A program made the position numbers and the translations under genes. A stretch of 64,000 nt of DNA from positions 240,490-304,489 of the forward strand of contig JBBDYC010000008.1 in NCBI GenBank assembly GCA_040901985.1, in the 5' to 3' direction. Below the pieces are notes generated by a model. That model was not told the origin of the DNA. It did no database searches and worked only from the letters and a program-made list of their open reading frames with translations. This document shows, piece after piece, positions 1 through 64,000 of the stretch (positions within the stretch are counted from its first letter, which is position 1; each line of letters opens with the position of its first letter). This DNA comes from Gemmatimonadaceae bacterium (GTDB taxonomy: Bacteria; Gemmatimonadota; Gemmatimonadetes; Gemmatimonadales; Gemmatimonadaceae).

Positions 1-498
1 CTGCGCACCGTCCTGATGGGCGCGCTCGCTTCGGCGCGCGAGTCGGTTCGGATCGTCACGCCGTACTTCCTTCCCGACCAGTCGACAATCGCCGCGCTCG
101 GCGTCGCCGCGCTGCGCGGCGTCAGCGTGGACATCGTCCTGCCGGAGAAGGTCAACATCGCGCTCGTCCAGTGGGCGGCGGCCGCCCAGCTCTGGCAGGT
201 CCTGCGGCCCGGCTGCCGAGTCCATTTCACCCCGCTGCCGTTCGATCACACCAAGCTGATGGTCGTGGACGGCGAGTGGGCGCTCTTTGGATCGTCAAAC
301 TGGGATCCGCGGAGTCTCCGGCTCAATTTCGAGCTTGATGTCGAGTGCCACGACCCGACACTGGCGGCCGAGCTGGCCGCGATGGTGGACGCACGAATCA
401 GTTCCGGCCGCCGGATCACGCTCGCCGAGATGGACGCGCGGCGGCCGCTCACCAAGCTCCGCGACGGCGTGGCGCGGCTCTTCTCGCCGTACCTCTGA
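1..498 (+). CDS. cls: Cardiolipin synthase / PLD family, C-terminal part (5' truncated by window)
   Basis: Second HKD motif HTKLMVVD..GSSNWD, ITPYF-like VTPYFLP, RSLRLNFE, C-terminal RLFSPYL. Confidence 0.9.
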   Translation: MRTVLMGALASARESVRIVTPYFLPDQSTIAALGVAALRGVSVDIVLPEKVNIALVQWAAAAQLWQVLRPGCRVHFTPLPFDHTKLMVVDGEWALFGSSNWDPRSLRLNFELDVECHDPTLAAELAAMVDARISSGRRITLAEMDARRPLTKLRDGVARLFSPYL

Positions 499-550
499 GC
501 GTCGGCCGCCGGCACTTCCCACCGCCGCGCCCCCGTCCCTAACTTCGGCC

Positions 551-652
551 ATGGCCTCGCCGCCGTTTCGCACGACGCTGACCCGCGTCCTCGTCATCCA
601 GGTCATCACCCTGGCGCTGCTCTGGCTGCTCCAGTCCCGCTACGCGAGCTGA
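551..652 (+). CDS. 33-aa single-TM small protein upstream of SSS symporter
   Basis: ATG at 551, MASPPFRTTLTRVLVIQVITLALLWLLQSRYAS; ends 6 nt before the SSS start. Confidence 0.6.
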   Translation: MASPPFRTTLTRVLVIQVITLALLWLLQSRYAS

Positions 653-658
653 CCGGCG

Positions 659-2350
659 ATGCACTGGATCAACTGGGCGATCGTCGGCGTCTATCTCGTG
701 TACGTGGTGGGCGATGGCCTGCGCCGTGCGCGCGGGACGACGAACATCGAGGGGTATTTCCTCGCCAACCGGAACCTGCCGTGGTGGGCGGTCGGCCTCT
801 CGGTGATGGCGACGCAGCTCTCGGCAATCACCCTCATCGGCACCACCGGGCAGGGAGCAACCGACGGACTCCGGTTCGTCCAGTTCTACTTCGGACTGCC
901 GATTGCGATGGTGATCCTCGGCGTGACGCTCGTGCCGTTCCTTCACGGCGCGAAGATCTACACCGCCTACGAGTTCCTTGAGCGCCGGTTCGACGCCAAG
1001 ACGCGGTCGCTGACCAGTCTCCTCTTCCTCCTTTCGCGCGGGATGTCGTGCGGCACGATCGTCGCCGCGCCGGCGGTCGTCTTCTCGGCGATTTTCGGCT
1101 GGGACATCGTCTGGTCGGTCGCCCTGATCGGCGTGCCGACGGTGACCTATACGGTGATCGGCGGCGTCCAGGCGGTGACCTGGGCGGACGTGAAGCAGAT
1201 GGTCGTGATCGTCGGCGCGCTCGTCGCGATCGTCGTGGTCCTGCTGTTCCGCCTTCCGGTCCCACTGGACGACGCGCTGCGGATCGCCGGCTCCGCCGGC
1301 CGCCTCCGGGTCTTCGACTTCTCGTTCAACCTCACCGAGACCTACACCTTCTGGTCGGGGATCATCGGCGGCACGTTCCTGATGCTCTCCTACTTCGGGA
1401 CCGACCAGAGCCAGGTGCAGCGCTACCTCACCGCCAAGTCGGTGGACCAGGCGCGCAGTTCGCTGCTGATGAGCGCCTACTGGAAGATCCCGTTGCAGGC
1501 ATTGATTCTGCTGGTCGGCGTCCTCGTCTTCCTGTTCTATCATTTCCAGGCGCCGCCGCTGTTGTACAATCCGGCGCACGAGCGGCAGCTGCGCGCGGCC
1601 GACCCGGGGGCGTACGTCGCGCTCGAGGAGCGCTACCGGGCGGCGGTGACGGAGCGCGAGGAATTTGCGCTGGCGACCTCGAGCTTTCGGGCACAGGGAC
1701 GCGGGCCGGCGGTGGACGAGGCGGCGCTTGGCGCCTATCGCGACCGCGAGGCGGCCGTCACGGCAATCCGCGGCGAGGCACTCGGCGCGGTTGAGCGCGT
1801 CACCGGGCAGGCGTCACGCGACGTGAACTTCATCATGCCGCGATTCGTGCTCGACCATCTTCCGCTCGGGATGGCCGGGCTCTTCCTTGCCGCGGTGCTC
1901 GCGGCGGCGATGTCGAGCATTGCCGCCGAATTGAACTCGCTCTCGACCGCCACGGTGGTGGACTTCTACAAACGCTGGGCGCGCCCGACCGGCACCGATG
2001 CGCATTACCTGAAGGTCTCGAAGCTCGCCACCGCGTGTTGGGGCATCTTCGCCTGCGTCGTGGCGACCCAAGCGGCGACGCTCGGCTCGCTGATCGAGGT
2101 GGTGAACCGCTTCGGCTCCTTCTTCTACGGTTCAATTCTCGGAGTCTTCATCCTCGCGATGATCGGCCGCGCCAAGCCGGTCGGCGCGTTCCTTGGCCTG
2201 ATCGCCGGGATGGGCACAGTGGCGGCGGTCTCGTACTTCTACCCGCAGGTCGCCTTCCTCTGGCACAACGTGATTGGCGCGGTGACGGTCGTGTCGGTGG
2301 GGATGGTGCTGAGCCTGCCGCGGTCGCCGGAGTCCCCCGCCGCGGCGTGA
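659..2350 (+). CDS. Sodium:solute symporter (SSS) family protein
   Basis: YFLANRNLPWWAVGLSVMATQLSAIT, GTDQSQVQRYL, AAMSS..AELNSLST; many TM segments. Confidence 0.95.
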   Translation: MHWINWAIVGVYLVYVVGDGLRRARGTTNIEGYFLANRNLPWWAVGLSVMATQLSAITLIGTTGQGATDGLRFVQFYFGLPIAMVILGVTLVPFLHGAKIYTAYEFLERRFDAKTRSLTSLLFLLSRGMSCGTIVAAPAVVFSAIFGWDIVWSVALIGVPTVTYTVIGGVQAVTWADVKQMVVIVGALVAIVVVLLFRLPVPLDDALRIAGSAGRLRVFDFSFNLTETYTFWSGIIGGTFLMLSYFGTDQSQVQRYLTAKSVDQARSSLLMSAYWKIPLQALILLVGVLVFLFYHFQAPPLLYNPAHERQLRAADPGAYVALEERYRAAVTEREEFALATSSFRAQGRGPAVDEAALGAYRDREAAVTAIRGEALGAVERVTGQASRDVNFIMPRFVLDHLPLGMAGLFLAAVLAAAMSSIAAELNSLSTATVVDFYKRWARPTGTDAHYLKVSKLATACWGIFACVVATQAATLGSLIEVVNRFGSFFYGSILGVFILAMIGRAKPVGAFLGLIAGMGTVAAVSYFYPQVAFLWHNVIGAVTVVSVGMVLSLPRSPESPAAA

Positions 2351-2443
2351 GAGGATATGCCGGCGCGGCCGCATAGGGCGTGCATCCCGCGCATACCAAT
2401 GCGTCGGCGCGCCGCCGCGCCCTCGCCCCGCTACTCTCCAGGC

Positions 2444-3355
2444 ATGGCCAACATCAGGATCATCGGCGTTCCAATGGACCTCGGCGCCAGTCGCCGCGGC
2501 GTGGATATGGGGCCGTCCGCCGTCCGGTACACCGATCTTCGCGACCGCGCGGCCAAACTCGGGCACACGGTCGAGGACACCGGGAACGTGCCGGTGCCGT
2601 TCCGCGAGGATGCGGCGCGCGGGGCGCAGCGTGGCGCGCGCTATCTCGGCGCGATCACCGACGTCTGCGTGGAGGTGGCGGCGCGCACGCGCGCCGCGCT
2701 CGCCGACGGGCGGATCCCGGTCGTGTTGGGCGGCGACCACTCGATTGCCGCCGGCTCGATCGCCGGCGCGGCGGCGCACCTGCGGGCCGCCGGCCAGCGG
2801 CTCGGCGCCGTCTGGGTGGACGCGCACGGCGACCTGAACACCCCCGCCACCTCGCGCTCGGGGAACGTCCACGGGATGCCGCTCGCCGCGCTCCTCGGCA
2901 ACGGTGACAAGGCGATGGCGGGAATCGCAGGCGGCGGGGCGGCGTTGAGGGCGAGCGATGTCGCGCTGGTCGGGCTTCGCGACCTCGATGGGCCGGAGCG
3001 CGCCCACATCAGGAAGTGGGGACTCACCGCGTTCACGATGCGGACGCTCGACGAGCGAGGCACGCGCGCCGTCCTCGAGGAGGCGATCACCCTGGCGACG
3101 CGCGACACCGCGGGGTTCTGGGTCTCGTTCGACGTGGATGTCATTGACCCCGAGGAGGCGCCGGGCGTCGGCACCGCCGTCCCCGGCGGGATGACGTATC
3201 GGGAGGCGCACCTCGCGATGGAGATGTTCGCCGACACCGGGAAGCTCGTCGGCATTGACGTCGTCGAGGTGAACCCGGTGCTCGACGAGCACAACCGGAC
3301 GGCGGAGATTGCCTGCGAGCTCATCCTCAGCGCGCTGGGCAAGCGCATCCTCTGA
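2444..3355 (+). CDS. rocF: Arginase
   Basis: GVPMDLGASRRGVDMGP, GGDHS, DAHGDLNT, SGNVHGMP, SFDVDVIDP, VEVNP. Confidence 0.95.
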   Translation: MANIRIIGVPMDLGASRRGVDMGPSAVRYTDLRDRAAKLGHTVEDTGNVPVPFREDAARGAQRGARYLGAITDVCVEVAARTRAALADGRIPVVLGGDHSIAAGSIAGAAAHLRAAGQRLGAVWVDAHGDLNTPATSRSGNVHGMPLAALLGNGDKAMAGIAGGGAALRASDVALVGLRDLDGPERAHIRKWGLTAFTMRTLDERGTRAVLEEAITLATRDTAGFWVSFDVDVIDPEEAPGVGTAVPGGMTYREAHLAMEMFADTGKLVGIDVVEVNPVLDEHNRTAEIACELILSALGKRIL

Positions 3356-3362
3356 GCGCGCG

Positions 3363-4463
3363 ATGACGATCCGCTACGTCCCGCCCGACTTCACGGCGCC
3401 GCCACTCGCCAAGGCGCCGGCCGCGCGCACGGTGGCGGCGCCCGCCGACGGCGTACTGCCCGACGGCTTTTTCGCCACGACCAACCTTCCGACCTACGTG
3501 AAGGGAGCCGACGGCACCTGGACCTTGCCACGCGAACCGCGGATGGACGGCGTGCTGGTGCGCGACGGGGGCGGCTGGATCGTACGCGAGGGCCGCCGTG
3601 TGAAGGCCGGCGACGCCGTGGTGATGGGGCTCGCCGAGGACGGGAGCGAGGGCGTGCTTGTCCACTCGCGCGGATTCCGGCCCGACGACGGCCCCGGCGG
3701 CGACTTCCACTTCATGTCGAGCCAGGTCTCGCGCGAGAAGCCGATTGACTACGCGCTGATCGCGCGGATGCTCGTCGAGGAGAAGCGCCGCGGCGGCTAC
3801 GTGCTCTGGGTGACCGGGCCGGCGCTTGTCCATTCCCGCGCACGCGACAACCTCGTTTGGTTCATCCGCAACGGGTACGTGCAGGCCCTGCTCGCCGGCA
3901 ACGCCGTGGCCGTGCACGACATCGAGGCGGCGGTCGTCGGGACGACGCTCGGGATGACGAGCGAAGGCGAGCCGACGGCGGGCGGGCACGCCGCGCATAT
4001 GCGGGCGATCAACGCGGTGCGCCGTGCCGGCTCGATCGCGGCGGCGGTGAAGGCGGGACTGGTCGCCGACGGCATCATGCACGCCTGCGTCGTCGAGGAG
4101 GTACCGTTCGTCCTCGGGGGCTCGATCCGCGACGACGGACCGCTCCCCGATGTCCTCGCCGACGCGGTCGCCGCGCAGGAGGCGATGCGCGCGCACACCA
4201 TCAAGGCGACGATGGCGGTGATGATCGCCACCGCGCTCCACTCGATTGCCGTCGGAAACATGCTCCCCGCGTACTACGAGGATGCCCAGCGCGGGATGGT
4301 GGAGCTGCCGACGATCTGCGTGGACGCGAGCGAGTTCCTGGTCAGCAAGCTCAAGGACCGCGGGACGCACCAGGCGGTCGGCGTCGTCACCAACGCGCAG
4401 GACTTCATGAGCATCCTGCGTGCGGCGGTGGAGCGGGAAGTGCAGGAGTCGTCGGCGCCCTGA
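3363..4463 (+). CDS. TIGR00300 / LOR-SDH-type protein, putative ornithine cyclodeaminase (AgrE/ArgZ C-terminal-like)
   Basis: FMSSQVSREKP, GPALVH, GNAVAVHDIE, GSIRDDGPLPDV, LHSIAVGNM, KLKDRGT; 7 nt downstream of arginase. Confidence 0.8.
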   Translation: MTIRYVPPDFTAPPLAKAPAARTVAAPADGVLPDGFFATTNLPTYVKGADGTWTLPREPRMDGVLVRDGGGWIVREGRRVKAGDAVVMGLAEDGSEGVLVHSRGFRPDDGPGGDFHFMSSQVSREKPIDYALIARMLVEEKRRGGYVLWVTGPALVHSRARDNLVWFIRNGYVQALLAGNAVAVHDIEAAVVGTTLGMTSEGEPTAGGHAAHMRAINAVRRAGSIAAAVKAGLVADGIMHACVVEEVPFVLGGSIRDDGPLPDVLADAVAAQEAMRAHTIKATMAVMIATALHSIAVGNMLPAYYEDAQRGMVELPTICVDASEFLVSKLKDRGTHQAVGVVTNAQDFMSILRAAVEREVQESSAP

Positions 4464-4466
4464 CGC

Positions 4467-4982
4467 TCAGGCGGTGGCGCGCGCGTCGGCCCACGCGCCA
4501 GCGTCGCGGTCGCTCCGGATGCGCGTCGCCGTGTCCACGAGGACGTCGCCATCCTCGATCCGCACGGCGAAGCGGTCGAGATTCCGCGTGGCCTTCCCCT
4601 GGATCAACGTCCCCTCCGGCCGGAAGGTGCTCTTGTGCTTGGGGCAATAGAAGCGCGACTGGCCCGGCTGCCATTCCAGCGGCGTCTTCTTGTGCGGGCA
4701 CTCGAGCGAGAAGGCGTGCACGGCGCCGGCGTAACGGACGAGGATGATCTTGTTGGCGGTGTCAATCGTGGCCCCGTCGGCGGCCGGGATCGGATAGCGC
4801 ACCGTGTCGCCGCTGGCGCTGCCGGTTGCGTACACACGCGTCAGCGCATTGAGCCGCGCGGCCGTGGCACCGAGTGCGGTCAGCGCAGCCAGTGCCATCA
4901 GTCCGTCCCTCAGGAATGCCCGGCGGCCGGTCCCGTCTTCGCAGGCCGCTTGGCAGCGTTCGAACGCGTCGTGCTCTGACAT
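4467..4982 (-). CDS. Tat-exported Rieske [2Fe-2S] protein
   Basis: Tat motif GRRAFLRDG plus hydrophobic stretch; CPH...CPKH Rieske boxes. Confidence 0.85.
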   Translation of the reverse strand: MSEHDAFERCQAACEDGTGRRAFLRDGLMALAALTALGATAARLNALTRVYATGSASGDTVRYPIPAADGATIDTANKIILVRYAGAVHAFSLECPHKKTPLEWQPGQSRFYCPKHKSTFRPEGTLIQGKATRNLDRFAVRIEDGDVLVDTATRIRSDRDAGAWADARATA

Positions 4983-5089
4983 TGGGCCTCCGGGTGGGGG
5001 TGAGGGTCGCGCCGGTGGCGCCGCGCGGCGTCCGCTGTAAGATACCATACGCCCACCCCACGCATTGCGTTCCCCCGACCGGAGTCCCG

Positions 5090-5299
5090 ATGGCGTTCAC
5101 CCCGGAGGCCCAGGCCATCTGGGACAAGGTCCCCGAGGCGACCCGCGCCAAGCTCCTCGACAGCGGCTTCTGCAGTCGGTGCCTGGCCCCGCGCCACTTC
5201 GACCTCACCGAGGGCTCGTTGCGCGATCGGGAACTTGTGCTGGTCGGCAAGTGTGGGACGTGTGGGGCCCGCGTGGTCCGCCTCATCGAACTTGACTGA
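5090..5299 (+). CDS. Small Zn-ribbon-like protein (69 aa)
   Basis: GGAG RBS; CSRC...CGTC cysteine pairs. Confidence 0.7.
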   Translation: MAFTPEAQAIWDKVPEATRAKLLDSGFCSRCLAPRHFDLTEGSLRDRELVLVGKCGTCGARVVRLIELD

Positions 5300-5309
5300 G
5301 CAACGTGCA

Positions 5310-5741
5310 ATGATCCATCTCCGCCCCTCAGCGCCGCTCCTCGCGCTCTGCGTCACACTCGCCGCGTCGCCGCTCGGCGCCCAGGTGACGCCCCGCTGGG
5401 AGGAGATCGGAAGGACGTCCACCGGGAACACGGTGTACCTCGATCCCCGCAGCATCTCGCGCGACTCGACGGGAATCATCACGGCCACCGTGCGCGTGGT
5501 CTACACGACGCCGGTGGACACCCCGCAGGGACCGATCACCGGGTCACGGGCAATCGCGATGTTCGACTGCGCTGGCCGGAAGGTCGCGGTGAAGGAGAAC
5601 ATCATCTGGCACGACGAGCGGCGCGGCACGGTCTACCGCCGGAGCGCGCCGACCCGACCGGGGTTCGGGCCCGCCCTCACCAGCACCTTCGCCCACGTCG
5701 CGCTCGAACATCTCTGCGCGCCGCTCCAGCGGCCCGGCTGA
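5310..5741 (+). CDS. Secreted protein, surface-adhesin E-like
   Basis: Signal peptide; WEEIG..GNTVYLD..SI..FDC..LC pattern. Confidence 0.6.
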   Translation: MIHLRPSAPLLALCVTLAASPLGAQVTPRWEEIGRTSTGNTVYLDPRSISRDSTGIITATVRVVYTTPVDTPQGPITGSRAIAMFDCAGRKVAVKENIIWHDERRGTVYRRSAPTRPGFGPALTSTFAHVALEHLCAPLQRPG

Positions 5742-5745
5742 CGCC

Positions 5746-6378
5746 CTACCGGATCGTGATGTAGCGCTCGAGCCGCGCCACTTCCTTGGCGTCCACGTAC
5801 TTCCCGATCTCGCGGCGGAACTGCTCAACCGCGCGGTAGGGGCGGTACTCCTTGAACTCGCGCAGCATCCGCGGCCCAAGCCCGGGAATCGTCATCAGGT
5901 CCGCGTCGCTCGCCGTGTTCAGGTCCATCGGCACGAAGACATACTGCTCGAGCCGGGCGACCGCCGTCGAGTCCACGTGTCGGCCGATCTCGCGGCGAAA
6001 CTGCGCCATCGCCCGGTAGGGGCGATGGTCGAGGAACTCACTCACCATCCGCGATCCGATGCCGGGGATGAGGGAGATCTCCTCTCGCGTCGCCGTGTTG
6101 ACGTCAATGTGCACGAAGAGCCGCGGATAGAGCGCCGTGCGCTGGTCGCCGGAGAGCCGGGGCGCAAGGAAGGCATCGAACGCCGCGGCGGAGAGGAACG
6201 GGCGGGCCGCGACGATCTCCTGCGCGAGCGCGGCGGTCAGCCCGGGCAGCTGGGCCATCTCCCCCACCGCCGCGGTGTTGGCCTCCAGCGCAGTGACCGC
6301 CCGCCCGACCTGGGCATCGAGCGGAAGCGCGAGGAGCGCGATGAGGGTGACGGCACTACGAACGGAACGAACGGGCAT
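5746..6378 (-). CDS. Secreted helix-hairpin-helix (ComEA-like) repeat protein
   Basis: Signal peptide; ANTA..LPGL, DVNTAT..IPGIG and DLNTAS..IPGLG repeats. Confidence 0.85.
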   Translation of the reverse strand: MPVRSVRSAVTLIALLALPLDAQVGRAVTALEANTAAVGEMAQLPGLTAALAQEIVAARPFLSAAAFDAFLAPRLSGDQRTALYPRLFVHIDVNTATREEISLIPGIGSRMVSEFLDHRPYRAMAQFRREIGRHVDSTAVARLEQYVFVPMDLNTASDADLMTIPGLGPRMLREFKEYRPYRAVEQFRREIGKYVDAKEVARLERYITIR

Positions 6379-6379
6379 A

Positions 6380-6823
6380 TCAGGGTCCTGGCGGCGGGGT
6401 GAGGGCAGGGTGGCGGTACGCGTAGAGCAAGCCAAGCAGTCCGAACTGGACGAGCGTCCCGGGCGCGAGCATCGGCGTCGCGCCGCGCAGCACCTCGATC
6501 CAGAACTCGAGCCCTGCCGAATCGGGGTTCAACTCCCTTTCGAACTCGAAGTTCCCCCACGAGTGCAGCGCCACGCCGACGGTGCCGGCGACGATCAGCA
6601 GGAGCATCACCACCTGAAAGGCGCGCAGGCTCCGCTTCCGCCCGTCCAGCCAGTGCCAGAGGATGCTGGCGAGCGTAAGGCTGAGGAGGACGAGGGGCGT
6701 CCATTGGAACGGCTCCTCGTAGTGCTCGAGCAACACGAGTTCGACGAGGATCCCGGCCGAGCCGAAGGCGAGCAGGGCCAGGAGACCGCGCCGCAACAGG
6801 GAGAGCGAATCGGCGGACGTCAC
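6380..6823 (-). CDS. Hypothetical 4-TM membrane protein
   Basis: Four hydrophobic segments; LLEHYE and GATPMLAPG motifs; GTG start assumed. Confidence 0.7.
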   Translation of the reverse strand: MTSADSLSLLRRGLLALLAFGSAGILVELVLLEHYEEPFQWTPLVLLSLTLASILWHWLDGRKRSLRAFQVVMLLLIVAGTVGVALHSWGNFEFERELNPDSAGLEFWIEVLRGATPMLAPGTLVQFGLLGLLYAYRHPALTPPPGP

Positions 6824-6945
6824 GGGAGCCCGGGATCGGGGTGGTGTGCGCAACGACGGTGGCTTGAACATATCCCCTTCAGCGGCCAAGTTCACGTCAC
6901 CCGCAACTCCGCCGCGCAGCGCGCGGCCGCACCCCGGAGGACCCG

Positions 6946-7236
6946 ATGGCCCGTCCGTCCCGGCTGTCCGACGCTGAGGTCACGCGCCGCCTCGCCGCAC
7001 TTCCCGGCTGGACCCGCCGCGGAGACGCGATCACCCGCACGTTCACCTTCGCCGGATTTCCCGACGCGGTCACCTTTGTCACGCGCCTGGTTGCGCCGGC
7101 CGAGGCGCTCGAGCATCACCCCGACGTGGACCTCCGCTACAGCAAGGTGATCGTCAGCCTCTCCACCCACTCCGCCCGCGGGCTGACCGAGCTCGATTTC
7201 GAACTGGCGGCGACGATTGATGCGCTGCAGGCGTGA
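6946..7236 (+). CDS. phhB: Pterin-4a-carbinolamine dehydratase
   Basis: EHHPDV..YSKV..LSTHS.GLTELD; GGAGG RBS. Confidence 0.92.
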   Translation: MARPSRLSDAEVTRRLAALPGWTRRGDAITRTFTFAGFPDAVTFVTRLVAPAEALEHHPDVDLRYSKVIVSLSTHSARGLTELDFELAATIDALQA

Positions 7237-7277
7237 GACCTGGGATGGGAGGTGTGCGATGCGCCGCACATCCGACG

Positions 7278-7976
7278 TCAGCTCCGTCGTCCGCCGAGCA
7301 GCCGGAGGATCGCGAGGAACAGGTTCAGGATGTCGAGATAGATTGCGACCGCCGCCTGCACATAGTCGTCCGGGCCGTACTGGTTCCGCAGGCGCCAGGT
7401 GTCATAGACGAGCAGCCCACTGAAGACGAAGACGGTCATCGCCGCGAGCCAGAGCGAGGCGCTCTCGTTCTTGAAAAAGAGGTTGAGCAGTGACGTGGCG
7501 ATGAGGATCCAGAGCCCGACGACGAAGAAGCTGCCGAGCGCGCTGAAGTCACGCTTCGAGATCCACGCGTACCCGGTGAGCACGGTGAACGTCGAGAGCG
7601 TCAGGATCCCCGCCTGCGCGATGAGTTCCGGCTGCGTCGCCGCGAAGAGATAGATGACCGGGCTGATCGCGACGCCCATCGCGAAGGTGAACAGGAGCGC
7701 GAGGCCGAGGTTGGCGGGGAAACTCCTGCGCGCCCGCATCGACAGAAAGAGCGGGATGAAGGCGGCGATCAGCGTCAGGAACGGATGGCGCGCGACCAGC
7801 GCAAGCAGCGCCGGCTGCGTGAAGGTGAAGCCGACGCCGAGCACCGTCAGCACGACACCGGCCAGCACGAGGAGGTAGGTGCGGCGCACGAGCGTGGCGC
7901 GCTCGGCGCCGGTGCGGACGAGGACGCCGCCGGCGGGGATCGAGAGGTGCATCGCACTACGGTCCGGGTGAGTCAC
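7278..7976 (-). CDS. Bax inhibitor-1 / YccA family membrane protein
   Basis: LVRRTY, KRDFSALG, YDT, YLDILNLFL.IL. Confidence 0.9.
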   Translation of the reverse strand: MTHPDRSAMHLSIPAGGVLVRTGAERATLVRRTYLLVLAGVVLTVLGVGFTFTQPALLALVARHPFLTLIAAFIPLFLSMRARRSFPANLGLALLFTFAMGVAISPVIYLFAATQPELIAQAGILTLSTFTVLTGYAWISKRDFSALGSFFVVGLWILIATSLLNLFFKNESASLWLAAMTVFVFSGLLVYDTWRLRNQYGPDDYVQAAVAIYLDILNLFLAILRLLGGRRS

Positions 7977-8051
7977 CCCTGGAATATAGGCTGCGGCTCC
8001 CTCCCGGTCACCCGGCAGTCACTCCGGAACTGCGCGATACCCGCGCTACAC

Positions 8052-8879
8052 TCAGCGCGGGTACGACCGCCCCTCGGCGTCGAGTCGCCGGACCCCGGCG
8101 GTGCCGTTGAGCGTCCGGACACGGACCGGTGTGCCGCCGCCGCCCAGCGTCGCCCGGAGCGTGCGACGACTCGTGGGCGACAGCTGGAGACCCGGGAAGT
8201 CGGTGTCCACCGATCCGTTGGTGACGCTCACGTCCACCGTCGCGGCGACGCCCTCCGGCAGGAACGCCCAGGCGTCGCCATTCAGGCTCTTCACGACGAC
8301 CGAGTCGCTCCCGGTGAGCGATGCCATTCGCGCGTCCACGCTCCCGTTGAGGGTCTCGGCGCGCACCGGGCCGCGCGCGGTGACGACGGTGACGTTGCCG
8401 TTGACCGAACGCGCGTTGACCGGCGCGCTCGACGCCGAGGTGATTGACCCGTCCACGCCGACGAGGTCGAGGCGCACGCCGTGCGGGACCGCGACCTGAA
8501 AATGGACCGCCGCGTTGCTGACACCGCGGGCGCGGTCGGAGAACTTGATGTCGGAGTGGTACCGGGCCACCGTGCAGGTCCCGCTCCCCCAGACCGCGCA
8601 GATGAGGATGTCGCTGCCCTCGACTCGGCCACTCAGCGCGAGGCCGCGCATCGGATCCCTGCGGCCGCGCCAGGAGATCGAAGCCCGCACGCGCAGCGTG
8701 TCGTCCGGCGACGGCTCGACGGTGATATTCCCGCGCATCGTCCGGACGTGGACCGTCTGCGTGCTGTCGGCGCCGAGTGCGTAGACGAAGACGTCGTCCC
8801 GGGTCTGCGAGGGGCCGGACTCGTGGTCGCACGCGGTGAAGATCGCGGCGGCGACGAGGACAATCGAGTGGCGCGACAT
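8052..8879 (-). CDS. DUF4097 beta-strand-repeat lipoprotein
   Basis: Lipobox FTAC; repeated SVNG/TLNG/VTNG units. Confidence 0.85.
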   Translation of the reverse strand: MSRHSIVLVAAAIFTACDHESGPSQTRDDVFVYALGADSTQTVHVRTMRGNITVEPSPDDTLRVRASISWRGRRDPMRGLALSGRVEGSDILICAVWGSGTCTVARYHSDIKFSDRARGVSNAAVHFQVAVPHGVRLDLVGVDGSITSASSAPVNARSVNGNVTVVTARGPVRAETLNGSVDARMASLTGSDSVVVKSLNGDAWAFLPEGVAATVDVSVTNGSVDTDFPGLQLSPTSRRTLRATLGGGGTPVRVRTLNGTAGVRRLDAEGRSYPR

Positions 8880-8907
8880 CGGCGGCTCCAGGGGTGGTCT
8901 TGCCCAA

Positions 8908-8935
8908 TCTACGGAGCCGCCGACTCGCGGGTTTC
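8908..8935 (-). promoter_or_regulatory. Putative ECF promoter GAAACC-N16-CGTAGA
   Basis: 28 nt upstream of the 8879 start; same spacing as the motif before the ECF gene at 11823. Confidence 0.45.
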
Positions 8936-8937
8936 GC

Positions 8938-9741
8938 CTAGTGCCTCTCCAACCGGATGCTGCCGTTGACCGTCCGGGCCCGCAGCTCGGCGCCGCCGCT
9001 CCCGATGGACGCCCTGATGCGGCGCGGATTGATTGACCCCTCGAGCGTGAGCGGGAACTCCGACGAGATCCGCCCGTTCACGGTTCGCATCTCGACATTG
9101 GCGTTGGTGTTCGCCGGGAGTTCAATCGTGATGCTGCCGTTGACCGTCTCGTACTCGATGTCATCGTTGGCGCTGACCGTCGTGCGGACGGTGATCGAGC
9201 CGTTGACCGTCTCGGCGGAGACCCGCCCGGTGCTGGACCTCGCCTCAACATCACCATTGACCGTCCGCGCGCGCACTGCGCCGGTGGTGCCGGAGATGAT
9301 CAGGTCGCCATTCACGGTGCTTGCGTCCACCATCACGTGCGCCGGCACCCGCACCGTGAAGTCCACCGAGACATCGTTGCCGCGGCGCCAGTTGACGTCG
9401 TTCCCGCCGCGATAGTTGTCCACCTCGCAGCGGCCGCGGTCGTCCCAGAGGGCGCAGATCAGCACGTCCCCGTTGCCGCTCCCCGTCATCCGTGCCTCGA
9501 TGCGCACGTCGTCGGGGTCGCCGCGGCGCCACCGCTTCACGGCCCGGACCTCCACGGTGTTCCCGGTCCCCTGTTCGAAGCGGACCTCGCCATTCACGCT
9601 CCGCAGGTGGACCGTGCGGCCGTTGCCGATCTCGCCGGTCCAGTTCCAGGTGGTGCTCTCCTGCTGTGCGCCGGCCGTCGCGGCGACGGCGGCGAGGGCG
9701 AGGGCGACGAGCGCCGCTCGGGTCACGATGCGATTCTGCAT
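8938..9741 (-). CDS. DUF4097 beta-strand-repeat secreted protein
   Basis: Signal peptide MQNRIVTR..AGA; repeated TVNG units. Confidence 0.88.
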   Translation of the reverse strand: MQNRIVTRAALVALALAAVAATAGAQQESTTWNWTGEIGNGRTVHLRSVNGEVRFEQGTGNTVEVRAVKRWRRGDPDDVRIEARMTGSGNGDVLICALWDDRGRCEVDNYRGGNDVNWRRGNDVSVDFTVRVPAHVMVDASTVNGDLIISGTTGAVRARTVNGDVEARSSTGRVSAETVNGSITVRTTVSANDDIEYETVNGSITIELPANTNANVEMRTVNGRISSEFPLTLEGSINPRRIRASIGSGGAELRARTVNGSIRLERH

Positions 9742-9745
9742 TCCG

Positions 9746-10672
9746 CTACTCCCGGTTGCCCGTCGCGCCACCGCGACGGATGGTGATGCTGCCACTGAAG
9801 GCGCCGGCGATGACCCGCGCGCCGCCCGATCCAAGGGTGAACTCCATCCGTCGGTTCCGCCGTCCGGTCCCCTCGCCGGGCAGGAGCGTGAGCGGGAAGT
9901 CGGAGCTGATGCGCCCGCTGAACGTCTCGAGCTCAAGTGTGGCGCCGACGTTGGCCGGCAGCGTCAGCACGACGCTGCCGGAATGCGTGTTGATGCGGTA
10001 CGAGCCGGTCGGCGAGAGCGGACCTTCATAGGAGATGCTGCCGCTCACCGCCGACGCCCGGATGCCGTCGAGCTGGCTCCGCCGCAGCGCAATCGTGCCG
10101 CTGACGCTCTCCACGCTCGCATCGCCGCTGGCATTGCTCACGCTGATGTCGCCGCTCACGGTCTCGATCCTCAGCCGGCCGCTGACGTTGCGCACGTCAA
10201 TCTCCCCCGACACGCTCGATGTCTCGATCCGGTCCACGGCGTCGTGCACGGTGATGTCGCCGCTCGTCGTGCGCGCGGTGACCTCGGCTCGCGTGGCCCG
10301 GATGTCAATGCTGCCGGAGACGCTCGTCGCGGTCACCCGCGTGCCGATCGGCACGCTGACCTCGTACCGTCCGGTTCCCATCCGTCCGCCGACCGCGCGC
10401 GCGGTGATGGACGCGCGGCCGGGCGTGAAGCTCCGCTCGAGGCGGCCGCGCTCGAGCGTCGCACTGATGTGGACGTCGGGCCGCTGCGAGCCGACGACGC
10501 GGATCTCGCCGCTGACGAGGCCGAGGTGCACGGCACCGCCGCGGCCGAGGACCACCGTGGTGTCAATGCGGTCGCCGTCGCGCTGGGCGTGCGCCGCGTT
10601 CGGCGCTCCGAGCAGCAGGAGCGCTCCGGCGATGACGATCGTTCCAGGGAAGTGCGGCGTCAGTCGGTCCAT
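9746..10672 (-). CDS. DUF4097 beta-strand-repeat secreted protein
   Basis: Signal peptide; repeated SVSG/TVSG/TFSG units. Confidence 0.88.
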   Translation of the reverse strand: MDRLTPHFPGTIVIAGALLLLGAPNAAHAQRDGDRIDTTVVLGRGGAVHLGLVSGEIRVVGSQRPDVHISATLERGRLERSFTPGRASITARAVGGRMGTGRYEVSVPIGTRVTATSVSGSIDIRATRAEVTARTTSGDITVHDAVDRIETSSVSGEIDVRNVSGRLRIETVSGDISVSNASGDASVESVSGTIALRRSQLDGIRASAVSGSISYEGPLSPTGSYRINTHSGSVVLTLPANVGATLELETFSGRISSDFPLTLLPGEGTGRRNRRMEFTLGSGGARVIAGAFSGSITIRRGGATGNRE

Positions 10673-10675
10673 CGG

Positions 10676-11254
10676 TCAGATCCCGGTCGGGAGCGTCGCC
10701 GCTTCCCGCAGGAGGGTGATCTTGCTGGTGTAGGCGCGCGCGAACTGCGCGGCGAGGAATTGGCTGGATGGATCGGCCGCGAGCGCCTTGCGACTCTCGG
10801 CGATCGCGCGGTCAATCACGCGGAGGTTCGCCTGCAGCACCGCGAGGGTACGCGGGTCGAGGACGTCACGTCGCTCGGCCACGAGGCCCTGGAGGAGCGC
10901 GATCTCCTCGTCCATCGTTGTCACGCTGGCGTCGAACGCGGCCAAGTGGAGCGCCGCCGCCGTCTCGTCGTCCACCGTGGCGGCAAGGCCCGGCGCGCCG
11001 GCGGTCGCCGACGGCGCGCGCGTGGCGATTGTCCAGGTGATCCCGGACGTCACCGCGACGAGGAGCGAGGCGGCGACGAGCAGTCGCAGGCCGTTGTTCC
11101 AGCCGGGGAGGCGCGTCGGCCGCGCGGCGCGCGGCGGCGCCTGGCCAATCCGCGCCGCGATCCCCGGCCAGAGGTCGCGCGACGGCGTCAGCGGCGGGAG
11201 CTGCCTGGCCTCGGCCGCAATCCGTTCGAGTTCGATGTCGTCGTGGTCGGTCAT
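10676..11254 (-). CDS. Putative membrane anti-sigma factor
   Basis: PSRDLWPGIAARI, TM helix, helical C-terminus; ATGA overlap with the ECF gene. Confidence 0.75.
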   Translation of the reverse strand: MTDHDDIELERIAAEARQLPPLTPSRDLWPGIAARIGQAPPRAARPTRLPGWNNGLRLLVAASLLVAVTSGITWTIATRAPSATAGAPGLAATVDDETAAALHLAAFDASVTTMDEEIALLQGLVAERRDVLDPRTLAVLQANLRVIDRAIAESRKALAADPSSQFLAAQFARAYTSKITLLREAATLPTGI

Positions 11255-11823
11255 CGGTCCAGCATCCTCCTCAGGAGCATCCGGGCGCGGTGCAGTTGGG
11301 CCTTGCAGCCCCCGGCGGTCACGCCCAGCATCTCTCCAATCTCCTCGTGAGTGTAGCCCTCGACATCGTGCAGGACAAAGACCCGTCGGGCGCCTGGTGG
11401 CAGGGTGGCGATCGCCTGCTCGAGGTCGAGCGAGAGTCCGGGAACCGGGAGCGCCCTGACCTCCCCCGCCGAAATCGTGTCCATATCGTCAATGCCATCG
11501 TCGTGCCGTGTCCGTCGGCGCCCCTCGGCCTCGCGCTCGTTCAGCACCACGTTCACCGCCAGCCGGTGGAGCCAGGTGCCGAACGCCGCGTCGCCGCGGT
11601 AACTCGCCAGCTTCTCCCACGCCCGGACAAAGACGTCCTGCGTGAGCTCCTCCGCCCGTCCCCGGTCGCCGACCATCCGCACGCAGAGCGAGAAGACCCG
11701 GTCCACGTGCGCGCGGTACACCCGTTCGAAGGCGCGGCCGTCGCCGGCGGCGGCGAGCGCGACATCGTTGGGCGGCGGACCGGATGACCGGCGGGTGGGA
11801 AGGAGTGGCAGGGGCAGGGTCAT
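11251..11823 (-). CDS. ECF RNA polymerase sigma factor
   Basis: AEELTQDVF, FGTWLHRLAVN, LPPGARRVFVLHDVEGYTHEEIG, KAQLHRAR. Confidence 0.95.
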   Translation of the reverse strand: MTLPLPLLPTRRSSGPPPNDVALAAAGDGRAFERVYRAHVDRVFSLCVRMVGDRGRAEELTQDVFVRAWEKLASYRGDAAFGTWLHRLAVNVVLNEREAEGRRRTRHDDGIDDMDTISAGEVRALPVPGLSLDLEQAIATLPPGARRVFVLHDVEGYTHEEIGEMLGVTAGGCKAQLHRARMLLRRMLDR

Positions 11824-11850
11824 TCGGCGCCAGTGCTTCGTACGCCGGAT

Positions 11851-11878
11851 AGGATGGGGCGGGGGGCCAAAGGGTTTG
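11851..11878 (-). promoter_or_regulatory. Putative autoregulatory ECF promoter CAAACC-N16-CATCCT
   Basis: 27 nt upstream of the sigma start codon. Confidence 0.45.
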
Positions 11879-11982
11879 AAGCCGTCCCCAGGCCGGGCTC
11901 CCGCAATCATATTGTTGGCGACACTCCCGACGGGCGCCAGCCGTAGGGGTTTCAGCGATCGGGCCACCAGCGAGGAGCGAGA

Positions 11983-12450
11983 ATGGGTGCGATGGGGATG
12001 GCACAGGGAGGGGGGGCGACGCCGGCGCAGCAGGCGCCGGTAGTCCCGACCGTCCCGCAGAGCCCGGGCGCGGCAACGGGCGCGACGCCGGCGGCCCCTG
12101 CGCCGCCGGCTGCGCCGGCGGCCCCCCCGGGGCAGCCGGGGACCGAGGCGATCGTCGTGCAGCCGCCGCCGTACCGGGTGGGCAACGAGATCCCGGCCGA
12201 GGTGATCCCGATCCTCGGGATTGTGTCGGGGACGCTCATTGCGCTGGTGATCGGCTATCCGATCGTGCGGTTGATCACGCGGCTGATCGAGCGTCGCACG
12301 GATCGGTCGCTCGTGCCGGGCGATCAGGTCGCGCTGCAGCTTCGGCAGCTGCAGGACAGCGTGGATACGATGGCAATCGAGCTCGAGCGGATCAGCGAGG
12401 CGCAGCGGTTCTCGGCGAGGTTGCTGGCGGAGCGGGGCGAGAAGGACTGA
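11983..12450 (+). CDS. Hypothetical membrane protein: Pro/Ala-rich N-terminus, one TM, coiled coil
   Basis: TM VIPILGIVSGTLIALVIGYPIV; QLRQLQDSVDTMAIELERISEAQRF; start uncertain. Confidence 0.75.
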   Translation: MGAMGMAQGGGATPAQQAPVVPTVPQSPGAATGATPAAPAPPAAPAAPPGQPGTEAIVVQPPPYRVGNEIPAEVIPILGIVSGTLIALVIGYPIVRLITRLIERRTDRSLVPGDQVALQLRQLQDSVDTMAIELERISEAQRFSARLLAERGEKD

Positions 12451-14568
12451 GCAGGAGGAGAGCAACGAGGCGCGGCGGGGCGGACTCCATCGGCACGTGG
12501 GTCGCCCGGTGGTGCTGCGCACCAGGCGAGCACGCGACCAAGCCTGACGCGAAGGCAGCGGGGTCGCGGGTGGTGCGGACCAACTGACGGAGGCGCTGTG
12601 TCGTGCCGGCGCCCGGGCACGCCGCGAGTGAACGGAACGCCTCGTGAAGCTGCGCGGCGAGGACGGCGCGCGCGGCGAGCGGTGCCGCGGCCAGTGCTGC
12701 ATCAACGCGCCGACGCGCCGTCCGCCAGAGCTGATTGTCCGCGCCCCTCGCCGGGCCGACCTCACGATCCGCCTCGCGGCGCCGTCCCCAGGCGATCAGC
12801 GCCCGGCGCGCGCATTGATGCGCCTCGGGGTCCACCGCCCGCTCAGTCCCATCGGCACACTCGAGCATCGTCAGCAGCGCCTTTGGGGCATCGCTGACGC
12901 GGCAGCCACCGCGCCCGCAGCGGCCGGTGACGACTTGGGTCGTCGCGCCGCGTCGGAGCGCGGCAATGAATCCGTCCGCCGTGGCCTCGATCGCAGCGAC
13001 GCGTGCGTTGCACCGGGGTTGCTGCGACCAGCGCCGAAGCCTCGACCCGATGGCCTCGACGACGTCGGTCACCGATATCGCGGCGGTACGGACCGTCTCC
13101 TTCTGGCGGAGACGCGCCTCGAGTCGCAGGATGGCGCGGGCGCCGGCGGGCGCGCGGAACTGCGTGACCAGCACCTCGCGCCCGCCCCAACACGCGCCAG
13201 ACGCCCGAGCCGCTGCTCCAGTCGCGCCGGCGTCCAGGCGCCGTCGCCGTGCACAAGGATTCGCGCGCCCTGCAGCTCGACCCCCTCGGCAAGCAGGTCA
13301 GTGGCGAGGACAAGGCGGATCGCACGCGGATCGTCCGCACTCCACGGTTTGCCGTGCGCTCCGAGGGCGTCGAGCACCTCGGCGCGCCGCCATCGGCCGC
13401 CGGCGGCAAACACGCGCGCACCGGTCAGGGCGACGACGCCCCCGACGTGCCGTAGCGCGCGCCAGAGCGCACGGATGGTCTCGGCGTGGTGGGCGAAGAC
13501 GACCACGCGCTCCCGGTGTCGGGAGTCGAGAATCCGGCGCAACGATGCGGCGCGCGTGGCGGTGTCCGTGGCGACCGCTGGCGCAACGACCGCGCGCAGG
13601 TCGCGCACGGCCACCAGGTGCGCGCGCAGCAGGGTGAGCGCCTCGGCTGGCGGGGCGCGGTCCGTAGGTGCGGCCAGCGCGGGGAATGCGAGCTGAGTGG
13701 CGTCGTCGGCCACGATCCACTGGCGAAGTGACGCGCGATCCGGCCATCGGCCGGCGCCGAGCGCGTCGGCGAGCGCCGCGCCGCGCTGGAGTCGCCGGCG
13801 GAGCGACGCATCGAGGGCGGCGAGACTCGAGCACCACGCCATTGCCAAGGAGATACGGATGAGCGCACGCGCGGCAGCGCCGTCGGCGGCCGGGAACGGC
13901 GGCGGCAACCGGGCGATCGCCGATCCGATCCCGCGGACGTCGGCCGCGCTGGCGAGGGACGCGAGTCGCCGGACCACGGGGAGGTGCGACCGCTCGGCCT
14001 GTCGCCTGATGATCAACTGCGCGAGCGTCGCCGCATCGAGCGCCGCGGCACGCCCGCCGAGGAAGAGCGCGAGGAGCGCGTCACGATCGGCGCGGCGATT
14101 CACCACGGGCGTGGCGGTGAGGAGCAACACCCGCGCTCCACTCGCGAGTCGCGCCGCCTGTTGGTAGCGTAGGGTCCCCGGGGTGCGCAGGTGGTGCGCC
14201 TCGTCAACGATCAGCAGCGGCGCGCGCGTCGGGTCTGCGGTGCGGCTCAACGCCTCGAACGATGTGAAACGGACCCGTGCCCCTGCCCGCGCCGCCGAGC
14301 GCTCCCACTGTGTGCGCAGCACGGCCGGCGCGAGCACGAGAGCGTCGTCGAAACGGCGGGCGATTGCCAGCGCGATGACGGTCTTGCCCGTGCCAGGCGG
14401 GTCGGCGAGCAAGGCGCCGCCCGATCGCTCGAATGCCGTCTCAATCGCGGCGATTGCCTCGCACTGGGCTGGCCGGAGCGTGAATCGCCCCGCGGTGGCG
14501 GCGGACTGCTCACCGAACCAAGCGAGCGCCAGACGGGCGCGGACGGCCGCCGCGGCCCCCAACGTCAC
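12392..14568 (-). pseudogene. SF2/SNF2-like helicase split by an apparent frameshift near 13175-13190
   Basis: LADPPGTGKT, VDEAHH, LTATPVVN, VVVFAH, ATDLLAEGVELQ, EQRLGRLARVG; continues in another frame as EVLVTQFRAP..; GTG start overlaps the MTase TGA. Confidence 0.75.
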
Positions 14569-17500
14569 AACGCGTACCACGACAGGAGCGGCGCCAGGTC
14601 GGTATGGCGCACGCCGTACGCGTCGAGCGCCAGTGTGGTCAGCGTCCACGGGTCCGGCACATCTCCCGCTGCCGCAGCGCGCCCGATCGGCGCGAGGAGC
14701 GCGCGCGCCCGCTCCCAGCGCAGCGGCACCGGGAATCGCGCCGTGGTCCAGCCGAGGAAGCGGCGGTATCCGCCACGCGCGGGTTCGGCGATTGCCGCGA
14801 GCCACGCGGCGCCCACGGGTGAATTGAACAGCACCGCCAGCGCGTGCGCATCGTCTTCGGTGCGCGTCCGCACCACGTAGCAGGTGTTCAGCGGCACCGT
14901 CAGGTCGCCGGCGCGGAGTACCAGCGCTCGGGGCGCGCGGCCGATGTCCGCCCAGACGACGCGTGGGCGGTCTGCCCTCGCGGCCTCCGTGCGAAAGAGC
15001 GCCCACCACGGCCCGTGCCGTCCGTCGGTGCGCAGTTCGAGCGCACGCCGCCACCGCACGAGCCAGCGTCGTGTCGCGGGCGGGAGCGCCGCCAGCGGCT
15101 CCCCGAGCGCGCCGTGCGTCCAGATCAAGGCCTCAGACTTCGCGTCGGCGGCGATGCCCCAGGGCTGGACGTGCTCGCCGCGCAGCAGTGGACGCAGCCG
15201 ATCCGTCTCGAGCATCTGGCGAGCCGCCTCCTCGGGCGAGACGATGAACGCGGCATTGCAGCCGCTCTTCACCCCAAGCAGCGGCCGTCCGAGCGCCGAC
15301 GCGGCGAGCGGCACGCCCGCCATCGTCAACAGGTCGAACGCGGCGCGCACTTCCGGGGGGAGAATCAACCACGGGGCACCGACGGTCGCATCAAGCGCGA
15401 GGGCGGATCGCGAGATCTCCCAGGAAAGCGCCTGCTCCCCTCGGTGCACGGTCATCGTGAGTTCGGCGGTGCCGGACGCGCGGCGGGCGATGAGCGCCGA
15501 CGGATAGACCGCGGCCTCGAACCCTGCCGTGGCGCCGCTCCACTCCTCGAGCACCAACGGAGGTGCCTGCCTGGTGAGCAGGGCTCGCACGCCGCCACCG
15601 GCCAATGCGATCCAGAGTTTCGCCGGCAGGAGCAGCGCGACGCACCCGGAGTCCGCGGTGAGACGGACCGCGCGTTCGGTGAAGAGTGCGGCGAGGTCCG
15701 CCTGCCCCGCGAACCCGCGTCCCGCTGCGGCCGCCTCGGCGCCGGCGCGCCAGGCGGCGTCACGGAAGGTCACGAACCGCGCGCGGAGCGCGTCGCGCAT
15801 CTCAGCCGGGATCGCGTGCGTCCGAACCCAAGGCGGGTTGCCAATCACGAGCGAGAAGCCGCCCGCTCGTGCTGCCTCCGGAAAGTGCGTCACGAACGAA
15901 AAGGGGAGGGCGCCGCCGCTGCGCAGGTCGGCAAGCAACGACCGCGCGCGCCGCACGCCAGCCCGGCACGCCTCGAGCGCCGCGCGCGTCGCGTGGTCCA
16001 GCCCTCGCCGTGCCTGAAAGAGATCCGGCGACCGCGCCGCGGCGAGCAGCTCGCGTCGCGACGCACTGAGCTGCGCGACGCGCTGCCCGACCACCTGCAT
16101 CGCACGCTGGCGCTCCTCTCGGTCGAGCGCGCGGGCGAGCGTACGCTTCCGGGCGCCGCTGGCGCGCGAATACCGGAGTCGCAGGCCCTCGACCCGCGCG
16201 TCGCGCACCGGCTCGCCGTCGGCGAACCCGTCCCCGGCCAGCGCATCGCCTTCCCGCACGTTGCGGTCGAGGTTCGGGAGAGGCGTCAGCTCGCGTGGGT
16301 CCTCGACGGTGTCGTCCACCACCACCGAGAGCCAGAGGCGCAGCTGGCAGAGCCAGACGGCGGTCGGGTCGCGGTCCACGCCGAAGATGCTCGACGCGAG
16401 CACCGCACGCCGCCGCGCCGCGACATCGCGCCGATCGCCGGCGGCGCCGTGCAGGGCGGCCAGCTCCTCCAGCGCAAAGACGAGGAAGGCCCCCGATCCG
16501 CAGGCGGGGTCGAGCACGCGAAGTCCGACGAGCGCCGCCCGCAGCGCCGCGCGCACCGCGGGCGTCAGGGTCGCGCCGGCGCGTGCCGCCTCGAGCATTC
16601 CGGCGTCAACGCCCCGCGGCGCGAGCAGGTGATCGAACGCCGATCGGGTGAGCCGCGCGATCAACGGCGGCGGCGTGTAGAACGCGCCCTGCGCGCGCCG
16701 CGTCTCGGCGTGCATCAGCGACTCGAAGGCGCGGCCGAGCATCTCCGGGTCCACCGCCGCGTCCGACCACGCGGCCGACGTCTCGCGCGCCGTGAGTCGG
16801 TAGCGAGCGAGGAGGCCCCCGATCACTTCGCCGAGGGCGTCGTCGGTGAACCGAAGGGAGCGCCAACGGCGCTCGACCGCCGTGCGGGTGAACAGCCCAC
16901 CATTCAGGAACGGCACGCGTCCGAACGCACGCGCTGCCGCCGCGCGGTGCCGGCTGGGCGTGTTCAGCGTGCCGAAGAAGAGCGGCTCGAGGAACCGGCG
17001 GTGCGCGCCGCGTCCGCCCGTGCAGCGCTCGAGATGCGTGCGGAGGAACTCACGCTCGCCGGCCAGCCAGCCGCGCGGTTCGAGAAAGGCCAGGAAGAGC
17101 AGCCGCGAGACGTGCAGCAAGGCGATGGTGCGGCGCTCCCGGTCCGGCGCCCCGCCTTCCGCCGTCTGCGCCAGCACGCCGACGCGCTCCTCGAGTTCGC
17201 GGTAGAACCGGCGCGAGAGGGCATCGCGGCCAAGGGTCTCGCGCCACCGTCGGTGAATCATCAGGTCCAGCGTCTCGCCGCACCCCGCCAGCGCGGCGAA
17301 CGTCTCGGCGTCGCTCTCGCGCACGGCGGCGGGATCCACCTCGAGTGCGGCGATCGGAGCGCCGCCGCCCGGCGCCGGCGCGGCGATGATCAATTCCCCG
17401 CGCGCGGCCCTCCGCGCAACGAGGAGCCAGAGCAACTCGGGCGCCTCGCGCGTAAGTTCCCGACAGACCGCCGCCGCCCGCTCCCGGGCCGCCTGGCCTC

Positions 17501-17708
17501 CGCTGAACTCCGCGCAGAGCACGCGCAGCATTCCGGTGCCGGCGGCGACGCGGACGCGCGTGCTGTCGAACGCCAGACCGAACCGCCGGCGCTGGGCGAC
17601 GTCGAGCGGGTGAAGGGTACCGAGGCCGAGCGCGGCAACGAGCGGCGCGAGCGAGCCGGGTCCACGCGTCTGGGCCAGGAGCCGGGCGGCGTCGCGCGTG
17701 GTGAGCAC
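14565..17708 (-). CDS. Large N6-adenine DNA methyltransferase (Eco57I/TaqI-like, gamma class) with C-terminal TRD
   Basis: VPFLNGGLF, DPEMLGRAFE, GAFYTP, VLDPACGSGAFL, GNPPW, RPLLRGE, NTCYV; GTG start assumed. Confidence 0.9.
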   Translation of the reverse strand: MLTTRDAARLLAQTRGPGSLAPLVAALGLGTLHPLDVAQRRRFGLAFDSTRVRVAAGTGMLRVLCAEFSGGQAARERAAAVCRELTREAPELLWLLVARRAARGELIIAAPAPGGGAPIAALEVDPAAVRESDAETFAALAGCGETLDLMIHRRWRETLGRDALSRRFYRELEERVGVLAQTAEGGAPDRERRTIALLHVSRLLFLAFLEPRGWLAGEREFLRTHLERCTGGRGAHRRFLEPLFFGTLNTPSRHRAAAARAFGRVPFLNGGLFTRTAVERRWRSLRFTDDALGEVIGGLLARYRLTARETSAAWSDAAVDPEMLGRAFESLMHAETRRAQGAFYTPPPLIARLTRSAFDHLLAPRGVDAGMLEAARAGATLTPAVRAALRAALVGLRVLDPACGSGAFLVFALEELAALHGAAGDRRDVAARRRAVLASSIFGVDRDPTAVWLCQLRLWLSVVVDDTVEDPRELTPLPNLDRNVREGDALAGDGFADGEPVRDARVEGLRLRYSRASGARKRTLARALDREERQRAMQVVGQRVAQLSASRRELLAAARSPDLFQARRGLDHATRAALEACRAGVRRARSLLADLRSGGALPFSFVTHFPEAARAGGFSLVIGNPPWVRTHAIPAEMRDALRARFVTFRDAAWRAGAEAAAAGRGFAGQADLAALFTERAVRLTADSGCVALLLPAKLWIALAGGGVRALLTRQAPPLVLEEWSGATAGFEAAVYPSALIARRASGTAELTMTVHRGEQALSWEISRSALALDATVGAPWLILPPEVRAAFDLLTMAGVPLAASALGRPLLGVKSGCNAAFIVSPEEAARQMLETDRLRPLLRGEHVQPWGIAADAKSEALIWTHGALGEPLAALPPATRRWLVRWRRALELRTDGRHGPWWALFRTEAARADRPRVVWADIGRAPRALVLRAGDLTVPLNTCYVVRTRTEDDAHALAVLFNSPVGAAWLAAIAEPARGGYRRFLGWTTARFPVPLRWERARALLAPIGRAAAAGDVPDPWTLTTLALDAYGVRHTDLAPLLSWYAL

Positions 17709-17889
17709 CCGTCCACCCTTGCGCCGACGCTGCGTACTGCCGGCACCGGATCCTTGCGGTCCGGTGCGAAGTCTGGCGAGCGCGCGCCGAGCTTGAGCAT
17801 CGTCGCCTGTCGCATCTCTCCGCGCGTTCGATGCAATAGACTTTGGCGGTCCGCATCGCGCCCGGTGCGGCGGCCGACCGCCACGACGC

Positions 17890-17930
17890 TCAGGCGGGCC
17901 CGGGGCCTCCCTGGCCCCGGGCCCGCCTGA
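17890..17930 (-). terminator. Perfect 18-bp GC hairpin, probable terminator (no U-tract)
   Basis: TCAGGCGGGCCCGGGGCC-TCCCT-GGCCCCGGGCCCGCCTGA, 10 nt after the stop of the 67-aa gene. Confidence 0.75.
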
Positions 17931-17940
17931 CTGCGATCGC

Positions 17941-18144
17941 CTAGAAGCCGAAGTCCGGCGGAGGCGGTGGCGGCTTGGTCGTGTCCGGGGGACCCGGGTT
18001 GGGGTCGTACTGGAATCGGTTGTACTCGATCCAATCCGTAAATAACTCCTGCCGGAGCCACTTCGCGGTGCGGTAGTCGCGAATCCCAAGGTAGAGCACC
18101 ACGACGCCGATCAAGACGATCGCAATCTTCCAGCCCTTATGCAT
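17941..18144 (-). CDS. 67-aa membrane-anchored/secreted peptide with Pro-rich C-terminus
   Basis: GGGGG before ATG; MHKGWK + hydrophobic 15-mer; ends DPNPGPPDTTKPPPPPPDFGF; followed by hairpin. Confidence 0.75.
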   Translation of the reverse strand: MHKGWKIAIVLIGVVVLYLGIRDYRTAKWLRQELFTDWIEYNRFQYDPNPGPPDTTKPPPPPPDFGF

Positions 18145-18177
18145 ATGCCCCCCGGTTGACGAGTGATGACGATCGGG

Positions 18178-21003
18178 TCATCGCCGTGGGCCTGTCACGC
18201 GGGCCCGAGTGAGCTGCCGTAGCTGGAGCCGGTACGCCGCCGCCTGCGCCCGGCGCTGGAGGGAATCGGCGGCGCTGGCGCGCACCGCGAGGCTGCGCGG
18301 CAGGAAGTTCACGAAGAGGCTCGGCTCCGGATGGTCAAAGACCGCGGCGACGTCCAACGCGCGTTGGTACTCCCCCCGCGCCATCAGCAGCTCGGCGAGG
18401 AGCATCCGCTCGACCGCCAGCGGCTCGAAGAAATCGTAGGTGAGTTGATCGCGTCGGGCCGTCGGCCGAAGCGCCTCGAGTCGGCGGATTGCCTCGGCGG
18501 TGTCGCCTTGGACGAGGGGGACGCGCGCCGCGACAGCGTCGCGCAACAGCGCGAGTCGTGGGACCTCCGGCGCCGAATCGGCAGACGCGGCGAGGCGCGC
18601 CGCAATCCGCTCCACCGGCGCCCGATCGCGACGATGCGTGTGCCACGCGGCGAGGAGCCACTGGGTCACCGCGCCGGCGCCAGCGTACCCTGCGCCGAAG
18701 CGCTCGCGCGAGTACTCGACCACCCCGTCGGCCTGCGCGTGGTACGGTGCGCCCGCCAGCGCATTCACGACGTGGAGATACAGCACCGCACTGATGCCGG
18801 CGGTGCGCGCGGAGTCGAGCATCTGCAGTGCCGCCGCGTGATCGCCCAACGCAACCAGTTGGCCGTGCAATCCAAGAAAGGCACCCCACCTCACGCCGGC
18901 GTCGGGCGCGTTGACGAGGAGCGTGCCAAACCCATCCGTGGCGCACTCCGTATGCTCGGGGGCGAGGGCGAGCACCTTGGCCGTGCCGAGCGCCGCCGCC
19001 GCGTCCTGCGCGACGAATGGCCCCCACGGCGCCCGCGACGGATCCCGAAGGCAGTCGCGGAAGATGCCGAGCGTCCGCATCCACGAGGCGTCGGCGCCAG
19101 CCAGGCGGAGGCGCGCGTAGTACCGGTCGAGCGCGGCGAGGTCGCCGCGCCGCGCCGCCGCCTCGGCGAGGTGCATCAGCGGCGGCGTGAAGGTGGTGTC
19201 GCGCGCCGCCGCCGTGTCGAAGTACGCGAGGGCCACGACCTGCGGCGCAAGCGTCGCCGGGAGGAGGTGATAGTGGACCTCGCCAAGGGCCATATGCGCC
19301 TCGTCCCAGTCGGGCGCCAGCGCGAGTGCGGCGCGCAACAGCGTGACGGCGCTGTCGGCACTGCCCGAGAGGTAGGCGCTCAGTCCTGCGGCGAAGGGTC
19401 GGTACTGGGCGGGGAGGGCGGCCTGGTGGTCGAGTGCGCGCTGCGCCAGCTGCCGCGCGCGGTCGAGGCGATTCAGCCAGCTCGCTGCCTGGGCGGCGCG
19501 GATTGCCGCGTAGGCGAAGGTCGAATCCTCGGCGTGGGCGCGCTCGAACAGTTCGAGCGCGCGCGTGAAGCGCGCCGCGCGATACTCCCGCTCGCCCTGC
19601 GCCTGCAGGGCGAGGGCCGCCGGGGCCACGTTGAGCAGGGGCGCGAGATCGCGGACACGGCCGGGCGCGAGCCAACGCAGCAGCAACTTGCGCGTGGCCT
19701 CGAGGCCGAGCGCGGTGAGGTCGGCCGGCGCGGCCGCAGCGGCGCGCTCGATGGCGACCACCGTGTCGGCGCCCGCGTCATAGAGGCGGAGCACCACCGC
19801 CTCGTCGGCGCCGCTCCGCTGGATCGTGCCGTCAATGAAGTAGCGCACGCCGTTCTTCCGCGCGAGACGACGCGCCATCGCCGCGTCGAGTCGGGCCGGG
19901 TCGGCGCGCGTGGCGGAGTCGAGCCAGTCCCAGCCGTGCCGCCAGGTGATCGGGCGGGCGTGGTCGAGCGCCAGCTCGATGGCGTACGCGATGTCGTCAG
20001 GCACCGCCGCCGTCGCGCTCGCGGTCGCCGGGTCGCGCACCGGAAAGACGGCAATCGCATTGCCATCGAGCGGCGTTGCCGTGGCAAGGACGGCGACCGC
20101 GAGTGCCGCAACTGCGATGCCGGCCGCCGCCATCGCCCGCCGCGACTTCAGGAACGCAAGGGGCGTCACCGGGCGCGTCAGCGCCGCCACGAACCGTGGC
20201 GCGTCGGGGTAACGGTCGGCGGGGCTCTTGGCCAGCACCCGCGCGACCGCCTCGGCCAGCGGCGCCGGGACCGTCGGCCGGAGCGTACGCAGCGACGGCG
20301 CCGGCTCGACGCGGTGCCGGGCGATGATCGCCTGCGCCGTCCGCCCGAGGAATGGCGGATCACCGGCGAGCATTTCAAAGAGCACGATGCCTAGCGAGTA
20401 GAGGTCGCTCCGTCCGTCAATCACCGCGTCGGCGTCCGTCTGTTCCGGACTCATATAGGCCGCGGTGCCGATGACGAGCCCCTCGCTCGTGAAGCGTTCG
20501 GTCGCCGCGCGCGTCACCGCCCGGGCAATCCCGAAGTCGGCGAGGATCGCCACCCCGTCGGCCAGCAGGATGTTCTCGGGCTTCACGTCGCGGTGCACGA
20601 TCCCGGCGCGGTGCGCGTGTTCGAGCGCGCCGGCGATCTCGACCGTGATCCGCAGCGCCTCGTCCACCTCGAGCTGCCCCTCCGCCCGCAGGCGATCGCG
20701 AAGCGTGGGACCGGCGACGTACGGGAGGACGCAGTACGGCAGGTCGCCGACGCGTCCCGAGTCGAGGATCGGCAGGATGTGCGGATGCTGCAGGCGCGAC
20801 TCGATCTGGATCTCCTGCAGGAATCGCTCGACGGTCACCGCGACGGCAATTTCCGGGCGAAGCACCTTGATCGCGACTTCGCGGGAGTGCCGGAGCTCGG
20901 TCGCCTGGTAGATCAGGCTCATTCCTCCACGGGCGATCTCGCGCGTCACGGTGAACCGACCCGCCAGATGCGCCGCGAGCGTGGCCTGGAGGTCGTCGCT
21001 CAT
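18178..21003 (-). CDS. Hanks-type Ser/Thr kinase with TM, TolB-like domain and TPR-like repeats
   Basis: ARGGMS, VAIKVL, HRDVKPEN, DFGIA, YMSPEQ, DLYSLG; TM AMAAAGIAVAALAVAVLA; helical repeats. Confidence 0.93.
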   Translation of the reverse strand: MSDDLQATLAAHLAGRFTVTREIARGGMSLIYQATELRHSREVAIKVLRPEIAVAVTVERFLQEIQIESRLQHPHILPILDSGRVGDLPYCVLPYVAGPTLRDRLRAEGQLEVDEALRITVEIAGALEHAHRAGIVHRDVKPENILLADGVAILADFGIARAVTRAATERFTSEGLVIGTAAYMSPEQTDADAVIDGRSDLYSLGIVLFEMLAGDPPFLGRTAQAIIARHRVEPAPSLRTLRPTVPAPLAEAVARVLAKSPADRYPDAPRFVAALTRPVTPLAFLKSRRAMAAAGIAVAALAVAVLATATPLDGNAIAVFPVRDPATASATAAVPDDIAYAIELALDHARPITWRHGWDWLDSATRADPARLDAAMARRLARKNGVRYFIDGTIQRSGADEAVVLRLYDAGADTVVAIERAAAAAPADLTALGLEATRKLLLRWLAPGRVRDLAPLLNVAPAALALQAQGEREYRAARFTRALELFERAHAEDSTFAYAAIRAAQAASWLNRLDRARQLAQRALDHQAALPAQYRPFAAGLSAYLSGSADSAVTLLRAALALAPDWDEAHMALGEVHYHLLPATLAPQVVALAYFDTAAARDTTFTPPLMHLAEAAARRGDLAALDRYYARLRLAGADASWMRTLGIFRDCLRDPSRAPWGPFVAQDAAAALGTAKVLALAPEHTECATDGFGTLLVNAPDAGVRWGAFLGLHGQLVALGDHAAALQMLDSARTAGISAVLYLHVVNALAGAPYHAQADGVVEYSRERFGAGYAGAGAVTQWLLAAWHTHRRDRAPVERIAARLAASADSAPEVPRLALLRDAVAARVPLVQGDTAEAIRRLEALRPTARRDQLTYDFFEPLAVERMLLAELLMARGEYQRALDVAAVFDHPEPSLFVNFLPRSLAVRASAADSLQRRAQAAAYRLQLRQLTRARVTGPRR

Positions 21004-21025
21004 CGGCGGCGCGGTGGAGGCCGGT

Positions 21026-21778
21026 TCACGGCATACCGATGCTGACGCTGCCGCAGACCGTGGGGGCCGTCGCCGAGCACGCGCGCACGGTCACGGTGCC
21101 GCGCGACACTCGGGTGATCCGGCCGTCCGCCGTCACGGTGACCGCCGCCGCTGCCGACGACGACCAGATGACATCCTGCCGCACCCGCAGCGGGCCGTGC
21201 ACCTCGGCCGCCAATTGCGCGGAATCGCCGAGCGCCAGCACCCTGACCGGACTGCGCACGCTCACCGAGGTCGCCGGATCGGCCGCGTCGAGCCGTAGGA
21301 CGAGCGCCGTCACTTCGCTCGGCCAGCCGAGGGCTCCTGCCGCGCCGTAGCCCGCCGCCTCGTGCAGCGCCGCGCGCGCGGCGGGCGTGTCAATGGCTCG
21401 GATTGCCCACGCCGCCCGTTGCTGCGATTCGCTGAGGAGGTTGCGGAGCGCCCGCGAGAGCATCACGGCCGAGTCGGAGAGCCCGTGGCCCCTGAAGATC
21501 GTGTCGAGCGCGGCGGCGCGTTCCGCCAGCCGACGTTCCTCCCACACCTGGGCAAGGAAGTTCTGCTGGTGTGGCCACGCCGCGCCGCGATACAACGCGA
21601 CGACCAGCGGCTCGAGTGCGGCGTCGCCGTGCGCGACCACGCGCGCGAGCTCCGTCGGACACTCCTCGCACGTCAACCAGGCGGCGACGTCGCCGCGCGG
21701 GTCCGCGCAGGCGACGCCTGCCAACAAGGCGAGCGCCACGCGGAGCGGGTGCGCCGCCAGACGTCGGGACATCGTCAC
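21026..21778 (-). CDS. Lipoprotein with helical (HEAT-like) region and C-terminal Ig-like (Big_2) domain
   Basis: Lipobox VAC; CEEC; WSSS...VTVTADGRIT..GTVTVRA; GTGA overlap with the upstream gene. Confidence 0.75.
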   Translation of the reverse strand: MTMSRRLAAHPLRVALALLAGVACADPRGDVAAWLTCEECPTELARVVAHGDAALEPLVVALYRGAAWPHQQNFLAQVWEERRLAERAAALDTIFRGHGLSDSAVMLSRALRNLLSESQQRAAWAIRAIDTPAARAALHEAAGYGAAGALGWPSEVTALVLRLDAADPATSVSVRSPVRVLALGDSAQLAAEVHGPLRVRQDVIWSSSAAAAVTVTADGRITRVSRGTVTVRACSATAPTVCGSVSIGMP

Positions 21779-23151
21779 CATCCGGGGGCCTCACAGAATG
21801 CGGCGGACGCCCCGAGGCGCCCGCCGGCGTTGGCGATTGGCCGCACGTCGCGGGACAGGAGTCCGCAGGCGCCCGCATAGGGGTCGCAGCCACAATCCAG
21901 CTGGGGCGCCGCCGCCGCGGCGAAGAAGGAACGCGGATCGAAGTGCATCCGGTACACCTGGCCGAGCGAGAGCCGGGTCCGCGCGGCGGTGGTCTCCAGA
22001 TTCACGCGTCCCCACATCAAGTTGTCCTTCGCGAAGCCCTTGATGGCATCTACGTGACCGGTGTGCCGCCCATTCTCGCCCCACGGAACGACGAGCCCCG
22101 CCAGATGGCCGAGCTCGTGGGCCAGCGTGCTCGGCAGCGCATTCGGCTGGATGCGGATGACGTTGTGCGGTGCGTCTGACCCTTCCGGCGGCCAGCAGTA
22201 CTGGCCACGCGCTTCCGTGAAGGCGTCCATCACATAGACGTTGATCGCGTTGGGGTCCCAGAGATCGGGAGTCGAGCCGGTGCCGGCGATGTCACCGTCG
22301 AGCGCAATCTCGTCAAAAAGCGTGCTGCAGTTGATGGCCGACGACAGGAGGACCTTCGGCGGCGCGATGCGCTGGACGACCAGGCCGGCGCGCGCCGCGA
22401 ACAAGATGCCGTTCGCCACGCCGATCGCGTCGTCCATCTGCGTGGCACGATTGGCGAGGATGGTCGCGACCTCGCCAGCGCTCAACCCCGCGGCGGCGAA
22501 CATCTCCTCGTGGCGGAGCAGCCAGATCCGCAACTTCGCCGGCCGCCAGACGGCCGCCGTCGGGAACGGCTGGTCGTCCGCCGCATCGGTCCACGGCTGC
22601 CCGCGAGCCGGCGCCGCATAGCCGGTGAGCGCAACCAAGTCCGTCGGGACGCACGCCTGGCCACGCGCGGCGAGCGACCCGCCGCGGACAAACGACACCG
22701 TATGGTCGCTGGGGCAGACTCCGTCGCCACCTATGGTCAGGAGCACGCTGGGAATCACGTGGTCCTGTGCCGTGGCCCGATCGCCACTCGGGACGACGAG
22801 ATCCACCACCAGTTGATCCGTGCGGCCGCCAGCCCGGACCTCGACCGTGACCCGCCCCGAGGAGGCGGTGGGCATGGTGATGCGAGCGTCGCGTCCGTTC
22901 GCCCCGGTCGTGATCGCCACGCCGGGCGCCGAGGTGTGCCAGGTGATCGGCTCGTCAATGAGGTCGCCGCCCTTGTTCTTTCGATACCGCGCCCGGGCGT
23001 CGAAGGTCGCGGTGGTCGCGCTGGCGTTGTTGACGGCGATCTGCACGCGGGTCGGGAAGACCTCGACTTGCTTGCAGGCAATCGGGGTCAGCGCGAGCGC
23101 GACGACCAGCGCGCGCGTCACTGGTTGGGACAACAATCGTGACGTTGCCAT
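21775..23151 (-). CDS. Lipoprotein with Ig-like domain and metzincin-type zinc metalloprotease
   Basis: Lipobox IAC; AINVYV, LAHELGHLAGL, later His and DNLM Met-turn. Confidence 0.8.
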   Translation of the reverse strand: MATSRLLSQPVTRALVVALALTPIACKQVEVFPTRVQIAVNNASATTATFDARARYRKNKGGDLIDEPITWHTSAPGVAITTGANGRDARITMPTASSGRVTVEVRAGGRTDQLVVDLVVPSGDRATAQDHVIPSVLLTIGGDGVCPSDHTVSFVRGGSLAARGQACVPTDLVALTGYAAPARGQPWTDAADDQPFPTAAVWRPAKLRIWLLRHEEMFAAAGLSAGEVATILANRATQMDDAIGVANGILFAARAGLVVQRIAPPKVLLSSAINCSTLFDEIALDGDIAGTGSTPDLWDPNAINVYVMDAFTEARGQYCWPPEGSDAPHNVIRIQPNALPSTLAHELGHLAGLVVPWGENGRHTGHVDAIKGFAKDNLMWGRVNLETTAARTRLSLGQVYRMHFDPRSFFAAAAAPQLDCGCDPYAGACGLLSRDVRPIANAGGRLGASAAFCEAPGW

Positions 23152-23401
23152 GAGAGCCGCCGGGTCAGATGACCCACCGACGACGCGAACCGCTCGGCTG
23201 GCGCCGCGGCACGCTCATCGGGGTGCACCGACGGCTAGGATACGGCATCCAGGTCACCCGCGCCAGAGGGGGGAGGTGGCGCCACGCACCTTGAAGCCGG
23301 GTTGCCGGGGTCCGCCGGCGGTGGAACCGCCCACTGTGGGGTACCAGAAACGCGTCTCCTGTGCACCTCGCCCCCCACCCGTTTGGCAAGAGGCAGTTTC
23401 G

Positions 23402-24568
23402 ATGGACGCGCGAACGGCCACCGGCCAGAAGGGGCAGGCCTCTGCCGACCTCCGACAACACGACGGCACCCTCGTCGCCGAGCTCGCGGGCACGTGGCAG
23501 CTTGAGTACGCCACCCCGCGGTTCGAGCCGTTGATTGAGGCCGCGCTCGCCGACGGGAACCTGCCGCACGCGACAAACCGTACGATCGGGTTTGATGGCA
23601 CGGCGCTCGGCGAATGGGACAGCAGTCTGCTGATTTTCCTGCGCCAAGGGCAGGAATACTGCGAGTCCAATGGCTACACGTTCGACACCGCAGGCCTGCC
23701 GGGGCGGATTACCCAGCTGCTCTCGCTCGCCAACGTCGTGCCGGAGCGGAGCGTCGAGGCCGGGGCGCCAGAGCCCTCAAACGTTGCGCAGATCGGGGTC
23801 GTCGGCATCGCGGCGTGGGACTCCGTCGTCTCCGCGCTGACGTTCCTCGGCGAGGTGGCCCAGGGTCTCGTCCGGCTGCTCACCGGCAAGACCCGGATGC
23901 AGTGGCGCGCCTTCTGGGTCGTCGTCCAGTCGAACAGCTCCGGTGCGCTCCCCATCGTCACGCTCATCGCAGTGCTGCTCGGCGTGATCATCGCCTTTCT
24001 CGGCGTGGTCGTCCTGCAGCGCTTTGGCGCCGGCTCCTACGTGTCGTACCTGGTCGGCTACGGGATGCTGCGCGAGATGGGCGCCCTGATGACCGGCATC
24101 ATCATCGCGGGTCGCACCGGTGCCGGCTTCGCCGCCGAGTTGGGGAGTATGAAGATCACCGAGGAGTTGGACGCGTACTCCACGCTCGGCATCTCGCCGA
24201 TTGACCATCTCGCGCTTCCGCGCCTCCTGGGGCTCTTCGTGATGATGCCCCTGCTCGTGGTGTACGCGGATTTCATCGGCATCCTTGGCGGAATGTTCGT
24301 CGCGGTCTCGTTGCTGGACCTCACGGCCACGCAGTTCACGACCGGACTGCTGTCCGCGGTGAGTCTTTCCGACGCGCTGCTCGGCGTGTTCAAGGGGATG
24401 ATTTTCGGAGTGATCATCGGACTGTCCGGATGCTTTCAGGGCCTGCGCACCGGTTCTGACGCGAGCGCGGTAGGCCGGTCGGCAACAGCGGCCGTCGTGC
24501 TCGGCATCACGCTGATCATTGTCGCGAACGCCGTGGTGGATTGGATGGCGGCGCTGTGGCACGTATGA
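23402..24568 (+). CDS. mlaE: MlaE-family ABC permease with N-terminal STAS-like domain
   Basis: WDSSLL STAS-like region; LREMGALMTGIIIAGRTGAGFAAELGSM..EELDA. Confidence 0.9.
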   Translation: MDARTATGQKGQASADLRQHDGTLVAELAGTWQLEYATPRFEPLIEAALADGNLPHATNRTIGFDGTALGEWDSSLLIFLRQGQEYCESNGYTFDTAGLPGRITQLLSLANVVPERSVEAGAPEPSNVAQIGVVGIAAWDSVVSALTFLGEVAQGLVRLLTGKTRMQWRAFWVVVQSNSSGALPIVTLIAVLLGVIIAFLGVVVLQRFGAGSYVSYLVGYGMLREMGALMTGIIIAGRTGAGFAAELGSMKITEELDAYSTLGISPIDHLALPRLLGLFVMMPLLVVYADFIGILGGMFVAVSLLDLTATQFTTGLLSAVSLSDALLGVFKGMIFGVIIGLSGCFQGLRTGSDASAVGRSATAAVVLGITLIIVANAVVDWMAALWHV

Positions 24569-25329
24569 CAAACGGCACCCCACCGGTCGAGGTGACGAAC
24601 CTGACGATGCAGTACGGGTCGTTGGTGGTGATGAACGATCTCACGTTCGCGGTCAAGCGCGGCGAGGTCTTCGTCATCATGGGCGGGAGCGGCAGCGGAA
24701 AGAGCACCCTGCTCAAGTATCTCGTCGGGCTCCGGACGGCCGCCGCCGGCGCGGTCCGCATCAATGGCGAGGACCTCACGGCGGCGGACGTCGAGACGCG
24801 CCGGCAGAGTCTGCGTCGCATCGGCGTGCTGTATCAGGGGGGTGCGCTCTGGAGCGGGCTTACGCTCGCCGAGAATGTCGCGCTGCCGCTCGAGGAGCTG
24901 TCGGATCTCGACGCGGCGGCGATCGCCGAGGTCGTCGAGCTCAAGCTCGCGTTGGTCGGCCTGCGCGGGTACGGTGGGTTCTATCCCAGCGCCATCAGCG
25001 GCGGGATGCGCAAGCGCGCCTCGCTCGCCCGCGCCATCGCGTTGGATCCCGACGTGCTCTTCTTCGACGAGCCGTCGTCGGGGCTCGATCCCATCAGTGC
25101 GAGCCGACTCGACGACCTGATCATCGCCCTCGCCGAAAGCTTTGGCACGACGATCGTCGTCGTGACGCACGACCTGGCCAGCATTTTCCGGATCGCCGAT
25201 CGGGCGCTCTTTCTTGACATCTCGCAGCGGACGATGACCGCGCTTGGGCCTCCCGCCGAGCTACGCGACAATCCGCCCAACGACGAGGTCCGTCGGTTCC
25301 TCACCCGCGACAGTGGGAGCACTGTATGA
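24565..25329 (+). CDS. mlaF: MlaF-family ABC ATPase
   Basis: GGSGSGKS, ISGGMRKR, FFDEPSSGLDP. Confidence 0.93.
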   Translation: MTNGTPPVEVTNLTMQYGSLVVMNDLTFAVKRGEVFVIMGGSGSGKSTLLKYLVGLRTAAAGAVRINGEDLTAADVETRRQSLRRIGVLYQGGALWSGLTLAENVALPLEELSDLDAAAIAEVVELKLALVGLRGYGGFYPSAISGGMRKRASLARAIALDPDVLFFDEPSSGLDPISASRLDDLIIALAESFGTTIVVVTHDLASIFRIADRALFLDISQRTMTALGPPAELRDNPPNDEVRRFLTRDSGSTV

Positions 25330-26318
25330 GCGTACGCGCAAATCCGACGGCGATCGGGGCATTTATGATCGGCGCCGTTGCCATCGTCATCGTCGGCACG
25401 GCCGTGCTGGCGTCGGCCACCTGGTTCGAGAGGCGATCCACCTTTGTCGGCTTCTTCAGCGAATCCGTCAACGGACTCGAGGTCGGCGCCCCGGTGAAGT
25501 TCCAGGGCGTGCCGGTTGGCACGGTGACGGGAATCCAGATTCAGATTGACCGGGAGGAGAGGACATTCCAGGTGCCCGTGCGGTTCGACGTGAATCTCCG
25601 GATGCTCGAGACGGTGCGGGGGTCGTTCATGAACCTCGCGGATTCGGCGGAGCTCGCGCGGCAGATCGCCGAGGGCTTCCGTGCGCAGCTCCAGATGGAG
25701 AGCCTCGTGACCGGCCAGCTCTACCTCGAGCTGAGCTATGACACTGCTGCCGCGCCACCCGTGCTCGAGCCGCACGTCACCAGGTGGCCCGAGATCCCGA
25801 CCACGCCGTCGCTGATGTCCGCGCTCGGTACCGGGGCCGGCAGCGTCGTGGCCGATGTGATCAAGGTGCTCTTCCAGGTGAATGAGATCTTGGCGGAGAT
25901 TGATATGCCGGAGATCAACACGGCAGTCGTGGCGACGGCACAGTCCGTCCAATCGCTGGTGAATGCGCCGGAGATCCGCGCCGCGCTGGCACAGGTTCCC
26001 GCCGTGACCGCCCAGGTCACACGCACGATGGCGGCGGTCGAGACCTTTGCAACGACGGCAGAAGGCGCGGTCGGGCCGATCGGCGTCCAGGTGGAGCGCG
26101 CCACGACCGAAATGGCGAACGCGCTGACCTCGTTGCGGAAAACGCTTGAGGAGACCCATGGGCTGTTGTCCACGGATTCCGGCATCGGGTTCGAAATCCA
26201 GGCGGCGCTCTCGAGCCTCACGGAGGCCGCCAATGCATTGCAGTTGCTAACCACGACCATTGAGCAGAGCCCTGACATCCTGCTGCGCGGCAAGAAGCCG
26301 CCGGAGAAACAGCCATGA
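25326..26318 (+). CDS. mlaD: MCE/MlaD-domain protein
   Basis: SVNGLEVGAPVKFQGVPVGTV; N-terminal TM; helical tail. Confidence 0.9.
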   Translation: MSVRANPTAIGAFMIGAVAIVIVGTAVLASATWFERRSTFVGFFSESVNGLEVGAPVKFQGVPVGTVTGIQIQIDREERTFQVPVRFDVNLRMLETVRGSFMNLADSAELARQIAEGFRAQLQMESLVTGQLYLELSYDTAAAPPVLEPHVTRWPEIPTTPSLMSALGTGAGSVVADVIKVLFQVNEILAEIDMPEINTAVVATAQSVQSLVNAPEIRAALAQVPAVTAQVTRTMAAVETFATTAEGAVGPIGVQVERATTEMANALTSLRKTLEETHGLLSTDSGIGFEIQAALSSLTEAANALQLLTTTIEQSPDILLRGKKPPEKQP

Positions 26319-27016
26319 CCCGCGCACCCGGACGGACCTCTCTCTCCCTCGCGATGGCAGCGCTCGTTGTCACGGGATGCTTCAAGCTTTCTCGCACCTC
26401 ACCACCGGTGGAGCGGTACGTGCTTGGCGGTGCCGTCGCGGCGCCGGACGAATCGCTCCAGCGGGATTCGGCCGGCCTCTCAATCGGACTGCGGCGACTC
26501 GACCTCGCGCCGTATCTCTCGACACTCGCCATCGTGGTGCGTCGGGCTGACAACGAGATCATCACCACCGGATTCCACCGGTGGGCCGAGAGCCCGAGTG
26601 CCGGATTGAATCGCGCGGTGTCCGGGTATCTCGCCGTCTCGCCCGGCATCCGTGCGGTGGACGTGGCTCCGTGGCCGGTCCGCGCCGAGCACGATTACCT
26701 CGTGCAACTGCACGTGTCGCGGCTGGAAGGCGTGGCGGCCGGCGGTGCTGCCGCGAGAACGGGTGAGTCGCATCTCTTGGCGCGGTGGGAGATCATCCGG
26801 CCGGGCGACGGCGCGTTGGTCGCGCGCGGGGCGACCGATTACCGCTCCCCCGACTGGGTCCTCACCGACTATGCCGGGCTCGTGTCGCGGTTGGATCGCG
26901 GACTGGTGGTGCTGGCGAAGGATCTGGTGGCGTGCCTGGCGCGGCTCGGGCCGGCAGTGCCGGCGGACAGCGTGGCGGGCCCCGCCGCGCCGACGCTGGA
27001 GTGTGCGGCGCGGTGA
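26315..27016 (+). CDS. pqiC: PqiC-family auxiliary lipoprotein
   Basis: Lipobox VTGC; LAPYL, HRWAE motifs. Confidence 0.85.
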   Translation: MTRAPGRTSLSLAMAALVVTGCFKLSRTSPPVERYVLGGAVAAPDESLQRDSAGLSIGLRRLDLAPYLSTLAIVVRRADNEIITTGFHRWAESPSAGLNRAVSGYLAVSPGIRAVDVAPWPVRAEHDYLVQLHVSRLEGVAAGGAAARTGESHLLARWEIIRPGDGALVARGATDYRSPDWVLTDYAGLVSRLDRGLVVLAKDLVACLARLGPAVPADSVAGPAAPTLECAAR

Positions 27017-27023
27017 CGGACGC

Positions 27024-27070
27024 ACGGCACGAGCCCCCTCGAGTGCACGAGGGAACGTGGTTCGTGTCGT
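27024..27070. terminator. Nested hairpin between convergent genes
   Basis: ACGGCACGAGCC...GGTTCGTGTCGT outer stem (G-U pairs) with inner CCCTCG/CGAGGG stem. Confidence 0.45.
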
Positions 27071-27753
27071 CAGCCCGTATCCAGGCCACCGCGGCGTCGG
27101 AGTGCCTCCACGACCGCCGGCACCTCGCCAATCCGCGCAAACCAGTGATCCGGCGCCGTCGTCTCCAGCTGCGCCCGCGAGAACGGCCCCCAGAGCGCCG
27201 CCCCCGTCACCACCCCCGCCGCGCGCCCGGCCAGCATGTCGTGCGTCGAGTCGCCGACGAAGATCGCCCGCTCGCGACGCCCGCCGATCAGCGAGAGCGC
27301 GTGCCACACCGGCTCCGGCTCCGGCTTGTGCCGCTCCGTCGCGTCAATGCCCACCACCGCGCCAAAGCACTCCTCCACGCCAATGTGCCGCAGCGACCGC
27401 CGCGCGCCCTCCTCGAGCTTCGACGTCACCACCGCCAACCGGTGCCCCGCCGCGTGCAGCGCCCGGACCACTTTCACAACGCCCGGATACGCCGCCGTCT
27501 GCGCGTCGTGGTTGGCTACCTGATACTCGCGGTAGCGCCCACGCAGGTGGAGCAGATCCGCCTCGTCCTCGGCGTACGGCCGGATCATCGCGTCGAGCGG
27601 CGTGCCGATCGCCGCGACCCACTCGTGCACCGGCGGACGCCGCGTGCGATCGGCAAACGCGTGCTCCATCGACGCCACGAGCAGGCCAATGGAATCCACC
27701 AGCGTCCCGTCGAGGTCAAACAACACGGCATACGGCGCGCGAGTTGCCGTCAT
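27070..27753 (-). CDS. HAD-superfamily hydrolase (PpaX/Gph-like)
   Basis: FDLDGTLVDS, VTSK, HKPEPEP, VGDSTHD. Confidence 0.92.
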   Translation of the reverse strand: MTATRAPYAVLFDLDGTLVDSIGLLVASMEHAFADRTRRPPVHEWVAAIGTPLDAMIRPYAEDEADLLHLRGRYREYQVANHDAQTAAYPGVVKVVRALHAAGHRLAVVTSKLEEGARRSLRHIGVEECFGAVVGIDATERHKPEPEPVWHALSLIGGRRERAIFVGDSTHDMLAGRAAGVVTGAALWGPFSRAQLETTAPDHWFARIGEVPAVVEALRRRGGLDTG

Positions 27754-28925
27754 CCCGACCTCGATACATACGCCCGCCCCTTCCACGACACCCTGCTCCC
27801 ACGCCACGCCGCCTCGGCGAGGATCCACGCAAAGACCAGCGCGCCGAGCGGATGGCTCAGCGCCCAGAGCGGATTGAGCCGCGCATAGTGGTACGTCCCC
27901 ACCCAGAACACCAGGTACGCCGCCGATGAGACGATGCCGAACCAGAGCGTCGCCGCGCCCGCTACGCCGGTGAGGCCAAGGATGAGCGCGACGGTCGGCA
28001 CCAGCGACACCAGCGCCGGCAGCGGGAAGATGAACGGCAAGATGCGGCTCGTGACGGGCCCCACCGGCAGCACGTCCCGTCCCGCGGCGTACACGTTCTT
28101 CCCCCACCCCCGGCGGATCTCGCCCAACGACCGGTACATCCGCGTGCTCATCGCGTCGCGGCCGAGCACCATATGCGCCGCGAGCCCCTGCCGCGCAAGG
28201 CGCTGGGCGAGCATCAGGTCCTCGGCGACGTGCTGCCGCACCCCCTCGTGGCCACCGACCTGGTCGTACGCATCGCGCCGCATCAGGAGAAACTGGCCAT
28301 TGGCGAACTTGCGCCGCGGCTTTAGCGACCGGCTCATCGCCTCGAGGTTCCCGGTGTGCGACATCAGGATCGCGAAGACAAACGGTTGCACGACCTTCTC
28401 CCAGAACGTCACCATCTCCTGGCGGCCGACCACGCTGAACAGCGCGGCGTCGCGCGCGCGGAGCGCGTTGACGCTCCGGGCGAGGAGGTCGGCGCCGTGC
28501 GTGGTGTCGGCGTCGGTGAAGCAGAGCAGGGTACCGCGCGCCTGCATTGCCGCCGTGTGGCAGGCCCACTGCTTGCCGAACCACTCGTTGGGCAGCGGCG
28601 GCGCGTCGAGCACGCGCACCCGCCGGCCGGGATCCTCGGCGGCAATGCGTCGCGCGATGGCGCCGGTGCCGTCGGTCGAGTGGTCGTCCACGACGAACAC
28701 CTCCACCGCGGGATACGTCGTGGCGAGCACGCTGCGCAGGCAGCGTTCGATGTTGTGCGCCTCGTTCCGCGCGGGGATGACCACGCTCACCAGCGGCGCG
28801 TCGGCGGGCGCCGCCGCCGGGTACTCGTCGAGCCGTCGCGACCCGAAGAAGCGGACGACGATGACGACGAGCCAGAGGATCCAAAGTCCCGACGCAAGCC
28901 AGGCCGGCCAGAGGGCGGCGGTCAT
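27750..28925 (-). CDS. GT2 glycosyltransferase (CrtQ/CruC-like membrane type)
   Basis: VIPARNE, VDDHSTDGT, WFGKQWAC, FTDADT, ANGQF, AEDL, WKGR. Confidence 0.88.
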   Translation of the reverse strand: MTAALWPAWLASGLWILWLVVIVVRFFGSRRLDEYPAAAPADAPLVSVVIPARNEAHNIERCLRSVLATTYPAVEVFVVDDHSTDGTGAIARRIAAEDPGRRVRVLDAPPLPNEWFGKQWACHTAAMQARGTLLCFTDADTTHGADLLARSVNALRARDAALFSVVGRQEMVTFWEKVVQPFVFAILMSHTGNLEAMSRSLKPRRKFANGQFLLMRRDAYDQVGGHEGVRQHVAEDLMLAQRLARQGLAAHMVLGRDAMSTRMYRSLGEIRRGWGKNVYAAGRDVLPVGPVTSRILPFIFPLPALVSLVPTVALILGLTGVAGAATLWFGIVSSAAYLVFWVGTYHYARLNPLWALSHPLGALVFAWILAEAAWRGSRVSWKGRAYVSRSG

Positions 28926-28932
28926 TCGCGCA

Positions 28933-30177
28933 TCACACCTCGCGCTCGCCGCGCGCGAGGATCACCGACGCCGCCATATGCCCGGTCACGTTGGTCGTGG
29001 TGCGGAACATATCGGGGATCGTGTCCACGCCGAGCAGGATGCCGATCCCCTCGACCGGGATCCCCGCTGCCATCAGCACCGGAACCATCACGATGATCGA
29101 CCCCCCCGGCACGCCCGGTACGGAGAACGAGGTGATCAGGCTCGTCACGGCGATGGTCAGCAGTTGCGCGGTGCCGAGGTCCACGCCGTAAAGCTTGGCG
29201 ATGAAGATCACGCCCACGGTCTGGCCGATCCCGGCGCCGGCGCGGAACATTGACGCGGCGAGGGGAATGAAGAAGCTCCCGATCACCGGCGGGAGCCGCA
29301 GCGTGTCCCTGACGCTCTCGAGCATCGCCGGGATCGCGGCGAGCGACGAGCGTGAACTGAAGGCGATTCCCTGCGCGGGGAGCGAGGCGCTCGCGAAGAG
29401 CCGGAACGGCACGCGGCCGAGTATGATGGCGGCAGGGTAGAGCACCAGTCCCACAAAGAGCACGCAGATGACGCTCACGATCACGATGTAGCTCGCCAGC
29501 GCGCCCGCGGCGGCGATCCCCATCCGCGCCGCCAGCGGTACTGCCAGCGCAAAGACGCCGAGCGGTGCAAAGGCGAGGATTGCGCGGACGAGCACCAGCG
29601 CGGCGTCCTGGATTCCCTCGAAGACCCGAGTCACGGCGGCGCGCCGCTCGACGCCGATGCGCGTCAGCGCCGCGGCGAACGCTACGGTGGCGACGATCAC
29701 CGGGAGCATCGCCCCGTCGGCGGCGGCCTTGATCGGGTTGGCCGGCACAAGGTCCACCACCCACTGCCCGACGCTCGGCACGCGGCGCGCGCCCTCGGTG
29801 GCCATGTCCCCTGCGCTCGCCGCGCTCGCGCGCAGCGCCTCGACCGCCGTGGCGTCGAGCGGGAACGCCGCCATCAGCGGCGCGCCGAGCAGCACGCCGA
29901 ACGCCGTGGCCGCCGCGAGGACGATCACGAAGAGCACCAACGCGCGGGCGCCGATCCGCCCCACCGACCGCGGGTCGGGCGCCGACGTCACGCCGACCAC
30001 CAGGCTCGCCACGACGAGCGGGATCACCGTCATCCGGATCGCATTGATGAAGAGCGCGCCGATGGGATCGAGCGCGCGGATGGTGGCGGTGGCCAGCGCG
30101 CTGTCGGAGCCGGCGAGGCCGAGCCCGAGACCGAGGCCGGCGAGGAGCGCGACGAGGACCTGAATGGTGAGCGGCAT
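28933..30177 (-). CDS. Dicarboxylate/amino acid:cation (DAACS) symporter
   Basis: FINAIRMTVIPLV, VPANP, FSSRSSLAAIP, GVPGG, DMFRTTTNVTG. Confidence 0.92.
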   Translation of the reverse strand: MPLTIQVLVALLAGLGLGLGLAGSDSALATATIRALDPIGALFINAIRMTVIPLVVASLVVGVTSAPDPRSVGRIGARALVLFVIVLAAATAFGVLLGAPLMAAFPLDATAVEALRASAASAGDMATEGARRVPSVGQWVVDLVPANPIKAAADGAMLPVIVATVAFAAALTRIGVERRAAVTRVFEGIQDAALVLVRAILAFAPLGVFALAVPLAARMGIAAAGALASYIVIVSVICVLFVGLVLYPAAIILGRVPFRLFASASLPAQGIAFSSRSSLAAIPAMLESVRDTLRLPPVIGSFFIPLAASMFRAGAGIGQTVGVIFIAKLYGVDLGTAQLLTIAVTSLITSFSVPGVPGGSIIVMVPVLMAAGIPVEGIGILLGVDTIPDMFRTTTNVTGHMAASVILARGEREV

Positions 30178-30245
30178 CGGGGAAAGATGATGCTTCACGG
30201 CGTCGCGCGCCGGGCATAACTTCAACCGACCCCTCTCCCCACCGT

Positions 30246-30608
30246 ATGTCCGCCAAATCCGCCGACGAACTCCTCGCCGAGGCCCGGGCCCGCATCCGCG
30301 AGGTCTCGGCCGCCGACGTGGTCAACGCCCTCAACGGCGGCTCCGCCCCGCTGCTCCTCGACGTCCGCGAGCCACGCGAGACCAATCTTGGCTGCATTGC
30401 CGGCGCACAGGTGATTCCCCTCGGCGACCTGGAGGCAAGGGTCGGGGCAATGATTTCCCGGGACGCCAACGTCGTGATCTACTGCGCGAGAGGGAACCGC
30501 TCGGCGCTCGCCGCCGACGCGATGCAGCGGATGGGCTACACGAACGTGGCCTCGATGGCCGGCGGATGGCTGGCCTGGATGGGACTCGACGGGCCGGTCG
30601 AGGGGTGA
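30246..30608 (+). CDS. Rhodanese-like protein
   Basis: LLDVREP, YCARGNRS, MAGGWLAW. Confidence 0.9.
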   Translation: MSAKSADELLAEARARIREVSAADVVNALNGGSAPLLLDVREPRETNLGCIAGAQVIPLGDLEARVGAMISRDANVVIYCARGNRSALAADAMQRMGYTNVASMAGGWLAWMGLDGPVEG

Positions 30609-31219
30609 TGGCCGGCGCGGCCGCCCGGGCGGCATTGGCCGCCCATCGTGAACGCATCGCACGCGCGCTCGCCGCGCGTCCGGCGCGGCTCGCCGAGCGC
30701 GACGAACCCTACCACGAGGCCGCCGTCGCACTCATCCTCAGGCCGAGCGAGGCGCCGGAGGACGTCGAGCTGCTGCTCGTCCGACGCGCCGTGCGTGCCG
30801 GCGACCCGTGGAGCGGCCAGATCGGACTGCCCGGCGGACGGTTCGCGCCCGTTGACGAGTCGCTCGAGGCCACGGCCATCCGCGAGACACGCGAGGAGGT
30901 CGGCCTCGACCTGCCGGCGCGTGGTGTGGCACTCGGCGCGCTCGACGAACTGCGACCGCGCACCCCGGTCCTTCCGCCGATCATCGTGCGCCCGTTCGTC
31001 TGGGCCGTCGAGGGCGCGCCGGCGCTCGCGCCGAACCACGAGATCGCCGAGGCGCGTTGGGTGAGGCTCGGGGACCTCTTCCGCCCGACGGCGCGGGTGC
31101 GCACCGAGGTCGAGGTCCGCGAGGTCCGGTTGAATGTTGACGCGTTCCAGCTCGGCGATTTCACTATCTGGGGGATGACCGAGCGGATCCTCACCACCTT
31201 CGAGGAGGTCTGGCGATGA
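30608..31219 (+). CDS. Nudix CoA pyrophosphatase
   Basis: WSGQIGLPGG..TAIRETREEVG, IWGMT. Confidence 0.9.
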   Translation: MAGAAARAALAAHRERIARALAARPARLAERDEPYHEAAVALILRPSEAPEDVELLLVRRAVRAGDPWSGQIGLPGGRFAPVDESLEATAIRETREEVGLDLPARGVALGALDELRPRTPVLPPIIVRPFVWAVEGAPALAPNHEIAEARWVRLGDLFRPTARVRTEVEVREVRLNVDAFQLGDFTIWGMTERILTTFEEVWR

Positions 31220-31851
31220 GCACGGGCTGGCGGGCGCTGGCAATCACGCTCGTGGCATTCGCGGTCGCCTCGCTCGGTGATCGGTGGGTCTTCGAGCACG
31301 CGTACCACCCGACGATCTACGATCACGACTGGGGACGGCTGCTGCGGGTGATGGGGTTCCTTGGCACCTGGATCGCGATCGCCGTCGCGGTGGGACTGCA
31401 CGAGGGGCGAGAGCCGGCGGCGCGGCCGCGCGCGCGGCGGCGGGCCTGGATCCTCTTCTGGTCGCCGGCACTCGGCGGCTCGGTGGCCGAGGTCCTCAAG
31501 ATCGTGATTCGGCGCGAGCGGCCGGCGTTGCACGACGGACTCTACGGATTCCGCCCCTGGGACGAGCGCACCTGGAGCGGGGCGGGACTCTCGTTGCCCA
31601 GCTCGCACGCCGCGGTGGCGTTCGCCGGCGCGGCGATGCTGGCGCGCTACTATCCCCGCGCGCGATGGGTTGGCTACACGCTGGCGGTCGGCTGCGGCGC
31701 GTCTCGCGTGCTGGCACGCGCACATTTCGTCAGCGACATCGTGCTAGCCGCCGGCATTGGTTGGCTTGTCGCGTTTCTCCTGTCGCGCCGCTGGCCGCCC
31801 GAGGGCGCGTCCAGGACGGCGGAGCGGTCCGATCCGCAGGCCGGCGGCTGA
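31216..31851 (+). CDS. PAP2-family phosphatase
   Basis: K..IRRERP, LPSSHA, SRVLARAHFVSD. Confidence 0.9.
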   Translation: MSTGWRALAITLVAFAVASLGDRWVFEHAYHPTIYDHDWGRLLRVMGFLGTWIAIAVAVGLHEGREPAARPRARRRAWILFWSPALGGSVAEVLKIVIRRERPALHDGLYGFRPWDERTWSGAGLSLPSSHAAVAFAGAAMLARYYPRARWVGYTLAVGCGASRVLARAHFVSDIVLAAGIGWLVAFLLSRRWPPEGASRTAERSDPQAGG

Positions 31852-31969
31852 GTCGGCGATCAGCGATGCGAGACGCGTGGCGCGCGTCTCCGACATCTTC
31901 GTCGAGACCGCCGCCCGTCGGTTCCGCACGGCGCAGAACCACCCCCGCGGACGGTCGGTCCGCCCACCT

Positions 31970-32285
31970 CGAGACTCCACGACCCGGAGAACGAGAAGGA
32001 ACGAGAACGCTGCGGCGATGAGACCGACAGCCCGACCGAAGATCGCGCCACCAGCCAGCGTCAGCGGCGTGCCGGGGAGTTCGAGCGTCGCGGCAATGGC
32101 GTACGCAAGCACGAAGGCCGGTGCCGCCCACGGCACCGCGCGTGCCGCGCGCACGGCCTCGCCGATCCGCGCGGGATCTGCGTAGACGAGTAGCCCGGTA
32201 CGATCGGCAACGAACCACGCGGCGGCGGGTTGTCGACCGGGTCGGGCTTGGTCGGGACAAACGGGGAGATGAGCGGCTTGGTCAT
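31970..32285 (-). pseudogene. TVP38/TMEM64 (DedA/VTT) remnant with internal deletions
   Basis: ATG at 32285 (MTKPLISP..) is out of frame with WAAPAFVLAYAIAATLELPGTPLTLAGGAIFG, which runs directly into a final TM; VTT core missing; 3' limit approximate. Confidence 0.65.
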
Positions 32286-32290
32286 TCGGA

Positions 32291-32318
32291 GTGAACTCTT
32301 TTTCGGGACGCCGTATTG
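32291..32318 (+). promoter_or_regulatory. ECF-type promoter GTGAAC-N15-CGTATTG
   Basis: Upstream of the 32402 oxidoreductase; one of six copies. Confidence 0.65.
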
Positions 32319-32343
32319 CTGAGACGTGCGTCGTGCACCGAGC

Positions 32344-32372
32344 CAATACGTGACGCAGCCGACACGTTGCCC
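32344..32372 (-). promoter_or_regulatory. ECF-type promoter GGGCAAC-N15-CGTATTG
   Basis: Upstream of the TVP38 remnant start at 32285. Confidence 0.65.
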
Positions 32373-32401
32373 AATCATCCACACCGCCCGAAGCCGATTC
32401 G

Positions 32402-33832
32402 ATGTCTTCCAAGACCTATGATATCCTCGCCATTGGCGGCGGCACCGCCGGACTCGTCACGGCAGCAGGCGGCGCGGGGCTCGGCGCCAAGGTCGCGCTG
32501 ATCGAGCGTCACCGGATGGGGGGAGAGTGCCTCTGGAATGGTTGCGTCCCCAGCAAGGCGCTGATTGCCGCGGCCAAGGCGGCCAAGCAGGCGCGCACCG
32601 CGCGCCGGTTCGGCGTGGAAACGGGCGACGTGAGGGTGCACCTCGATGAGGCACTCGCCCACGTGCGTCGCGTGCAGGAGAAGATTGCCCCACACGATTC
32701 CCCGGAGCGGTTCCGTGGACTCGGGGTCGATGTGTATGAGGGGTCGGCAAGGATCGTCGCGCCCGATGCTGTTGAGGTGAACGGTGAGATGCTGCGCACG
32801 CGGCACCTGGTCATCGCCACGGGCACGCGACCGGCCGTACCGCCTATCCCGGGTCTCAGGGACGTGCCGTTCCACACGAACGAGTCGATCTTTCAAATTG
32901 AGCAGCTGCCGGGCACGTTGCTCGTGATCGGCGGCGGTTCCATCGGCACCGAGCTGGCGCAGGCCTTCGGGCGACTTGGCTCCACGGTGCACGTGATCGA
33001 GGCGCTCCCTGATTTCTTCTTCCGTGAGGACAAGGAGATCGCGGCGATGCTCCGCGAGCATCTGGAGGCTGAGGGCCTCACGTTTCATCTCGGCGCGCAG
33101 GCCAGCAATGTGCGCCAGGAAGGTGCGCGAACGGTGGTCACGATCACGCGCGCCGACGGTGGCATACAGGAGCTCACGGGGGACGCGCTCCTGGTTGCCG
33201 TGGGGCGCTCGCCGAGCATCGGGGACCTGGGACTGGAAGGAATCGGTGTGAAGACCGATCGTGGCGGCGTTGTCACGGACGGCAAGCTTCGCACGAACGT
33301 GCCGGGCGTCTGGGCGGTGGGCGATGTGGTCAGCGGCGGGCTCAAGTTCACGCACGTCGCGGACCATATGGCGCGTGGTCTCCTGCGCAACGCGCTCTTT
33401 CCGGGATCGAGCACGCTCGACTACTCCGCGGTGCCGTGGGTGACGTACACCGACCCCGAGCTGGCACACGTCGGTTTGACGGAGGCCGAGGCGCGCGAGC
33501 AATTCGGCAGTTCGATCGGTGTGTGGCGTCGGGACGTCGGCGCGGTGGATCGCGTCCTCGCCGACGGCGGACCGGCCGGGCTCGTCAAGATCGTGACCGA
33601 TCGGAAGGGGCGCGTGTTGGGTGGCCACATCCTTGGTCCGCACGCGGGGGATATGATCGGCGAGCTAACCATCGCGCTGAAGCACGGGCTCACGGTCGGG
33701 CAGCTTGGCGCGGTGATCCATCCCTACCCGACGACAGCGGAAGCCATCAAGCAGGCATCGGAGCAGCGGGTAAAGGCGACGTTCAGCGGGTGGAAGAAGG
33801 CGTTGGTGCGCCGGTTGGTGCGGCGGGCGTAG
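32402..33832 (+). CDS. Pyridine nucleotide-disulfide oxidoreductase (MerA/LpdA-like, no C-terminal CC)
   Basis: GGGTAG, GGECLWNGCVPSK, GGGSIG.E, WAVGD, HPYPT. Confidence 0.9.
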   Translation: MSSKTYDILAIGGGTAGLVTAAGGAGLGAKVALIERHRMGGECLWNGCVPSKALIAAAKAAKQARTARRFGVETGDVRVHLDEALAHVRRVQEKIAPHDSPERFRGLGVDVYEGSARIVAPDAVEVNGEMLRTRHLVIATGTRPAVPPIPGLRDVPFHTNESIFQIEQLPGTLLVIGGGSIGTELAQAFGRLGSTVHVIEALPDFFFREDKEIAAMLREHLEAEGLTFHLGAQASNVRQEGARTVVTITRADGGIQELTGDALLVAVGRSPSIGDLGLEGIGVKTDRGGVVTDGKLRTNVPGVWAVGDVVSGGLKFTHVADHMARGLLRNALFPGSSTLDYSAVPWVTYTDPELAHVGLTEAEAREQFGSSIGVWRRDVGAVDRVLADGGPAGLVKIVTDRKGRVLGGHILGPHAGDMIGELTIALKHGLTVGQLGAVIHPYPTTAEAIKQASEQRVKATFSGWKKALVRRLVRRA

Positions 33833-33857
33833 GCGCATGAGCGGAATCGAGCGACGT

Positions 33858-34673
33858 TCACAGCGACTCCTCCGAGAGTTCCAGAGTGGGGCCGATACGT
33901 TGCAGGACGCCCTCGCGGACCGGCGTCCAGGGCTCGTCGGTCGTGATCGGCTCGGAGGCGAACACCACTGCCCGGTAGTTCGACGGCGGTGTGCCCTCCA
34001 CGTGCAGGGCGCCGGCGCACACCTGGCAGGCGTGCACCTCCTCGCGCTCCACATACCAGAGTGAGCGGCCGCATCGCGAGACCACGGATTCGGCGCCATC
34101 GGTCACGACCATGTTGAGCGCCAACTCCGCGGCGGAATCTGCGGACCGCGACCACGCGGTCACGGCGTTGACGACCGTGCGCACCGCGTGCACGATGCCC
34201 CGCTCCGGCCGCCGCGCGAGTTCCGAAAGTGCTAAATGAAAGACGTGTTCACTGTCGGTGTCTCCACGCGGGAGGTCGCGGAAGGCCGGCTGCATCGCGG
34301 CGAGTACGCGGTCGCGGATGAGCGGAAAGGCACCGACGGTCCCGTTGTGCGCGAACAGCCACCGATCCACCTGGAACGGGTGCGTGTTCTCGGCGCGGCG
34401 GATGCCGATTGTCGCACTGCGGACGTGCGCGAGCGCGTTGGTCGTGAAGGCCTCGGCAGCGGCCCAGCGGAACTGCTCGCTATTTACGGCCGCGACAGGC
34501 TGGCGCGTCAAAAACGGGGCGAGGTCCGCGTAGTGCCCGAGTCCCCAGCCGTCGGGGTGCACCAGTCCCTCGGCGTCACCCGTGCTTTGCCGCAGCAGGG
34601 AGTTCTGCGCCGCGATGAGCTCGCACTCGATCTTGCGACGATGGCTCGAGCGAAAGGTGTAGAGGCGGCACAT
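33858..34673 (-). CDS. Class II glutamine amidotransferase / Ntn hydrolase (EgtC/YafJ-like)
   Basis: N-terminal MCRL, HPDGWG, AHVRSAT, NTHPF, HNG, GDTDSE, ASEP. Confidence 0.9.
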   Translation of the reverse strand: MCRLYTFRSSHRRKIECELIAAQNSLLRQSTGDAEGLVHPDGWGLGHYADLAPFLTRQPVAAVNSEQFRWAAAEAFTTNALAHVRSATIGIRRAENTHPFQVDRWLFAHNGTVGAFPLIRDRVLAAMQPAFRDLPRGDTDSEHVFHLALSELARRPERGIVHAVRTVVNAVTAWSRSADSAAELALNMVVTDGAESVVSRCGRSLWYVEREEVHACQVCAGALHVEGTPPSNYRAVVFASEPITTDEPWTPVREGVLQRIGPTLELSEESL

Positions 34674-34674
34674 C

Positions 34675-35457
34675 CTATTCCGCCGGCGCCAGCGCGTCAC
34701 CGCCTACGTAGCGGGTGGCCCACCCCGCAATGACGTCGGCGGCGAACTGGGCGTCGGACTCTCGCGTGAGCAAGTGATCGGCCCCGTCGAGTGACACGAA
34801 TGAGCGCGGGTGCTGCGCCGCCTCAAAGATGGCCTTGGCCTCGCGCACATTCACCACGCGGTCGTCAGGGGCGTGCATCACGAGGAGCGGCCGCCCGAGT
34901 GCGCGAATGCGTGCCGCCGGCTCCTGGGCCTCAAGGTCGTCGACGAACGCCTGGGTGATGGTGAACGGCCGCCCAGCGAGCGAGACTGTCGCCCGCCCCT
35001 CCTCCGCGATCCGCGCGAGCGCCTCGTGAAAGTGCTGGGCAACGTGCGCTGGATTGAATGGCGCACCGATGGTGACAATGGCCTTGCAGTCCTTGATGTC
35101 GCCGGCGGCGGCAAGCACCGCGGCGCCCCCCAGCGAGTGCCCGATCAGTAGTGCGGGGACTCCGTACGAGGCCCGGAGCCAGCCCGCCGCTGCCTGGACG
35201 TCAGCGACGTTCGATGAGAAATCCGTGTCGGCAAAGTCCCCCTCACTCGCGCCGAGTCCCGTGAAATCGAAGCGCAGCACACCGAAGCCGTGCTGCGCCA
35301 ACGCCCGCGCGATGAACGCCGCCGCCTTGCTCTCCTTGGAGCAGGTGAAGCAGTGGGCGATGATCGCGCAGGCGATGGGAGCTTCGCCAGCCGTATCGAG
35401 GCGTGCGGCGAGGGTCGCGCCGCGACTCCCTGGGAACGTGACGGGTGTGGATGGCAT
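34675..35457 (-). CDS. Alpha/beta hydrolase (resembles the N-domain of hydrolase-OsmC fusions)
   Basis: AHCFTCSK, RFDFTGLG.SEG, GHSLGG, DGADHLL. Confidence 0.9.
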   Translation of the reverse strand: MPSTPVTFPGSRGATLAARLDTAGEAPIACAIIAHCFTCSKESKAAAFIARALAQHGFGVLRFDFTGLGASEGDFADTDFSSNVADVQAAAGWLRASYGVPALLIGHSLGGAAVLAAAGDIKDCKAIVTIGAPFNPAHVAQHFHEALARIAEEGRATVSLAGRPFTITQAFVDDLEAQEPAARIRALGRPLLVMHAPDDRVVNVREAKAIFEAAQHPRSFVSLDGADHLLTRESDAQFAADVIAGWATRYVGGDALAPAE

Positions 35458-35484
35458 ACGGGTGCGAGGCGAACGCCGGCGCGT

Positions 35485-36378
35485 TCAGTGATGGTGCGGG
35501 GCGAGGGTCGTCGGAATGTGCGGTGACTCGAGGCCACCCGCCTCGATCCATCGCGCGGTGGTCCCGTACGCGGCCTCGATGAGTGCAGGCGAGTGCGTGA
35601 AGTCGTACGAACTGACCGGCATCGGGCAGATGGGCGGTACGACCGCGACGGGAAGTCGTGCGCTCCACGTCTGTGCCTCGGTCGCCAGCTGACGCGAGAG
35701 CAGGATGCCAACCATCCGCAATGCCATTGCCAGCACGCTCCGCGGTGGTTCCTGGGCCGCACACCCAAAGCCGGTGGGCAGGACGATCAATCGCGTTGCA
35801 CCCAGCGTGACTGCCGCAGTCAGCGCCGAGTGGCGTGCGAGCGCGCCGTCCACGAGCTGCCGATCCCCGATGCGTACAGGGGGAAATAGTCCCGGAATGG
35901 CGGCGCTCGCAACAACGGCGTCTGATGCGACGCCCTCCGTCAGCACGACCTCCTCGCCATCGCGCAAGTCAGCGGCCACCACGGCAATCGGGAGCACGGT
36001 GTCCTGCAACTCCTTGACGACGAGCCGAGTCGCGAGGAGCCGCCGGAGCCGCGCCGGATCCACGATGTGCGTGCGTCGACCGATCAGGGCGCGCAGCCAG
36101 GCGAGCGGGAGGTTGGGATAGATGCCATCCTCGGCGAGCCCACGCCAGATGGCGGCCATTCGCGCGACGCCATCCGAGGTCGGATCGCTTGCGAAGAAGA
36201 GTCCATTCAGTGCACCCACCGAGGTGCCGACGATGAAATCCGGGCGAACGCCGGCGCCGACGAGCGCCTGCAGCATCCCGACCTGCACAGCCCCGTGACT
36301 GCCCCCGCCCGCGAGTACGAAGGCCGTTCCGTGAAAGCGCGATGGAGGGAGGGGCACGGACTTCACCCCTTCCTCCAT
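35485..36378 (-). CDS. Patatin-like phospholipase
   Basis: GGGSHG, GTSVG, ASAAIPG.FPP, DGA; start uncertain. Confidence 0.9.
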   Translation of the reverse strand: MEEGVKSVPLPPSRFHGTAFVLAGGGSHGAVQVGMLQALVGAGVRPDFIVGTSVGALNGLFFASDPTSDGVARMAAIWRGLAEDGIYPNLPLAWLRALIGRRTHIVDPARLRRLLATRLVVKELQDTVLPIAVVAADLRDGEEVVLTEGVASDAVVASAAIPGLFPPVRIGDRQLVDGALARHSALTAAVTLGATRLIVLPTGFGCAAQEPPRSVLAMALRMVGILLSRQLATEAQTWSARLPVAVVPPICPMPVSSYDFTHSPALIEAAYGTTARWIEAGGLESPHIPTTLAPHHH

Positions 36379-36424
36379 CGCCAGTGATGCTTTCACGGTC
36401 CTTCTCCCGTGCGGCGTGGTGCGC

Positions 36425-36838
36425 TCACGCGTGCACCTGCCCCACCACGAACCGGGTATCGAGGTCTCGCAACAGGTAAAGCGCCGCGCAGGCCGCGAGC
36501 ATCGGCCACGCGGCAAAGAACAGCAGGTTCTTGAACGGATCGAGGTACTGCTGATACGAAGACAGCGTGGAGCCGAAATGCAGGAGCAACACTGCCCCGT
36601 ACGTAAAGCGCTTGGCGACACCGAGCACGAAGGCGACGATCAGCACCAGTTCGAGTCCACCGATGATGAGGAACGTCGACGCGCTGAGTCCGCCAAGGCC
36701 ATAGAAGTTCTCGAAGACCCGCGCGGCGTGCGCGGGCTGAACAAACTTGTCGAGTGTCCACATCAGCATCGTGATGAAGACGCCGAGCCGGAGCCAGAGC
36801 AGCGCCAGCGAGATTCGCGCCTCGTCGGGCGAAGTCAC
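36425..36838 (-). CDS. DoxX-like membrane protein
   Basis: LRLGVFITMLMWTLDKF..P, ELVL; GTGA overlap with the upstream gene. Confidence 0.8.
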   Translation of the reverse strand: MTSPDEARISLALLWLRLGVFITMLMWTLDKFVQPAHAARVFENFYGLGGLSASTFLIIGGLELVLIVAFVLGVAKRFTYGAVLLLHFGSTLSSYQQYLDPFKNLLFFAAWPMLAACAALYLLRDLDTRFVVGQVHA

Positions 36839-37464
36839 GCCGCGCTCGGCACGGAGGCCCCGGAAGCGATGCCTGGCACGCCTGGGGTCCAGGCCCAATC
36901 AAGGAATGGCGCATCCACGGGCGTGTTGAACAGATGGTTGGCGTAGTTGCTGATCGTCTTCACGCCGATGGCGAGGACGATGGAGAGCACGTGTCGCTCG
37001 GTGTAGCCGGCGGCGAGGAACGAAGCGAGATCGTTGCCGCTGGGGTGTCCGCGCTCCTGGACCATCACGCGGGTGAACGCCGCGAGGGCGGCGAGGCGCG
37101 GGTCGGTCCCGTTGCCGCCCAGCCGAATGGCGTGTACGGTGTCACGCGGGACACGCGATGGACCCGCAGCGAGGGTGCTGTGCGCCGCGATGCAGTATGC
37201 GCACTCGTTCTCGTGCGAGATCGCGAGAAGGACCACTTCCTGCTCGGCTGGCGTGAAGCCGCCCTCGGCGCGGAACTGCTGGTATCCCTCGGCATACGTG
37301 GTGAGAAGTCCCGGAAGCTGCGCCATGTTGCGGTACATATTCGGAATCATCCCCATCTTCTCCTGCGCGCCGCTGAGTACGGCGGCGGCCTCGGGGGCAG
37401 CGGTCTCCGGCGTAAGTGGGGGCAGCGTGAGGTGGGGCGACTGGTGCTGCGGGGCATTCGACAT
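36835..37464 (-). CDS. AhpD/carboxymuconolactone decarboxylase-family peroxidase-related protein
   Basis: GMIPNMY, SHENECAYCIAAH, SNYANH..TPVD. Confidence 0.9.
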   Translation of the reverse strand: MSNAPQHQSPHLTLPPLTPETAAPEAAAVLSGAQEKMGMIPNMYRNMAQLPGLLTTYAEGYQQFRAEGGFTPAEQEVVLLAISHENECAYCIAAHSTLAAGPSRVPRDTVHAIRLGGNGTDPRLAALAAFTRVMVQERGHPSGNDLASFLAAGYTERHVLSIVLAIGVKTISNYANHLFNTPVDAPFLDWAWTPGVPGIASGASVPSAA

Positions 37465-38978
37465 CGTGGCACTCCGTGGCAATGGGTTCGCCTGACCTCG
37501 CGGCCGGGCACACCGCGACAAGACGGGGGACCGCAGAAGGTTCCCGGACGGTCAGCGAGAGGTAGGAGTGGGATGGCAGGGCAATGCGCTCCATCACATA
37601 ACGCGCGCGTGGTGGTTGCCAACGAAACCACCGTCCCCGTGACGAAGATCAGTGGGATCCCGTAGATGGCCCACGGCCAGGTGTAGCCTCCCGCCTCGCC
37701 CACAATCACGAAACAGCCGACGCCCCACACCATCCCGACGGCCACGCTGGCCCAAGCACCGGCGGTGGTCGCGCGCTTCCAGTGGAAGCCGGCCAGAAGG
37801 GCGAACGCCAACGCCGCCACGGGGATGTTCGCGAGAATCAGCCGATCGAGAATGTCATCGACGAGAAAGGTTGCGCCGAGCCAGCTGAGTACGGCGAACC
37901 CCGTGAGCACAAGTCGCTGGGCGCGCACCGTGCGGACACGCTCTCCTGCGAGGTCTGCGGCGACCATCGCTCCCATCGCACTCCAAACGCCGGCGAGGGT
38001 GGTGAGCGCGGCTCCGAAAAGCACGGCGAAGCCCGCGCCACGGATGCCAGCCGGTAACCAGGTGCGTACCATCGTCGGCACCGCGAGCTGCGCATCGCTG
38101 AGTGCCGGTTGCTCCACGCGTAGCGTTGCCGCGGCAATCACCACGGCCCCGTACAGCACGAACACGATGGCCGCGCTGAGCGCGACGGCGCGAAAGGCGG
38201 TCCGCTGGTCACGGGCGGCAAAGATCTTCTGGCCGTACCACGGGGCGGCGATGTACGTGAAACAGGTGAGCACCATCAGCGTCAACACGAACCGCATCGA
38301 GAGCGCTGGGTGCTGCCACTGCGCGATAGGGTCGAGCAGGAGTTGATCGGCGGCGAAGACGGTGCCGAGCCCCGCGATTCCGCCGGCTCGCGCCCAGCCG
38401 ATGGCGAGCAGCACCGGAAAGAGAATCGCCGAGGCCACGAACCCCGCGACATCGGCGCGGACCACGGAAACCAGCCCGCCGGGGAGGACCGCCGCGAGCA
38501 CCACGCCGGTGAGAAGCGCGCCAAGCAGCGGCTGGGGGAGCCCCGGCGCGAACGGCACGAAGAGCAGCGTGAGCGACTTCACGTAGGTCGCGGTGAACCC
38601 GACCATCGCCACGAGGAGCAGGAGCGAGGCGGTGCGACCGAGGGCACGGGAGTAGCGCTCAGTGAAAAGCTCGGCGACCGAAAGGCGATTGAACCGCTTC
38701 CACGCGCGCGCGACCGTCAGTGTGTAAAAGGTAAGCCCGACCAGAAACACGGCAGGTAGGGCGATGGCCATTGGTCCCGCGGCGTAGCCGGCCCCCGCGA
38801 AGGCGAGCAGGGTGCTGGTGTTGAACTCCGTCATCACAAGGGTCGCGACGAGCGGGAAGAGGGCAAGGTCGCGCGATGCCACGGTGTAGTCGCTCGCGGT
38901 CGCCGAGCGACGGAGGCCGACGGTCGCGACGATGCCGAGGACGATGGTGAAGCCGAGTAGGTCGGGGAGGAGCATCAC
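37347..38978 (-). CDS. Sodium:solute symporter-like transporter with a probable aberrant C-terminal extension
   Basis: DYTVASR, ATLVMTEFNTSTLLAFAG, ELFTERYS, WKRATTAGAWAS; about 13 TMs; tail after ~37600 does not look like a transporter. Confidence 0.8.
   Translation of the reverse strand: MMLLPDLLGFTIVLGIVATVGLRRSATASDYTVASRDLALFPLVATLVMTEFNTSTLLAFAGAGYAAGPMAIALPAVFLVGLTFYTLTVARAWKRFNRLSVAELFTERYSRALGRTASLLLLVAMVGFTATYVKSLTLLFVPFAPGLPQPLLGALLTGVVLAAVLPGGLVSVVRADVAGFVASAILFPVLLAIGWARAGGIAGLGTVFAADQLLLDPIAQWQHPALSMRFVLTLMVLTCFTYIAAPWYGQKIFAARDQRTAFRAVALSAAIVFVLYGAVVIAAATLRVEQPALSDAQLAVPTMVRTWLPAGIRGAGFAVLFGAALTTLAGVWSAMGAMVAADLAGERVRTVRAQRLVLTGFAVLSWLGATFLVDDILDRLILANIPVAALAFALLAGFHWKRATTAGAWASVAVGMVWGVGCFVIVGEAGGYTWPWAIYGIPLIFVTGTVVSLATTTRALCDGAHCPAIPLLPLADRPGTFCGPPSCRGVPGREVRRTHCHGVPRCRMPRSTSRPTSRCPHLRRRPLPPRPPPYSAARRRRWG
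37519..37545 (-). promoter_or_regulatory. ECF-type promoter GGGAAC-N14-CGTCTTG
   Basis: 54 nt upstream of the AhpD-like start; spacer one base shorter than the other copies. Confidence 0.65.
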
Positions 38979-38989
38979 AAGGCGGTCGG

Positions 38990-39017
38990 GGGAACTTCTG
39001 GGCGCGGATGCGGATTG
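38990..39017 (+). promoter_or_regulatory. ECF-type promoter GGGAAC-N15-CGGATTG
   Basis: 50 nt upstream of the TonB receptor start. Confidence 0.65.
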
Positions 39018-39052
39018 CCTGCCGGTCCGCCGTCAAACAGACACCCTCCCGT

Positions 39053-39080
39053 CAATCCGCTCCAACGATGAAACGTTCGC
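39053..39080 (-). promoter_or_regulatory. ECF-type promoter GCGAAC-N15-CGGATTG
   Basis: About 75 nt upstream of the SSS start; overlaps the TonB receptor start codon. Confidence 0.6.
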
Positions 39081-41995
39081 GCCTCGCAATCCTGCTGGTC
39101 CTGGCTCTCGCGTCGGTGACCGGGGTGTCCTCGGCCCAGACGCAGTCCACCCTCAGCGGCACGGTGCGAGCCCAGCGTGGCGATCCGCTTGAGGACGCCG
39201 CGGTGCGCGTGGACCAGGGTGGAACGGTACCGACCGATGGGCAGGGACGGTTCTCGCTGGCCGTTCCGGAGGGCCGCGACCTCACGGTGGTGGTGACCGC
39301 GGCCGGCTTCACGCTGGCGCGCCTCACGGTTCCAGCCATTGCGTCCGGCGCGGAGCGGGCAATCGCCATCGTGATGTCACCGCTGCAGACCCTCGGGACC
39401 CAGACGATTGTCGCCCGCAGGACGCGGCCCCTGCTGAACACCGAGTCGGCCGCCACTGGTGGTGCGATCGAGGCCGAGGAGCTCGAGGCGCTGCCGACGG
39501 ATGCGCGTGATCCCATCGCACTCCTCTACAACATCCCCGGCGTGGCGCAGGCCACTGGGTTCTTCGGTGACGCGCCGCGGCTCTCGTTCAACGGCGGCAA
39601 CGCGCTGTACTCACAGTATCTGCTCGATGGGCTCGACAACAATGAAGGATTCCTCGGCGGCCCGCGGGTGGACCTCCCGCTCGGCGCGATCGCCCGGATG
39701 GATGCGCTGGTGAACACCTACGGCGCCCGGTACGGCCGGAGTCCCGATGGCGTGGTGGATGTGACGTCGGTGAGCGGGACGGAGACTTGGGTCGGCGATC
39801 TATTCGTGTACGATCGGCCGGGACGCCCGTTCGACGCTCGTACGCCGACGCCGTTCGGTGGTGCGTCCGAGGCCATCGCCCGGCGGCAGGAGGGCTTTCA
39901 GCGCTCGCAGGTGGGCGGTTCGCTGCGCGGCGCGCTCCGTCCGGGGCGCACCTACCTCGCGACCGCCATCGAGCGCACGCGCGAGCATGAGGACCGCATT
40001 GGGTCAACGGCACTCGCGCAGTTTCTTGGGACCGAGACGCGCACGACGTGGAAGGGCTTCACGCGACTCGATCACGGCTGGTCGCCGACGCAGACGACGA
40101 CGCTCCGCTGGGCCGGTTCGTTCGTGGATCGCGCGGGGAACGGCAGCGGGGTCGTGACGCCGGAAGCAGACATCACCACACGCCGCAACGGCACGCTCAC
40201 GGCGCTCACGCATCGGAGTGCCCGCCGCAACCAGATGGCCTCGAACACGCTGACCGTGCAGTACGGCACCTATCGCTGGTACTTCCCGCCAACGGAAAGC
40301 GACTTCTCGCGCCCGCAGGTTACGGTCATCACGCCTGAGTTCGAGACGCAGGCGGTGGTGGGGTCGAGCAACTTCATCTTTGACGAGACCGAACGCCAGT
40401 GGCAGATCCGCGACGTCTTCGAGGCCGCCATCGGCGAACGGCACACGCTGCGCGTGGGTGCGGACGTCATCCACGCGCGCTTTGCACTGGCCGCCGCGAG
40501 CACGAATCCCAACGGATCGTACGTCGTCTACAACGACGGCAACATCACCATTCCCACCGGGCGTCCGCTCTCGTTCACCGACATCCCGTCGGACGTGCGC
40601 GTCGAGAGCTACACCATTGACGCCCGTCCACAGCAGGTGAATCTCTCGCAGACCCTCTGGGGCGCGTTCATCGAGGACACGTGGCGTCCGACCGCGTCGC
40701 TGACGGTCATCGGCGGCCTGCGCTGGGATTACGACGACCTCACGTCGCGGGGCGAGAGCGATCCCGACCTCGATAACATCCAGCCTCGCCTCTCCTTCAA
40801 CTGGATGCGGACACCACGGGACGTCGTGCGCGGTGGCATCGGTCGGTATGCGGGCAAGTTTCCCTACGCCATCTACTCCGACGCCATTCAGCTCGGTGTA
40901 AACGGCAACGCGGTCATCACCTACAGCGGCGCCTCGGCGCCAGCGTTCGGGGCAGGCCCAGTTGCCGGGTCCGTGCCACCAGGGGACATCAGCAGTGTAC
41001 CGCGCGAGATCTTCCGCACCTTCGCCGTTGGACTCGGACAGCCGATGAGCTGGCAAGGGACGCTCGGCTACCAGCGGCAGATCGGCGACCGGTGGGGCAT
41101 CTCTGCGGACGTGGTGCTCAGTCGCACTCGCAACCTGCCTTGGATGGCGGACCTCAATCCCATTTCGCAACGGCTTACGGCCGCCGATTCCACGCCGCAG
41201 ACTTGCGCCAGCGCCACAAGCTGCCCGGGCGATGCCTTTCGGCCGGACGATCCGACGGTGAGCGGGTATCGCCGTCTCTCGACCGCGCAGTCGGGGGGCA
41301 CTGCCGAGTATGCGGCGCTCTATGTGGCCGCGCGCCACGACGTGACCGACCGCTGGCAGCTCGACGCCAACTGGGTCTGGTCGCGGGCGCAGAACAACAC
41401 CGAGGACATCAACTTCTCGGCGACGCAGGCCAACTGTTTCAGCCGCGACCGCACCGATGCGGTGACGGGCGAGGCCTGCACGAGCGACGAGTGGGCCGAC
41501 GCGAACAACGATCGGCGCCACCGACTCACGCTGCGGAGCGTGATGCGACTGCCGAAGGCCATCACCTGGTCTCTGATTGCCGACGCGCAGACGGGCGTGC
41601 CGGTGAACCGGCTCGCGGGAACAGCGGACGTCTCCGGGACCGCGCGCTACGATCTGCTTGGATCGGGTCCGGTGCGGGGCAACGCGTTCATCGGCAATGC
41701 GGACCGCTTCTTCGGCGTCGGGCGCAACGCAGAGCGGCTCCCGGGGTCGGTGACCATCTCAACGAGCGTCGCGCATCGGATTTCGGTCCGTGGCGGCGCG
41801 CTCGAGGCCCGACTCGACGCGTTCAATCTTCTGAACACACTCGTCTGGGGCGGCTACGCGAATGGGATCGGTGGTGGCGGCAGCCGGACGCAGTTCGGGC
41901 GCCCCGGTGACCCGACGTTGCTCTTTGCCGCGGCGCCGGCGCGTCAGTTCCAGGTCTCGGCACGCTATGTGTTCGGCGACGGCGCAACGCGCTAA
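39068..41995 (+). CDS. TonB-dependent receptor (Oar-like, N-terminal carboxypeptidase-regulatory-like domain)
   Basis: Signal peptide; LLDGLDNNE plug; GLRWDYD, QPRLSFNW, DAFNLLN, RQFQVSARYVF. Confidence 0.92.
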   Translation: MKRSRLAILLVLALASVTGVSSAQTQSTLSGTVRAQRGDPLEDAAVRVDQGGTVPTDGQGRFSLAVPEGRDLTVVVTAAGFTLARLTVPAIASGAERAIAIVMSPLQTLGTQTIVARRTRPLLNTESAATGGAIEAEELEALPTDARDPIALLYNIPGVAQATGFFGDAPRLSFNGGNALYSQYLLDGLDNNEGFLGGPRVDLPLGAIARMDALVNTYGARYGRSPDGVVDVTSVSGTETWVGDLFVYDRPGRPFDARTPTPFGGASEAIARRQEGFQRSQVGGSLRGALRPGRTYLATAIERTREHEDRIGSTALAQFLGTETRTTWKGFTRLDHGWSPTQTTTLRWAGSFVDRAGNGSGVVTPEADITTRRNGTLTALTHRSARRNQMASNTLTVQYGTYRWYFPPTESDFSRPQVTVITPEFETQAVVGSSNFIFDETERQWQIRDVFEAAIGERHTLRVGADVIHARFALAAASTNPNGSYVVYNDGNITIPTGRPLSFTDIPSDVRVESYTIDARPQQVNLSQTLWGAFIEDTWRPTASLTVIGGLRWDYDDLTSRGESDPDLDNIQPRLSFNWMRTPRDVVRGGIGRYAGKFPYAIYSDAIQLGVNGNAVITYSGASAPAFGAGPVAGSVPPGDISSVPREIFRTFAVGLGQPMSWQGTLGYQRQIGDRWGISADVVLSRTRNLPWMADLNPISQRLTAADSTPQTCASATSCPGDAFRPDDPTVSGYRRLSTAQSGGTAEYAALYVAARHDVTDRWQLDANWVWSRAQNNTEDINFSATQANCFSRDRTDAVTGEACTSDEWADANNDRRHRLTLRSVMRLPKAITWSLIADAQTGVPVNRLAGTADVSGTARYDLLGSGPVRGNAFIGNADRFFGVGRNAERLPGSVTISTSVAHRISVRGGALEARLDAFNLLNTLVWGGYANGIGGGGSRTQFGRPGDPTLLFAAAPARQFQVSARYVFGDGATR

Positions 41996-42004
41996 CTTCA
42001 CCGA

Positions 42005-42604
42005 ATGATCGACGAACCCGTCAGGCGCTGGCTCGGACGCACGGCGGCCGCACCGGCGCACTGGCTGCGCCGTGCTGGTCTCACGCCCAACGCGGTGACC
42101 ATCGGCGGCTGCGCGCTGGGCATCGCGGCGGCGGCAATCGTTGCGACCGGACGGCTGCGTCTCGGGCTCGCCGTCTGGCTCGCCGGTCGGATTCTCGATG
42201 CCTACGATGGCCTGCTCGCCCGAATTGCGGATCGAGCGAGTCTCTTTGGCGGCTTCCTGGACATCTCGCTCGATATGCTGGCCTACTCGGCCATGGCCGT
42301 GGGATTCGCAATCGCGATGCCGGCCGACACGCAGCTCTGGATGTTCGTGCTCGTCGGGTACGTGATGGCGATTACGACCACCCTCGCGCTCTCGTCCCTG
42401 CTCGAGCGGGCGGACCGCACACTCGGCGGCGATCGCTCGATTCAGTTCACGCCGGGGCTCGCAGAGGGTGGGGAGACGACGATTCTGTATTCCCTCCTCG
42501 TGCTGTTCCCCTGGTGGAGCCGTCCGCTGCTCTGGCTCTGGATTGCGGCGCTCGCTGTCACGGCGCTGACTCGGTTTCGGCTCGCCGCCCGCATTCTCCG
42601 TTAG
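42005..42604 (+). CDS. CDP-alcohol phosphatidyltransferase family (YnjF-like)
   Basis: TPNAVT, DAYDGLLAR..GGFLDISLD, GLAEGGET. Confidence 0.85.
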   Translation: MIDEPVRRWLGRTAAAPAHWLRRAGLTPNAVTIGGCALGIAAAAIVATGRLRLGLAVWLAGRILDAYDGLLARIADRASLFGGFLDISLDMLAYSAMAVGFAIAMPADTQLWMFVLVGYVMAITTTLALSSLLERADRTLGGDRSIQFTPGLAEGGETTILYSLLVLFPWWSRPLLWLWIAALAVTALTRFRLAARILR

Positions 42605-42621
42605 CCGCGCGGCGCAGGGCC

Positions 42622-42649
42622 GGGAACTTCCCGAGCGCGCCCCGTCTTG
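42622..42649 (+). promoter_or_regulatory. Autoregulatory ECF promoter GGGAAC-N15-CGTCTTG
   Basis: 10 nt upstream of the sigma ATG. Confidence 0.7.
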
Positions 42650-42659
42650 CCTCGACGTC

Positions 42660-43253
42660 ATGACTGAATCCCGACGGACCGACGGCGAGTTCGAGACGGA
42701 GGCGTTGCGCCATCTCCCGGAGGTGGCACGCTTCGCACGCTCCCTCGCTGGGAACGACGCGGATGCGGACGACCTCGTACAGGACACCTTCCTGACGGCC
42801 TACCGGCAGTGGCACCAGTACGAGCGTGGCACCGCGTGTCGCGCGTGGCTGTTCACGATCTGCCGCAATCGGTACTACCGGGTCCGTGAGCGCGCGCAGC
42901 GTCAGGTGGCGACGGACGATCCGGTGCTGGAGTCCCTGGCGGCGGCGGAGTTGCATCGGTCGGCGCAGGAGGGTGGACTCAGTGATGCTTTCGAGCGTAG
43001 CGAAGTCCGCGAAGCCGTTCAGCGCGCGATGGCCGCGTTGCCCGAGGTCTACCGCGAGGTGGCCGTGCTGGTGGACCTGCACGACCAGACGTACGAGACC
43101 GTTGCGACCATCCTTCAGGTTCCAGTGGGCACCGTGCGCTCACGGCTCTTCCGCGCCCGGCGGCTCCTGCAGGGCAGCCTGCTCGCGTTCGCCGTCGATG
43201 CCGGGCTCCGACCTCGCGGTGCGACCCCTTCTACCAGAGGACTGGCGTCATGA
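42660..43253 (+). CDS. ECF sigma factor (SigR/SigH-like)
   Basis: DADDLVQDTF, GTACRAWLFTICRN, LPEVYRE, PVGTVRSRLFRAR. Confidence 0.95.
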   Translation: MTESRRTDGEFETEALRHLPEVARFARSLAGNDADADDLVQDTFLTAYRQWHQYERGTACRAWLFTICRNRYYRVRERAQRQVATDDPVLESLAAAELHRSAQEGGLSDAFERSEVREAVQRAMAALPEVYREVAVLVDLHDQTYETVATILQVPVGTVRSRLFRARRLLQGSLLAFAVDAGLRPRGATPSTRGLAS

Positions 43254-43510
43254 TGGAGATGCTGGATTGCGACGCCGTGATGCGTCAGATGTGGGACTTC
43301 CTCGACGGTGAACTGCCCCTGGAGCGGATGCGGGCGCTCGAGGCACATATCGCGATGTGCGAGCGTTGCAGCGGGCACGCGAAGTTCGAGCGGTCATTCA
43401 AGGCGGCGCTCCGGACGGCGCGAGAGGACGGTGCGGACTCGACGGCGCTGGGCGCGCGCGTACTCGCCGCGTTGCGTCGCGAGGGGTTCACGGACCCGCG
43501 CGGCGCCTGA
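43250..43510 (+). CDS. Zinc-binding anti-sigma factor (zf-HC2, RsrA-like)
   Basis: C..V...WDFLDGEL, HIAMCERC; soluble; ATGA overlap with the sigma gene. Confidence 0.92.
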   Translation: MMEMLDCDAVMRQMWDFLDGELPLERMRALEAHIAMCERCSGHAKFERSFKAALRTAREDGADSTALGARVLAALRREGFTDPRGA

Positions 43511-43514
43511 GGCG

Positions 43515-45371
43515 ATGGCGATGACGGATTCCGCGTGGCGGGAATCAGCCCCGACGTTCTGGGCACTCGTTGTCGTGAGTGCCTTGCTTCCGGTTGCGCA
43601 CCCGCTCCTGATGCCGGTCGTGGGTGTCCCGTCGCACCTCCTCTGGTGGTCGCACGTCCTCGCCGTGGCTCTCTCGGCCGACCGATGGGGTGAGCGAGGG
43701 GCTGTAGTCGCGGTCCTTGCCTCGGCGTGGGGAGTGATTTTCGGCGAGCGGATGCTTGGCGCCGGGTATGGCATCGCCGCGGACTGGGGGACGGTCACCG
43801 CCCTGGCGGCCGCCCTCACCGCGACGAATCTCCTGGTGGGCGGCTACGCACTCTTCGCGCGTCGCACGCGCCGCCGATTCGAGGCGCTGTTCTTCGGTGG
43901 GCCGGTGGGGATCGTGCGGGTGCGACCGGATGGGCGGGTTGCGATGGAGAATCCGCTCGCTCCGCAGATTCTTTCTGTTGACGGCCGCAGCGTCGTCGGT
44001 CAGCCCATCGACGCACTGTTCGAGCGCGACGGTGACGAGGCCTCCCTGTTGACGGGGAGCGTGGCGGGTCCGGGCGCGATGCAGGTGCTAAGGCTCCGCG
44101 CGCTCCCGGAGCGGATGGTCTCGCTCACGAGCGTGCGACTCGAGACCGATGGGGATTGGCAGGTGGTCGTGCAGGACGTGACCGATCGCGAACGGCTGCA
44201 GGCGCAGTTGCGCGAGGCACAGAAGATGGAGGCCGTGGGGCGCTTCGCGGCGGGCGTGGCGCACGACTTCAACAACGTGCTCGCCGCCATCCGGCTCTCG
44301 GCGGAGATGGCCATCGAGGATGTCGGCACTGACTCACCGACGCACGAACTGCTCGTGGAGGTGCAGCGCTCCTCGGCGCGCGCCGCGCTCCTGACGCGGC
44401 GGCTCCTGACGTTCAGCCGCACGGGCTCGCCGAGTTCCGCCGTAGTCGACCCGAATCGCGTGATCGCCGAGCTCGAGCCGATGCTTCGGCGGCTCGTCAG
44501 CGAGCGGGTGCATTTCGCGGCGGTCCTGCAGCCGGACCTGCCTCCGGTGCGAGCCGATCTCGGGCACCTCGAGCAAATCCTGCTGAATCTCGTGATCAAT
44601 GCCAACGACGCGATGCCGACTGGTGGAGCGCTCTCGCTGGAGACCACAGAGGTCGCCGCTGGGGCGCTCCCGGCGTCCGTGGCCAACGAAACGCGCTCGC
44701 TGCCGGCGACGCGGTGGGTGGAGCTGCGCGTCGTGGACAGCGGGACGGGGATGGATGAAGCCACGCGTGCCCGGATGTTCGAGCCCTTCTTCACGACGAA
44801 GGGCCCGACGAAGGGGACCGGACTCGGACTGGCGACCGTGGCGACGCTCACGGCGCGGAATGGTGGCTTCGTGCATGTGGAGACCGCAATTGGCCAGGGC
44901 AGCGCGTTTCGCCTCTTCTTTCCGGCGTCGAACACTGCCGTGCCGGTGTCGGAGCATCGCCCAGGGAGCCTGACGCTCCGTACCGGTCACGAGCGCATCC
45001 TGCTCGTCGAGGATGAGGCACCAGTGCGCACCGCGTTCGTGCGGATCCTGCGACGCCTTGGCTACGCGGTCACGGAGGCACAGCACGGCCGAGACGCGCT
45101 GGAGAGCCTGCGCTCGCATCCCGTGGATCTGATCATCACGGACGTCATGATGCCGACAATGGACGGGCCGACGTTGATCGCCGAGTTGCGGCAGCGCGCC
45201 GATGCGACGCCGGTCCTGTTTGTGTCTGGGTACGCGCACGATACGCTCGAACTGCCTGCGGAGCTCCACGGGTCGCCATCGCGCTTCCTGCAGAAGCCGT
45301 TCTCGAGCGAAGAGCTCGCGACCGAGGTGCGGACCACGTTGGATGCCGCTCGGAAGCTGGCGCGCGCCTGA
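43515..45371 (+). CDS. Membrane hybrid histidine kinase (TM-PAS-HisKA-HATPase-REC)
   Basis: AGVAHDFNN, NLVINANDAM, DSGTGM, FFTTK..GTGLGL, ILLVEDE, TDVMMP, KPF. Confidence 0.93.
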   Translation: MAMTDSAWRESAPTFWALVVVSALLPVAHPLLMPVVGVPSHLLWWSHVLAVALSADRWGERGAVVAVLASAWGVIFGERMLGAGYGIAADWGTVTALAAALTATNLLVGGYALFARRTRRRFEALFFGGPVGIVRVRPDGRVAMENPLAPQILSVDGRSVVGQPIDALFERDGDEASLLTGSVAGPGAMQVLRLRALPERMVSLTSVRLETDGDWQVVVQDVTDRERLQAQLREAQKMEAVGRFAAGVAHDFNNVLAAIRLSAEMAIEDVGTDSPTHELLVEVQRSSARAALLTRRLLTFSRTGSPSSAVVDPNRVIAELEPMLRRLVSERVHFAAVLQPDLPPVRADLGHLEQILLNLVINANDAMPTGGALSLETTEVAAGALPASVANETRSLPATRWVELRVVDSGTGMDEATRARMFEPFFTTKGPTKGTGLGLATVATLTARNGGFVHVETAIGQGSAFRLFFPASNTAVPVSEHRPGSLTLRTGHERILLVEDEAPVRTAFVRILRRLGYAVTEAQHGRDALESLRSHPVDLIITDVMMPTMDGPTLIAELRQRADATPVLFVSGYAHDTLELPAELHGSPSRFLQKPFSSEELATEVRTTLDAARKLARA

Positions 45372-45418
45372 CCCGCGTACGAAGTTCCCACGTGGCCGCC
45401 CTCACCATTTCGAACGAT

Positions 45419-46525
45419 ATGCCTGACGAAACCTGGCACGATATCGGCGCCGCCGACGAGTTCCGGACGCGCCCGCTCTCCGAAGTGACCATCGGCCGTC
45501 TGCGCCTCGCCCTCTCGTCGGGCCCGGAGGGGTTCGGCGCGGTCTCAGGCGTCTGCTCGCACGCGGGTGGTCCACTTGGGCAGGGTGTGCTCGACGGCGC
45601 GTATGTCGTCTGCCCTTGGCACCACTGGAAGTACCATCGCGTGACCGGCGCTGGCGAGCCCGGCTATGAGGACGACGCATTGCCGCGCTACGCCGTGAGG
45701 GAGGCGGACGGGCGGCTCCTCGTGGACATCGCCAGCGGGACGAAGCGACGGAAGGGGAAACACGACCCCCACCCCCTCGCCCGGCCCGTGGTGCGAGGTG
45801 AGGGGCCGCCCCGCGTGCTCGGCATCTCGACCACCAATATGGAACGCGGTCACCCGCGCCCCTCCACGTCCGAGATCCTGCTGGAGCACGCGCTCGGATT
45901 CGCCCGCGGCACGCTCGGGGCGGAGCAACAGCTCATCCGGCTCAGGGATCTGACGTTCCGCGCGTGCGAGGGGTTCTACTCCAAGAGTGCGAGGGCCTGC
46001 ACCTGGCCCTGTTCCATCACGCAGATGGACCCCGAGGACCAGCTCGATCGCGTCTACGAGGCGGTCGTGCATTGGGCCGACGTCGTGCTCATTGCCACGC
46101 CAATCCGGTGGGGCAATGCGTCCTCGCTCTATTATAAGATGATCGAGCGCTTCAACTGCATCCAGAACCAGGTGACCATTGCGAATCGCGTGCTTCTTCG
46201 CAACAAGGTCGCGAGCTTTATCATCACCGGTGGTCAGGACAACGTGCAACAGGTGGCGGGACACCTTCTCGGATTCTTTGGCGAGATCGGCTTCCACTTT
46301 CCGCAGTTTCCGTACATCGCGCACAGCCGTGGGTGGAGCGCCGAGGATATGGAGAACAATGTGCGCGCGGTGCAGGAGAGCGAGGATCTGCGGACGGGGG
46401 CGGAACAACTGGTGGCGCGGGCGGTGGACGCCGCGCTGCTACACCTCGATCACGCCGACGCCGACCATCTGCAGTCACGCGGTGGCAGGAAGGCGCACCG
46501 ACTCGCGGCGGGAACTCCCGAGTAG
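45419..46525 (+). CDS. Rieske domain fused to flavodoxin-like (NADPH-dependent FMN reductase) domain
   Basis: CSH..CPWH; CEGFYS..CTWPC, ATPIRWG. Confidence 0.85.
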   Translation: MPDETWHDIGAADEFRTRPLSEVTIGRLRLALSSGPEGFGAVSGVCSHAGGPLGQGVLDGAYVVCPWHHWKYHRVTGAGEPGYEDDALPRYAVREADGRLLVDIASGTKRRKGKHDPHPLARPVVRGEGPPRVLGISTTNMERGHPRPSTSEILLEHALGFARGTLGAEQQLIRLRDLTFRACEGFYSKSARACTWPCSITQMDPEDQLDRVYEAVVHWADVVLIATPIRWGNASSLYYKMIERFNCIQNQVTIANRVLLRNKVASFIITGGQDNVQQVAGHLLGFFGEIGFHFPQFPYIAHSRGWSAEDMENNVRAVQESEDLRTGAEQLVARAVDAALLHLDHADADHLQSRGGRKAHRLAAGTPE

Positions 46526-46603
46526 GTACGTGGGCACGCCGGCACAGATGCGCGTGGGAGCGGAAGGTGTGGCATCGAACCGCTGCATTCAGCAGTCGGC
46601 GCC

Positions 46604-47473
46604 TCACTCCTTCAACCGCACCAAGCCCTCCTGCGCCACGCTCGCGACAAGGTCGCCATTCCGTGCAAACACCTGCCCGCGCACGAAGCCGCGGGCGCCG
46701 AACGCCGACGGCGAGTCGCTCGTGTAGAGGAGCCAGTCGTCGGCGCGGAACGGGCGGTGCAGCCAGAGCGTGTGGTCGAGCGACGCCATCATCAGTCGCG
46801 GATCGCGAAAGCCCACGCCGTGCGGCTGCAGTGCCGTCGGCAGGAAGCCGTAGTCGGACGCATACGCGAGCACCGCCTGGTGGAGGATCGGCGTGTCGGG
46901 GATGCGCTCGCGCAGCCGGAACCAGACCTGACGCCTCGCGTCGGCGGCGGCGGTGGCAGCGGGCTTGCCGAACGGATCCGCCGGGGTGATCAACCGGAAT
47001 TCGAGCGGACGGTCCTGCGTGAGGATCGCGCGCAGGGGCTCGGGGATCCGGTCGGCGCGCGCACGGACGAGTTCGAGTTCGTCGGGCAGCCCTTCCGGCG
47101 GCGGCACGTCGGGCATCGCCGTCTGATGCTCCAACCCCGTCTCGACGATGTGGAACGACGCCGAGAGGTGGAAGATCGCCTCGCCCTTCTGGATCGCGGT
47201 GACCCGACGGCTGGTGAAGCTCCGTCCATCGCGCGGCCGGTCCACGAAGTAGACAATCGGCTCGCGCGTGTCGCCCTCGCGCAGGAAATAGCCGTGCACG
47301 GAATGCGCCTCGCGCGCGTCGCTGATCGTCTTCCGCGCCGCGACGAGCGCTTGCGCGAACACCTGGCCGCCGAAGACGCGGCCGGTGCCGACGTCGCGGT
47401 TGGTCCCGCGGTAGATGTCGATCTCCAGCGGCTCCAGCTCGAGGAGGTGGAGCAGGTCGGTGACCACGGTCAC
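46604..47473 (-). CDS. tesB: Acyl-CoA thioesterase II
   Basis: VFGGQVFAQAL, HSVHGYFL, RDGRSF, AYASD, ASLDH, SVAQEG. Confidence 0.93.
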   Translation of the reverse strand: MTVVTDLLHLLELEPLEIDIYRGTNRDVGTGRVFGGQVFAQALVAARKTISDAREAHSVHGYFLREGDTREPIVYFVDRPRDGRSFTSRRVTAIQKGEAIFHLSASFHIVETGLEHQTAMPDVPPPEGLPDELELVRARADRIPEPLRAILTQDRPLEFRLITPADPFGKPAATAAADARRQVWFRLRERIPDTPILHQAVLAYASDYGFLPTALQPHGVGFRDPRLMMASLDHTLWLHRPFRADDWLLYTSDSPSAFGARGFVRGQVFARNGDLVASVAQEGLVRLKE

Positions 47474-48441
47474 GGGTCGTCGGAGGAAGGGGCGCCGCCG
47501 CTCCGGGCGACCTGGTCGGCCTTGACGTTCGTCGCGTTGAACCGCTTGGCCGCCTTGAGGATCGTCTCCAGCGTGTCGTCGAAGTCGGGGTGCTTCTCCT
47601 TCACCCACCGCAGGTGGTTGATCCGCGCGACGACGAACGCCTTCAGGTACGGGCTCTCGAGTCCGCGCTCCTTGAGCTTCTTCACGGCGTCGTTCACATA
47701 CTCGTTCAGCTCGAGCAGCTTGGCGGCGCGGGTGCGGCGCTCCTCGAGCGCCGCCGGCAGCCTGGCGCCGAGGAACTGGTCGATCCGCTTGAGGATCGGG
47801 TGGTAGGCGCCGCCCGAGAAGCGCCCGTTCTCCATATAGCAGAGGCCGAGCGTGATCAACGCTGCCTCCTCGAAGACCTCGGCGTGGCTCCTCTCCGTGC
47901 TGTCGTCCATCGTTGCCAGCGCCTCGGCGAGGCGCGCCACCTCGAGCGAGCGTTCGCGAAGGTTGTGCGCCTTCTCGGTATTCAGCGCGAGGATGCGGTG
48001 CGCCACCTCGGGTTCCGGCACGACCAGCGCGACGATGGACTTGGCGCCGAGCTGGCGCATCGCGCCAAGGCGGTGGTAGCCGTTGGGCGACCAGTACCGG
48101 CCCTTGTCGGCGGGGACCGCGACAATCGGGTCGAGGAAGCGGTCGAGCTTGTCAATCGCGTCGGCGAGGCGCGCCACGTGCGCCTCGGAGAGGTCGCGCT
48201 GGAAGGGCGTCGGCTCGACGATGTCAATCGGGAGCGCGGCGAGGATCTGCCAGCGGCTGCCGAGCGGATCGCGGTAGGTCGCGAGCACGGCGCCGCCGTC
48301 GCCGACGATGCGCTTGGCGAGGGCCTCGACGGCTGCGGGGGCGGACGCCCCGTCGAGCCGTACGGCGTCGAGCCCGCGGGTGCGGGCGGCGGCCGCCTTC
48401 TTGGATTTCTTGGGCGCGCGCTTCTTCTTGGCGGTGGCCAT
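47470..48441 (-). CDS. ParB/Srx-like N-terminal domain protein (orphan)
   Basis: PTPFQRDLS, FLDPIVAV, PNGYHRL, LNTEKAHNLRE; Lys-rich N-terminus. Confidence 0.8.
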   Translation of the reverse strand: MATAKKKRAPKKSKKAAAARTRGLDAVRLDGASAPAAVEALAKRIVGDGGAVLATYRDPLGSRWQILAALPIDIVEPTPFQRDLSEAHVARLADAIDKLDRFLDPIVAVPADKGRYWSPNGYHRLGAMRQLGAKSIVALVVPEPEVAHRILALNTEKAHNLRERSLEVARLAEALATMDDSTERSHAEVFEEAALITLGLCYMENGRFSGGAYHPILKRIDQFLGARLPAALEERRTRAAKLLELNEYVNDAVKKLKERGLESPYLKAFVVARINHLRWVKEKHPDFDDTLETILKAAKRFNATNVKADQVARSGGAPSSDDP

Positions 48442-48538
48442 CACTGAAGGTGGGCGGAGGCGCCGGACCGGGTCAAGTCAGGTGCCAGGCGCTGGATTGG
48501 TCGAACCAACGGCGGCATACACAGTCACGGAGGTCCCA

Positions 48539-48763
48539 ATGTCGGCCGACCACAACGTGGGTCTATTGGACAGCAGGATCCGGATCGTGCTGGGCGTCGT
48601 CTGCGTCGGCCTGCTCGGCTACCACGTCATCGTCTCGCGGTTTATGGGGATCTACGTCCTCGTCGCGGTCATCGTGCTCATCGCGTACTTCCTGAAGACG
48701 GGTATCACGCGAAGCTGTCCAATCATGAAGGCGATGGACGTCTCGACGGCCGGCAAGGAGTAG
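48539..48763 (+). CDS. DUF2892/YgaP-like small membrane protein
   Basis: NVGLLDSRIRIVLG..TGITRSCPI..ST; GGAGG RBS. Confidence 0.85.
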   Translation: MSADHNVGLLDSRIRIVLGVVCVGLLGYHVIVSRFMGIYVLVAVIVLIAYFLKTGITRSCPIMKAMDVSTAGKE

Positions 48764-48805
48764 CGCCAGACCGCCGCCGCACTGTCGCGCCGACGGGCGG
48801 GTCCG

Positions 48806-50767
48806 CTACCCCAACTCCGCCAGCTGCTCAAGCAAGGCGGAGGCGCTCCCCGGCCGCCCGCCCGGCGCCTTGGCCAGCAGCCGCAGCACGAGCGCCGAGA
48901 CCGCCGGCGGCACGTCCGGATTCCGCGCGATCGGTGGCGATGGCTCGGTGGTCACGACCTTGGCGATGAGGGCGGTGGCCGAGGGAGCCTCGAAGGGCGG
49001 GTGGCCGGTGAGGCATTCGTACAACACGCCGCCGAGTGCGTACAGGTCGGCGCGCGGATCGAGCTCGTCGCCCATCAACTGTTCGGGCGCCATATACGCC
49101 AGCGTCCCGACGATCAACCCGGCCTGCGTGCGGGTCGAGGACGCCTCCGCGAGCCGGGCGATTCCAAAGTCCATCACCTTCAAAACGCCGTCGCCGTCAA
49201 TCAGCGCGTTCTCCGGCTTGATGTCCCGATGGATCACGCCGGCCGCGTGCGCCACCGCGAGCGCCTCGGCGAGCTGCCGCGCCAGCGCCAACGCGCTCGC
49301 CACGCCGAGCTTGCCACGCGTGGCCAGCAGCTCGCGGACGGTGATCCCTTCCACGTACTCCATCGTGACGAAGGCGACGCCGTCGGCGTCGCCGAGGTCG
49401 TGGGTGCGCACCACGTTGCGGTGCGAGATGCGCCGCGCCAGCCGGATCTCCGACCGGAACCGGTCGGCCGCCACCGGGTCGTCGTCGAGCAGGGCGCGGA
49501 GCAGCGTCTTGACGGCGATGATCTCGTTGAGCTCCCGGTCGCGCGCCCGGTAGACGACCCCCATCCCGCCGCGGCCGATCACGTTGAGGATCTCGTAGCG
49601 ACTGGCAAGGAGCGTGCCCGCGGCGATGGCGTCGTCGGGACCGGCGTCCGGCCGCGCCGCACGATGCTCGCTGGTCGCCAGCGTCACGTCGGTGCGCAGT
49701 TCGCGGAGCTGCTCGCGCAGCCGGACCTCGCGTGCACGAATTCCCGCCGCCATGGCGTCGAAGACGCGCGCCAACCGCCCGAGCTCGTCGTCGCGCGCGG
49801 TGATCGAGGCCAAGGTGCCCGGCACATACGTGCCTTGTTCCACCTCACCCGCCGCCTCGATCACGTGCGTGACCTGCCGCAGGTAGTCGGTCTCTCGGTC
49901 GTGCCAACGCTTTTTCTCGAGCGAGACGCCAATCCGCGCGCGCAGGAGCACGGGGTCGAACGGCTTGGCGAGATAGTCCTCCGCGCCGTGCTCGATGCAC
50001 CGCACCACGCTCGCCATATCGTCGAGCGCCGAGATCATGATGACCGGGATGCTCCGCGTTGACGGGTCCCGCTTGATTCGCTCGAGGACGGCGAAACCGT
50101 CAAGCCCCGGCATCAGGACGTCGAGCAGGACGAGGTCGAATCCCCCGCTCGCCACCCGCGCGAGCGCCGTCTCGCCGTCGGCCACGCTCTCCACCGCGTA
50201 CCCCTCGCGTTCGAGCCGTCGCGCGAGGACCGCGCGATTCTCCTCGACATCGTCCACGACCAGGATCCGGCCCATCGCGCCGCCGTCGGCCGGAGCGGCC
50301 GGCGGCCGCGCCGACGGTCCGTCAGTCGGCGTGGAACCGGCCGGGCCTTCGCGCCTTGCCGGCGGCGCGACCTGGGCAACGCCCGATCCGGGGAGCGCGA
50401 CCTCCGTCAGCCGCCGCGCCGCCTGCGCGATGCGCTCGACGTCCGTCGCCGTCTGCGGGTCGGCGCCGCCGCCAAGGAGGGCCGCGGTGGCGGTGAGGAT
50501 CGCCGCCTGCGGCTCGCGCAGCGCCGCGACCAACGCCACGAGATCGTCGTGCATCGCGACCCCGGTCGGCGGGAGCGCCGTATTGATGCGCACCAGCACG
50601 TCCCGAGCGGCCGCGAGGATCCCGTCGAGTTGGCCGGCGGTCGCCGACTCCGCCGCGGCGTCCTCGCGCAGCATCTCGGCATAGCCAATGATGTGATTGA
50701 CCGGTGTGCGCAACTCGTGGCGCAACTCGGCGGCCGTCTCCCGCGTGACGGGCGCGGTGCCGCTCAT
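48806..50767 (-). CDS. HisKA-like + receiver + HAMP-like + Ser/Thr kinase fusion
   Basis: HELRTPVNHIIGY (no HATPase); LVVDD..LDVLMP..KPFD; DDELGRLARVF; GRGGMG, HRDIKPEN, DFGIA, APE. Confidence 0.9.
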   Translation of the reverse strand: MSGTAPVTRETAAELRHELRTPVNHIIGYAEMLREDAAAESATAGQLDGILAAARDVLVRINTALPPTGVAMHDDLVALVAALREPQAAILTATAALLGGGADPQTATDVERIAQAARRLTEVALPGSGVAQVAPPARREGPAGSTPTDGPSARPPAAPADGGAMGRILVVDDVEENRAVLARRLEREGYAVESVADGETALARVASGGFDLVLLDVLMPGLDGFAVLERIKRDPSTRSIPVIMISALDDMASVVRCIEHGAEDYLAKPFDPVLLRARIGVSLEKKRWHDRETDYLRQVTHVIEAAGEVEQGTYVPGTLASITARDDELGRLARVFDAMAAGIRAREVRLREQLRELRTDVTLATSEHRAARPDAGPDDAIAAGTLLASRYEILNVIGRGGMGVVYRARDRELNEIIAVKTLLRALLDDDPVAADRFRSEIRLARRISHRNVVRTHDLGDADGVAFVTMEYVEGITVRELLATRGKLGVASALALARQLAEALAVAHAAGVIHRDIKPENALIDGDGVLKVMDFGIARLAEASSTRTQAGLIVGTLAYMAPEQLMGDELDPRADLYALGGVLYECLTGHPPFEAPSATALIAKVVTTEPSPPIARNPDVPPAVSALVLRLLAKAPGGRPGSASALLEQLAELG

Positions 50768-51135
50768 GCGGCCGGCGGGAGCAGTGCTTGGATCTTGCCG
50801 AGCAGTCGTTCGAGATCCACCGGCTTGGTGTCGTAGTCGTTGCAGCCGGCCTCGAGGGCCTTGTCGCGATCGCCCGACATTGCGTGCGCGGTCAGCGCGA
50901 TGATTGGCATCCGTCCCTGCTCGCCGGCGGCGCGGATCTGCCGCGTCGCCTCCCACCCGTCCACCTCGGGAAGACTCATATCCATCAGGATGAGGTCCCA
51001 GCCGCCCTCGAGCGCGCGCCGGACGCCGGCCGCGCCATCCACCGCAATCTCGACGTCGAACCCCCGACGGGCGAGCCGGCGGGAGAGCATATCGCGGTTC
51101 ATCTCATTGTCCTCGACGAGCAGGATGCGTGGCAT
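50764..51135 (-). CDS. Single-domain response regulator (DivK-like)
   Basis: LLVEDNEMNRDML, MDMSLP, ALTAHAM.GD, TKPVD. Confidence 0.93.
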   Translation of the reverse strand: MPRILLVEDNEMNRDMLSRRLARRGFDVEIAVDGAAGVRRALEGGWDLILMDMSLPEVDGWEATRQIRAAGEQGRMPIIALTAHAMSGDRDKALEAGCNDYDTKPVDLERLLGKIQALLPPAA

Positions 51136-51147
51136 TCAGGTGCGGGT

Positions 51148-54084
51148 TCAGGTGGAGGCCGGCGCCGAGCGGCGGCGGCGCATCAGGAGGCGGATGTCGC
51201 GGACCAGGTCGAGCTGGGAGTACGACCCCTTCGTGAGGACCTCGCTGACGTGTCCGTTCAGGCGCTCGCGCTCGGCCTTCGACAGATCCTTGGCGGTGAC
51301 GACGATCACCGGGATCTGGCGCCAGGCCTCGACCTGTCGCACGCGCGCCACGAACTCGCCGCCGTCCATCACCGGCATCACGAGGTCGAGGATGATCAGC
51401 GACGGCGTGCGCTCGGCCATCCGCTCGAGCCCGACGCGACCATTCTCGGCCTCCATCACCGTCCACCCCTCTCGCTCGAGGCCGCGCCTGAACGTCGCGC
51501 GCATCGCCGGGTCGTCCTCGACGACGAGCACCGCGCCCGTCGGTTCGGCAAACGGCTGCCGGCCGAGGATCCGACGCAGCTGCGCGCGGTCGAGCGGCTT
51601 GGTCACGTACTCGGTGGCGCCGAGCGCGAGCGCCAGCTGCTGCTCGTGGAGCACCGAGAGCATGATGACCGGGATCTCGGCCAGCGACTCATCGGCGCGG
51701 ATGCGGCGCAGCACCTCCCAGCCGTCCATCCCCGGCATCAGCACGTCCAGCGTGATTGCGTCGGGACGCACGCGCGTCGCCAGCTCGAGCCCGGTCGTGC
51801 CATCGGCCGCCTCCTCGACGTGGAAGCCATCGGCGGCGAGGACCGACCGCAGCAGGCGACGCGCGTCCAGGTCGTCGTCAATGACCAGCACCGTGCCCGC
51901 CGAGCCATCTCCCTGCGGGGGCGGCGCCGTCGCCGGCGCCTCGGCACCGGCGCCACCGCGTCGCGTCGGGTCCACCACCGCCGGCAATCGCAACGTGAAA
52001 GTCGATCCGACGCCCGGCTCGCTCTCCACGGTCACCTCGCCGCCGAGCATTTCGCTGAACCGCCTGGTGAGCGCGAGTCCCAGCCCGGTCCCGCCGTAGC
52101 GGCGCGACGTGGACGCCTCGGCCTGGCTGAACGTCTCGAAGAGGTGCCCGAGCTGCTCGGGTGTCATCCCGATCCCCGAGTCGCGCACCGCGAAGGTCAG
52201 GCGGTCGCGCCCGCCCTCGTCGCGCCGCCGCACGGTCACGGTGATCGTGCCCCCCTCAGTGAACTTGCACGCGTTGGAGAGCAGGTTGAGCAGCATCTGG
52301 CGGACCTTGACGAGGTCGGCGTGCATCGTCCCCAGCCGCCCCTCCCGATCCACGACGAGCCGATTGGAGTTCCTGGCGACCATCGGGTCGATCGTCGTCA
52401 TCACCTCGTCGAGCATCGCGTCCACGTCGAACGTCTCGAGGAAGACCTCCATCTTTCCGGCCTCGATCTTCGACAGGTCGAGCACGTCGTTGATCAGCGA
52501 GAGCAGGTGCTTGCCGGCCGTGTGGATCTTCGCGAGGTCGGGCACGAACGCCTGCAACCCGGAGTCGGTCGCCTCCTCCTGCAGCATCTCGCTGTACCCG
52601 ATGATCGCGTTCAGCGGCGTGCGGAGCTCGTGGCTCATGTTCGCGAGGAACTGGCTCTTCGCCCGGTTGGCCCCCTCGGCGTCGCGCCGCGCCGCGCTCA
52701 GCTCGCTGATGTCGTGGTACATCCCCATCAGGGCCACCCGTGACTCGTCGGCAATCACCGGCACGCCGAGGATCTCCACCTCGACGAAGGTGCCGTCCTT
52801 GCGGCGCCGCCGGCCAATTCCCTTGACCGGACGGTCCACCGCGTCCCGGCTGTACTGCGCCGCCTCGCCGAGCGTGTCGGGGTCGGTGATCAACTCGTCG
52901 AGGTTCCGGCCGCGGGCCTCCTTCTCCGAATAGAGGAAGAGCCGCTCGAAGGCCGGGTTGCACGACGCCACGTTGTAGTCGGGATCGAGCTGGACGATGG
53001 CGACCGGGCTGTTGTTGAGCAGGCTGCGGAAGAATTCGCGCTGGCGCGCCGCCTCCTCGTAGAGCCGCGCGCCCTCGATGGCGATTGCCGCCTGCGGCGT
53101 GAAGAGGTTGAGCAGCCGCAGGTCGTCCTCGGCGAACGGCCGCGTGTTCCGCGCATCCACCATCGCGATTGCGCCGACGAGGCGCTTGTCGATCAGCAGC
53201 GGCGCGGCGACCACCGACTTCACCGGCACGTCCGAGTACTTCGTGGACCGCCCCGCCCAGACGTGATAATCGGGGACGATCAGCGGCTCGTGCGACTGCG
53301 CGACGAGGCCGAGTGCGCCCTCGCCGAGCTTGAGGCGGATCCCGGTGGTGTCGGTGCCGATCTGGTGGCTCGCCACCACCTCAAGTTCGCCGCGCGTGGC
53401 ATCGAAGATCGCCAGTTCGCCGCCGGTGACGCCGAGCAGGGCCACCGCGCGCTCGAGCGTCGCCTGCAGGGTGCGCGGCAGCTCGCGCTGGGTGAGCAGG
53501 TCGGCCATCGAGGCGAGCACCGCCTGCTGCTCGTCGGCCCGCCGCCGCTGGGTGACAATCAGCCGCGCCCGCGCGATCGCGATGCTGGCCTGGTTCGCCG
53601 CCGCGGTGAGGATTTCGAAATCGCTCGCCGCGAACGCGTCGGGCTCCGTGCTCTCCACCGCGAGAACGCCAATCGCCCGGCCGTCAATGATCAGCGGCAC
53701 GTCCACCTCGGACCCGCTGTTGAGCGCCGGTTCGTAGCTCGACTCGCGACGCACCGATGGCGTGTAGTGGAGCTTGCCCTCGAGCATCGCCCGCTCGGTG
53801 ATGCCGTGCCCGGGCGCGAGGCGCCATCCCGGTTTGGCGGCGGTCCATCCGACGCTCGCCGCCATCACCCGGTCGCCGGTCGCGTCGTCGAGCAGGAAGA
53901 CGCCGAGGAATTCGTAGCCGAGGGCGTCGTCGCGCAGGCCGTTGACGACGCTCTCGCAGATCTCCTGCTCGTTGGTCGCCGCGGCAATCGCCGAGCTGAG
54001 TCGCAGCAGCGCCGACTGCCGGCGCGCGGTGGCCGCCGGCGCGCGTTGCTTCGCCTTCACTGGTCGTGTCCGCTTCGATGCCAT
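51148..54084 (-). CDS. Cytoplasmic hybrid histidine kinase (GAF-GAF-PAS-HisKA-HATPase-REC-REC)
   Basis: Two GAF-like regions; [31 protein letters not shown]; two receiver domains. Confidence 0.93.
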
Positions 54085-54166
54085 CGCGCTCCACAATGCT
54101 GGCCCGGCGCGGAAGGTATCGCGCGGCACGGTGCCGCGCGAATCCGCCGCCGTCAGTGCCGCCGCG

Positions 54167-56425
54167 TCACCTGATTCCCGCCCGCGCCTCGACTGCCTGC
54201 GCTTCCTGCGCGCGGCCCCGCGCCCGGAGCAGTGCGGCCAGGTCGCGCGCCGTCTCGGCGATGTTCGCATCGCCCGCCGGGTAGTGCCGCACGCGGAGAT
54301 CGAGCGCCCGCCGGTACGTCGCCTCGGCCTCGGCGGGACGGTTGCGCATCACCAACACCCCGCCGAGCGCGTTCAGCGTGACCGCCAGCGATGGGTGGGT
54401 CGGCGCCAGGCGCGTCTCCTTGATCTGGAGTGCGCGGCGGAGCAGCGGCTCCGCGGTGGCCGGATCGCCGAGCTTCCAGTGTGTCTCGCCGAGGTTGTTG
54501 AGCACCGCCGCGACGTTCGGATGCCCGTCGTCGAACGCGCGCTCGTAAATCACCCGCGTCCGCTCGTAGAGTGGCAGCGCCTCGCCGTAGCGTCCGAGCG
54601 AGAAGTAGATGGCGCCGAGGTTGTTGAGCACCGTCGCGAGATCCGGGTGGTCCATTCCCGCCACCGCTTCGCGGATCGCCAGGCTCCGCCGCATCATCGG
54701 TTCCGCCTCCTCGAGCCGGCCCTGCGACCAATAGACGACCCCGAGGCCCATCAGGTCGCGCGCATACCGCGGGTCCCTCGGCGCCAGCGTGGCCTCGTCG
54801 ATCTCGACGACGCGGAGGTAGAGCGATTCGGCCTCGGCCAGCCGACCCTGCCGCCACCGGAGCAGGGCGAGCGCCGCCAGCGTGCGTGCCACGTCGGGAT
54901 GCTCGGCGCCGAGGGCGAGTCGCCGGATGGTGAAGGCCCGCTCGAGGTGGCGCTCGGCGGCCGCGTAGTCACCGGTGCTGCGGGACGCCTGGCCGAGGAG
55001 GAGTTCCGTCTCCGCCACCGCCAGGTCGTTGGGGCCGAGCGCGAACTCGCGCACGTCGCGTGCGCGCTGCAGCTGGAGGAGCGCGGCGTCGAAAAGTCCG
55101 AGCGAGACATAGGCGCTCCCCATCGCGTGCAGGATGTGGCCCTGCACCAACGGCTGGTCGGCCAGCCCGTCGGCGGCGCGTTCCGCGCCGCGGTCGAGCA
55201 ACTCGCGCGCGGTGATCTCCCGGGCCGGCACCGACCCGCGCGGCTCGTCGGGGTCGAAGACGCGGAAGAGGCCGACCATGAAGTCGGTCACCTGCTCGGC
55301 GGCCGCCGCCTCCTGCGCGGCGCGGCGTTCGGCGCGGGTCGCGCGGACGAGGCCGACCGTGGCAAACACCGTGCTCGCGGCGAGCGCCAACAGCACCACC
55401 GCCGCCGTTGCCACGCCGCCGCGGTGCCGGCGGACGAACCGCGTCACGCGATACCCCGTGGACGGCGGCCGCGCCTCGACGGGCTCGAAGTGTCGGGCGC
55501 GCTGGAGGTCCAGCGCGAGCGCGTTCACAGTGGGATACCGGCGCGCCCGGTCGGGCTCGAGCGCCCGGAGGACGATCCAGTCGAGGTCCCCCCGCAACTC
55601 CCTGACCAGGCGATCGGGCACCGTCCCACGCAGGTGCGCCAACTGGTCGCGGTGCGTGCCCAGCGTGTCGAGCCGCGCGCTCGGCGGCGGTACCGAGGAC
55701 TCGCGGGACGCCAGCTGCACGATGAACGCGTGATAGCCCATCGATTCCGGCTCCACCGGGAGCCGCCCCACCAGGAGCTCGTAGAGGATTACGCCCAGCG
55801 AATAGATGTCGGTCCGCGTGTCCACGTCGAGCCCCGACGACTCCGCCTGCTCGGGGCTCATATACGCCGCCGTGCCAAGCGCCACGCCGACGTGCGTGAC
55901 GAGAGTCTGCTCCGTCAGTTGGCGGCCGAGCGCCTTGGCGATCCCGAAGTCAATGATCTTCGGGCGCGGCGCGCCGTCTTCCTCCGTGACGAGCACGTTG
56001 GTCGGCTTGAGGTCGCGGTGGATCACGCCCTTCTGGTGCGCGTGCTGCACCGCGTGGCAGACCTGCACGAAGAGGTCCACCCGGTCGGCGGTCGTGAGGC
56101 GACGCGAGTCGCAGTACTCGATCAGCGGAAGTCCCTTGACGAGCTCCATCACGAAGTACGGCTCGCCCGACTCGGTCTGGTCCGCGTGGAGGACCTTCGC
56201 GATCCCCGCGTGGTCCATCATCGCGAGCGCCTGCCGCTCGGCGTCGAATCGCGCGCGTGCGTCGGGGGCCGATGTCCCCGCGCGGACGACCTTGATTGCC
56301 ACGCGCCGCCGGACGGGCCCCGTCTCGGCGGCCTCGTACACCACACCCATCCCCCCCTCGCCGAGGACCCCGAGGATCTTGTACGGCCCGATCCGATCCG
56401 GCAGGGGTGGAGGGTTGGAGCCCAC
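54167..56425 (-). CDS. Ser/Thr kinase with TM and ~42-aa TPR repeats
   Basis: [51 protein letters not shown] repeats. Confidence 0.93.
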
Positions 56426-56865
56426 TAGTCGACGATGATGTCCGGATCGATCACGATGTTGCTCGACGTCCCGTCAGCGTTCGGGCAGGTGGCGTTCACG
56501 GAGTAACTGAACTTCTTGCCCGACTGATTCCCCTTCATCCGCTCGGCGCGCGCGGCGTGGCCCGGGCGACCGCGGTACGGTGGCGCATCACTGAACAGCC
56601 AACTGAATTGCTTCTTCCTGATCTCAAACTCTGCCACGTTCGACGCCTCCGTGAGCGCCCAGTCCACGGTATCGTCCTGCTTCACCCGTTGCTGCCAAGG
56701 CGTGATTGTCGTGGTGGCGCCGCCGTCGGCGCGACAGATGATCTCGACCAAGATCTGGTGGTTCTGCGGCTGACCTTGCCTCTCCTCGACCACGCGCGGA
56801 CGCACTGCCGCCAATGTGGCCAGTGACGCGAGGGAAAACAGTGTGAGGGCGATCCGACGGTCCAC
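56425..56865 (-). CDS. Small secreted beta-rich protein ending IDPDIIVD (DP-EP-like)
   Basis: Signal-like N-terminus, two Cys, FSYSV..VIDPDIIVD; stop overlaps the kinase GTG by 1 nt; start uncertain. Confidence 0.7.
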   Translation of the reverse strand: MDRRIALTLFSLASLATLAAVRPRVVEERQGQPQNHQILVEIICRADGGATTTITPWQQRVKQDDTVDWALTEASNVAEFEIRKKQFSWLFSDAPPYRGRPGHAARAERMKGNQSGKKFSYSVNATCPNADGTSSNIVIDPDIIVD

Positions 56866-56946
56866 GCGAGTCTCCGGATTCAGGGTGCCAAAGAATGCGG
56901 GCAAGCGGAGTGTGACGCAAGTCACGCCGCCGACCCGCCCGCCCAG

Positions 56947-57738
56947 TCAGCGCGGGACCCAAGGAATGAAGGCGTTCGTCCGCGCTCGGTAGTCGCGGTA
57001 CGCCGGCCGTCGCTCGTGGATGTCCTTCTCGAGCAGGGAGACCCCTGAGACCTTGAGCAGCAGCAGGGTCATCAGGAGCGGCGCGTACACGGTCCACCAC
57101 CCTCCTGCCGCGACCGCGATCACGAAGTAGCCCCACCAGAGTACCGCCTCGCCGAAGTAGTTCGGGTGCCGCGTGTACCTCCAGAGCCCCCGATCGAACA
57201 CCTGGTGTGCGTTTGCCGGATCCGACTTGAAGCGTGCCAGCTGCCAGTCGCCGACCGCCTCGAAGGTGAATCCGACGGTCCAGAGCCCGATGCCGGCGAC
57301 GTCGAGCGCGCCGAGCGGCCGAGTGCCGCCGAGCGCAACGAGAAGTGGCGCCGAGATGAGCGCGGCGAGGGCCGCCTGCAGCAGGAAGACAACGTAGAGA
57401 CTCTTCCACGCGAATGCGCGGCCGCGCGCCGCACGCATCGCGGCATAGCGTCGGTCCTCTGGCGCACCCCAGTTGCGCCAGGTGAGATACACCGAGAGTC
57501 GGACGGCCCAGAGCGACACGAGGACGAGCACCACCACGGCCCGCCGGTCGTCCGCCGCCACGCCGACCAGGCACGCATACCCGACCGCGCCGGCCAGGAA
57601 GAAGAGCGACCAGACGCTGTCGACGAGGGAGACATCGCGCCGCACCAGGCTCAGCAGCCAGCCGCCGACGGCGAGCGCGGCCATCAGCGCGACGGCCACG
57701 AGCGCGGCGCGAAGGTCGAGCACGCCCACGGAGGTCAA
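56947..57738 (-). CDS. DUF1295 (steroid 5-alpha-reductase-like) membrane protein
   Basis: SLVDSVW, EDRRY, DWQLARFK, GLWRYTRHPNYFGE. Confidence 0.9.
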   Translation of the reverse strand: MTSVGVLDLRAALVAVALMAALAVGGWLLSLVRRDVSLVDSVWSLFFLAGAVGYACLVGVAADDRRAVVVLVLVSLWAVRLSVYLTWRNWGAPEDRRYAAMRAARGRAFAWKSLYVVFLLQAALAALISAPLLVALGGTRPLGALDVAGIGLWTVGFTFEAVGDWQLARFKSDPANAHQVFDRGLWRYTRHPNYFGEAVLWWGYFVIAVAAGGWWTVYAPLLMTLLLLKVSGVSLLEKDIHERRPAYRDYRARTNAFIPWVPR

Positions 57739-57750
57739 AAGCGTGCTCCC

Positions 57751-58362
57751 CTACTGCCTGACCCAGGTGCCCCGGAAGTCCCGCGTCACCTGATACACGA
57801 GGCGGTCCACTAGCCAGCCGTAGGCGTCATCGGGATCTTGCGCGCCGAACTCCACCTCCCCGTCCACGAGAGAGACGCCGGCAATCCGCTCCCGGAGCTG
57901 CCCCGACCGGCTCCAGAGCGTGGCACCGGACTCGGTGGACAGCAGCCGCGCGGTGAGCGCCACGTCCGCGTCAATGGACACGCGGAGGCCACCGAGGACT
58001 GACGCGCGCGTCTTGGCGTTGGAGACGACCACGTGTCCGACGACGACACTGCGCACGCCGTGCTCCTCGCCAATCCGCCGCGCGGCCGCCGCGTCCATCG
58101 GGCCCGCGACCACGCCCAGCTCGAGGATCTCGCTGCCCGGCTGCGCGGCGAGCAGCTGCTGGACGAATCGCCGGGTCGCGACCGTCGCCAGCGCGCCGCG
58201 CGTTCCCTCGGAGGTAAAGGTCACGAGCCCGATCCGCGCGTGGGGCGCAAGCTCGACGATCGGCGGGAGCAGGACGCGCTTGCTCCGGCAGCCGGCAAGG
58301 GCGAACCCGGCAAGCAGGACGATGCCAACGGTGCGGACGGACCGCCTGGCGCGAACGCGCAT
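57751..58362 (-). CDS. Lipoprotein (CsgG/TolB-N-like fold suggested)
   Basis: Lipobox LAGC; ARLLSTESGATLWS. Confidence 0.7.
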   Translation of the reverse strand: MRVRARRSVRTVGIVLLAGFALAGCRSKRVLLPPIVELAPHARIGLVTFTSEGTRGALATVATRRFVQQLLAAQPGSEILELGVVAGPMDAAAARRIGEEHGVRSVVVGHVVVSNAKTRASVLGGLRVSIDADVALTARLLSTESGATLWSRSGQLRERIAGVSLVDGEVEFGAQDPDDAYGWLVDRLVYQVTRDFRGTWVRQ

Positions 58363-58390
58363 CGCAATCTCCGGAGGAGTGGGTCGCCGT

Positions 58391-58432
58391 GAAAATGAAC
58401 GCGCCGACGCAGTTCTGCCAGCGTCGGCGCGT
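58391..58432 (-). terminator. Probable intrinsic terminator
   Basis: 12-bp stem ACGCGCCGACGC/GCGTCGGCGCGT followed by TCATTTTC on the minus strand; second 9-bp hairpin at 58447-58467. Confidence 0.65.
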
Positions 58433-58480
58433 CCACCTTCCGTTTACGGCCCTGCAGCGCAGGGCCGCAATGGCCGTGCG

Positions 58481-59110
58481 TTACTCAGTTGGCGGCGTCG
58501 CCGTGAGGACCGGCGTCATCGCCCAGATCCCCGAGCCGCCCGCGACCTGCCCGAAGCTCTGCGAGACGTCGAAGTCAATCACGAGGGTTACGGTCTCGTC
58601 CTCATTGATCACGATCGCGTCGCCCGGCAGCGTCACCTTGAGCCCGGTCTGGGCGAAGCTCGGCATCTGGAGCGTGCCGTTCACGGTGGCACCCGCGGGA
58701 AGTCCTGCGTACGTCGACGACGAGGCGTAGAGGAGCTTCGAACCGCCCTCCTGCTCGACCTCGATGTAGGCGCCGCTGATCACGAACCGGAGCTGCGTGT
58801 ACGTCCCGACAGGGATCGTGAAGCCGGCGATCAGCCCCTGCGTGTCGTCCACCAGGGTCAGGAGGTTGGTGGTGACGTCGTCGTCGCGGAGGATGATGCG
58901 ACCGGCGTCCGAATCCTCGGAGGGCTGGAGGTAAATCTGGTCAATGGTGACCACGGCGGTCACGACGTCACCCGGGGCGTCGGTGAGGAGGAGCGTGAGT
59001 TCACCGGTGCGGAGGGCGGTCGGCGAGTCGCACGACGCAAAGCCAACCACGGACATCGCGGCGACGAACCCGGCGAGCAGTCGGCCACGGAGAGCACGGA
59101 ACGGAATCAT
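58481..59110 (-). CDS. DUF4382-domain lipoprotein
   Basis: Lipobox FASC; LLTDAP, GTYTQLRF, IDFDVSQSF, MTPVL. Confidence 0.88.
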   Translation of the reverse strand: MIPFRALRGRLLAGFVAAMSVVGFASCDSPTALRTGELTLLLTDAPGDVVTAVVTIDQIYLQPSEDSDAGRIILRDDDVTTNLLTLVDDTQGLIAGFTIPVGTYTQLRFVISGAYIEVEQEGGSKLLYASSSTYAGLPAGATVNGTLQMPSFAQTGLKVTLPGDAIVINEDETVTLVIDFDVSQSFGQVAGGSGIWAMTPVLTATPPTE

Positions 59111-59235
59111 CTGTGAATACCTCTGTCTTGGGGATATGGCGCAGCACGAGCTGCCGCCCCTTCACTACCCCCGACTGCAGGCACCCGCGGCGGCGTCACA
59201 TCGGCGTCGTTAGAGCTCAACGCGTCGGCGCACGC

Positions 59236-61875
59236 TCAGTCGAGCAGGCCGTTGACCGCCGCGATCAGCGTGGCCGTGCCGAACGGCTTCTGGAGGTACC
59301 GGACGCGGGCGTCGGCGGGGAGATCGCCGTGGTTCTCGGCGCGATCGTACCCGCTTGCGATCACCACCGGCAGGTCGGGACGCTCGGCGCGCAGGATCGC
59401 CAGCACCTCGGCGCCACCCATCCGCGGCATCGTGAGGTCGAGCACCACGAGGTCCACGTCGTCGGGGGACTCTCGGTAGACTTCGAGGCCTCGCAGTCCG
59501 TCCTCGGCCTCCAGCACGCTGAACCCGACCTGCTCGAGGGCGCGCCGGCAGATCCGGCGCAGTGCCGCCTCGTCGTCCACGACGAGGACCGTGCCGCGCC
59601 GCGCCGATGGTACGGCGCCTTCGACGGCGCGGACCTCGGTGTCGGGCGCCGCGACGGCCGGGAGGTAGACGTCGAACGTGGTGCCGACGCCGACCTTGCT
59701 GCTGATCTCGAGCACGCCGCCAGTTGACCGGATGATGCCGTTCACCGCGCTCAAGCCAAGGCCGCGTCCCGAGGCCTTGGTGGAAAAGAAGGGATCGAAG
59801 ATGCGGCGCTGGATCTCGCCGGCAATCCCGCGGCCGGTATCGCTGACGCGCACGTGGATCCAGCCGGCCGCCGAGGCCGCCCGTGGCTCAGACGCTGGCG
59901 GTGGCTCGCCCGCCGCCGCACGGAGGGTGATCGTTCCCTCCTCGTCGCCGATCGCCTCGGCCGCATTCGTGAGGAGGTTCAGCGCCACCTGCGAGAGCTG
60001 TGCCGGGTCAATGCCCACCCAGAGCGGGGTTTCCATTGGCACGACGTCAAACGTGATCTTCTTGGAATGCCCGGCACGGACGAGCGCCACCATATCGCGG
60101 AGCACGGGCCGAAGGTCGGTCGCCTCACTGCGCAGACTGGCCCGGCCGGCGTAGGCGAGCATCTGCCGCGTCAACTCGGCGGCGCGCCGCGTCGCCACCG
60201 CAATCTGGTCGAGCGCCTGACGCACTTCCTCGGGGTCGTCGGCCGCCGCGCGCGCGAGGTCCACGTTCCCCAGCACCACGCCAAGGATGTTGTTGAAGTC
60301 GTGCGCGATCCCGCCCGCCATGATGCCGAGACTCTCGAGCTTCTGCGCCTGCTGCACGCCCGCATCGCGATGGCGGCGCTCCTCCTCGGCGCGGGCCCGT
60401 TCGGTGAGGTCGGTCGCGACGAGTCCGAACGCGTAGACCTCGCCCGCCTTGACGCGGAGCGGGAAGATCACCGCCTGCCACGTATGCGGATCAGCCGGGG
60501 TCCCGAGGGTGATCTCGGTCTCGCTGTGCGTCCCCTCGAACTGGGCGCGATCGAACGCCGCCTGGAGTGCCGCGGACGCCGCCGTGGGGAGGGTGTCCGC
60601 AAGGCGGGTCCCGATGAGCGACCCGTGCGCCCGTCCGACCGCCGACTCGTAGCGGCGGTTGGCGAGCCGAATCCGCCGGTCGAGGCCGACCACCACGACA
60701 ATCGTCGTGGCGTTGTCCACGACGTCCTGGAGCAGGGCGCGGCTTGCCTGCGCGGCGTCGAGCGCGCCCCGGGTGGCCGACACCTGCGACTGCAACTCGT
60801 CGTAGAGCGCGCGGAGGCGTCGGGTCATCTCGTTGAACGCCGACGCCAGCCGTCCGACCTCGTCCACGCCGCCGACCGGTGCCGTCGCCGAGAAGTCGCC
60901 GCCGGCGACCGCTTCGGCCGCCGCCGTGACCGCGATGACCGGTCGCATCACGTGACGGGAGATCGCAATCACGCCGAAGGTCAGCAGCCCGGCCAGCAGG
61001 AGGCCGGTCACGAGGGCGTTCCGGAGCAGTCGGCGCGCCGGCGCAAAGACCTCGTCGCTCGGCGACTCGAGGACGAGCGCCAGCTCGAGCTCCGGCAGCC
61101 AGCGCCAGACGCCGACGACCGGACGTCCGCGGTAATCGGGGTAGAGTCCGGCGCCGGACTCTCCGGCCAGCGCCCGGTCAATTGCCTCGCTGTGCACGCC
61201 CCGCGCGTGCTCGGCGCTCCCGAACCGCTCGGCCGAGACGAACTCTGCGAACCGGTTCACCACGTACGCGTCGAGCGCGACCTCACTCTCGCGCCCCTTG
61301 AGCACCCGCTCCATCTCGGTGAGGTCGAGGTGCGCGGCCAGCACGGCGGTGACGGCGCTGTCCGGGCCGTAGACCGGCGTTGCGACGGTCATCGTCGGGC
61401 GTCCCGTGACGCCGGAGGGGTAGATCGTCTGCGTGAAGGTCGCGTGGCGTCCTTCCTGGTAGTAGAGCTGGTCCACCGCGTAGGTGTCGAGGCGGGCGCG
61501 GTCGGAGGAGCGAATGATCCGCCCGCCGGGCACGGTCAGGAGGTTGACCTCGGTCGCCGCGAGGAGGGTTGGGTCAAGGAGCGCGATCCCTCGCCGGCCG
61601 GTCGGCCCGCCCTCCGGGAGGAGTGCGGCGGCCCGCGTATTGGTCAACTCGGCGATCAACTTGATGGCCGCCCGCTGGCGATAGTGCCACGCCGAGAGCT
61701 GATCGGCGTCCTGCGCGGCAAAGATCTCGAGCCGTTCGATGAACCGCTGGCGCAACGCGTTCTCGGCGGCGCGGTACGAGACCAACGTCGCGATCAACAC
61801 CGTTCCCACGGCCAGCGAGAGGAACGCCGCGCTGAGGCGGACCGCAAGACTCCGGCGGAAGAGCTGGCTGATCAC
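59236..61875 (-). CDS. Hybrid histidine kinase (TM-Cache-TM-HAMP-PAS-HisKA-HATPase-REC)
   Basis: YPDYRGRPVVG Cache-like; DEVGRLASAFNEM; AGGIAHDFNN; FFSTK; receiver domain; GTGA overlap. Confidence 0.92.
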   Translation of the reverse strand: MISQLFRRSLAVRLSAAFLSLAVGTVLIATLVSYRAAENALRQRFIERLEIFAAQDADQLSAWHYRQRAAIKLIAELTNTRAAALLPEGGPTGRRGIALLDPTLLAATEVNLLTVPGGRIIRSSDRARLDTYAVDQLYYQEGRHATFTQTIYPSGVTGRPTMTVATPVYGPDSAVTAVLAAHLDLTEMERVLKGRESEVALDAYVVNRFAEFVSAERFGSAEHARGVHSEAIDRALAGESGAGLYPDYRGRPVVGVWRWLPELELALVLESPSDEVFAPARRLLRNALVTGLLLAGLLTFGVIAISRHVMRPVIAVTAAAEAVAGGDFSATAPVGGVDEVGRLASAFNEMTRRLRALYDELQSQVSATRGALDAAQASRALLQDVVDNATTIVVVVGLDRRIRLANRRYESAVGRAHGSLIGTRLADTLPTAASAALQAAFDRAQFEGTHSETEITLGTPADPHTWQAVIFPLRVKAGEVYAFGLVATDLTERARAEEERRHRDAGVQQAQKLESLGIMAGGIAHDFNNILGVVLGNVDLARAAADDPEEVRQALDQIAVATRRAAELTRQMLAYAGRASLRSEATDLRPVLRDMVALVRAGHSKKITFDVVPMETPLWVGIDPAQLSQVALNLLTNAAEAIGDEEGTITLRAAAGEPPPASEPRAASAAGWIHVRVSDTGRGIAGEIQRRIFDPFFSTKASGRGLGLSAVNGIIRSTGGVLEISSKVGVGTTFDVYLPAVAAPDTEVRAVEGAVPSARRGTVLVVDDEAALRRICRRALEQVGFSVLEAEDGLRGLEVYRESPDDVDLVVLDLTMPRMGGAEVLAILRAERPDLPVVIASGYDRAENHGDLPADARVRYLQKPFGTATLIAAVNGLLD

Positions 61876-63038
61876 GGACGCGGTTCGGCGTGTGCGCGAA
61901 GCCGGGTGGAGTCCGGATGCACCTCGAGGAGGACCGCCCCGCGGATCGGGTCGCCGGTGCCGCGGAAGTCGTACCGGGCCAACGCCCCATCCCACGCCCC
62001 GAGACGCCGGAGGGTGTCGGAGAGTGCCGGGCCGCTGCGGCTCCCCGAGCGTGACGCGGCCTCGGCGGCGAGGATCACCGCGTCGTACGTCGCGGCAGCC
62101 GTCGCGTACGGCGGGACTCCCGGGTACCGGGCGGTCCACGCGGCGACGAATGCGCGCAGCGCCGCTCGGTCCCCGCGGCGATCCCAGTTGGCCACGACAA
62201 TCGACCCCACGGCGTCATCGCGCGACGAGAGCGTCTGCAGTTCCCAGGCGTCGGTGCCGAGGAACCGACCGCGGAATCCCAGCGCGCGGGCCACCCCGAT
62301 CTGCGCCGAGTCGTGGACGATGAAACTCGGCAACAGGATCGCGTCCGGACGCCGCTGCAGGATGCGGCGCAGTTGCGGCGCGTGGTCGCGCGGGTCGTCG
62401 GTGTCAAAGGTCTCGATGCTGACCAGCCGCCCGCCCAGCGCCTCGAGCGTCTCGCGGAAGAGCCGCGTGACCTCGCGGCCGTAGGGACTGGCGGCGTCGT
62501 GCAGCGCGGCGGCACGGCGCACGCCCAGTGAGTCGAAGGCGAATCGCGCGAGCACCTCACCCTGCACCGCATCCACGAAGGCGAGCCGCGTGACCATCCG
62601 CCGTCCGGCGGTGACGGCAGGGTTCGACGCCATCGGCGTGATCATCGGGATCTCGGAGACCTCGGCGACCGGCGCCGCCGCCACGGCGAGGTTGCTCGTC
62701 TGCGGGCCAATCAGGACATCCACCGAATCGAGGTTGATCAACGCGCGCGCCGCCACTGCGGCCGCATCGGGCCGGTTCGCCGTCCGCCGCTCGATCAACA
62801 CGACGCGATGTCGGCGACCGTTGATCAGCACGCCCCCGGCGGCGTTGAGCTGTTCGACCGCGAGGTCGGCGCCCCGGCGTCCGGGAATCCCCGACGACGC
62901 CTCCATCGTCCCGTCGTAGGATCCAATCAGCCCCAGCCTGAACTCCGCCGCCGGTTGTTCGCAGCCGCCCGTCAGGAGCGCCGCGGCGAGCGCAAGGCCC
63001 GCGGCAATCCGCCCGCGAGAACACACGCGGAGGGTCAC
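61872..63038 (-). CDS. LivJ/K-type (branched-chain amino acid family) substrate-binding lipoprotein
   Basis: Lipobox TGGC; LAVEQLNAAGGV, IGPQTS, DAVQG, YDAV. Confidence 0.9.
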   Translation of the reverse strand: MTLRVCSRGRIAAGLALAAALLTGGCEQPAAEFRLGLIGSYDGTMEASSGIPGRRGADLAVEQLNAAGGVLINGRRHRVVLIERRTANRPDAAAVAARALINLDSVDVLIGPQTSNLAVAAAPVAEVSEIPMITPMASNPAVTAGRRMVTRLAFVDAVQGEVLARFAFDSLGVRRAAALHDAASPYGREVTRLFRETLEALGGRLVSIETFDTDDPRDHAPQLRRILQRRPDAILLPSFIVHDSAQIGVARALGFRGRFLGTDAWELQTLSSRDDAVGSIVVANWDRRGDRAALRAFVAAWTARYPGVPPYATAAATYDAVILAAEAASRSGSRSGPALSDTLRRLGAWDGALARYDFRGTGDPIRGAVLLEVHPDSTRLRAHAEPRP

Positions 63039-63418
63039 GGCGTCTGGCAGACGCTGAGCAGCATCTCGCTCACCTCAAGCGCACGCACCGAATGGGCCTG
63101 CCCCGGCGCGAGCGAGACCAGTTCGCCCGGGCCGAGTTGCATCTCCTCGTCCCCGACGGTGACCGAGAGGCGTCCCGACAGCACGTGGATCGTCACCTCG
63201 CCCTCGGTGCGATGCTCCTTGAGGTGTCCGTCCTTCTCGAACACGAAGAGAATCAGTCCCACCGGGCCGCGGCGGACGAGCGCCACCTGCCGATGGCCGG
63301 CCACCGGCGCGTGCGGTTCGGCGCGCAGTTGCGCCGCCGCCTCAGCCAGCGCGATTCGCTGCATGGGCGCGGCGAGCCGTTCCTTCGGGTGCGTGCGGAG
63401 TCGGTCGTCGGTGCTCAT
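63035..63418 (-). CDS. Cupin-domain protein
   Basis: KEHRTEGEVTIHVLSG, PGQAHSVRA. Confidence 0.88.
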   Translation of the reverse strand: MSTDDRLRTHPKERLAAPMQRIALAEAAAQLRAEPHAPVAGHRQVALVRRGPVGLILFVFEKDGHLKEHRTEGEVTIHVLSGRLSVTVGDEEMQLGPGELVSLAPGQAHSVRALEVSEMLLSVCQTP

Positions 63419-63445
63419 CGTCGGGTCTCCGGGCGGTGGGAGGAG

Positions 63446-63961
63446 CTACGCGGGCGGAAAGTGCGGACCCGCCGTCTCGCCGCGCGGGTCCACGTCCCGC
63501 TGGAATCGCACGGCGACCGACACGCTGTCCGGTCCGACGTAAGATGCCTCATACACACTCAATCGGTCAGGCAGATGCTCGATCAGGACGACGGTGGCGG
63601 GGTGGCCGACGTCGCCGAGCCCGACGCGCATCGTGAGGCCGCCGAGTTGCAGGCGCTGGGCGTACACGTAGGTGCGCCGTCCGTCGGGCGCCTCGACGTA
63701 CACCTGCCACGGCTGCCCGTCGTCCCAGGCCGGCTGTCCGCGGATCAGCTCGACCCGCGCGGTGAGGACCACGCGCATCGGCGCGCCGCTTCCAGTGAGG
63801 TTACCCTCTGCGACCCGGACATAGTTCCAGCCGTCGGCGCCGGCCACCGCGGCCGGGATTGCCGGATCCACCAGTTGCACCGTCGGTTCGGCGACGATGG
63901 CGTCGTCGCCACAGGCCGCAACGACCATTGCCATCGCGCCCAGTCGGCCCCACCTGACCAT
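63446..63961 (-). CDS. Hypothetical lipoprotein
   Basis: GGAGAGG RBS; lipobox VAAC; WDDGQ.W motif. Confidence 0.7.
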   Translation of the reverse strand: MVRWGRLGAMAMVVAACGDDAIVAEPTVQLVDPAIPAAVAGADGWNYVRVAEGNLTGSGAPMRVVLTARVELIRGQPAWDDGQPWQVYVEAPDGRRTYVYAQRLQLGGLTMRVGLGDVGHPATVVLIEHLPDRLSVYEASYVGPDSVSVAVRFQRDVDPRGETAGPHFPPA

Positions 63962-64000
63962 TTGCCTCTCCGGTTCGTGTGTCGGACTGGTACCCCGAAG

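Follow-up and report, generated by a model that had tools for sequence, protein, structure and literature searches.

We describe a four-gene module that is real and conserved among relatives of a Gemmatimonadaceae bacterium. It encodes a receptor Ser/Thr kinase, a small proline-rich peptide and, at the locus analysed here, a zinc protease of the metzincin fold with a probable lipoprotein partner. The module stands on its gene content, its conservation, coding selection on the relatives and the matching of precursor to protease. We lean narrowly towards the view that the peptide is a protease-released ligand, which would activate the co-encoded receptor kinase through its periplasmic TPR ectodomain.

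The locus lies in a 64,000-nucleotide stretch of the source genome (the window). The original prediction had described four tightly spaced minus-strand genes, and their coordinates and spacing were borne out: the protease gene and gene 2 overlap by 7 nt when counted from the ATG, or by 4 nt (GTGA) from the next GTG, and gaps of 22 and 33 nt separate gene 2 from the kinase gene and the kinase gene from the 67-codon ORF, respectively. All four ORFs were called by a hexamer gene model trained on the source genome. The features of the locus are as follows.

21775..23151, minus strand: metzincin-fold zinc protease, 458 aa, with an N-terminal Ig-like domain and Cys26 in an atypical lipobox
21026..21781, minus strand: accessory protein (gene 2), 251 aa, with a HEAT-like WxxCxxC domain and a C-terminal Big_2 Ig domain
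18178..21003, minus strand: Hanks-type receptor Ser/Thr kinase, 941 aa, predicted to consist of a cytoplasmic kinase domain, a single TM segment and a large ectodomain
20077..20133, minus strand: TM segment of the kinase (about residues 291-309), from hydropathy, with basic residues at the kinase side
18181..20070, minus strand: predicted periplasmic ectodomain of the kinase, a TolB-N/PelC-like alpha/beta domain followed by a TPR solenoid
17941..18144, minus strand: 67-aa precursor with a basic N-terminus, a TM anchor (about residues 7-21), an amphipathic Trp helix and a Pro-rich tail
17944..18006, minus strand: Pro-rich tail of the precursor (residues 47-67), the predicted ligand core
17890..17930, minus strand: hairpin with a perfect 18-bp stem and a 5-nt loop, lacking a U-tract and present in a single copy in the genome

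The perfect hairpin was found as predicted, while its proposed role in closing the operon is only plausible, since terminator calling passed over this U-tract-free element. It is likely the 3' end or a stabiliser of the transcript; a REP element was ruled out by its single copy. Flanking genes were rejected as parts of the module: among 55 genomes of the genus, an Eco57I-like methylase occurs in 42 and Mla-type ABC genes in 11, compared to five genomes with the kinase, which is thus patchy within the genus. The source genome itself has the metzincin once, a single clear member of the gene 2 family and 26 other kinase matches.

Across the order, the ectodomain of the subfamily gave at least 65 matches (E ≤1e-46) in 57 of 300 genomes, a lower bound with four candidates scored per genome. 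A GTDB scan yielded 80 loci, 77 of them titled Gemmatimonadota, from which 16 duplicates and seven truncated loci were removed. The remaining 57, together with 61 order-level loci (the 60 best and the window), form the set of 118 loci used throughout. A profile search returned 1825 clusters at E ≤1e-30, a number that may include other TolB/TPR kinases.

The kinase domain is intact in its catalytic motifs VAIK, HRDVKPEN, DFG and SPE (Pkinase match 1e-42), and a predicted single TM segment separates it from the sensor module, as expected of a Hanks-type receptor kinase and as the original prediction had proposed. Full-length homologues likewise carry a hydrophobic segment after the kinase domain, with an Arg-rich, basic flank at the kinase side according to hydropathy. 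A pair of ectodomain cysteines, C651 and C687, is invariant in 57 of 57 aligned sequences. Because of this TM segment with its basic kinase-side flank and the invariant Cys pair, the C-terminal region including the TPRs is predicted to be periplasmic. The fold matches agree with this placement: in the AlphaFold2 model of the ectodomain (pLDDT 93), the alpha/beta domain resembles TolB-N and PelC, the periplasmic domain of CadC is also among the matches, and a cytoplasmic location of the TPRs, which would have spoken against the proposed signalling, thus found no support.

The best match of the TPR solenoid is the region of PEX5 whose TPRs bind peptides (Z 18.7, rmsd 3.1, 201 residues aligned), while Foldseek with the ectodomain returned generic TPR matches alone (TM ≤0.3). 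Conserved ectodomain residues are W509, Y544, H579, H611, W660 and W782, and in 15 columns aromatic residues or His make up at least 90%. RRNPP receptors are cytoplasmic TPR proteins with HTH or phosphatase output that bind re-imported peptides. The module shares with them a small co-encoded precursor, a TPR receptor and, as proposed here, proteolytic maturation, but the analogy drawn in the original prediction turned out to be poor, as the TPR region of the window kinase is predicted to lie beyond the membrane and to be coupled to a Ser/Thr kinase. Binding of polyproline-II peptides by a TPR domain via aromatic residues is documented in the available text of one report (PMC12433258).

The 67-codon ORF looks coding by its sequence statistics, with a hexamer score of 33.8 (model trained on the source genome) and GC contents of 0.56/0.41/0.84 at the three codon positions. 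Public assemblies contain a relative that is 64% identical and ends in the same tail, and locus L206 encodes a near architectural twin, whereas Pfam and NCBIfam hold no family for the peptide. We defined a strict rule for such genes: an ORF of 35-160 aa that has a ribosome site, starts no more than 130 nt past the kinase stop and contains at least four Pro within eight residues. It was passed by 40 of 61 order-level and 36 of 57 GTDB loci (76 of 118 in total), compared to one of 20 weaker TolB/TPR kinases (five of these controls being poorly anchored, and the single match a low-complexity false hit) and 22 of 1076 genes of the genome. The predicted conservation of a small Pro-rich ORF behind related kinases is hence confirmed. 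Inspection of the misses by eye raised the number of loci with a peptide gene to about 105 of 118, leaving about 13 without a recognisable one. In all 14 precursor pairs compared, pS exceeded pN. These strict-rule controls and the codon selection rule out a shadow-frame artefact of high GC content. A generic trait of the phylum's kinases was likewise rejected, given the single control match and the absence of the gene from source-genome paralogues among the matches listed.

Precursors of the family vary at their N-termini, which may be a TM anchor, a lipoprotein signal, a prepilin-like leader or a Lys-rich leaderless segment, while the Trp helix and the Pro-rich end recur. Lipoprotein or TM-anchored precursors, with the tail predicted outside, occur at 27 of 118 loci. 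The notion of a peptide shed from a membrane anchor, put forward for the window, thus fits this locus but not most of the family, whose precursors have no leader.

The protease of the window carries HELGH at residues 345-349 and DNLM at residues 376-379 with M379 as Met-turn, and the fold agrees with its earlier identification as a metzincin. Its model comprises an Ig domain and a metzincin fold that matches ADAM/adamalysin and pappalysin (Z 10-11), with which it shares the catalytic fold, the HExxH motif and the Met-turn. It differs from both in sequence (12-17% identity over about 165-175 aligned residues) and in a displaced third zinc ligand. In place of the canonical HExxHxxGxxH spacing, a conserved His, probably the third zinc ligand (H366 in the window), follows 17 residues past the second His, or about 11 in many relatives, and it is missing in two of 17 sequences; H345, E346, H349, N377 and M379 are invariant in all 17. 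The enzyme is likely a lipoprotein, judging from its N-terminus. No Pfam or NCBIfam family matched it, and searching PDB sequences with the metzincin profile yielded no match with an E-value below 0.005. The family is almost confined to these kinase loci (20 of 21): among 21 matches in 301 genomes, 18 adjoin kinases already studied and another adjoins a fragment of a kinase. Of the remaining two, one is found with its HEAT partner where a contig ends, and the other is a degraded orphan.

Gene 2 had been described as an Ig-domain lipoprotein. It is likely a lipoprotein, and an Ig domain (Big_2) is present at residues 170-237 only; the description fails for the protein as a whole, as its first 150 residues fall into a HEAT-like WxxCxxC family (E 3e-13, with gene 2 left out of the profile). 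The ESM Atlas gave only leads under 0.9 for this protein. The HEAT-like family occurs at 31 of 35 metzincin loci and at none of the 83 others, a count that includes some self-hits. The HEAT-like lipoprotein is predicted to be an adaptor or inhibitor of the metzincin, and it would likely regulate the enzyme or present the substrate to it.

Within 5 kb of the kinase, 71 of the 118 loci encode one of three proteases: the metzincin (35), a C14 caspase-like enzyme (21) or an S8 subtilase (15). The other 47 loci, some on short contigs, have none of them within this distance, and none was found beside the 20 control kinases. Three of the metzincin calls rest on short open frames, and at one locus a C14 match accompanies the metzincin. 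On a quick ectodomain tree, loci with the same protease label group together, with 10 changes among 58 rows where shuffling gives a mean of 27.9, which argues for few independent protease events.

The form of the precursor tracks the class of the protease. Lipoprotein or TM precursors are found at 19 of 35 metzincin loci and at eight protease-free loci, but at none of the 36 C14 or S8 loci after one wrong automatic call was corrected. Most metzincins have a signal or lipobox segment, whereas the C14 and S8 enzymes do not. Leaderless precursors occur at about 12 metzincin loci and at all C14/S8 loci. This correspondence, together with the strict association of the HEAT-like protein with the metzincin, would suit a peptide that belongs to the protease, as inhibitor, decoy or pro-segment acting in trans, while the kinase senses the protease or the accessory lipoprotein. 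We consider this very unlikely, as the peptide gene immediately follows the kinase gene whether the protease is encoded upstream, downstream, on the other strand or not at all, and as it persists across three unrelated protease folds.

At the C14 loci, Arg-delimited tandem repeats make up 20 of 21 precursors, with units mostly of 11-14 residues; one C14 locus encodes a non-repeat peptide. All 123 units contain Pro, and only nine have an internal Arg. As we chose to split the repeats at Arg, their ending in Arg is partly a matter of construction, and the argument relies on the fixed period and on how rarely Arg occurs inside a unit. Differences between units fall 58, 54 and 281 times on codon positions 1, 2 and 3, and 231 synonymous versus 91 non-synonymous changes point to purifying selection. 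The C14 enzymes keep the His-Cys dyad with Asp-x-Cys, and they keep acidic residues, which we take to be the S1 pocket residues of metacaspases. Characterised C14 homologues prefer basic P1 residues, according to the available part of the literature (PMC8283722). No conserved cleavage motif was found in single-core precursors.

Four protease-free loci split the precursor into a helix gene and a stand-alone Pro gene of 21-29 aa, which has its own ribosome site and is duplicated in one of the four. Such stand-alone genes suggest that the functional unit is the short Pro motif.

For the window, we propose that the exported metzincin would cut the membrane-anchored 67-residue precursor and free the Pro-rich tail on the periplasmic side. 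The tail would then bind the TPR groove or ectodomain of the kinase; the bound peptide would likely trigger autophosphorylation of the kinase inside the cell. In relatives, the same cut would be made by a cytoplasmic subtilase or an Arg-specific caspase-like enzyme, the latter cutting a polyprotein into peptides of 11-14 residues. This mechanism is well motivated, but we infer its steps, namely cleavage, binding and kinase activation, from gene linkage. The exchange of proteases and the Arg-ended repeats lend added support to a protease-released ligand. But how would the peptides of C14 and S8 loci reach the ectodomain? Lysis or some exporter would be needed to get them out of the cell; no exporter gene was seen at loci with leaderless precursors, and these precursors thus leave the peptide's route to the ectodomain unexplained, which speaks against a ligand. 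Similarity of ectodomains and cores, predicted to co-vary, correlates weakly (rho 0.25 over 96 loci, after omission of 20 that lacked a usable peptide call), a value that co-inheritance alone would give.

The main rival to a released ligand shares its binding event and reverses its sign: the intact precursor, anchored or oligomerised, would sit on the ectodomain and fix the state of the kinase, and the protease would destroy this multivalent ligand, thereby relieving inhibition or ending the signal. The conserved amphipathic Trp helix of single-core precursors could oligomerise the tails, tandem repeats are equally multivalent, and where an exported metzincin adjoins a leaderless precursor, degradation is as good a fit as release. 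In the accessible text on PknS of Xanthomonas citri, the periplasmic TPR region appears to inhibit autoactivation without stimulus (PMC13147305). We nevertheless judge this alternative somewhat improbable, since stand-alone Pro genes without a protease imply that the free short peptide is the working unit, and near-identical Arg-ended units of fixed length look like products and not like a scaffold.

Could the peptide instead be a substrate of the kinase? The kinase would then phosphorylate Ser/Thr of the precursor and the protease would free a modified bioactive peptide, with the ectodomain sensing something else. Such an arrangement of multi-core precursor, protease and modifying enzyme follows the general logic of RiPPs, Ser/Thr adjoins the Pro run in 81 of 96 cores, and leaderless precursors and the C14/S8 enzymes share the cytoplasm with the kinase domain. 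The remaining 15 cores, whole repeat units included, have no Ser/Thr, and the 27 lipoprotein or TM-anchored precursors, among them that of the window, are predicted to hold their tails outside, beyond the kinase domain. We thus found no modifiable residue that all cores conserve and that the modifying enzyme could reach, and we regard this possibility as unlikely.

Returning to a released ligand, we compared the module with known systems. The closest studied bacterial receptor in the literature at hand is PknS (XAC4127), a membrane-spanning Hanks kinase with TPRs in the periplasm; its substrate is the ECF sigma factor EcfK (PMC13147305). Both kinases combine a cytoplasmic Hanks domain, a TM segment and a periplasmic TPR sensor, the latter predicted in the window. 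PknS itself carries three TPRs and is paired with an ECF factor, and the search for its signal continues (PMC13147305). The window kinase differs in its 630-aa ectodomain with a TolB-like domain and in its co-encoded candidate ligand and protease. ECF sigma genes lie near just 6 of 61 loci and are not conserved beside the kinase, so that the arrangement is not of the PknS/ECF43 type; likewise, no kinase substrate gene is conserved across the loci studied. DdvA of the DdvA/DdvS pair of Myxococcus xanthus, a TM anti-sigma factor with a periplasmic TPR-CHAT region (PMC11506125), resembles the module in tying a periplasmic TPR sensor to caspase-clan proteolysis and defence, but it acts by sigma release through intramembrane proteolysis, with no kinase and no peptide precursor named in the available text (PMC11506125).

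In arrangement, the module is best likened to plant phytocytokine systems, such as PROPEP1, metacaspase MC4, Pep1 and the receptors PEPR1/2, prosystemin with its subtilases, and the multi-peptide pro-HypSys (PMC11371470, PMC12629630). As far as the accessible text of these sources goes, the systems share a single-pass receptor kinase, both leaderless and secreted precursor types and multi-copy precursors, and on the proposed mechanism they would also share the cutting of the precursor by a metacaspase or subtilase and the short Pro-rich products. The module differs in being bacterial and operon-encoded, in its ectodomain, which is TolB-like and TPR where plant receptors have LRRs, and in using a metzincin at this locus. 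We claim no sequence homology to these plant systems, nor do we count the module among them. PADLOC 2.0 gave no match for the metzincin, the HEAT-like protein, the ectodomain or the peptide, and generic caspase/CHAT matches in relatives alone. As a literature search covering the main text of mostly open-access papers returned no description either, the module has apparently not been described so far.

Loci of the caspase clade include CHAT, nSTAND1-WD40 and TIR/TPR genes; these neighbours suggest an alarm for damage or infection, although such genes often co-occur anyway. Tentatively, and with more doubt than confidence, we extend the idea of a released ligand to a bacterial cytokine system, in which proteases activated by damage or infection, be it the caspase, the subtilase or a metzincin at the cell surface, would release Pro-rich peptides to be read by receptor kinases of the same or neighbouring cells. 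This would amount to convergence on the danger signalling of plant PROPEP/Pep/PEPR, with the caspase clade connecting an intracellular NLR-like sensor to an alarm passed between cells.

Few bacterial Hanks-type receptor kinases have a known ligand. In the module, each kinase is encoded in one operon with both a candidate ligand and a candidate maturing protease, which provides about 100 natural receptor-peptide pairs. Bacterial caspase-like proteases gain a dedicated candidate substrate from the module, which also adds a new metzincin family. If our reading is true, the logic of plant peptide signalling, from precursor through protease to receptor kinase, would have evolved in bacteria as well.

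The hslU-argF site is shared by six loci of the same kinase subfamily in related genomes (L044, L048, L050, L055, L058 and L074), and the module versions found there differ, carrying an S8 protease, a metzincin or no protease. At this site, the module resembles an exchanged cassette. In the window, the module is flanked by the following genes:

13069-17708, minus strand: Eco57I-like methyltransferase (~1047 aa), followed by an SNF2/ResIII helicase
23402-27016, plus strand: MlaE(STAS)/ABC/MlaD/ABC_trans_aux operon, in divergent orientation to the module

The methylase was found in 42 of the 55 genus genomes and is unusually stable for an RM-like gene. The MlaE operon is patchily distributed (11/55).

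The small Pro-rich precursor behind the kinase occurs in several forms. At L074, L087, L204 and L208 it is split into a Trp coiled-coil gene and a stand-alone poly-Pro-Trp gene of 21-29 aa, located 300-760 nt past the kinase stop; this gene pair is duplicated at L204. Precursors of two units, with internal Pro8-10 runs and a helix after each, were observed at L075, L077 and L083. Two precursors (L142:7916-8164 and L150:7918-8166) bear prepilin-like N-terminal leaders, a sequence feature which suggests processing by prepilin peptidase or a pilus-type export. Long, histone H1-like Lys/Arg-rich N-termini precede the Pro core at L081, L177, L178, L182, L193, L196 and L197; these loci are nested inside the caspase clade, and none of the three proteases (metzincin, C14, S8) was found near their kinases.

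Fusion of the caspase to the alpha/beta hydrolase-like DUF7379 was observed at seven loci (L070, L088, L089, L179, L183, L191 and L200), in some cases with an additional DUF4384, and the fusion is often followed by another caspase or by a CHAT protein.

The whole genome harbouring the window (2.64 Mb) yielded 27 matches to Hanks-type kinases, whose C-terminal regions include TolB/TPR, beta-propeller and formylglycine-enzyme-like types. The window further contains the following cluster:

8052-11823, minus strand: ECF sigma factor, zinc-type anti-sigma factor and several beta-helix-like exported proteins

A similar set is located upstream of the kinase at L049, L075, L077 and L083. This similar set may be a candidate target of phosphorylation.

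Follow-up and report, generated by a model that had tools for sequence, protein, structure and literature searches.

Gene content and limits of the island

The window, that is, the whole 64-kb stretch of DNA that was analysed, contains an accessory insertion between a PAP2 gene and tesB (31860..46550, approximately 14.7 kb, limits approximate), which is longer than the 12 kb given in an earlier sequence-only reading. In eight of 24 genus loci tesB follows PAP2 within about 1.2 kb, and the module was seen at the PAP2-tesB junction in none of the 24; among 55 genus genomes, the sodium:solute symporter (SSS) was found in five and PAP2 in 51. The G+C content of the insertion (0.677; flanks 0.71 and 0.70) lies at the 10th percentile genome-wide and is not unusual.

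The first genes are a frameshifted and truncated TVP38/DedA (VTT) remnant (31985..32285, minus strand, lower limit approximate), whose start codon and conserved part are in different frames and which has a 49-aa match to E. coli YdjX (E 3e-5), and a class I pyridine nucleotide-disulfide oxidoreductase (32402..33832, plus strand; Pfam Pyr_redox_2 and Pyr_redox_dim), which is PRK06370-like and scores below the cut-offs for PRK06370, MerA and RclA. The mercuric reductase MerA was rejected as an identification for this protein, which scored 371 with TIGR02053 against a cut-off of 454 and has only cysteines C43 and C48; MerA requires a C-terminal cysteine pair. An arsenosugar (ArsS) cluster was also rejected, as TIGR04167 and the TIGR04283 glycosyltransferase were both below cut-off in this genome, which is 99.97% complete.

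The minus strand then carries genes for an EgtC-like class II glutamine amidotransferase (33858..34673; GATase_4; TIGR03442 119, cut-off 219), an alpha/beta hydrolase (34675..35457), a patatin-like phospholipase (35485..36378) that also lies beside motif sites in locus L088, a DoxX-like membrane protein (36425..36838) without a direct Pfam match, named from 39% identity to a DoxX-positive homologue, an AhpD/CMD-family peroxidase-related protein (36835..37464; CMD, TIGR00778 over cut-off), which was unmatched in a search with E. coli YnjA, and the SSS (37347..38978; SSF), whose frame continues across the AhpD promoter and whose orthologue in L031 has 463 aa. On the plus strand are a TonB-dependent receptor with a CarboxypepD_reg N-terminus (39068..41995), present in 30 of 401 phylum genomes, and a YnjF-like CDP-alcohol phosphatidyltransferase (42005..42604; 35% identical to E. 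coli YnjF, E 6e-23). Pfam and NCBIfam bore out the gene labels of the sequence-only reading, those of the DoxX and EgtC-like genes being the weaker two.

The ECF sigma factor (197 aa; 42660..43253, plus strand) has regions 2 and 4 only (Sigma70_r2 and r4_2; TIGR02937 over cut-off). Its best PDB match is Mycobacterium tuberculosis SigH (E 2.5e-23), followed by an alphaproteobacterial sigma (5uxx, 3.5e-20), and its score of 105 for the actinobacterial SigH equivalog TIGR02947 is below the cut-off of 252. The 86-aa zinc anti-sigma (43250..43510, plus strand; zf-HC2) reads C7-X25-H33-X3-C37-X2-C40, with no change in any of the four ligands across the 10 aligned homologues, and no transmembrane segment was found in it (maximum 19-residue hydropathy 0.24). 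A hybrid histidine kinase (43515..45371, plus strand), which begins after a 4-nt gap from the anti-sigma stop and has no motif of its own, is likely read through from the sigma promoter; it is missing here in L031 and L032. Beyond it, and beyond the limits drawn earlier, lies another module gene, a Rieske/FMN-reductase fusion (45392..46525, plus strand), which comes after the sigma/anti-sigma pair in L031 (84%) and L032 (76%).

In 65 related loci, for which the TonB receptor was the query (65), YnjF was found in 42, TVP38 in 37 and the reductase in 34, and the transporter was either an SSS (31) or a YnjB-like ABC system (24), never both. No riboswitch was found at the module in the six loci scanned, and one TPP element lay 4 kb from the module, before another gene.

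Promoter-like sites and their conservation

A search with the pattern AAC-N14/15-CG[GT][AC]TTG returned six sites in the window, all inside 31970-43510, and each was correctly oriented 10-83 nt upstream of a start codon, much as the sequence-only reading had described. Dinucleotide shuffles (n = 200) gave on average 0.45 sites per window and 0.145 per island, with a maximum of two. The enrichment of the motif is thus local (6 sites versus 0.45 expected) and does not extend to the genome with this loose pattern: 30 of 36 matches in 2.64 Mb lie outside the island and other spacers match similarly (5-25 matches for each spacer of 5-29 nt; 25 for N14 and 11 for N15).

The sites GTGAAC-N15-CGTATTG (32291..32318, plus strand; 20.6 bits on the orthologue matrix), 83 nt before the oxidoreductase, and GGCAAC-N15-CGTATTG (32344..32372, minus strand), 58 nt before the TVP38 remnant, form a face-to-face pair; the second, with 12.4 bits on the orthologue matrix, is weaker than the other five and aims at a broken gene. 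The site GGGAAC-N14-CGTCTTG (37519..37545, minus strand; 23.2 bits, orthologue matrix), 54 nt before the AhpD-like ATG at 37464, falls within a run-on tail of about 40 codons of the SSS reading frame and not in clean intergenic DNA. Another face-to-face pair consists of GGGAAC-N15-CGGATTG (38990..39017, plus strand), 50 nt before the TonB receptor, with 20.6 bits on the module matrix and 17.3 on the core-paralogue matrix, and GCGAAC-N15-CGGATTG (39053..39080, minus strand), 74-77 nt before the SSS and overlapping the TonB start codon, with 13.1 and 13.6 bits, respectively. The putative autoregulatory site GGGAAC-N15-CGTCTTG (42622..42649, plus strand) is the genome's top match on both matrices and lies 10 nt before the sigma ATG, and the sigma mRNA would be near-leaderless. 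This site is kept in L031 (9 nt before sigma), L032 and L094; in L069, L073, L079, L086 and L088 sigma abuts ynjF without a separate site.

The motif was kept at orthologous intergenic positions, with 51 sites in 12 sigma-bearing loci, 45 of them N15, and a consensus of GGAAC-N15-(C/G)GT(C/A)TTG. A genome scan with the orthologue matrix gave six sites of at least 20 bits (four in the window, two on contig C4) versus 0-3 for 14 wrong-spacer controls, a result that is partly circular because the matrix was seeded from window sites. For co-variation, a matrix was built from the six window sites only and the SSS/TonB intergenic stretch was scanned: a site of at least 12 bits was present in 10 of 10 loci with this sigma type in the genome and in one of 17 without it, the 195-bit and 12-bit thresholds having been set post hoc with the data already seen. 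L100 has a site of 15.9 bits and lacks this sigma type. On the TonB tree this co-variation amounts to only about three evolutionary changes, all concordant. In addition, L063 has four sites beside module genes though its sigma is on another contig, the site is absent before the TonB gene in the L064 genome with a 57% sigma (best score 1), and the module sigmas group in a single clade (SH-aLRT 86). The position 10 nt before the sigma ATG, the conservation and the co-variation indicate, as the sequence-only reading had suggested, that the motif probably acts as an ECF promoter that goes with this sigma. The result is a promoter motif with phylogenetic support, and a list of targets, for an ECF sigma in Gemmatimonadota.

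The description of the regulon as self-contained fails. Contig C4 has three further motif sites and an intact TVP38-DUF547 gene (C4:43732-45141), whose counterpart in the window is broken. It also carries what is left of a deleted sigma gene, a stump that matches a module-sigma HMM (E 5e-6 among three frames), followed by an orphan anti-sigma (61% identical), and it encodes a paralogue of the AhpD-like protein (48% identical). Moreover, the genome contains two paralogous sigma/anti-sigma pairs with overlapping promoter preferences. A structure model of the window sigma with the C4 orphan anti-sigma scored 0.71 versus 0.49 for the best control, the runs agreeing in at least 89% of contacts with a partner pLDDT of at least 81. 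The mark used was reached by 51 of 78 solved pairs and two of 108 mismatched pairs; the model shows likeness only, since sigma/anti-sigma complexes have been solved and close cousins pass too. It is likely that the window sigma also controls the C4 cluster in trans.

Proposed regulation and alternatives

We consider it probable, with moderate confidence, that the six sites are promoters for the island's own ECF sigma, which is predicted to be kept inactive by the zinc anti-sigma until oxidation of the zinc-site thiols frees it and which likely drives the C4 cluster in trans as well. The soluble anti-sigma would bind sigma via its Cys/His zinc core, as ZAS proteins do. Since no other sensor domain is present, the zinc-cysteine site is the probable target of the signal, most likely disulfide or electrophile stress. 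Released sigma would start transcription at GGAAC-N18-(C/A)TTG promoters, including its own, in a positive feedback that the co-transcribed anti-sigma, together with the spare one on C4, would damp. The induced core module would comprise TVP38-DUF547, the flavoprotein disulfide reductase, SSS, TonB receptor and YnjF, besides lineage-specific thiol enzymes, and a small solute may be imported through the TonB receptor and SSS and processed at the membrane. Since polymerase footprints on the face-to-face pairs would overlap, each pair would fire alternately.

We infer the thiol or redox trigger only from the thiol-redox genes that recur as neighbours in relatives: sites precede a thioredoxin in L080 and AhpC/TSA proteins in L088 and L094, BrxC is part of the TVP38 unit in L047, and MsrB/MsrA come after sigma, anti-sigma and DoxX in L089. 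The YHS (seleno)protein that lies behind sites on C4 and in L042 and L063 is counted among these neighbours. The anti-sigma has RsrA-like Cys/His spacing, but by its sequence RsrA's redox-signature residues are absent. It reads HIAMCERCSG where RsrA reads HFEECSPCLE, and scores 46 for the RsrA equivalog TIGR03988 (cut-off 62.5); some orthologues have acidic residues before the Cys and none has L-E after. In RsrA, E39/E40/L45/E46 were proposed as redox determinants, and the signature, an acidic pair before the first CXXC Cys and Leu-Glu/Arg after the second, was described for actinomycetes only (PMC3177212).

The absence of this signature is also consistent with an unlikely alternative, in which the sigma and promoters are the same but a thiophilic metal or metalloid (Hg, Cd, As(III) or a Se oxyanion) displaces the anti-sigma zinc and the module handles that element. 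MerR-MerT adjoins the C4 cluster and the module in L063, as MerR does the module in L045, and selenium-linked families recur in the loci (a YHS seleno-domain, Nterm_to_SelD-like and PrdB/GrdB-like proteins). The reductase resembles MerA, but with a TIGR02053 score below the MerA cut-off and no C-terminal cysteine pair. Furthermore, a motif site was found upstream of neither merR nor merT, TIGR04167 (arsenosugar rSAM) was over cut-off in one of five genomes tested, not this one, and TIGR04283 in none of the five.

Less likely still is that a paralogous sigma reads the promoters as much as, or more than, the island's own, which would make the island a satellite of a wider regulon. The genome has three related sigma/ZAS pairs (57% and 48% identity) with a nearly identical region 4.2 helix, the paralogues being a genus-wide core pair beside pdxH and the C19 pair. 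Both CGGATTG sites (38990, 39080) fit the core matrix nearly as well as the module matrix, the core autopromoter in L012 matches the originally proposed motif exactly, the C19 paralogue's own promoter reaches 18.0 bits on the module matrix, and L100 has its site without the module sigma. Against this, the core matrix gives no more than 9 bits to four of the six window sites and to each of the three main C4 sites, at least seven genomes with only a more distant sigma type have no motif at SSS/TonB, and the C19 pair has its own GGGAAC-N18-GTTG sites, both with G at the first -10 position.

It is improbable that the regulon responds to the transported solute, whether scarce or present, instead of redox stress, with the anti-sigma removed by proteolysis or a partner protein. 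The TonB receptor, YnjF, TVP38, reductase and transporter are the most constant genes over the 65 loci while the thiol enzymes differ from locus to locus, but the accessory genes are repeatedly thiol-redox enzymes, no conserved protease, adaptor or sensor gene was found beside the sigma/anti-sigma pair, and the riboswitch scan was negative. No substrate was found for the core cargo.

That the repeats are chance, a repressor operator or RNA hairpin arms in divergent regions is very improbable: the 7-mers are identical within each window pair and form inverted repeats (CGTATTG...CAATACG; CGGATTG...CAATCCG), and the loose motif lacks genome-wide enrichment, but sigma, AhpD and YHS each have a single directional copy in front of them, the distance between the two boxes is constant, most orthologues have unlike 7-mers within a pair, and the motif tracks sigma.

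Comparison with known systems

The sigma regulon with a zinc anti-sigma that we favour has a known mechanism, an autoregulated ECF with a zinc anti-sigma being textbook, so the surprise is limited and the new part is the cargo. In SigR-RsrA of Streptomyces coelicolor and SigH-RshA of M. tuberculosis (ECF12), sigma is likewise followed by a soluble zinc-finger anti-sigma at +1, an ECF12 feature according to the supplement to PMC7826278, and the RsrA-type anti-sigma has the same Cys-X25-His-X3-Cys-X2-Cys spacing (window anti-sigma aligned to 5frf). Their autoregulatory promoter also has GGAAY with equal box spacing (GGAAY-N18-GTT), and the SigH promoter GGAAYR-N17-GTT (PMC4803200) has the spacing of the island motif; thioredoxin-type targets are shared with the island's relatives. 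In contrast, the first -10 base here is C or A, not G (G in none of the six window sites, the spacing and -35 being found in most), with a conserved upstream (C/G)GT, and the regulon is small, accessory and transport-centred whereas theirs is a global core regulon. In the supplement to PMC7826278, promoter motifs are not conserved among ECF12 subgroups, and Gemmatimonadota are not among the phyla that its part 6 lists for ECF12.

For ECF26 RpoE1/RpoE4 of Sinorhizobium meliloti, passages of PMC6180224 describe the promoter GGAAT-N16-CGTCT before a sulfite oxidase operon, whose CGTCT box resembles that of the island, as well as small accessory regulons with cross-talk between paralogues, as here; the island spacer is one base shorter in the CGTCT register. 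ECF26 membership was rejected, as its anti-sigmas are described there as transmembrane with a periplasmic domain and the island's is soluble with 86 aa.

By sequence comparison, the island cargo corresponds to E. coli ydjXZ/ynjBCD/ynjF in a Gemmatimonadota version, with a TonB receptor added. It shares with the E. coli ydjXYZ-ynjABCD-ynjE/ynjF cluster TVP38/DedA (33-35% to YdjX/YdjZ) and YnjF (35%), and SSS gives way to a YnjB-like binding protein (37-39%) and its ABC partners in 24 of the 65 related loci, but here a TonB receptor, SSS, DUF547, a disulfide reductase and ECF sigma control are found. According to a passage of PMC2731931, BaeR induces ynjABCD of E. coli weakly and probably not directly. 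The E. coli counterpart is annotated only as putative and has been uncharacterised so far; for the TVP38/YnjB/YnjF module, the present analysis gives a first hint of how it is regulated and suggests an inducing condition that can be tested.

The core cargo (transporter, TonB receptor and YnjF) is not a recognised thiol-repair set. A more far-reaching and rather doubtful interpretation is that a sigma regulon for thiol stress outside Actinobacteria here serves chiefly for uptake and not for repair; it would tie YdjXZ/YnjBCD/YnjF to disulfide stress as TonB plus SSS-or-ABC import of a protective compound of sulfur or selenium that the flavoprotein reductase would use, and the conserved face-to-face promoters would make divergent genes compete for one sigma. 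A literature search found no published ECF sigma regulon of this kind, with promoter motif and targets, for Gemmatimonadota. The genome shows regulon turnover under way, one copy having lost sigma and the other TVP38.

Motif sites in the window and in related loci

Exactly six matches to the pattern were found in the window, at 32291(+), 32372(-), 37545(-), 38990(+), 39080(-) and 42622(+), against 0.45 expected from 200 dinucleotide shuffles, which confirmed the copies reported, with their positions and strands, by the sequence-only reading; their orientation toward start codons was also borne out, every copy lying 10-83 nt from its start codon. Gene labels were verified by Pfam and NCBIfam. 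The loose pattern matched 36 times across the 2.64-Mb, 99.97% complete genome and similar counts were obtained for other spacer lengths, so that its meaning rests on clustering and placement.

An orthologue matrix was derived from 51 intergenic sites of 12 sigma-bearing loci, with N15 in 45 of the 51 and the consensus GGAAC(T/C)-...-(C/G)GT(C/A)TTG; it is partly circular, because it was seeded from the window sites. With this matrix, 20 bits or more were reached by six genome sites (two on contig C4, the other four within the window), compared with 0-3 in 14 wrong-spacer controls; it scored two reverse-strand window sites, 32372 and 39080, lower (12.4 and 13.1 bits). A large genome-wide regulon was unsupported, since the 47 genome matches of at least 14 bits were not above the 47-58 found with wrong-spacer controls. 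Scanning of 31800-46700 for sigma-70 promoters and terminators returned 1 and 5 matches (1.1 and 6.0 expected, respectively).

The sequence-only reading had also proposed scanning homologous loci with a matrix from the six window sites. Among 65 receptor loci, 28 with head-to-head SSS and TonB receptor genes were taken; L049, whose genome was outside the sigma search, was left out of the count (its sites score 12.0 and 13.3 bits). All 10 loci with a module-type sigma in the genome carry a site scoring 12 bits or more, versus 1 of 17 without, the cut-offs for the sigma (at least 195 bits) and the site (12 bits) having been picked after the data were seen, in genomes that are possibly incomplete. 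Two loci stand against an assignment of the sites to this sigma: L100 has a 15.9-bit site in a genome without a module-type sigma, and L064 has a 57% sigma in its genome and no site ahead of the receptor. The loci are not independent because of kinship, as three changes suffice to explain the sigma label on a quick 40-row TonB tree, which fits one gain and two losses. One inferred loss is a 12-locus clade nested within sigma-bearing lineages. In ten of its loci (L051, L054, L055, L057, L058, L059, L060, L062, L067 and L071) a gap of only ~10 nt separates the head-to-head start codons of SSS and TonB, too little for promoters to fit between the genes; L054 shows no clear ATG for TonB. In L063, sites are retained at four module genes and the sigma is on a separate contig.

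These results describe a real, conserved, accessory ECF/zinc anti-sigma (ZAS) regulon across at least two loci. The sites are almost certainly ECF promoters, and the window sigma (42660-43253) is probably their main reader. Read as GGAAC-N18-(C/A)TTG, they have the same spacing as the M. tuberculosis SigH consensus GGAAYR-N17-GTT (as quoted in an excerpt of PMC4803200), and, read as GGAAC-N15-CGTCT, they resemble, one base shorter, the S. meliloti RpoE4 target promoter (excerpt of PMC6180224); both are sequence readings, and the choice between them depends on start sites. The CGTT box of the Anaeromyxobacter ECF12 promoter (PMC3817407) differs from the window sites.

Extent of the insertion and a second locus

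PAP2 is followed by tesB within ~1.2 kb in 8 of 24 genus loci, with the module at that place in none of the 24. Of 55 genus genomes, 51 have PAP2 and five have SSS, and the TonB receptor is found in 30 of 401 phylum genomes. Based on this adjacency and on the rarity of SSS and receptor among relatives, the insertion spans about 31.86-46.55 kb, and the 12-kb limits assigned earlier were too short. The insertion includes a hybrid histidine kinase gene and a Rieske/FMN-reductase gene, the latter also following sigma/anti-sigma genes in L031 and L032. Both genes are without a motif site of their own, and a 4-nt gap after the anti-sigma stop suggests that they are likely transcribed by read-through from the sigma promoter. 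A lone GGGAACTCC lies at the Rieske gene end (46510-46525), at the place where a full site precedes YHS in L031; it may be half of a promoter, sitting at the right breakpoint, or may be chance. At 37347-37590 the SSS frame extends beyond the end of its orthologues, over the AhpD promoter and start, which looks like the junction of an insertion of the AhpD-EgtC operon; in L031 no such operon separates SSS from the reductase.

The island had further been described as self-contained, which did not hold, as three more sites on C4, an orphan anti-sigma and paralogous sigma pairs were identified. The C4 sites, missed by the original pattern because their second box starts with GG, are located at 42497(-) ahead of a YHS (seleno)protein, at 43563(+) ahead of an intact TVP38-DUF547 fusion, and at 43639(-) ahead of the anti-sigma and an AhpD-like gene. 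This second locus (C4:39356-45141, corresponding to L040:5357-11142) lies inside a pyruvate dehydrogenase/lipoate gene cluster and contains, besides these genes and a sigma stump, a second peroxidase-related gene and MerR-MerT-thioredoxin-DUF6789. Its anti-sigma is 61% identical to that of the window and has no sigma gene alongside; ~25 codons 5' of it match the C-terminus of an HMM built for module sigmas (E 5e-6, three frames compared), indicating that a sigma gene was deleted there. The window TVP38 gene is frameshifted and truncated, so the two loci appear to complement one another. When the window sigma was modeled in complex with the C4 anti-sigma, the score was 0.71, versus 0.49 for the best control (contact agreement at least 89%, partner pLDDT at least 81). 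The mark for such models was attained by 51 of the 78 solved pairs tried and by 2 of the 108 mismatched ones; the model shows likeness, not binding, since such complexes have already been solved and close cousins pass too. Weak candidates for extra targets are the thioredoxin at C4:40149 and the OsmC-like gene C2:130275, each with a 14.2-bit site, the latter 21 nt downstream of the weak site C2:130229 (14-18 bits).

Paired promoter-like sites and paralogous sigma factors

Divergent genes carry face-to-face site pairs, whose AAC-to-AAC distances are 74 and 84 nt for the two window pairs and 76 nt for the C4 pair, and 11 such pairs occur in 10 related loci (66-107 nt), with back-to-back pairs as well in two loci. 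The site directed at SSS shares bases with the start codon of TonB. Were transcripts to start ~7 nt past TTG, their 5' ends would overlap and occupancy by the two polymerases would be mutually exclusive. The paired 7-mers are unlike each other in most orthologues, so the window's inverted repeats are a by-product; an RNA hairpin reading was rejected on inspection of the orthologous pairs. No relevant description of face-to-face ECF promoters was found in the literature search.

Two more sigma/anti-sigma pairs are present in the genome, at C19:51880 (57% identity) and, genus-wide, at C8:153953 (48%); module sigmas form a separate clade with C19 as sister (quick tree; SH-aLRT 86 and 88). The genus-wide core pair (C8:153916-154812, L034), beside a gene labeled pdxH from its sequence, has the autopromoter GGAAC-N16/17-GAT(T/A) in 13 of 14 loci, and a matrix scan gave no clear further targets for it. 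The C19 pair (C19:50983-53245; L033:9984-12246), next to what we take from sequence-derived labels to be heme biosynthesis genes, has two back-to-back GGGAAC-N18-GTTG sites, one ahead of the pair and one ahead of DUF6789-OsmC. The core matrix scored the window CGGATTG sites at 17.3 and 13.6 bits and the remaining four at 7.4 bits or less, and cross-talk between sigmas at the SSS/TonB pair is plausible.

Proposed signal and target genes

The anti-sigma (43250-43510) is a soluble protein of 86 aa with C7-X25-H33-X3-C37-X2-C40, which aligns to the RsrA spacing. Because it has no other domain, the simplest reading is that the signal would act on its zinc site. Thiol oxidation is favored over metal displacement as the putative trigger on account of the passenger genes, and the whole model with this trigger is considered somewhat better than an even prospect. 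A cysteine pair in the sigma was rejected as the sensor, since it is not conserved. The window anti-sigma lacks E39/E40/L45/E46, a pattern that has been put forward for ZAS proteins sensitive to redox and that derives solely from actinomycetes (PMC3177212). The module pair works like the ECF12 SigR-RsrA pair described in an extract of PMC7826278, a likeness of working mode and not a group assignment; the window sigma and anti-sigma fall below the SigH and RsrA cut-offs. The literature search, with most subscription papers outside its scope, found no description of the regulon or of ECF control of the module, and no paper joining three or more of ydjX, ynjA, ynjF, TVP38, DUF547 and mercuric reductase.

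Over the 65 loci, the receptor is accompanied by YnjF in 42, TVP38/DUF547 in 37 and the reductase in 34; the transporter is SSS in 31 or a YnjB-like ABC system in 24, never both, and neither in 10; 18 loci have a sigma match and 14 have an anti-sigma. BLAST identities to E. coli K-12 ydjX-ynjF (TVP38 33-35%, YnjF 35%, binding protein 37-39%) identify the core module, by sequence, as a relative of this uncharacterised cluster with an added outer-membrane receptor. Induction of E. coli ynjABCD by BaeR is weak and probably indirect (excerpt of PMC2731931). The AhpD-like gene was rejected as YnjA, having no BLAST match, and no PDB entry matched the YnjB-like protein; an Atlas search for the transported substrate returned generic TonB clusters only. 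In the reductase, C43/C48 is the only cysteine pair, and the protein is under all named cut-offs, including MerA. An arsenosugar pathway was rejected for the source genome, its enzymes not being over cut-off.

Variable passengers include thioredoxin, AhpC/TSA proteins, BrxC, a DsbD-like protein, YceI, YHS (seleno)protein and DUF6789, as well as MsrB/MsrA in L089; a site lies immediately ahead of some of these genes but not of every one. An Rfam scan of six sigma-less loci returned two tRNAs and one TPP riboswitch, all off the module, the riboswitch (L100:3960-4063) lying ahead of a split TonB-like gene 4 kb away. Split PrdB/GrdB-like genes adjoin the module in L063, L077, L085, L100 and L106, possibly reflecting selenocysteine read-through.
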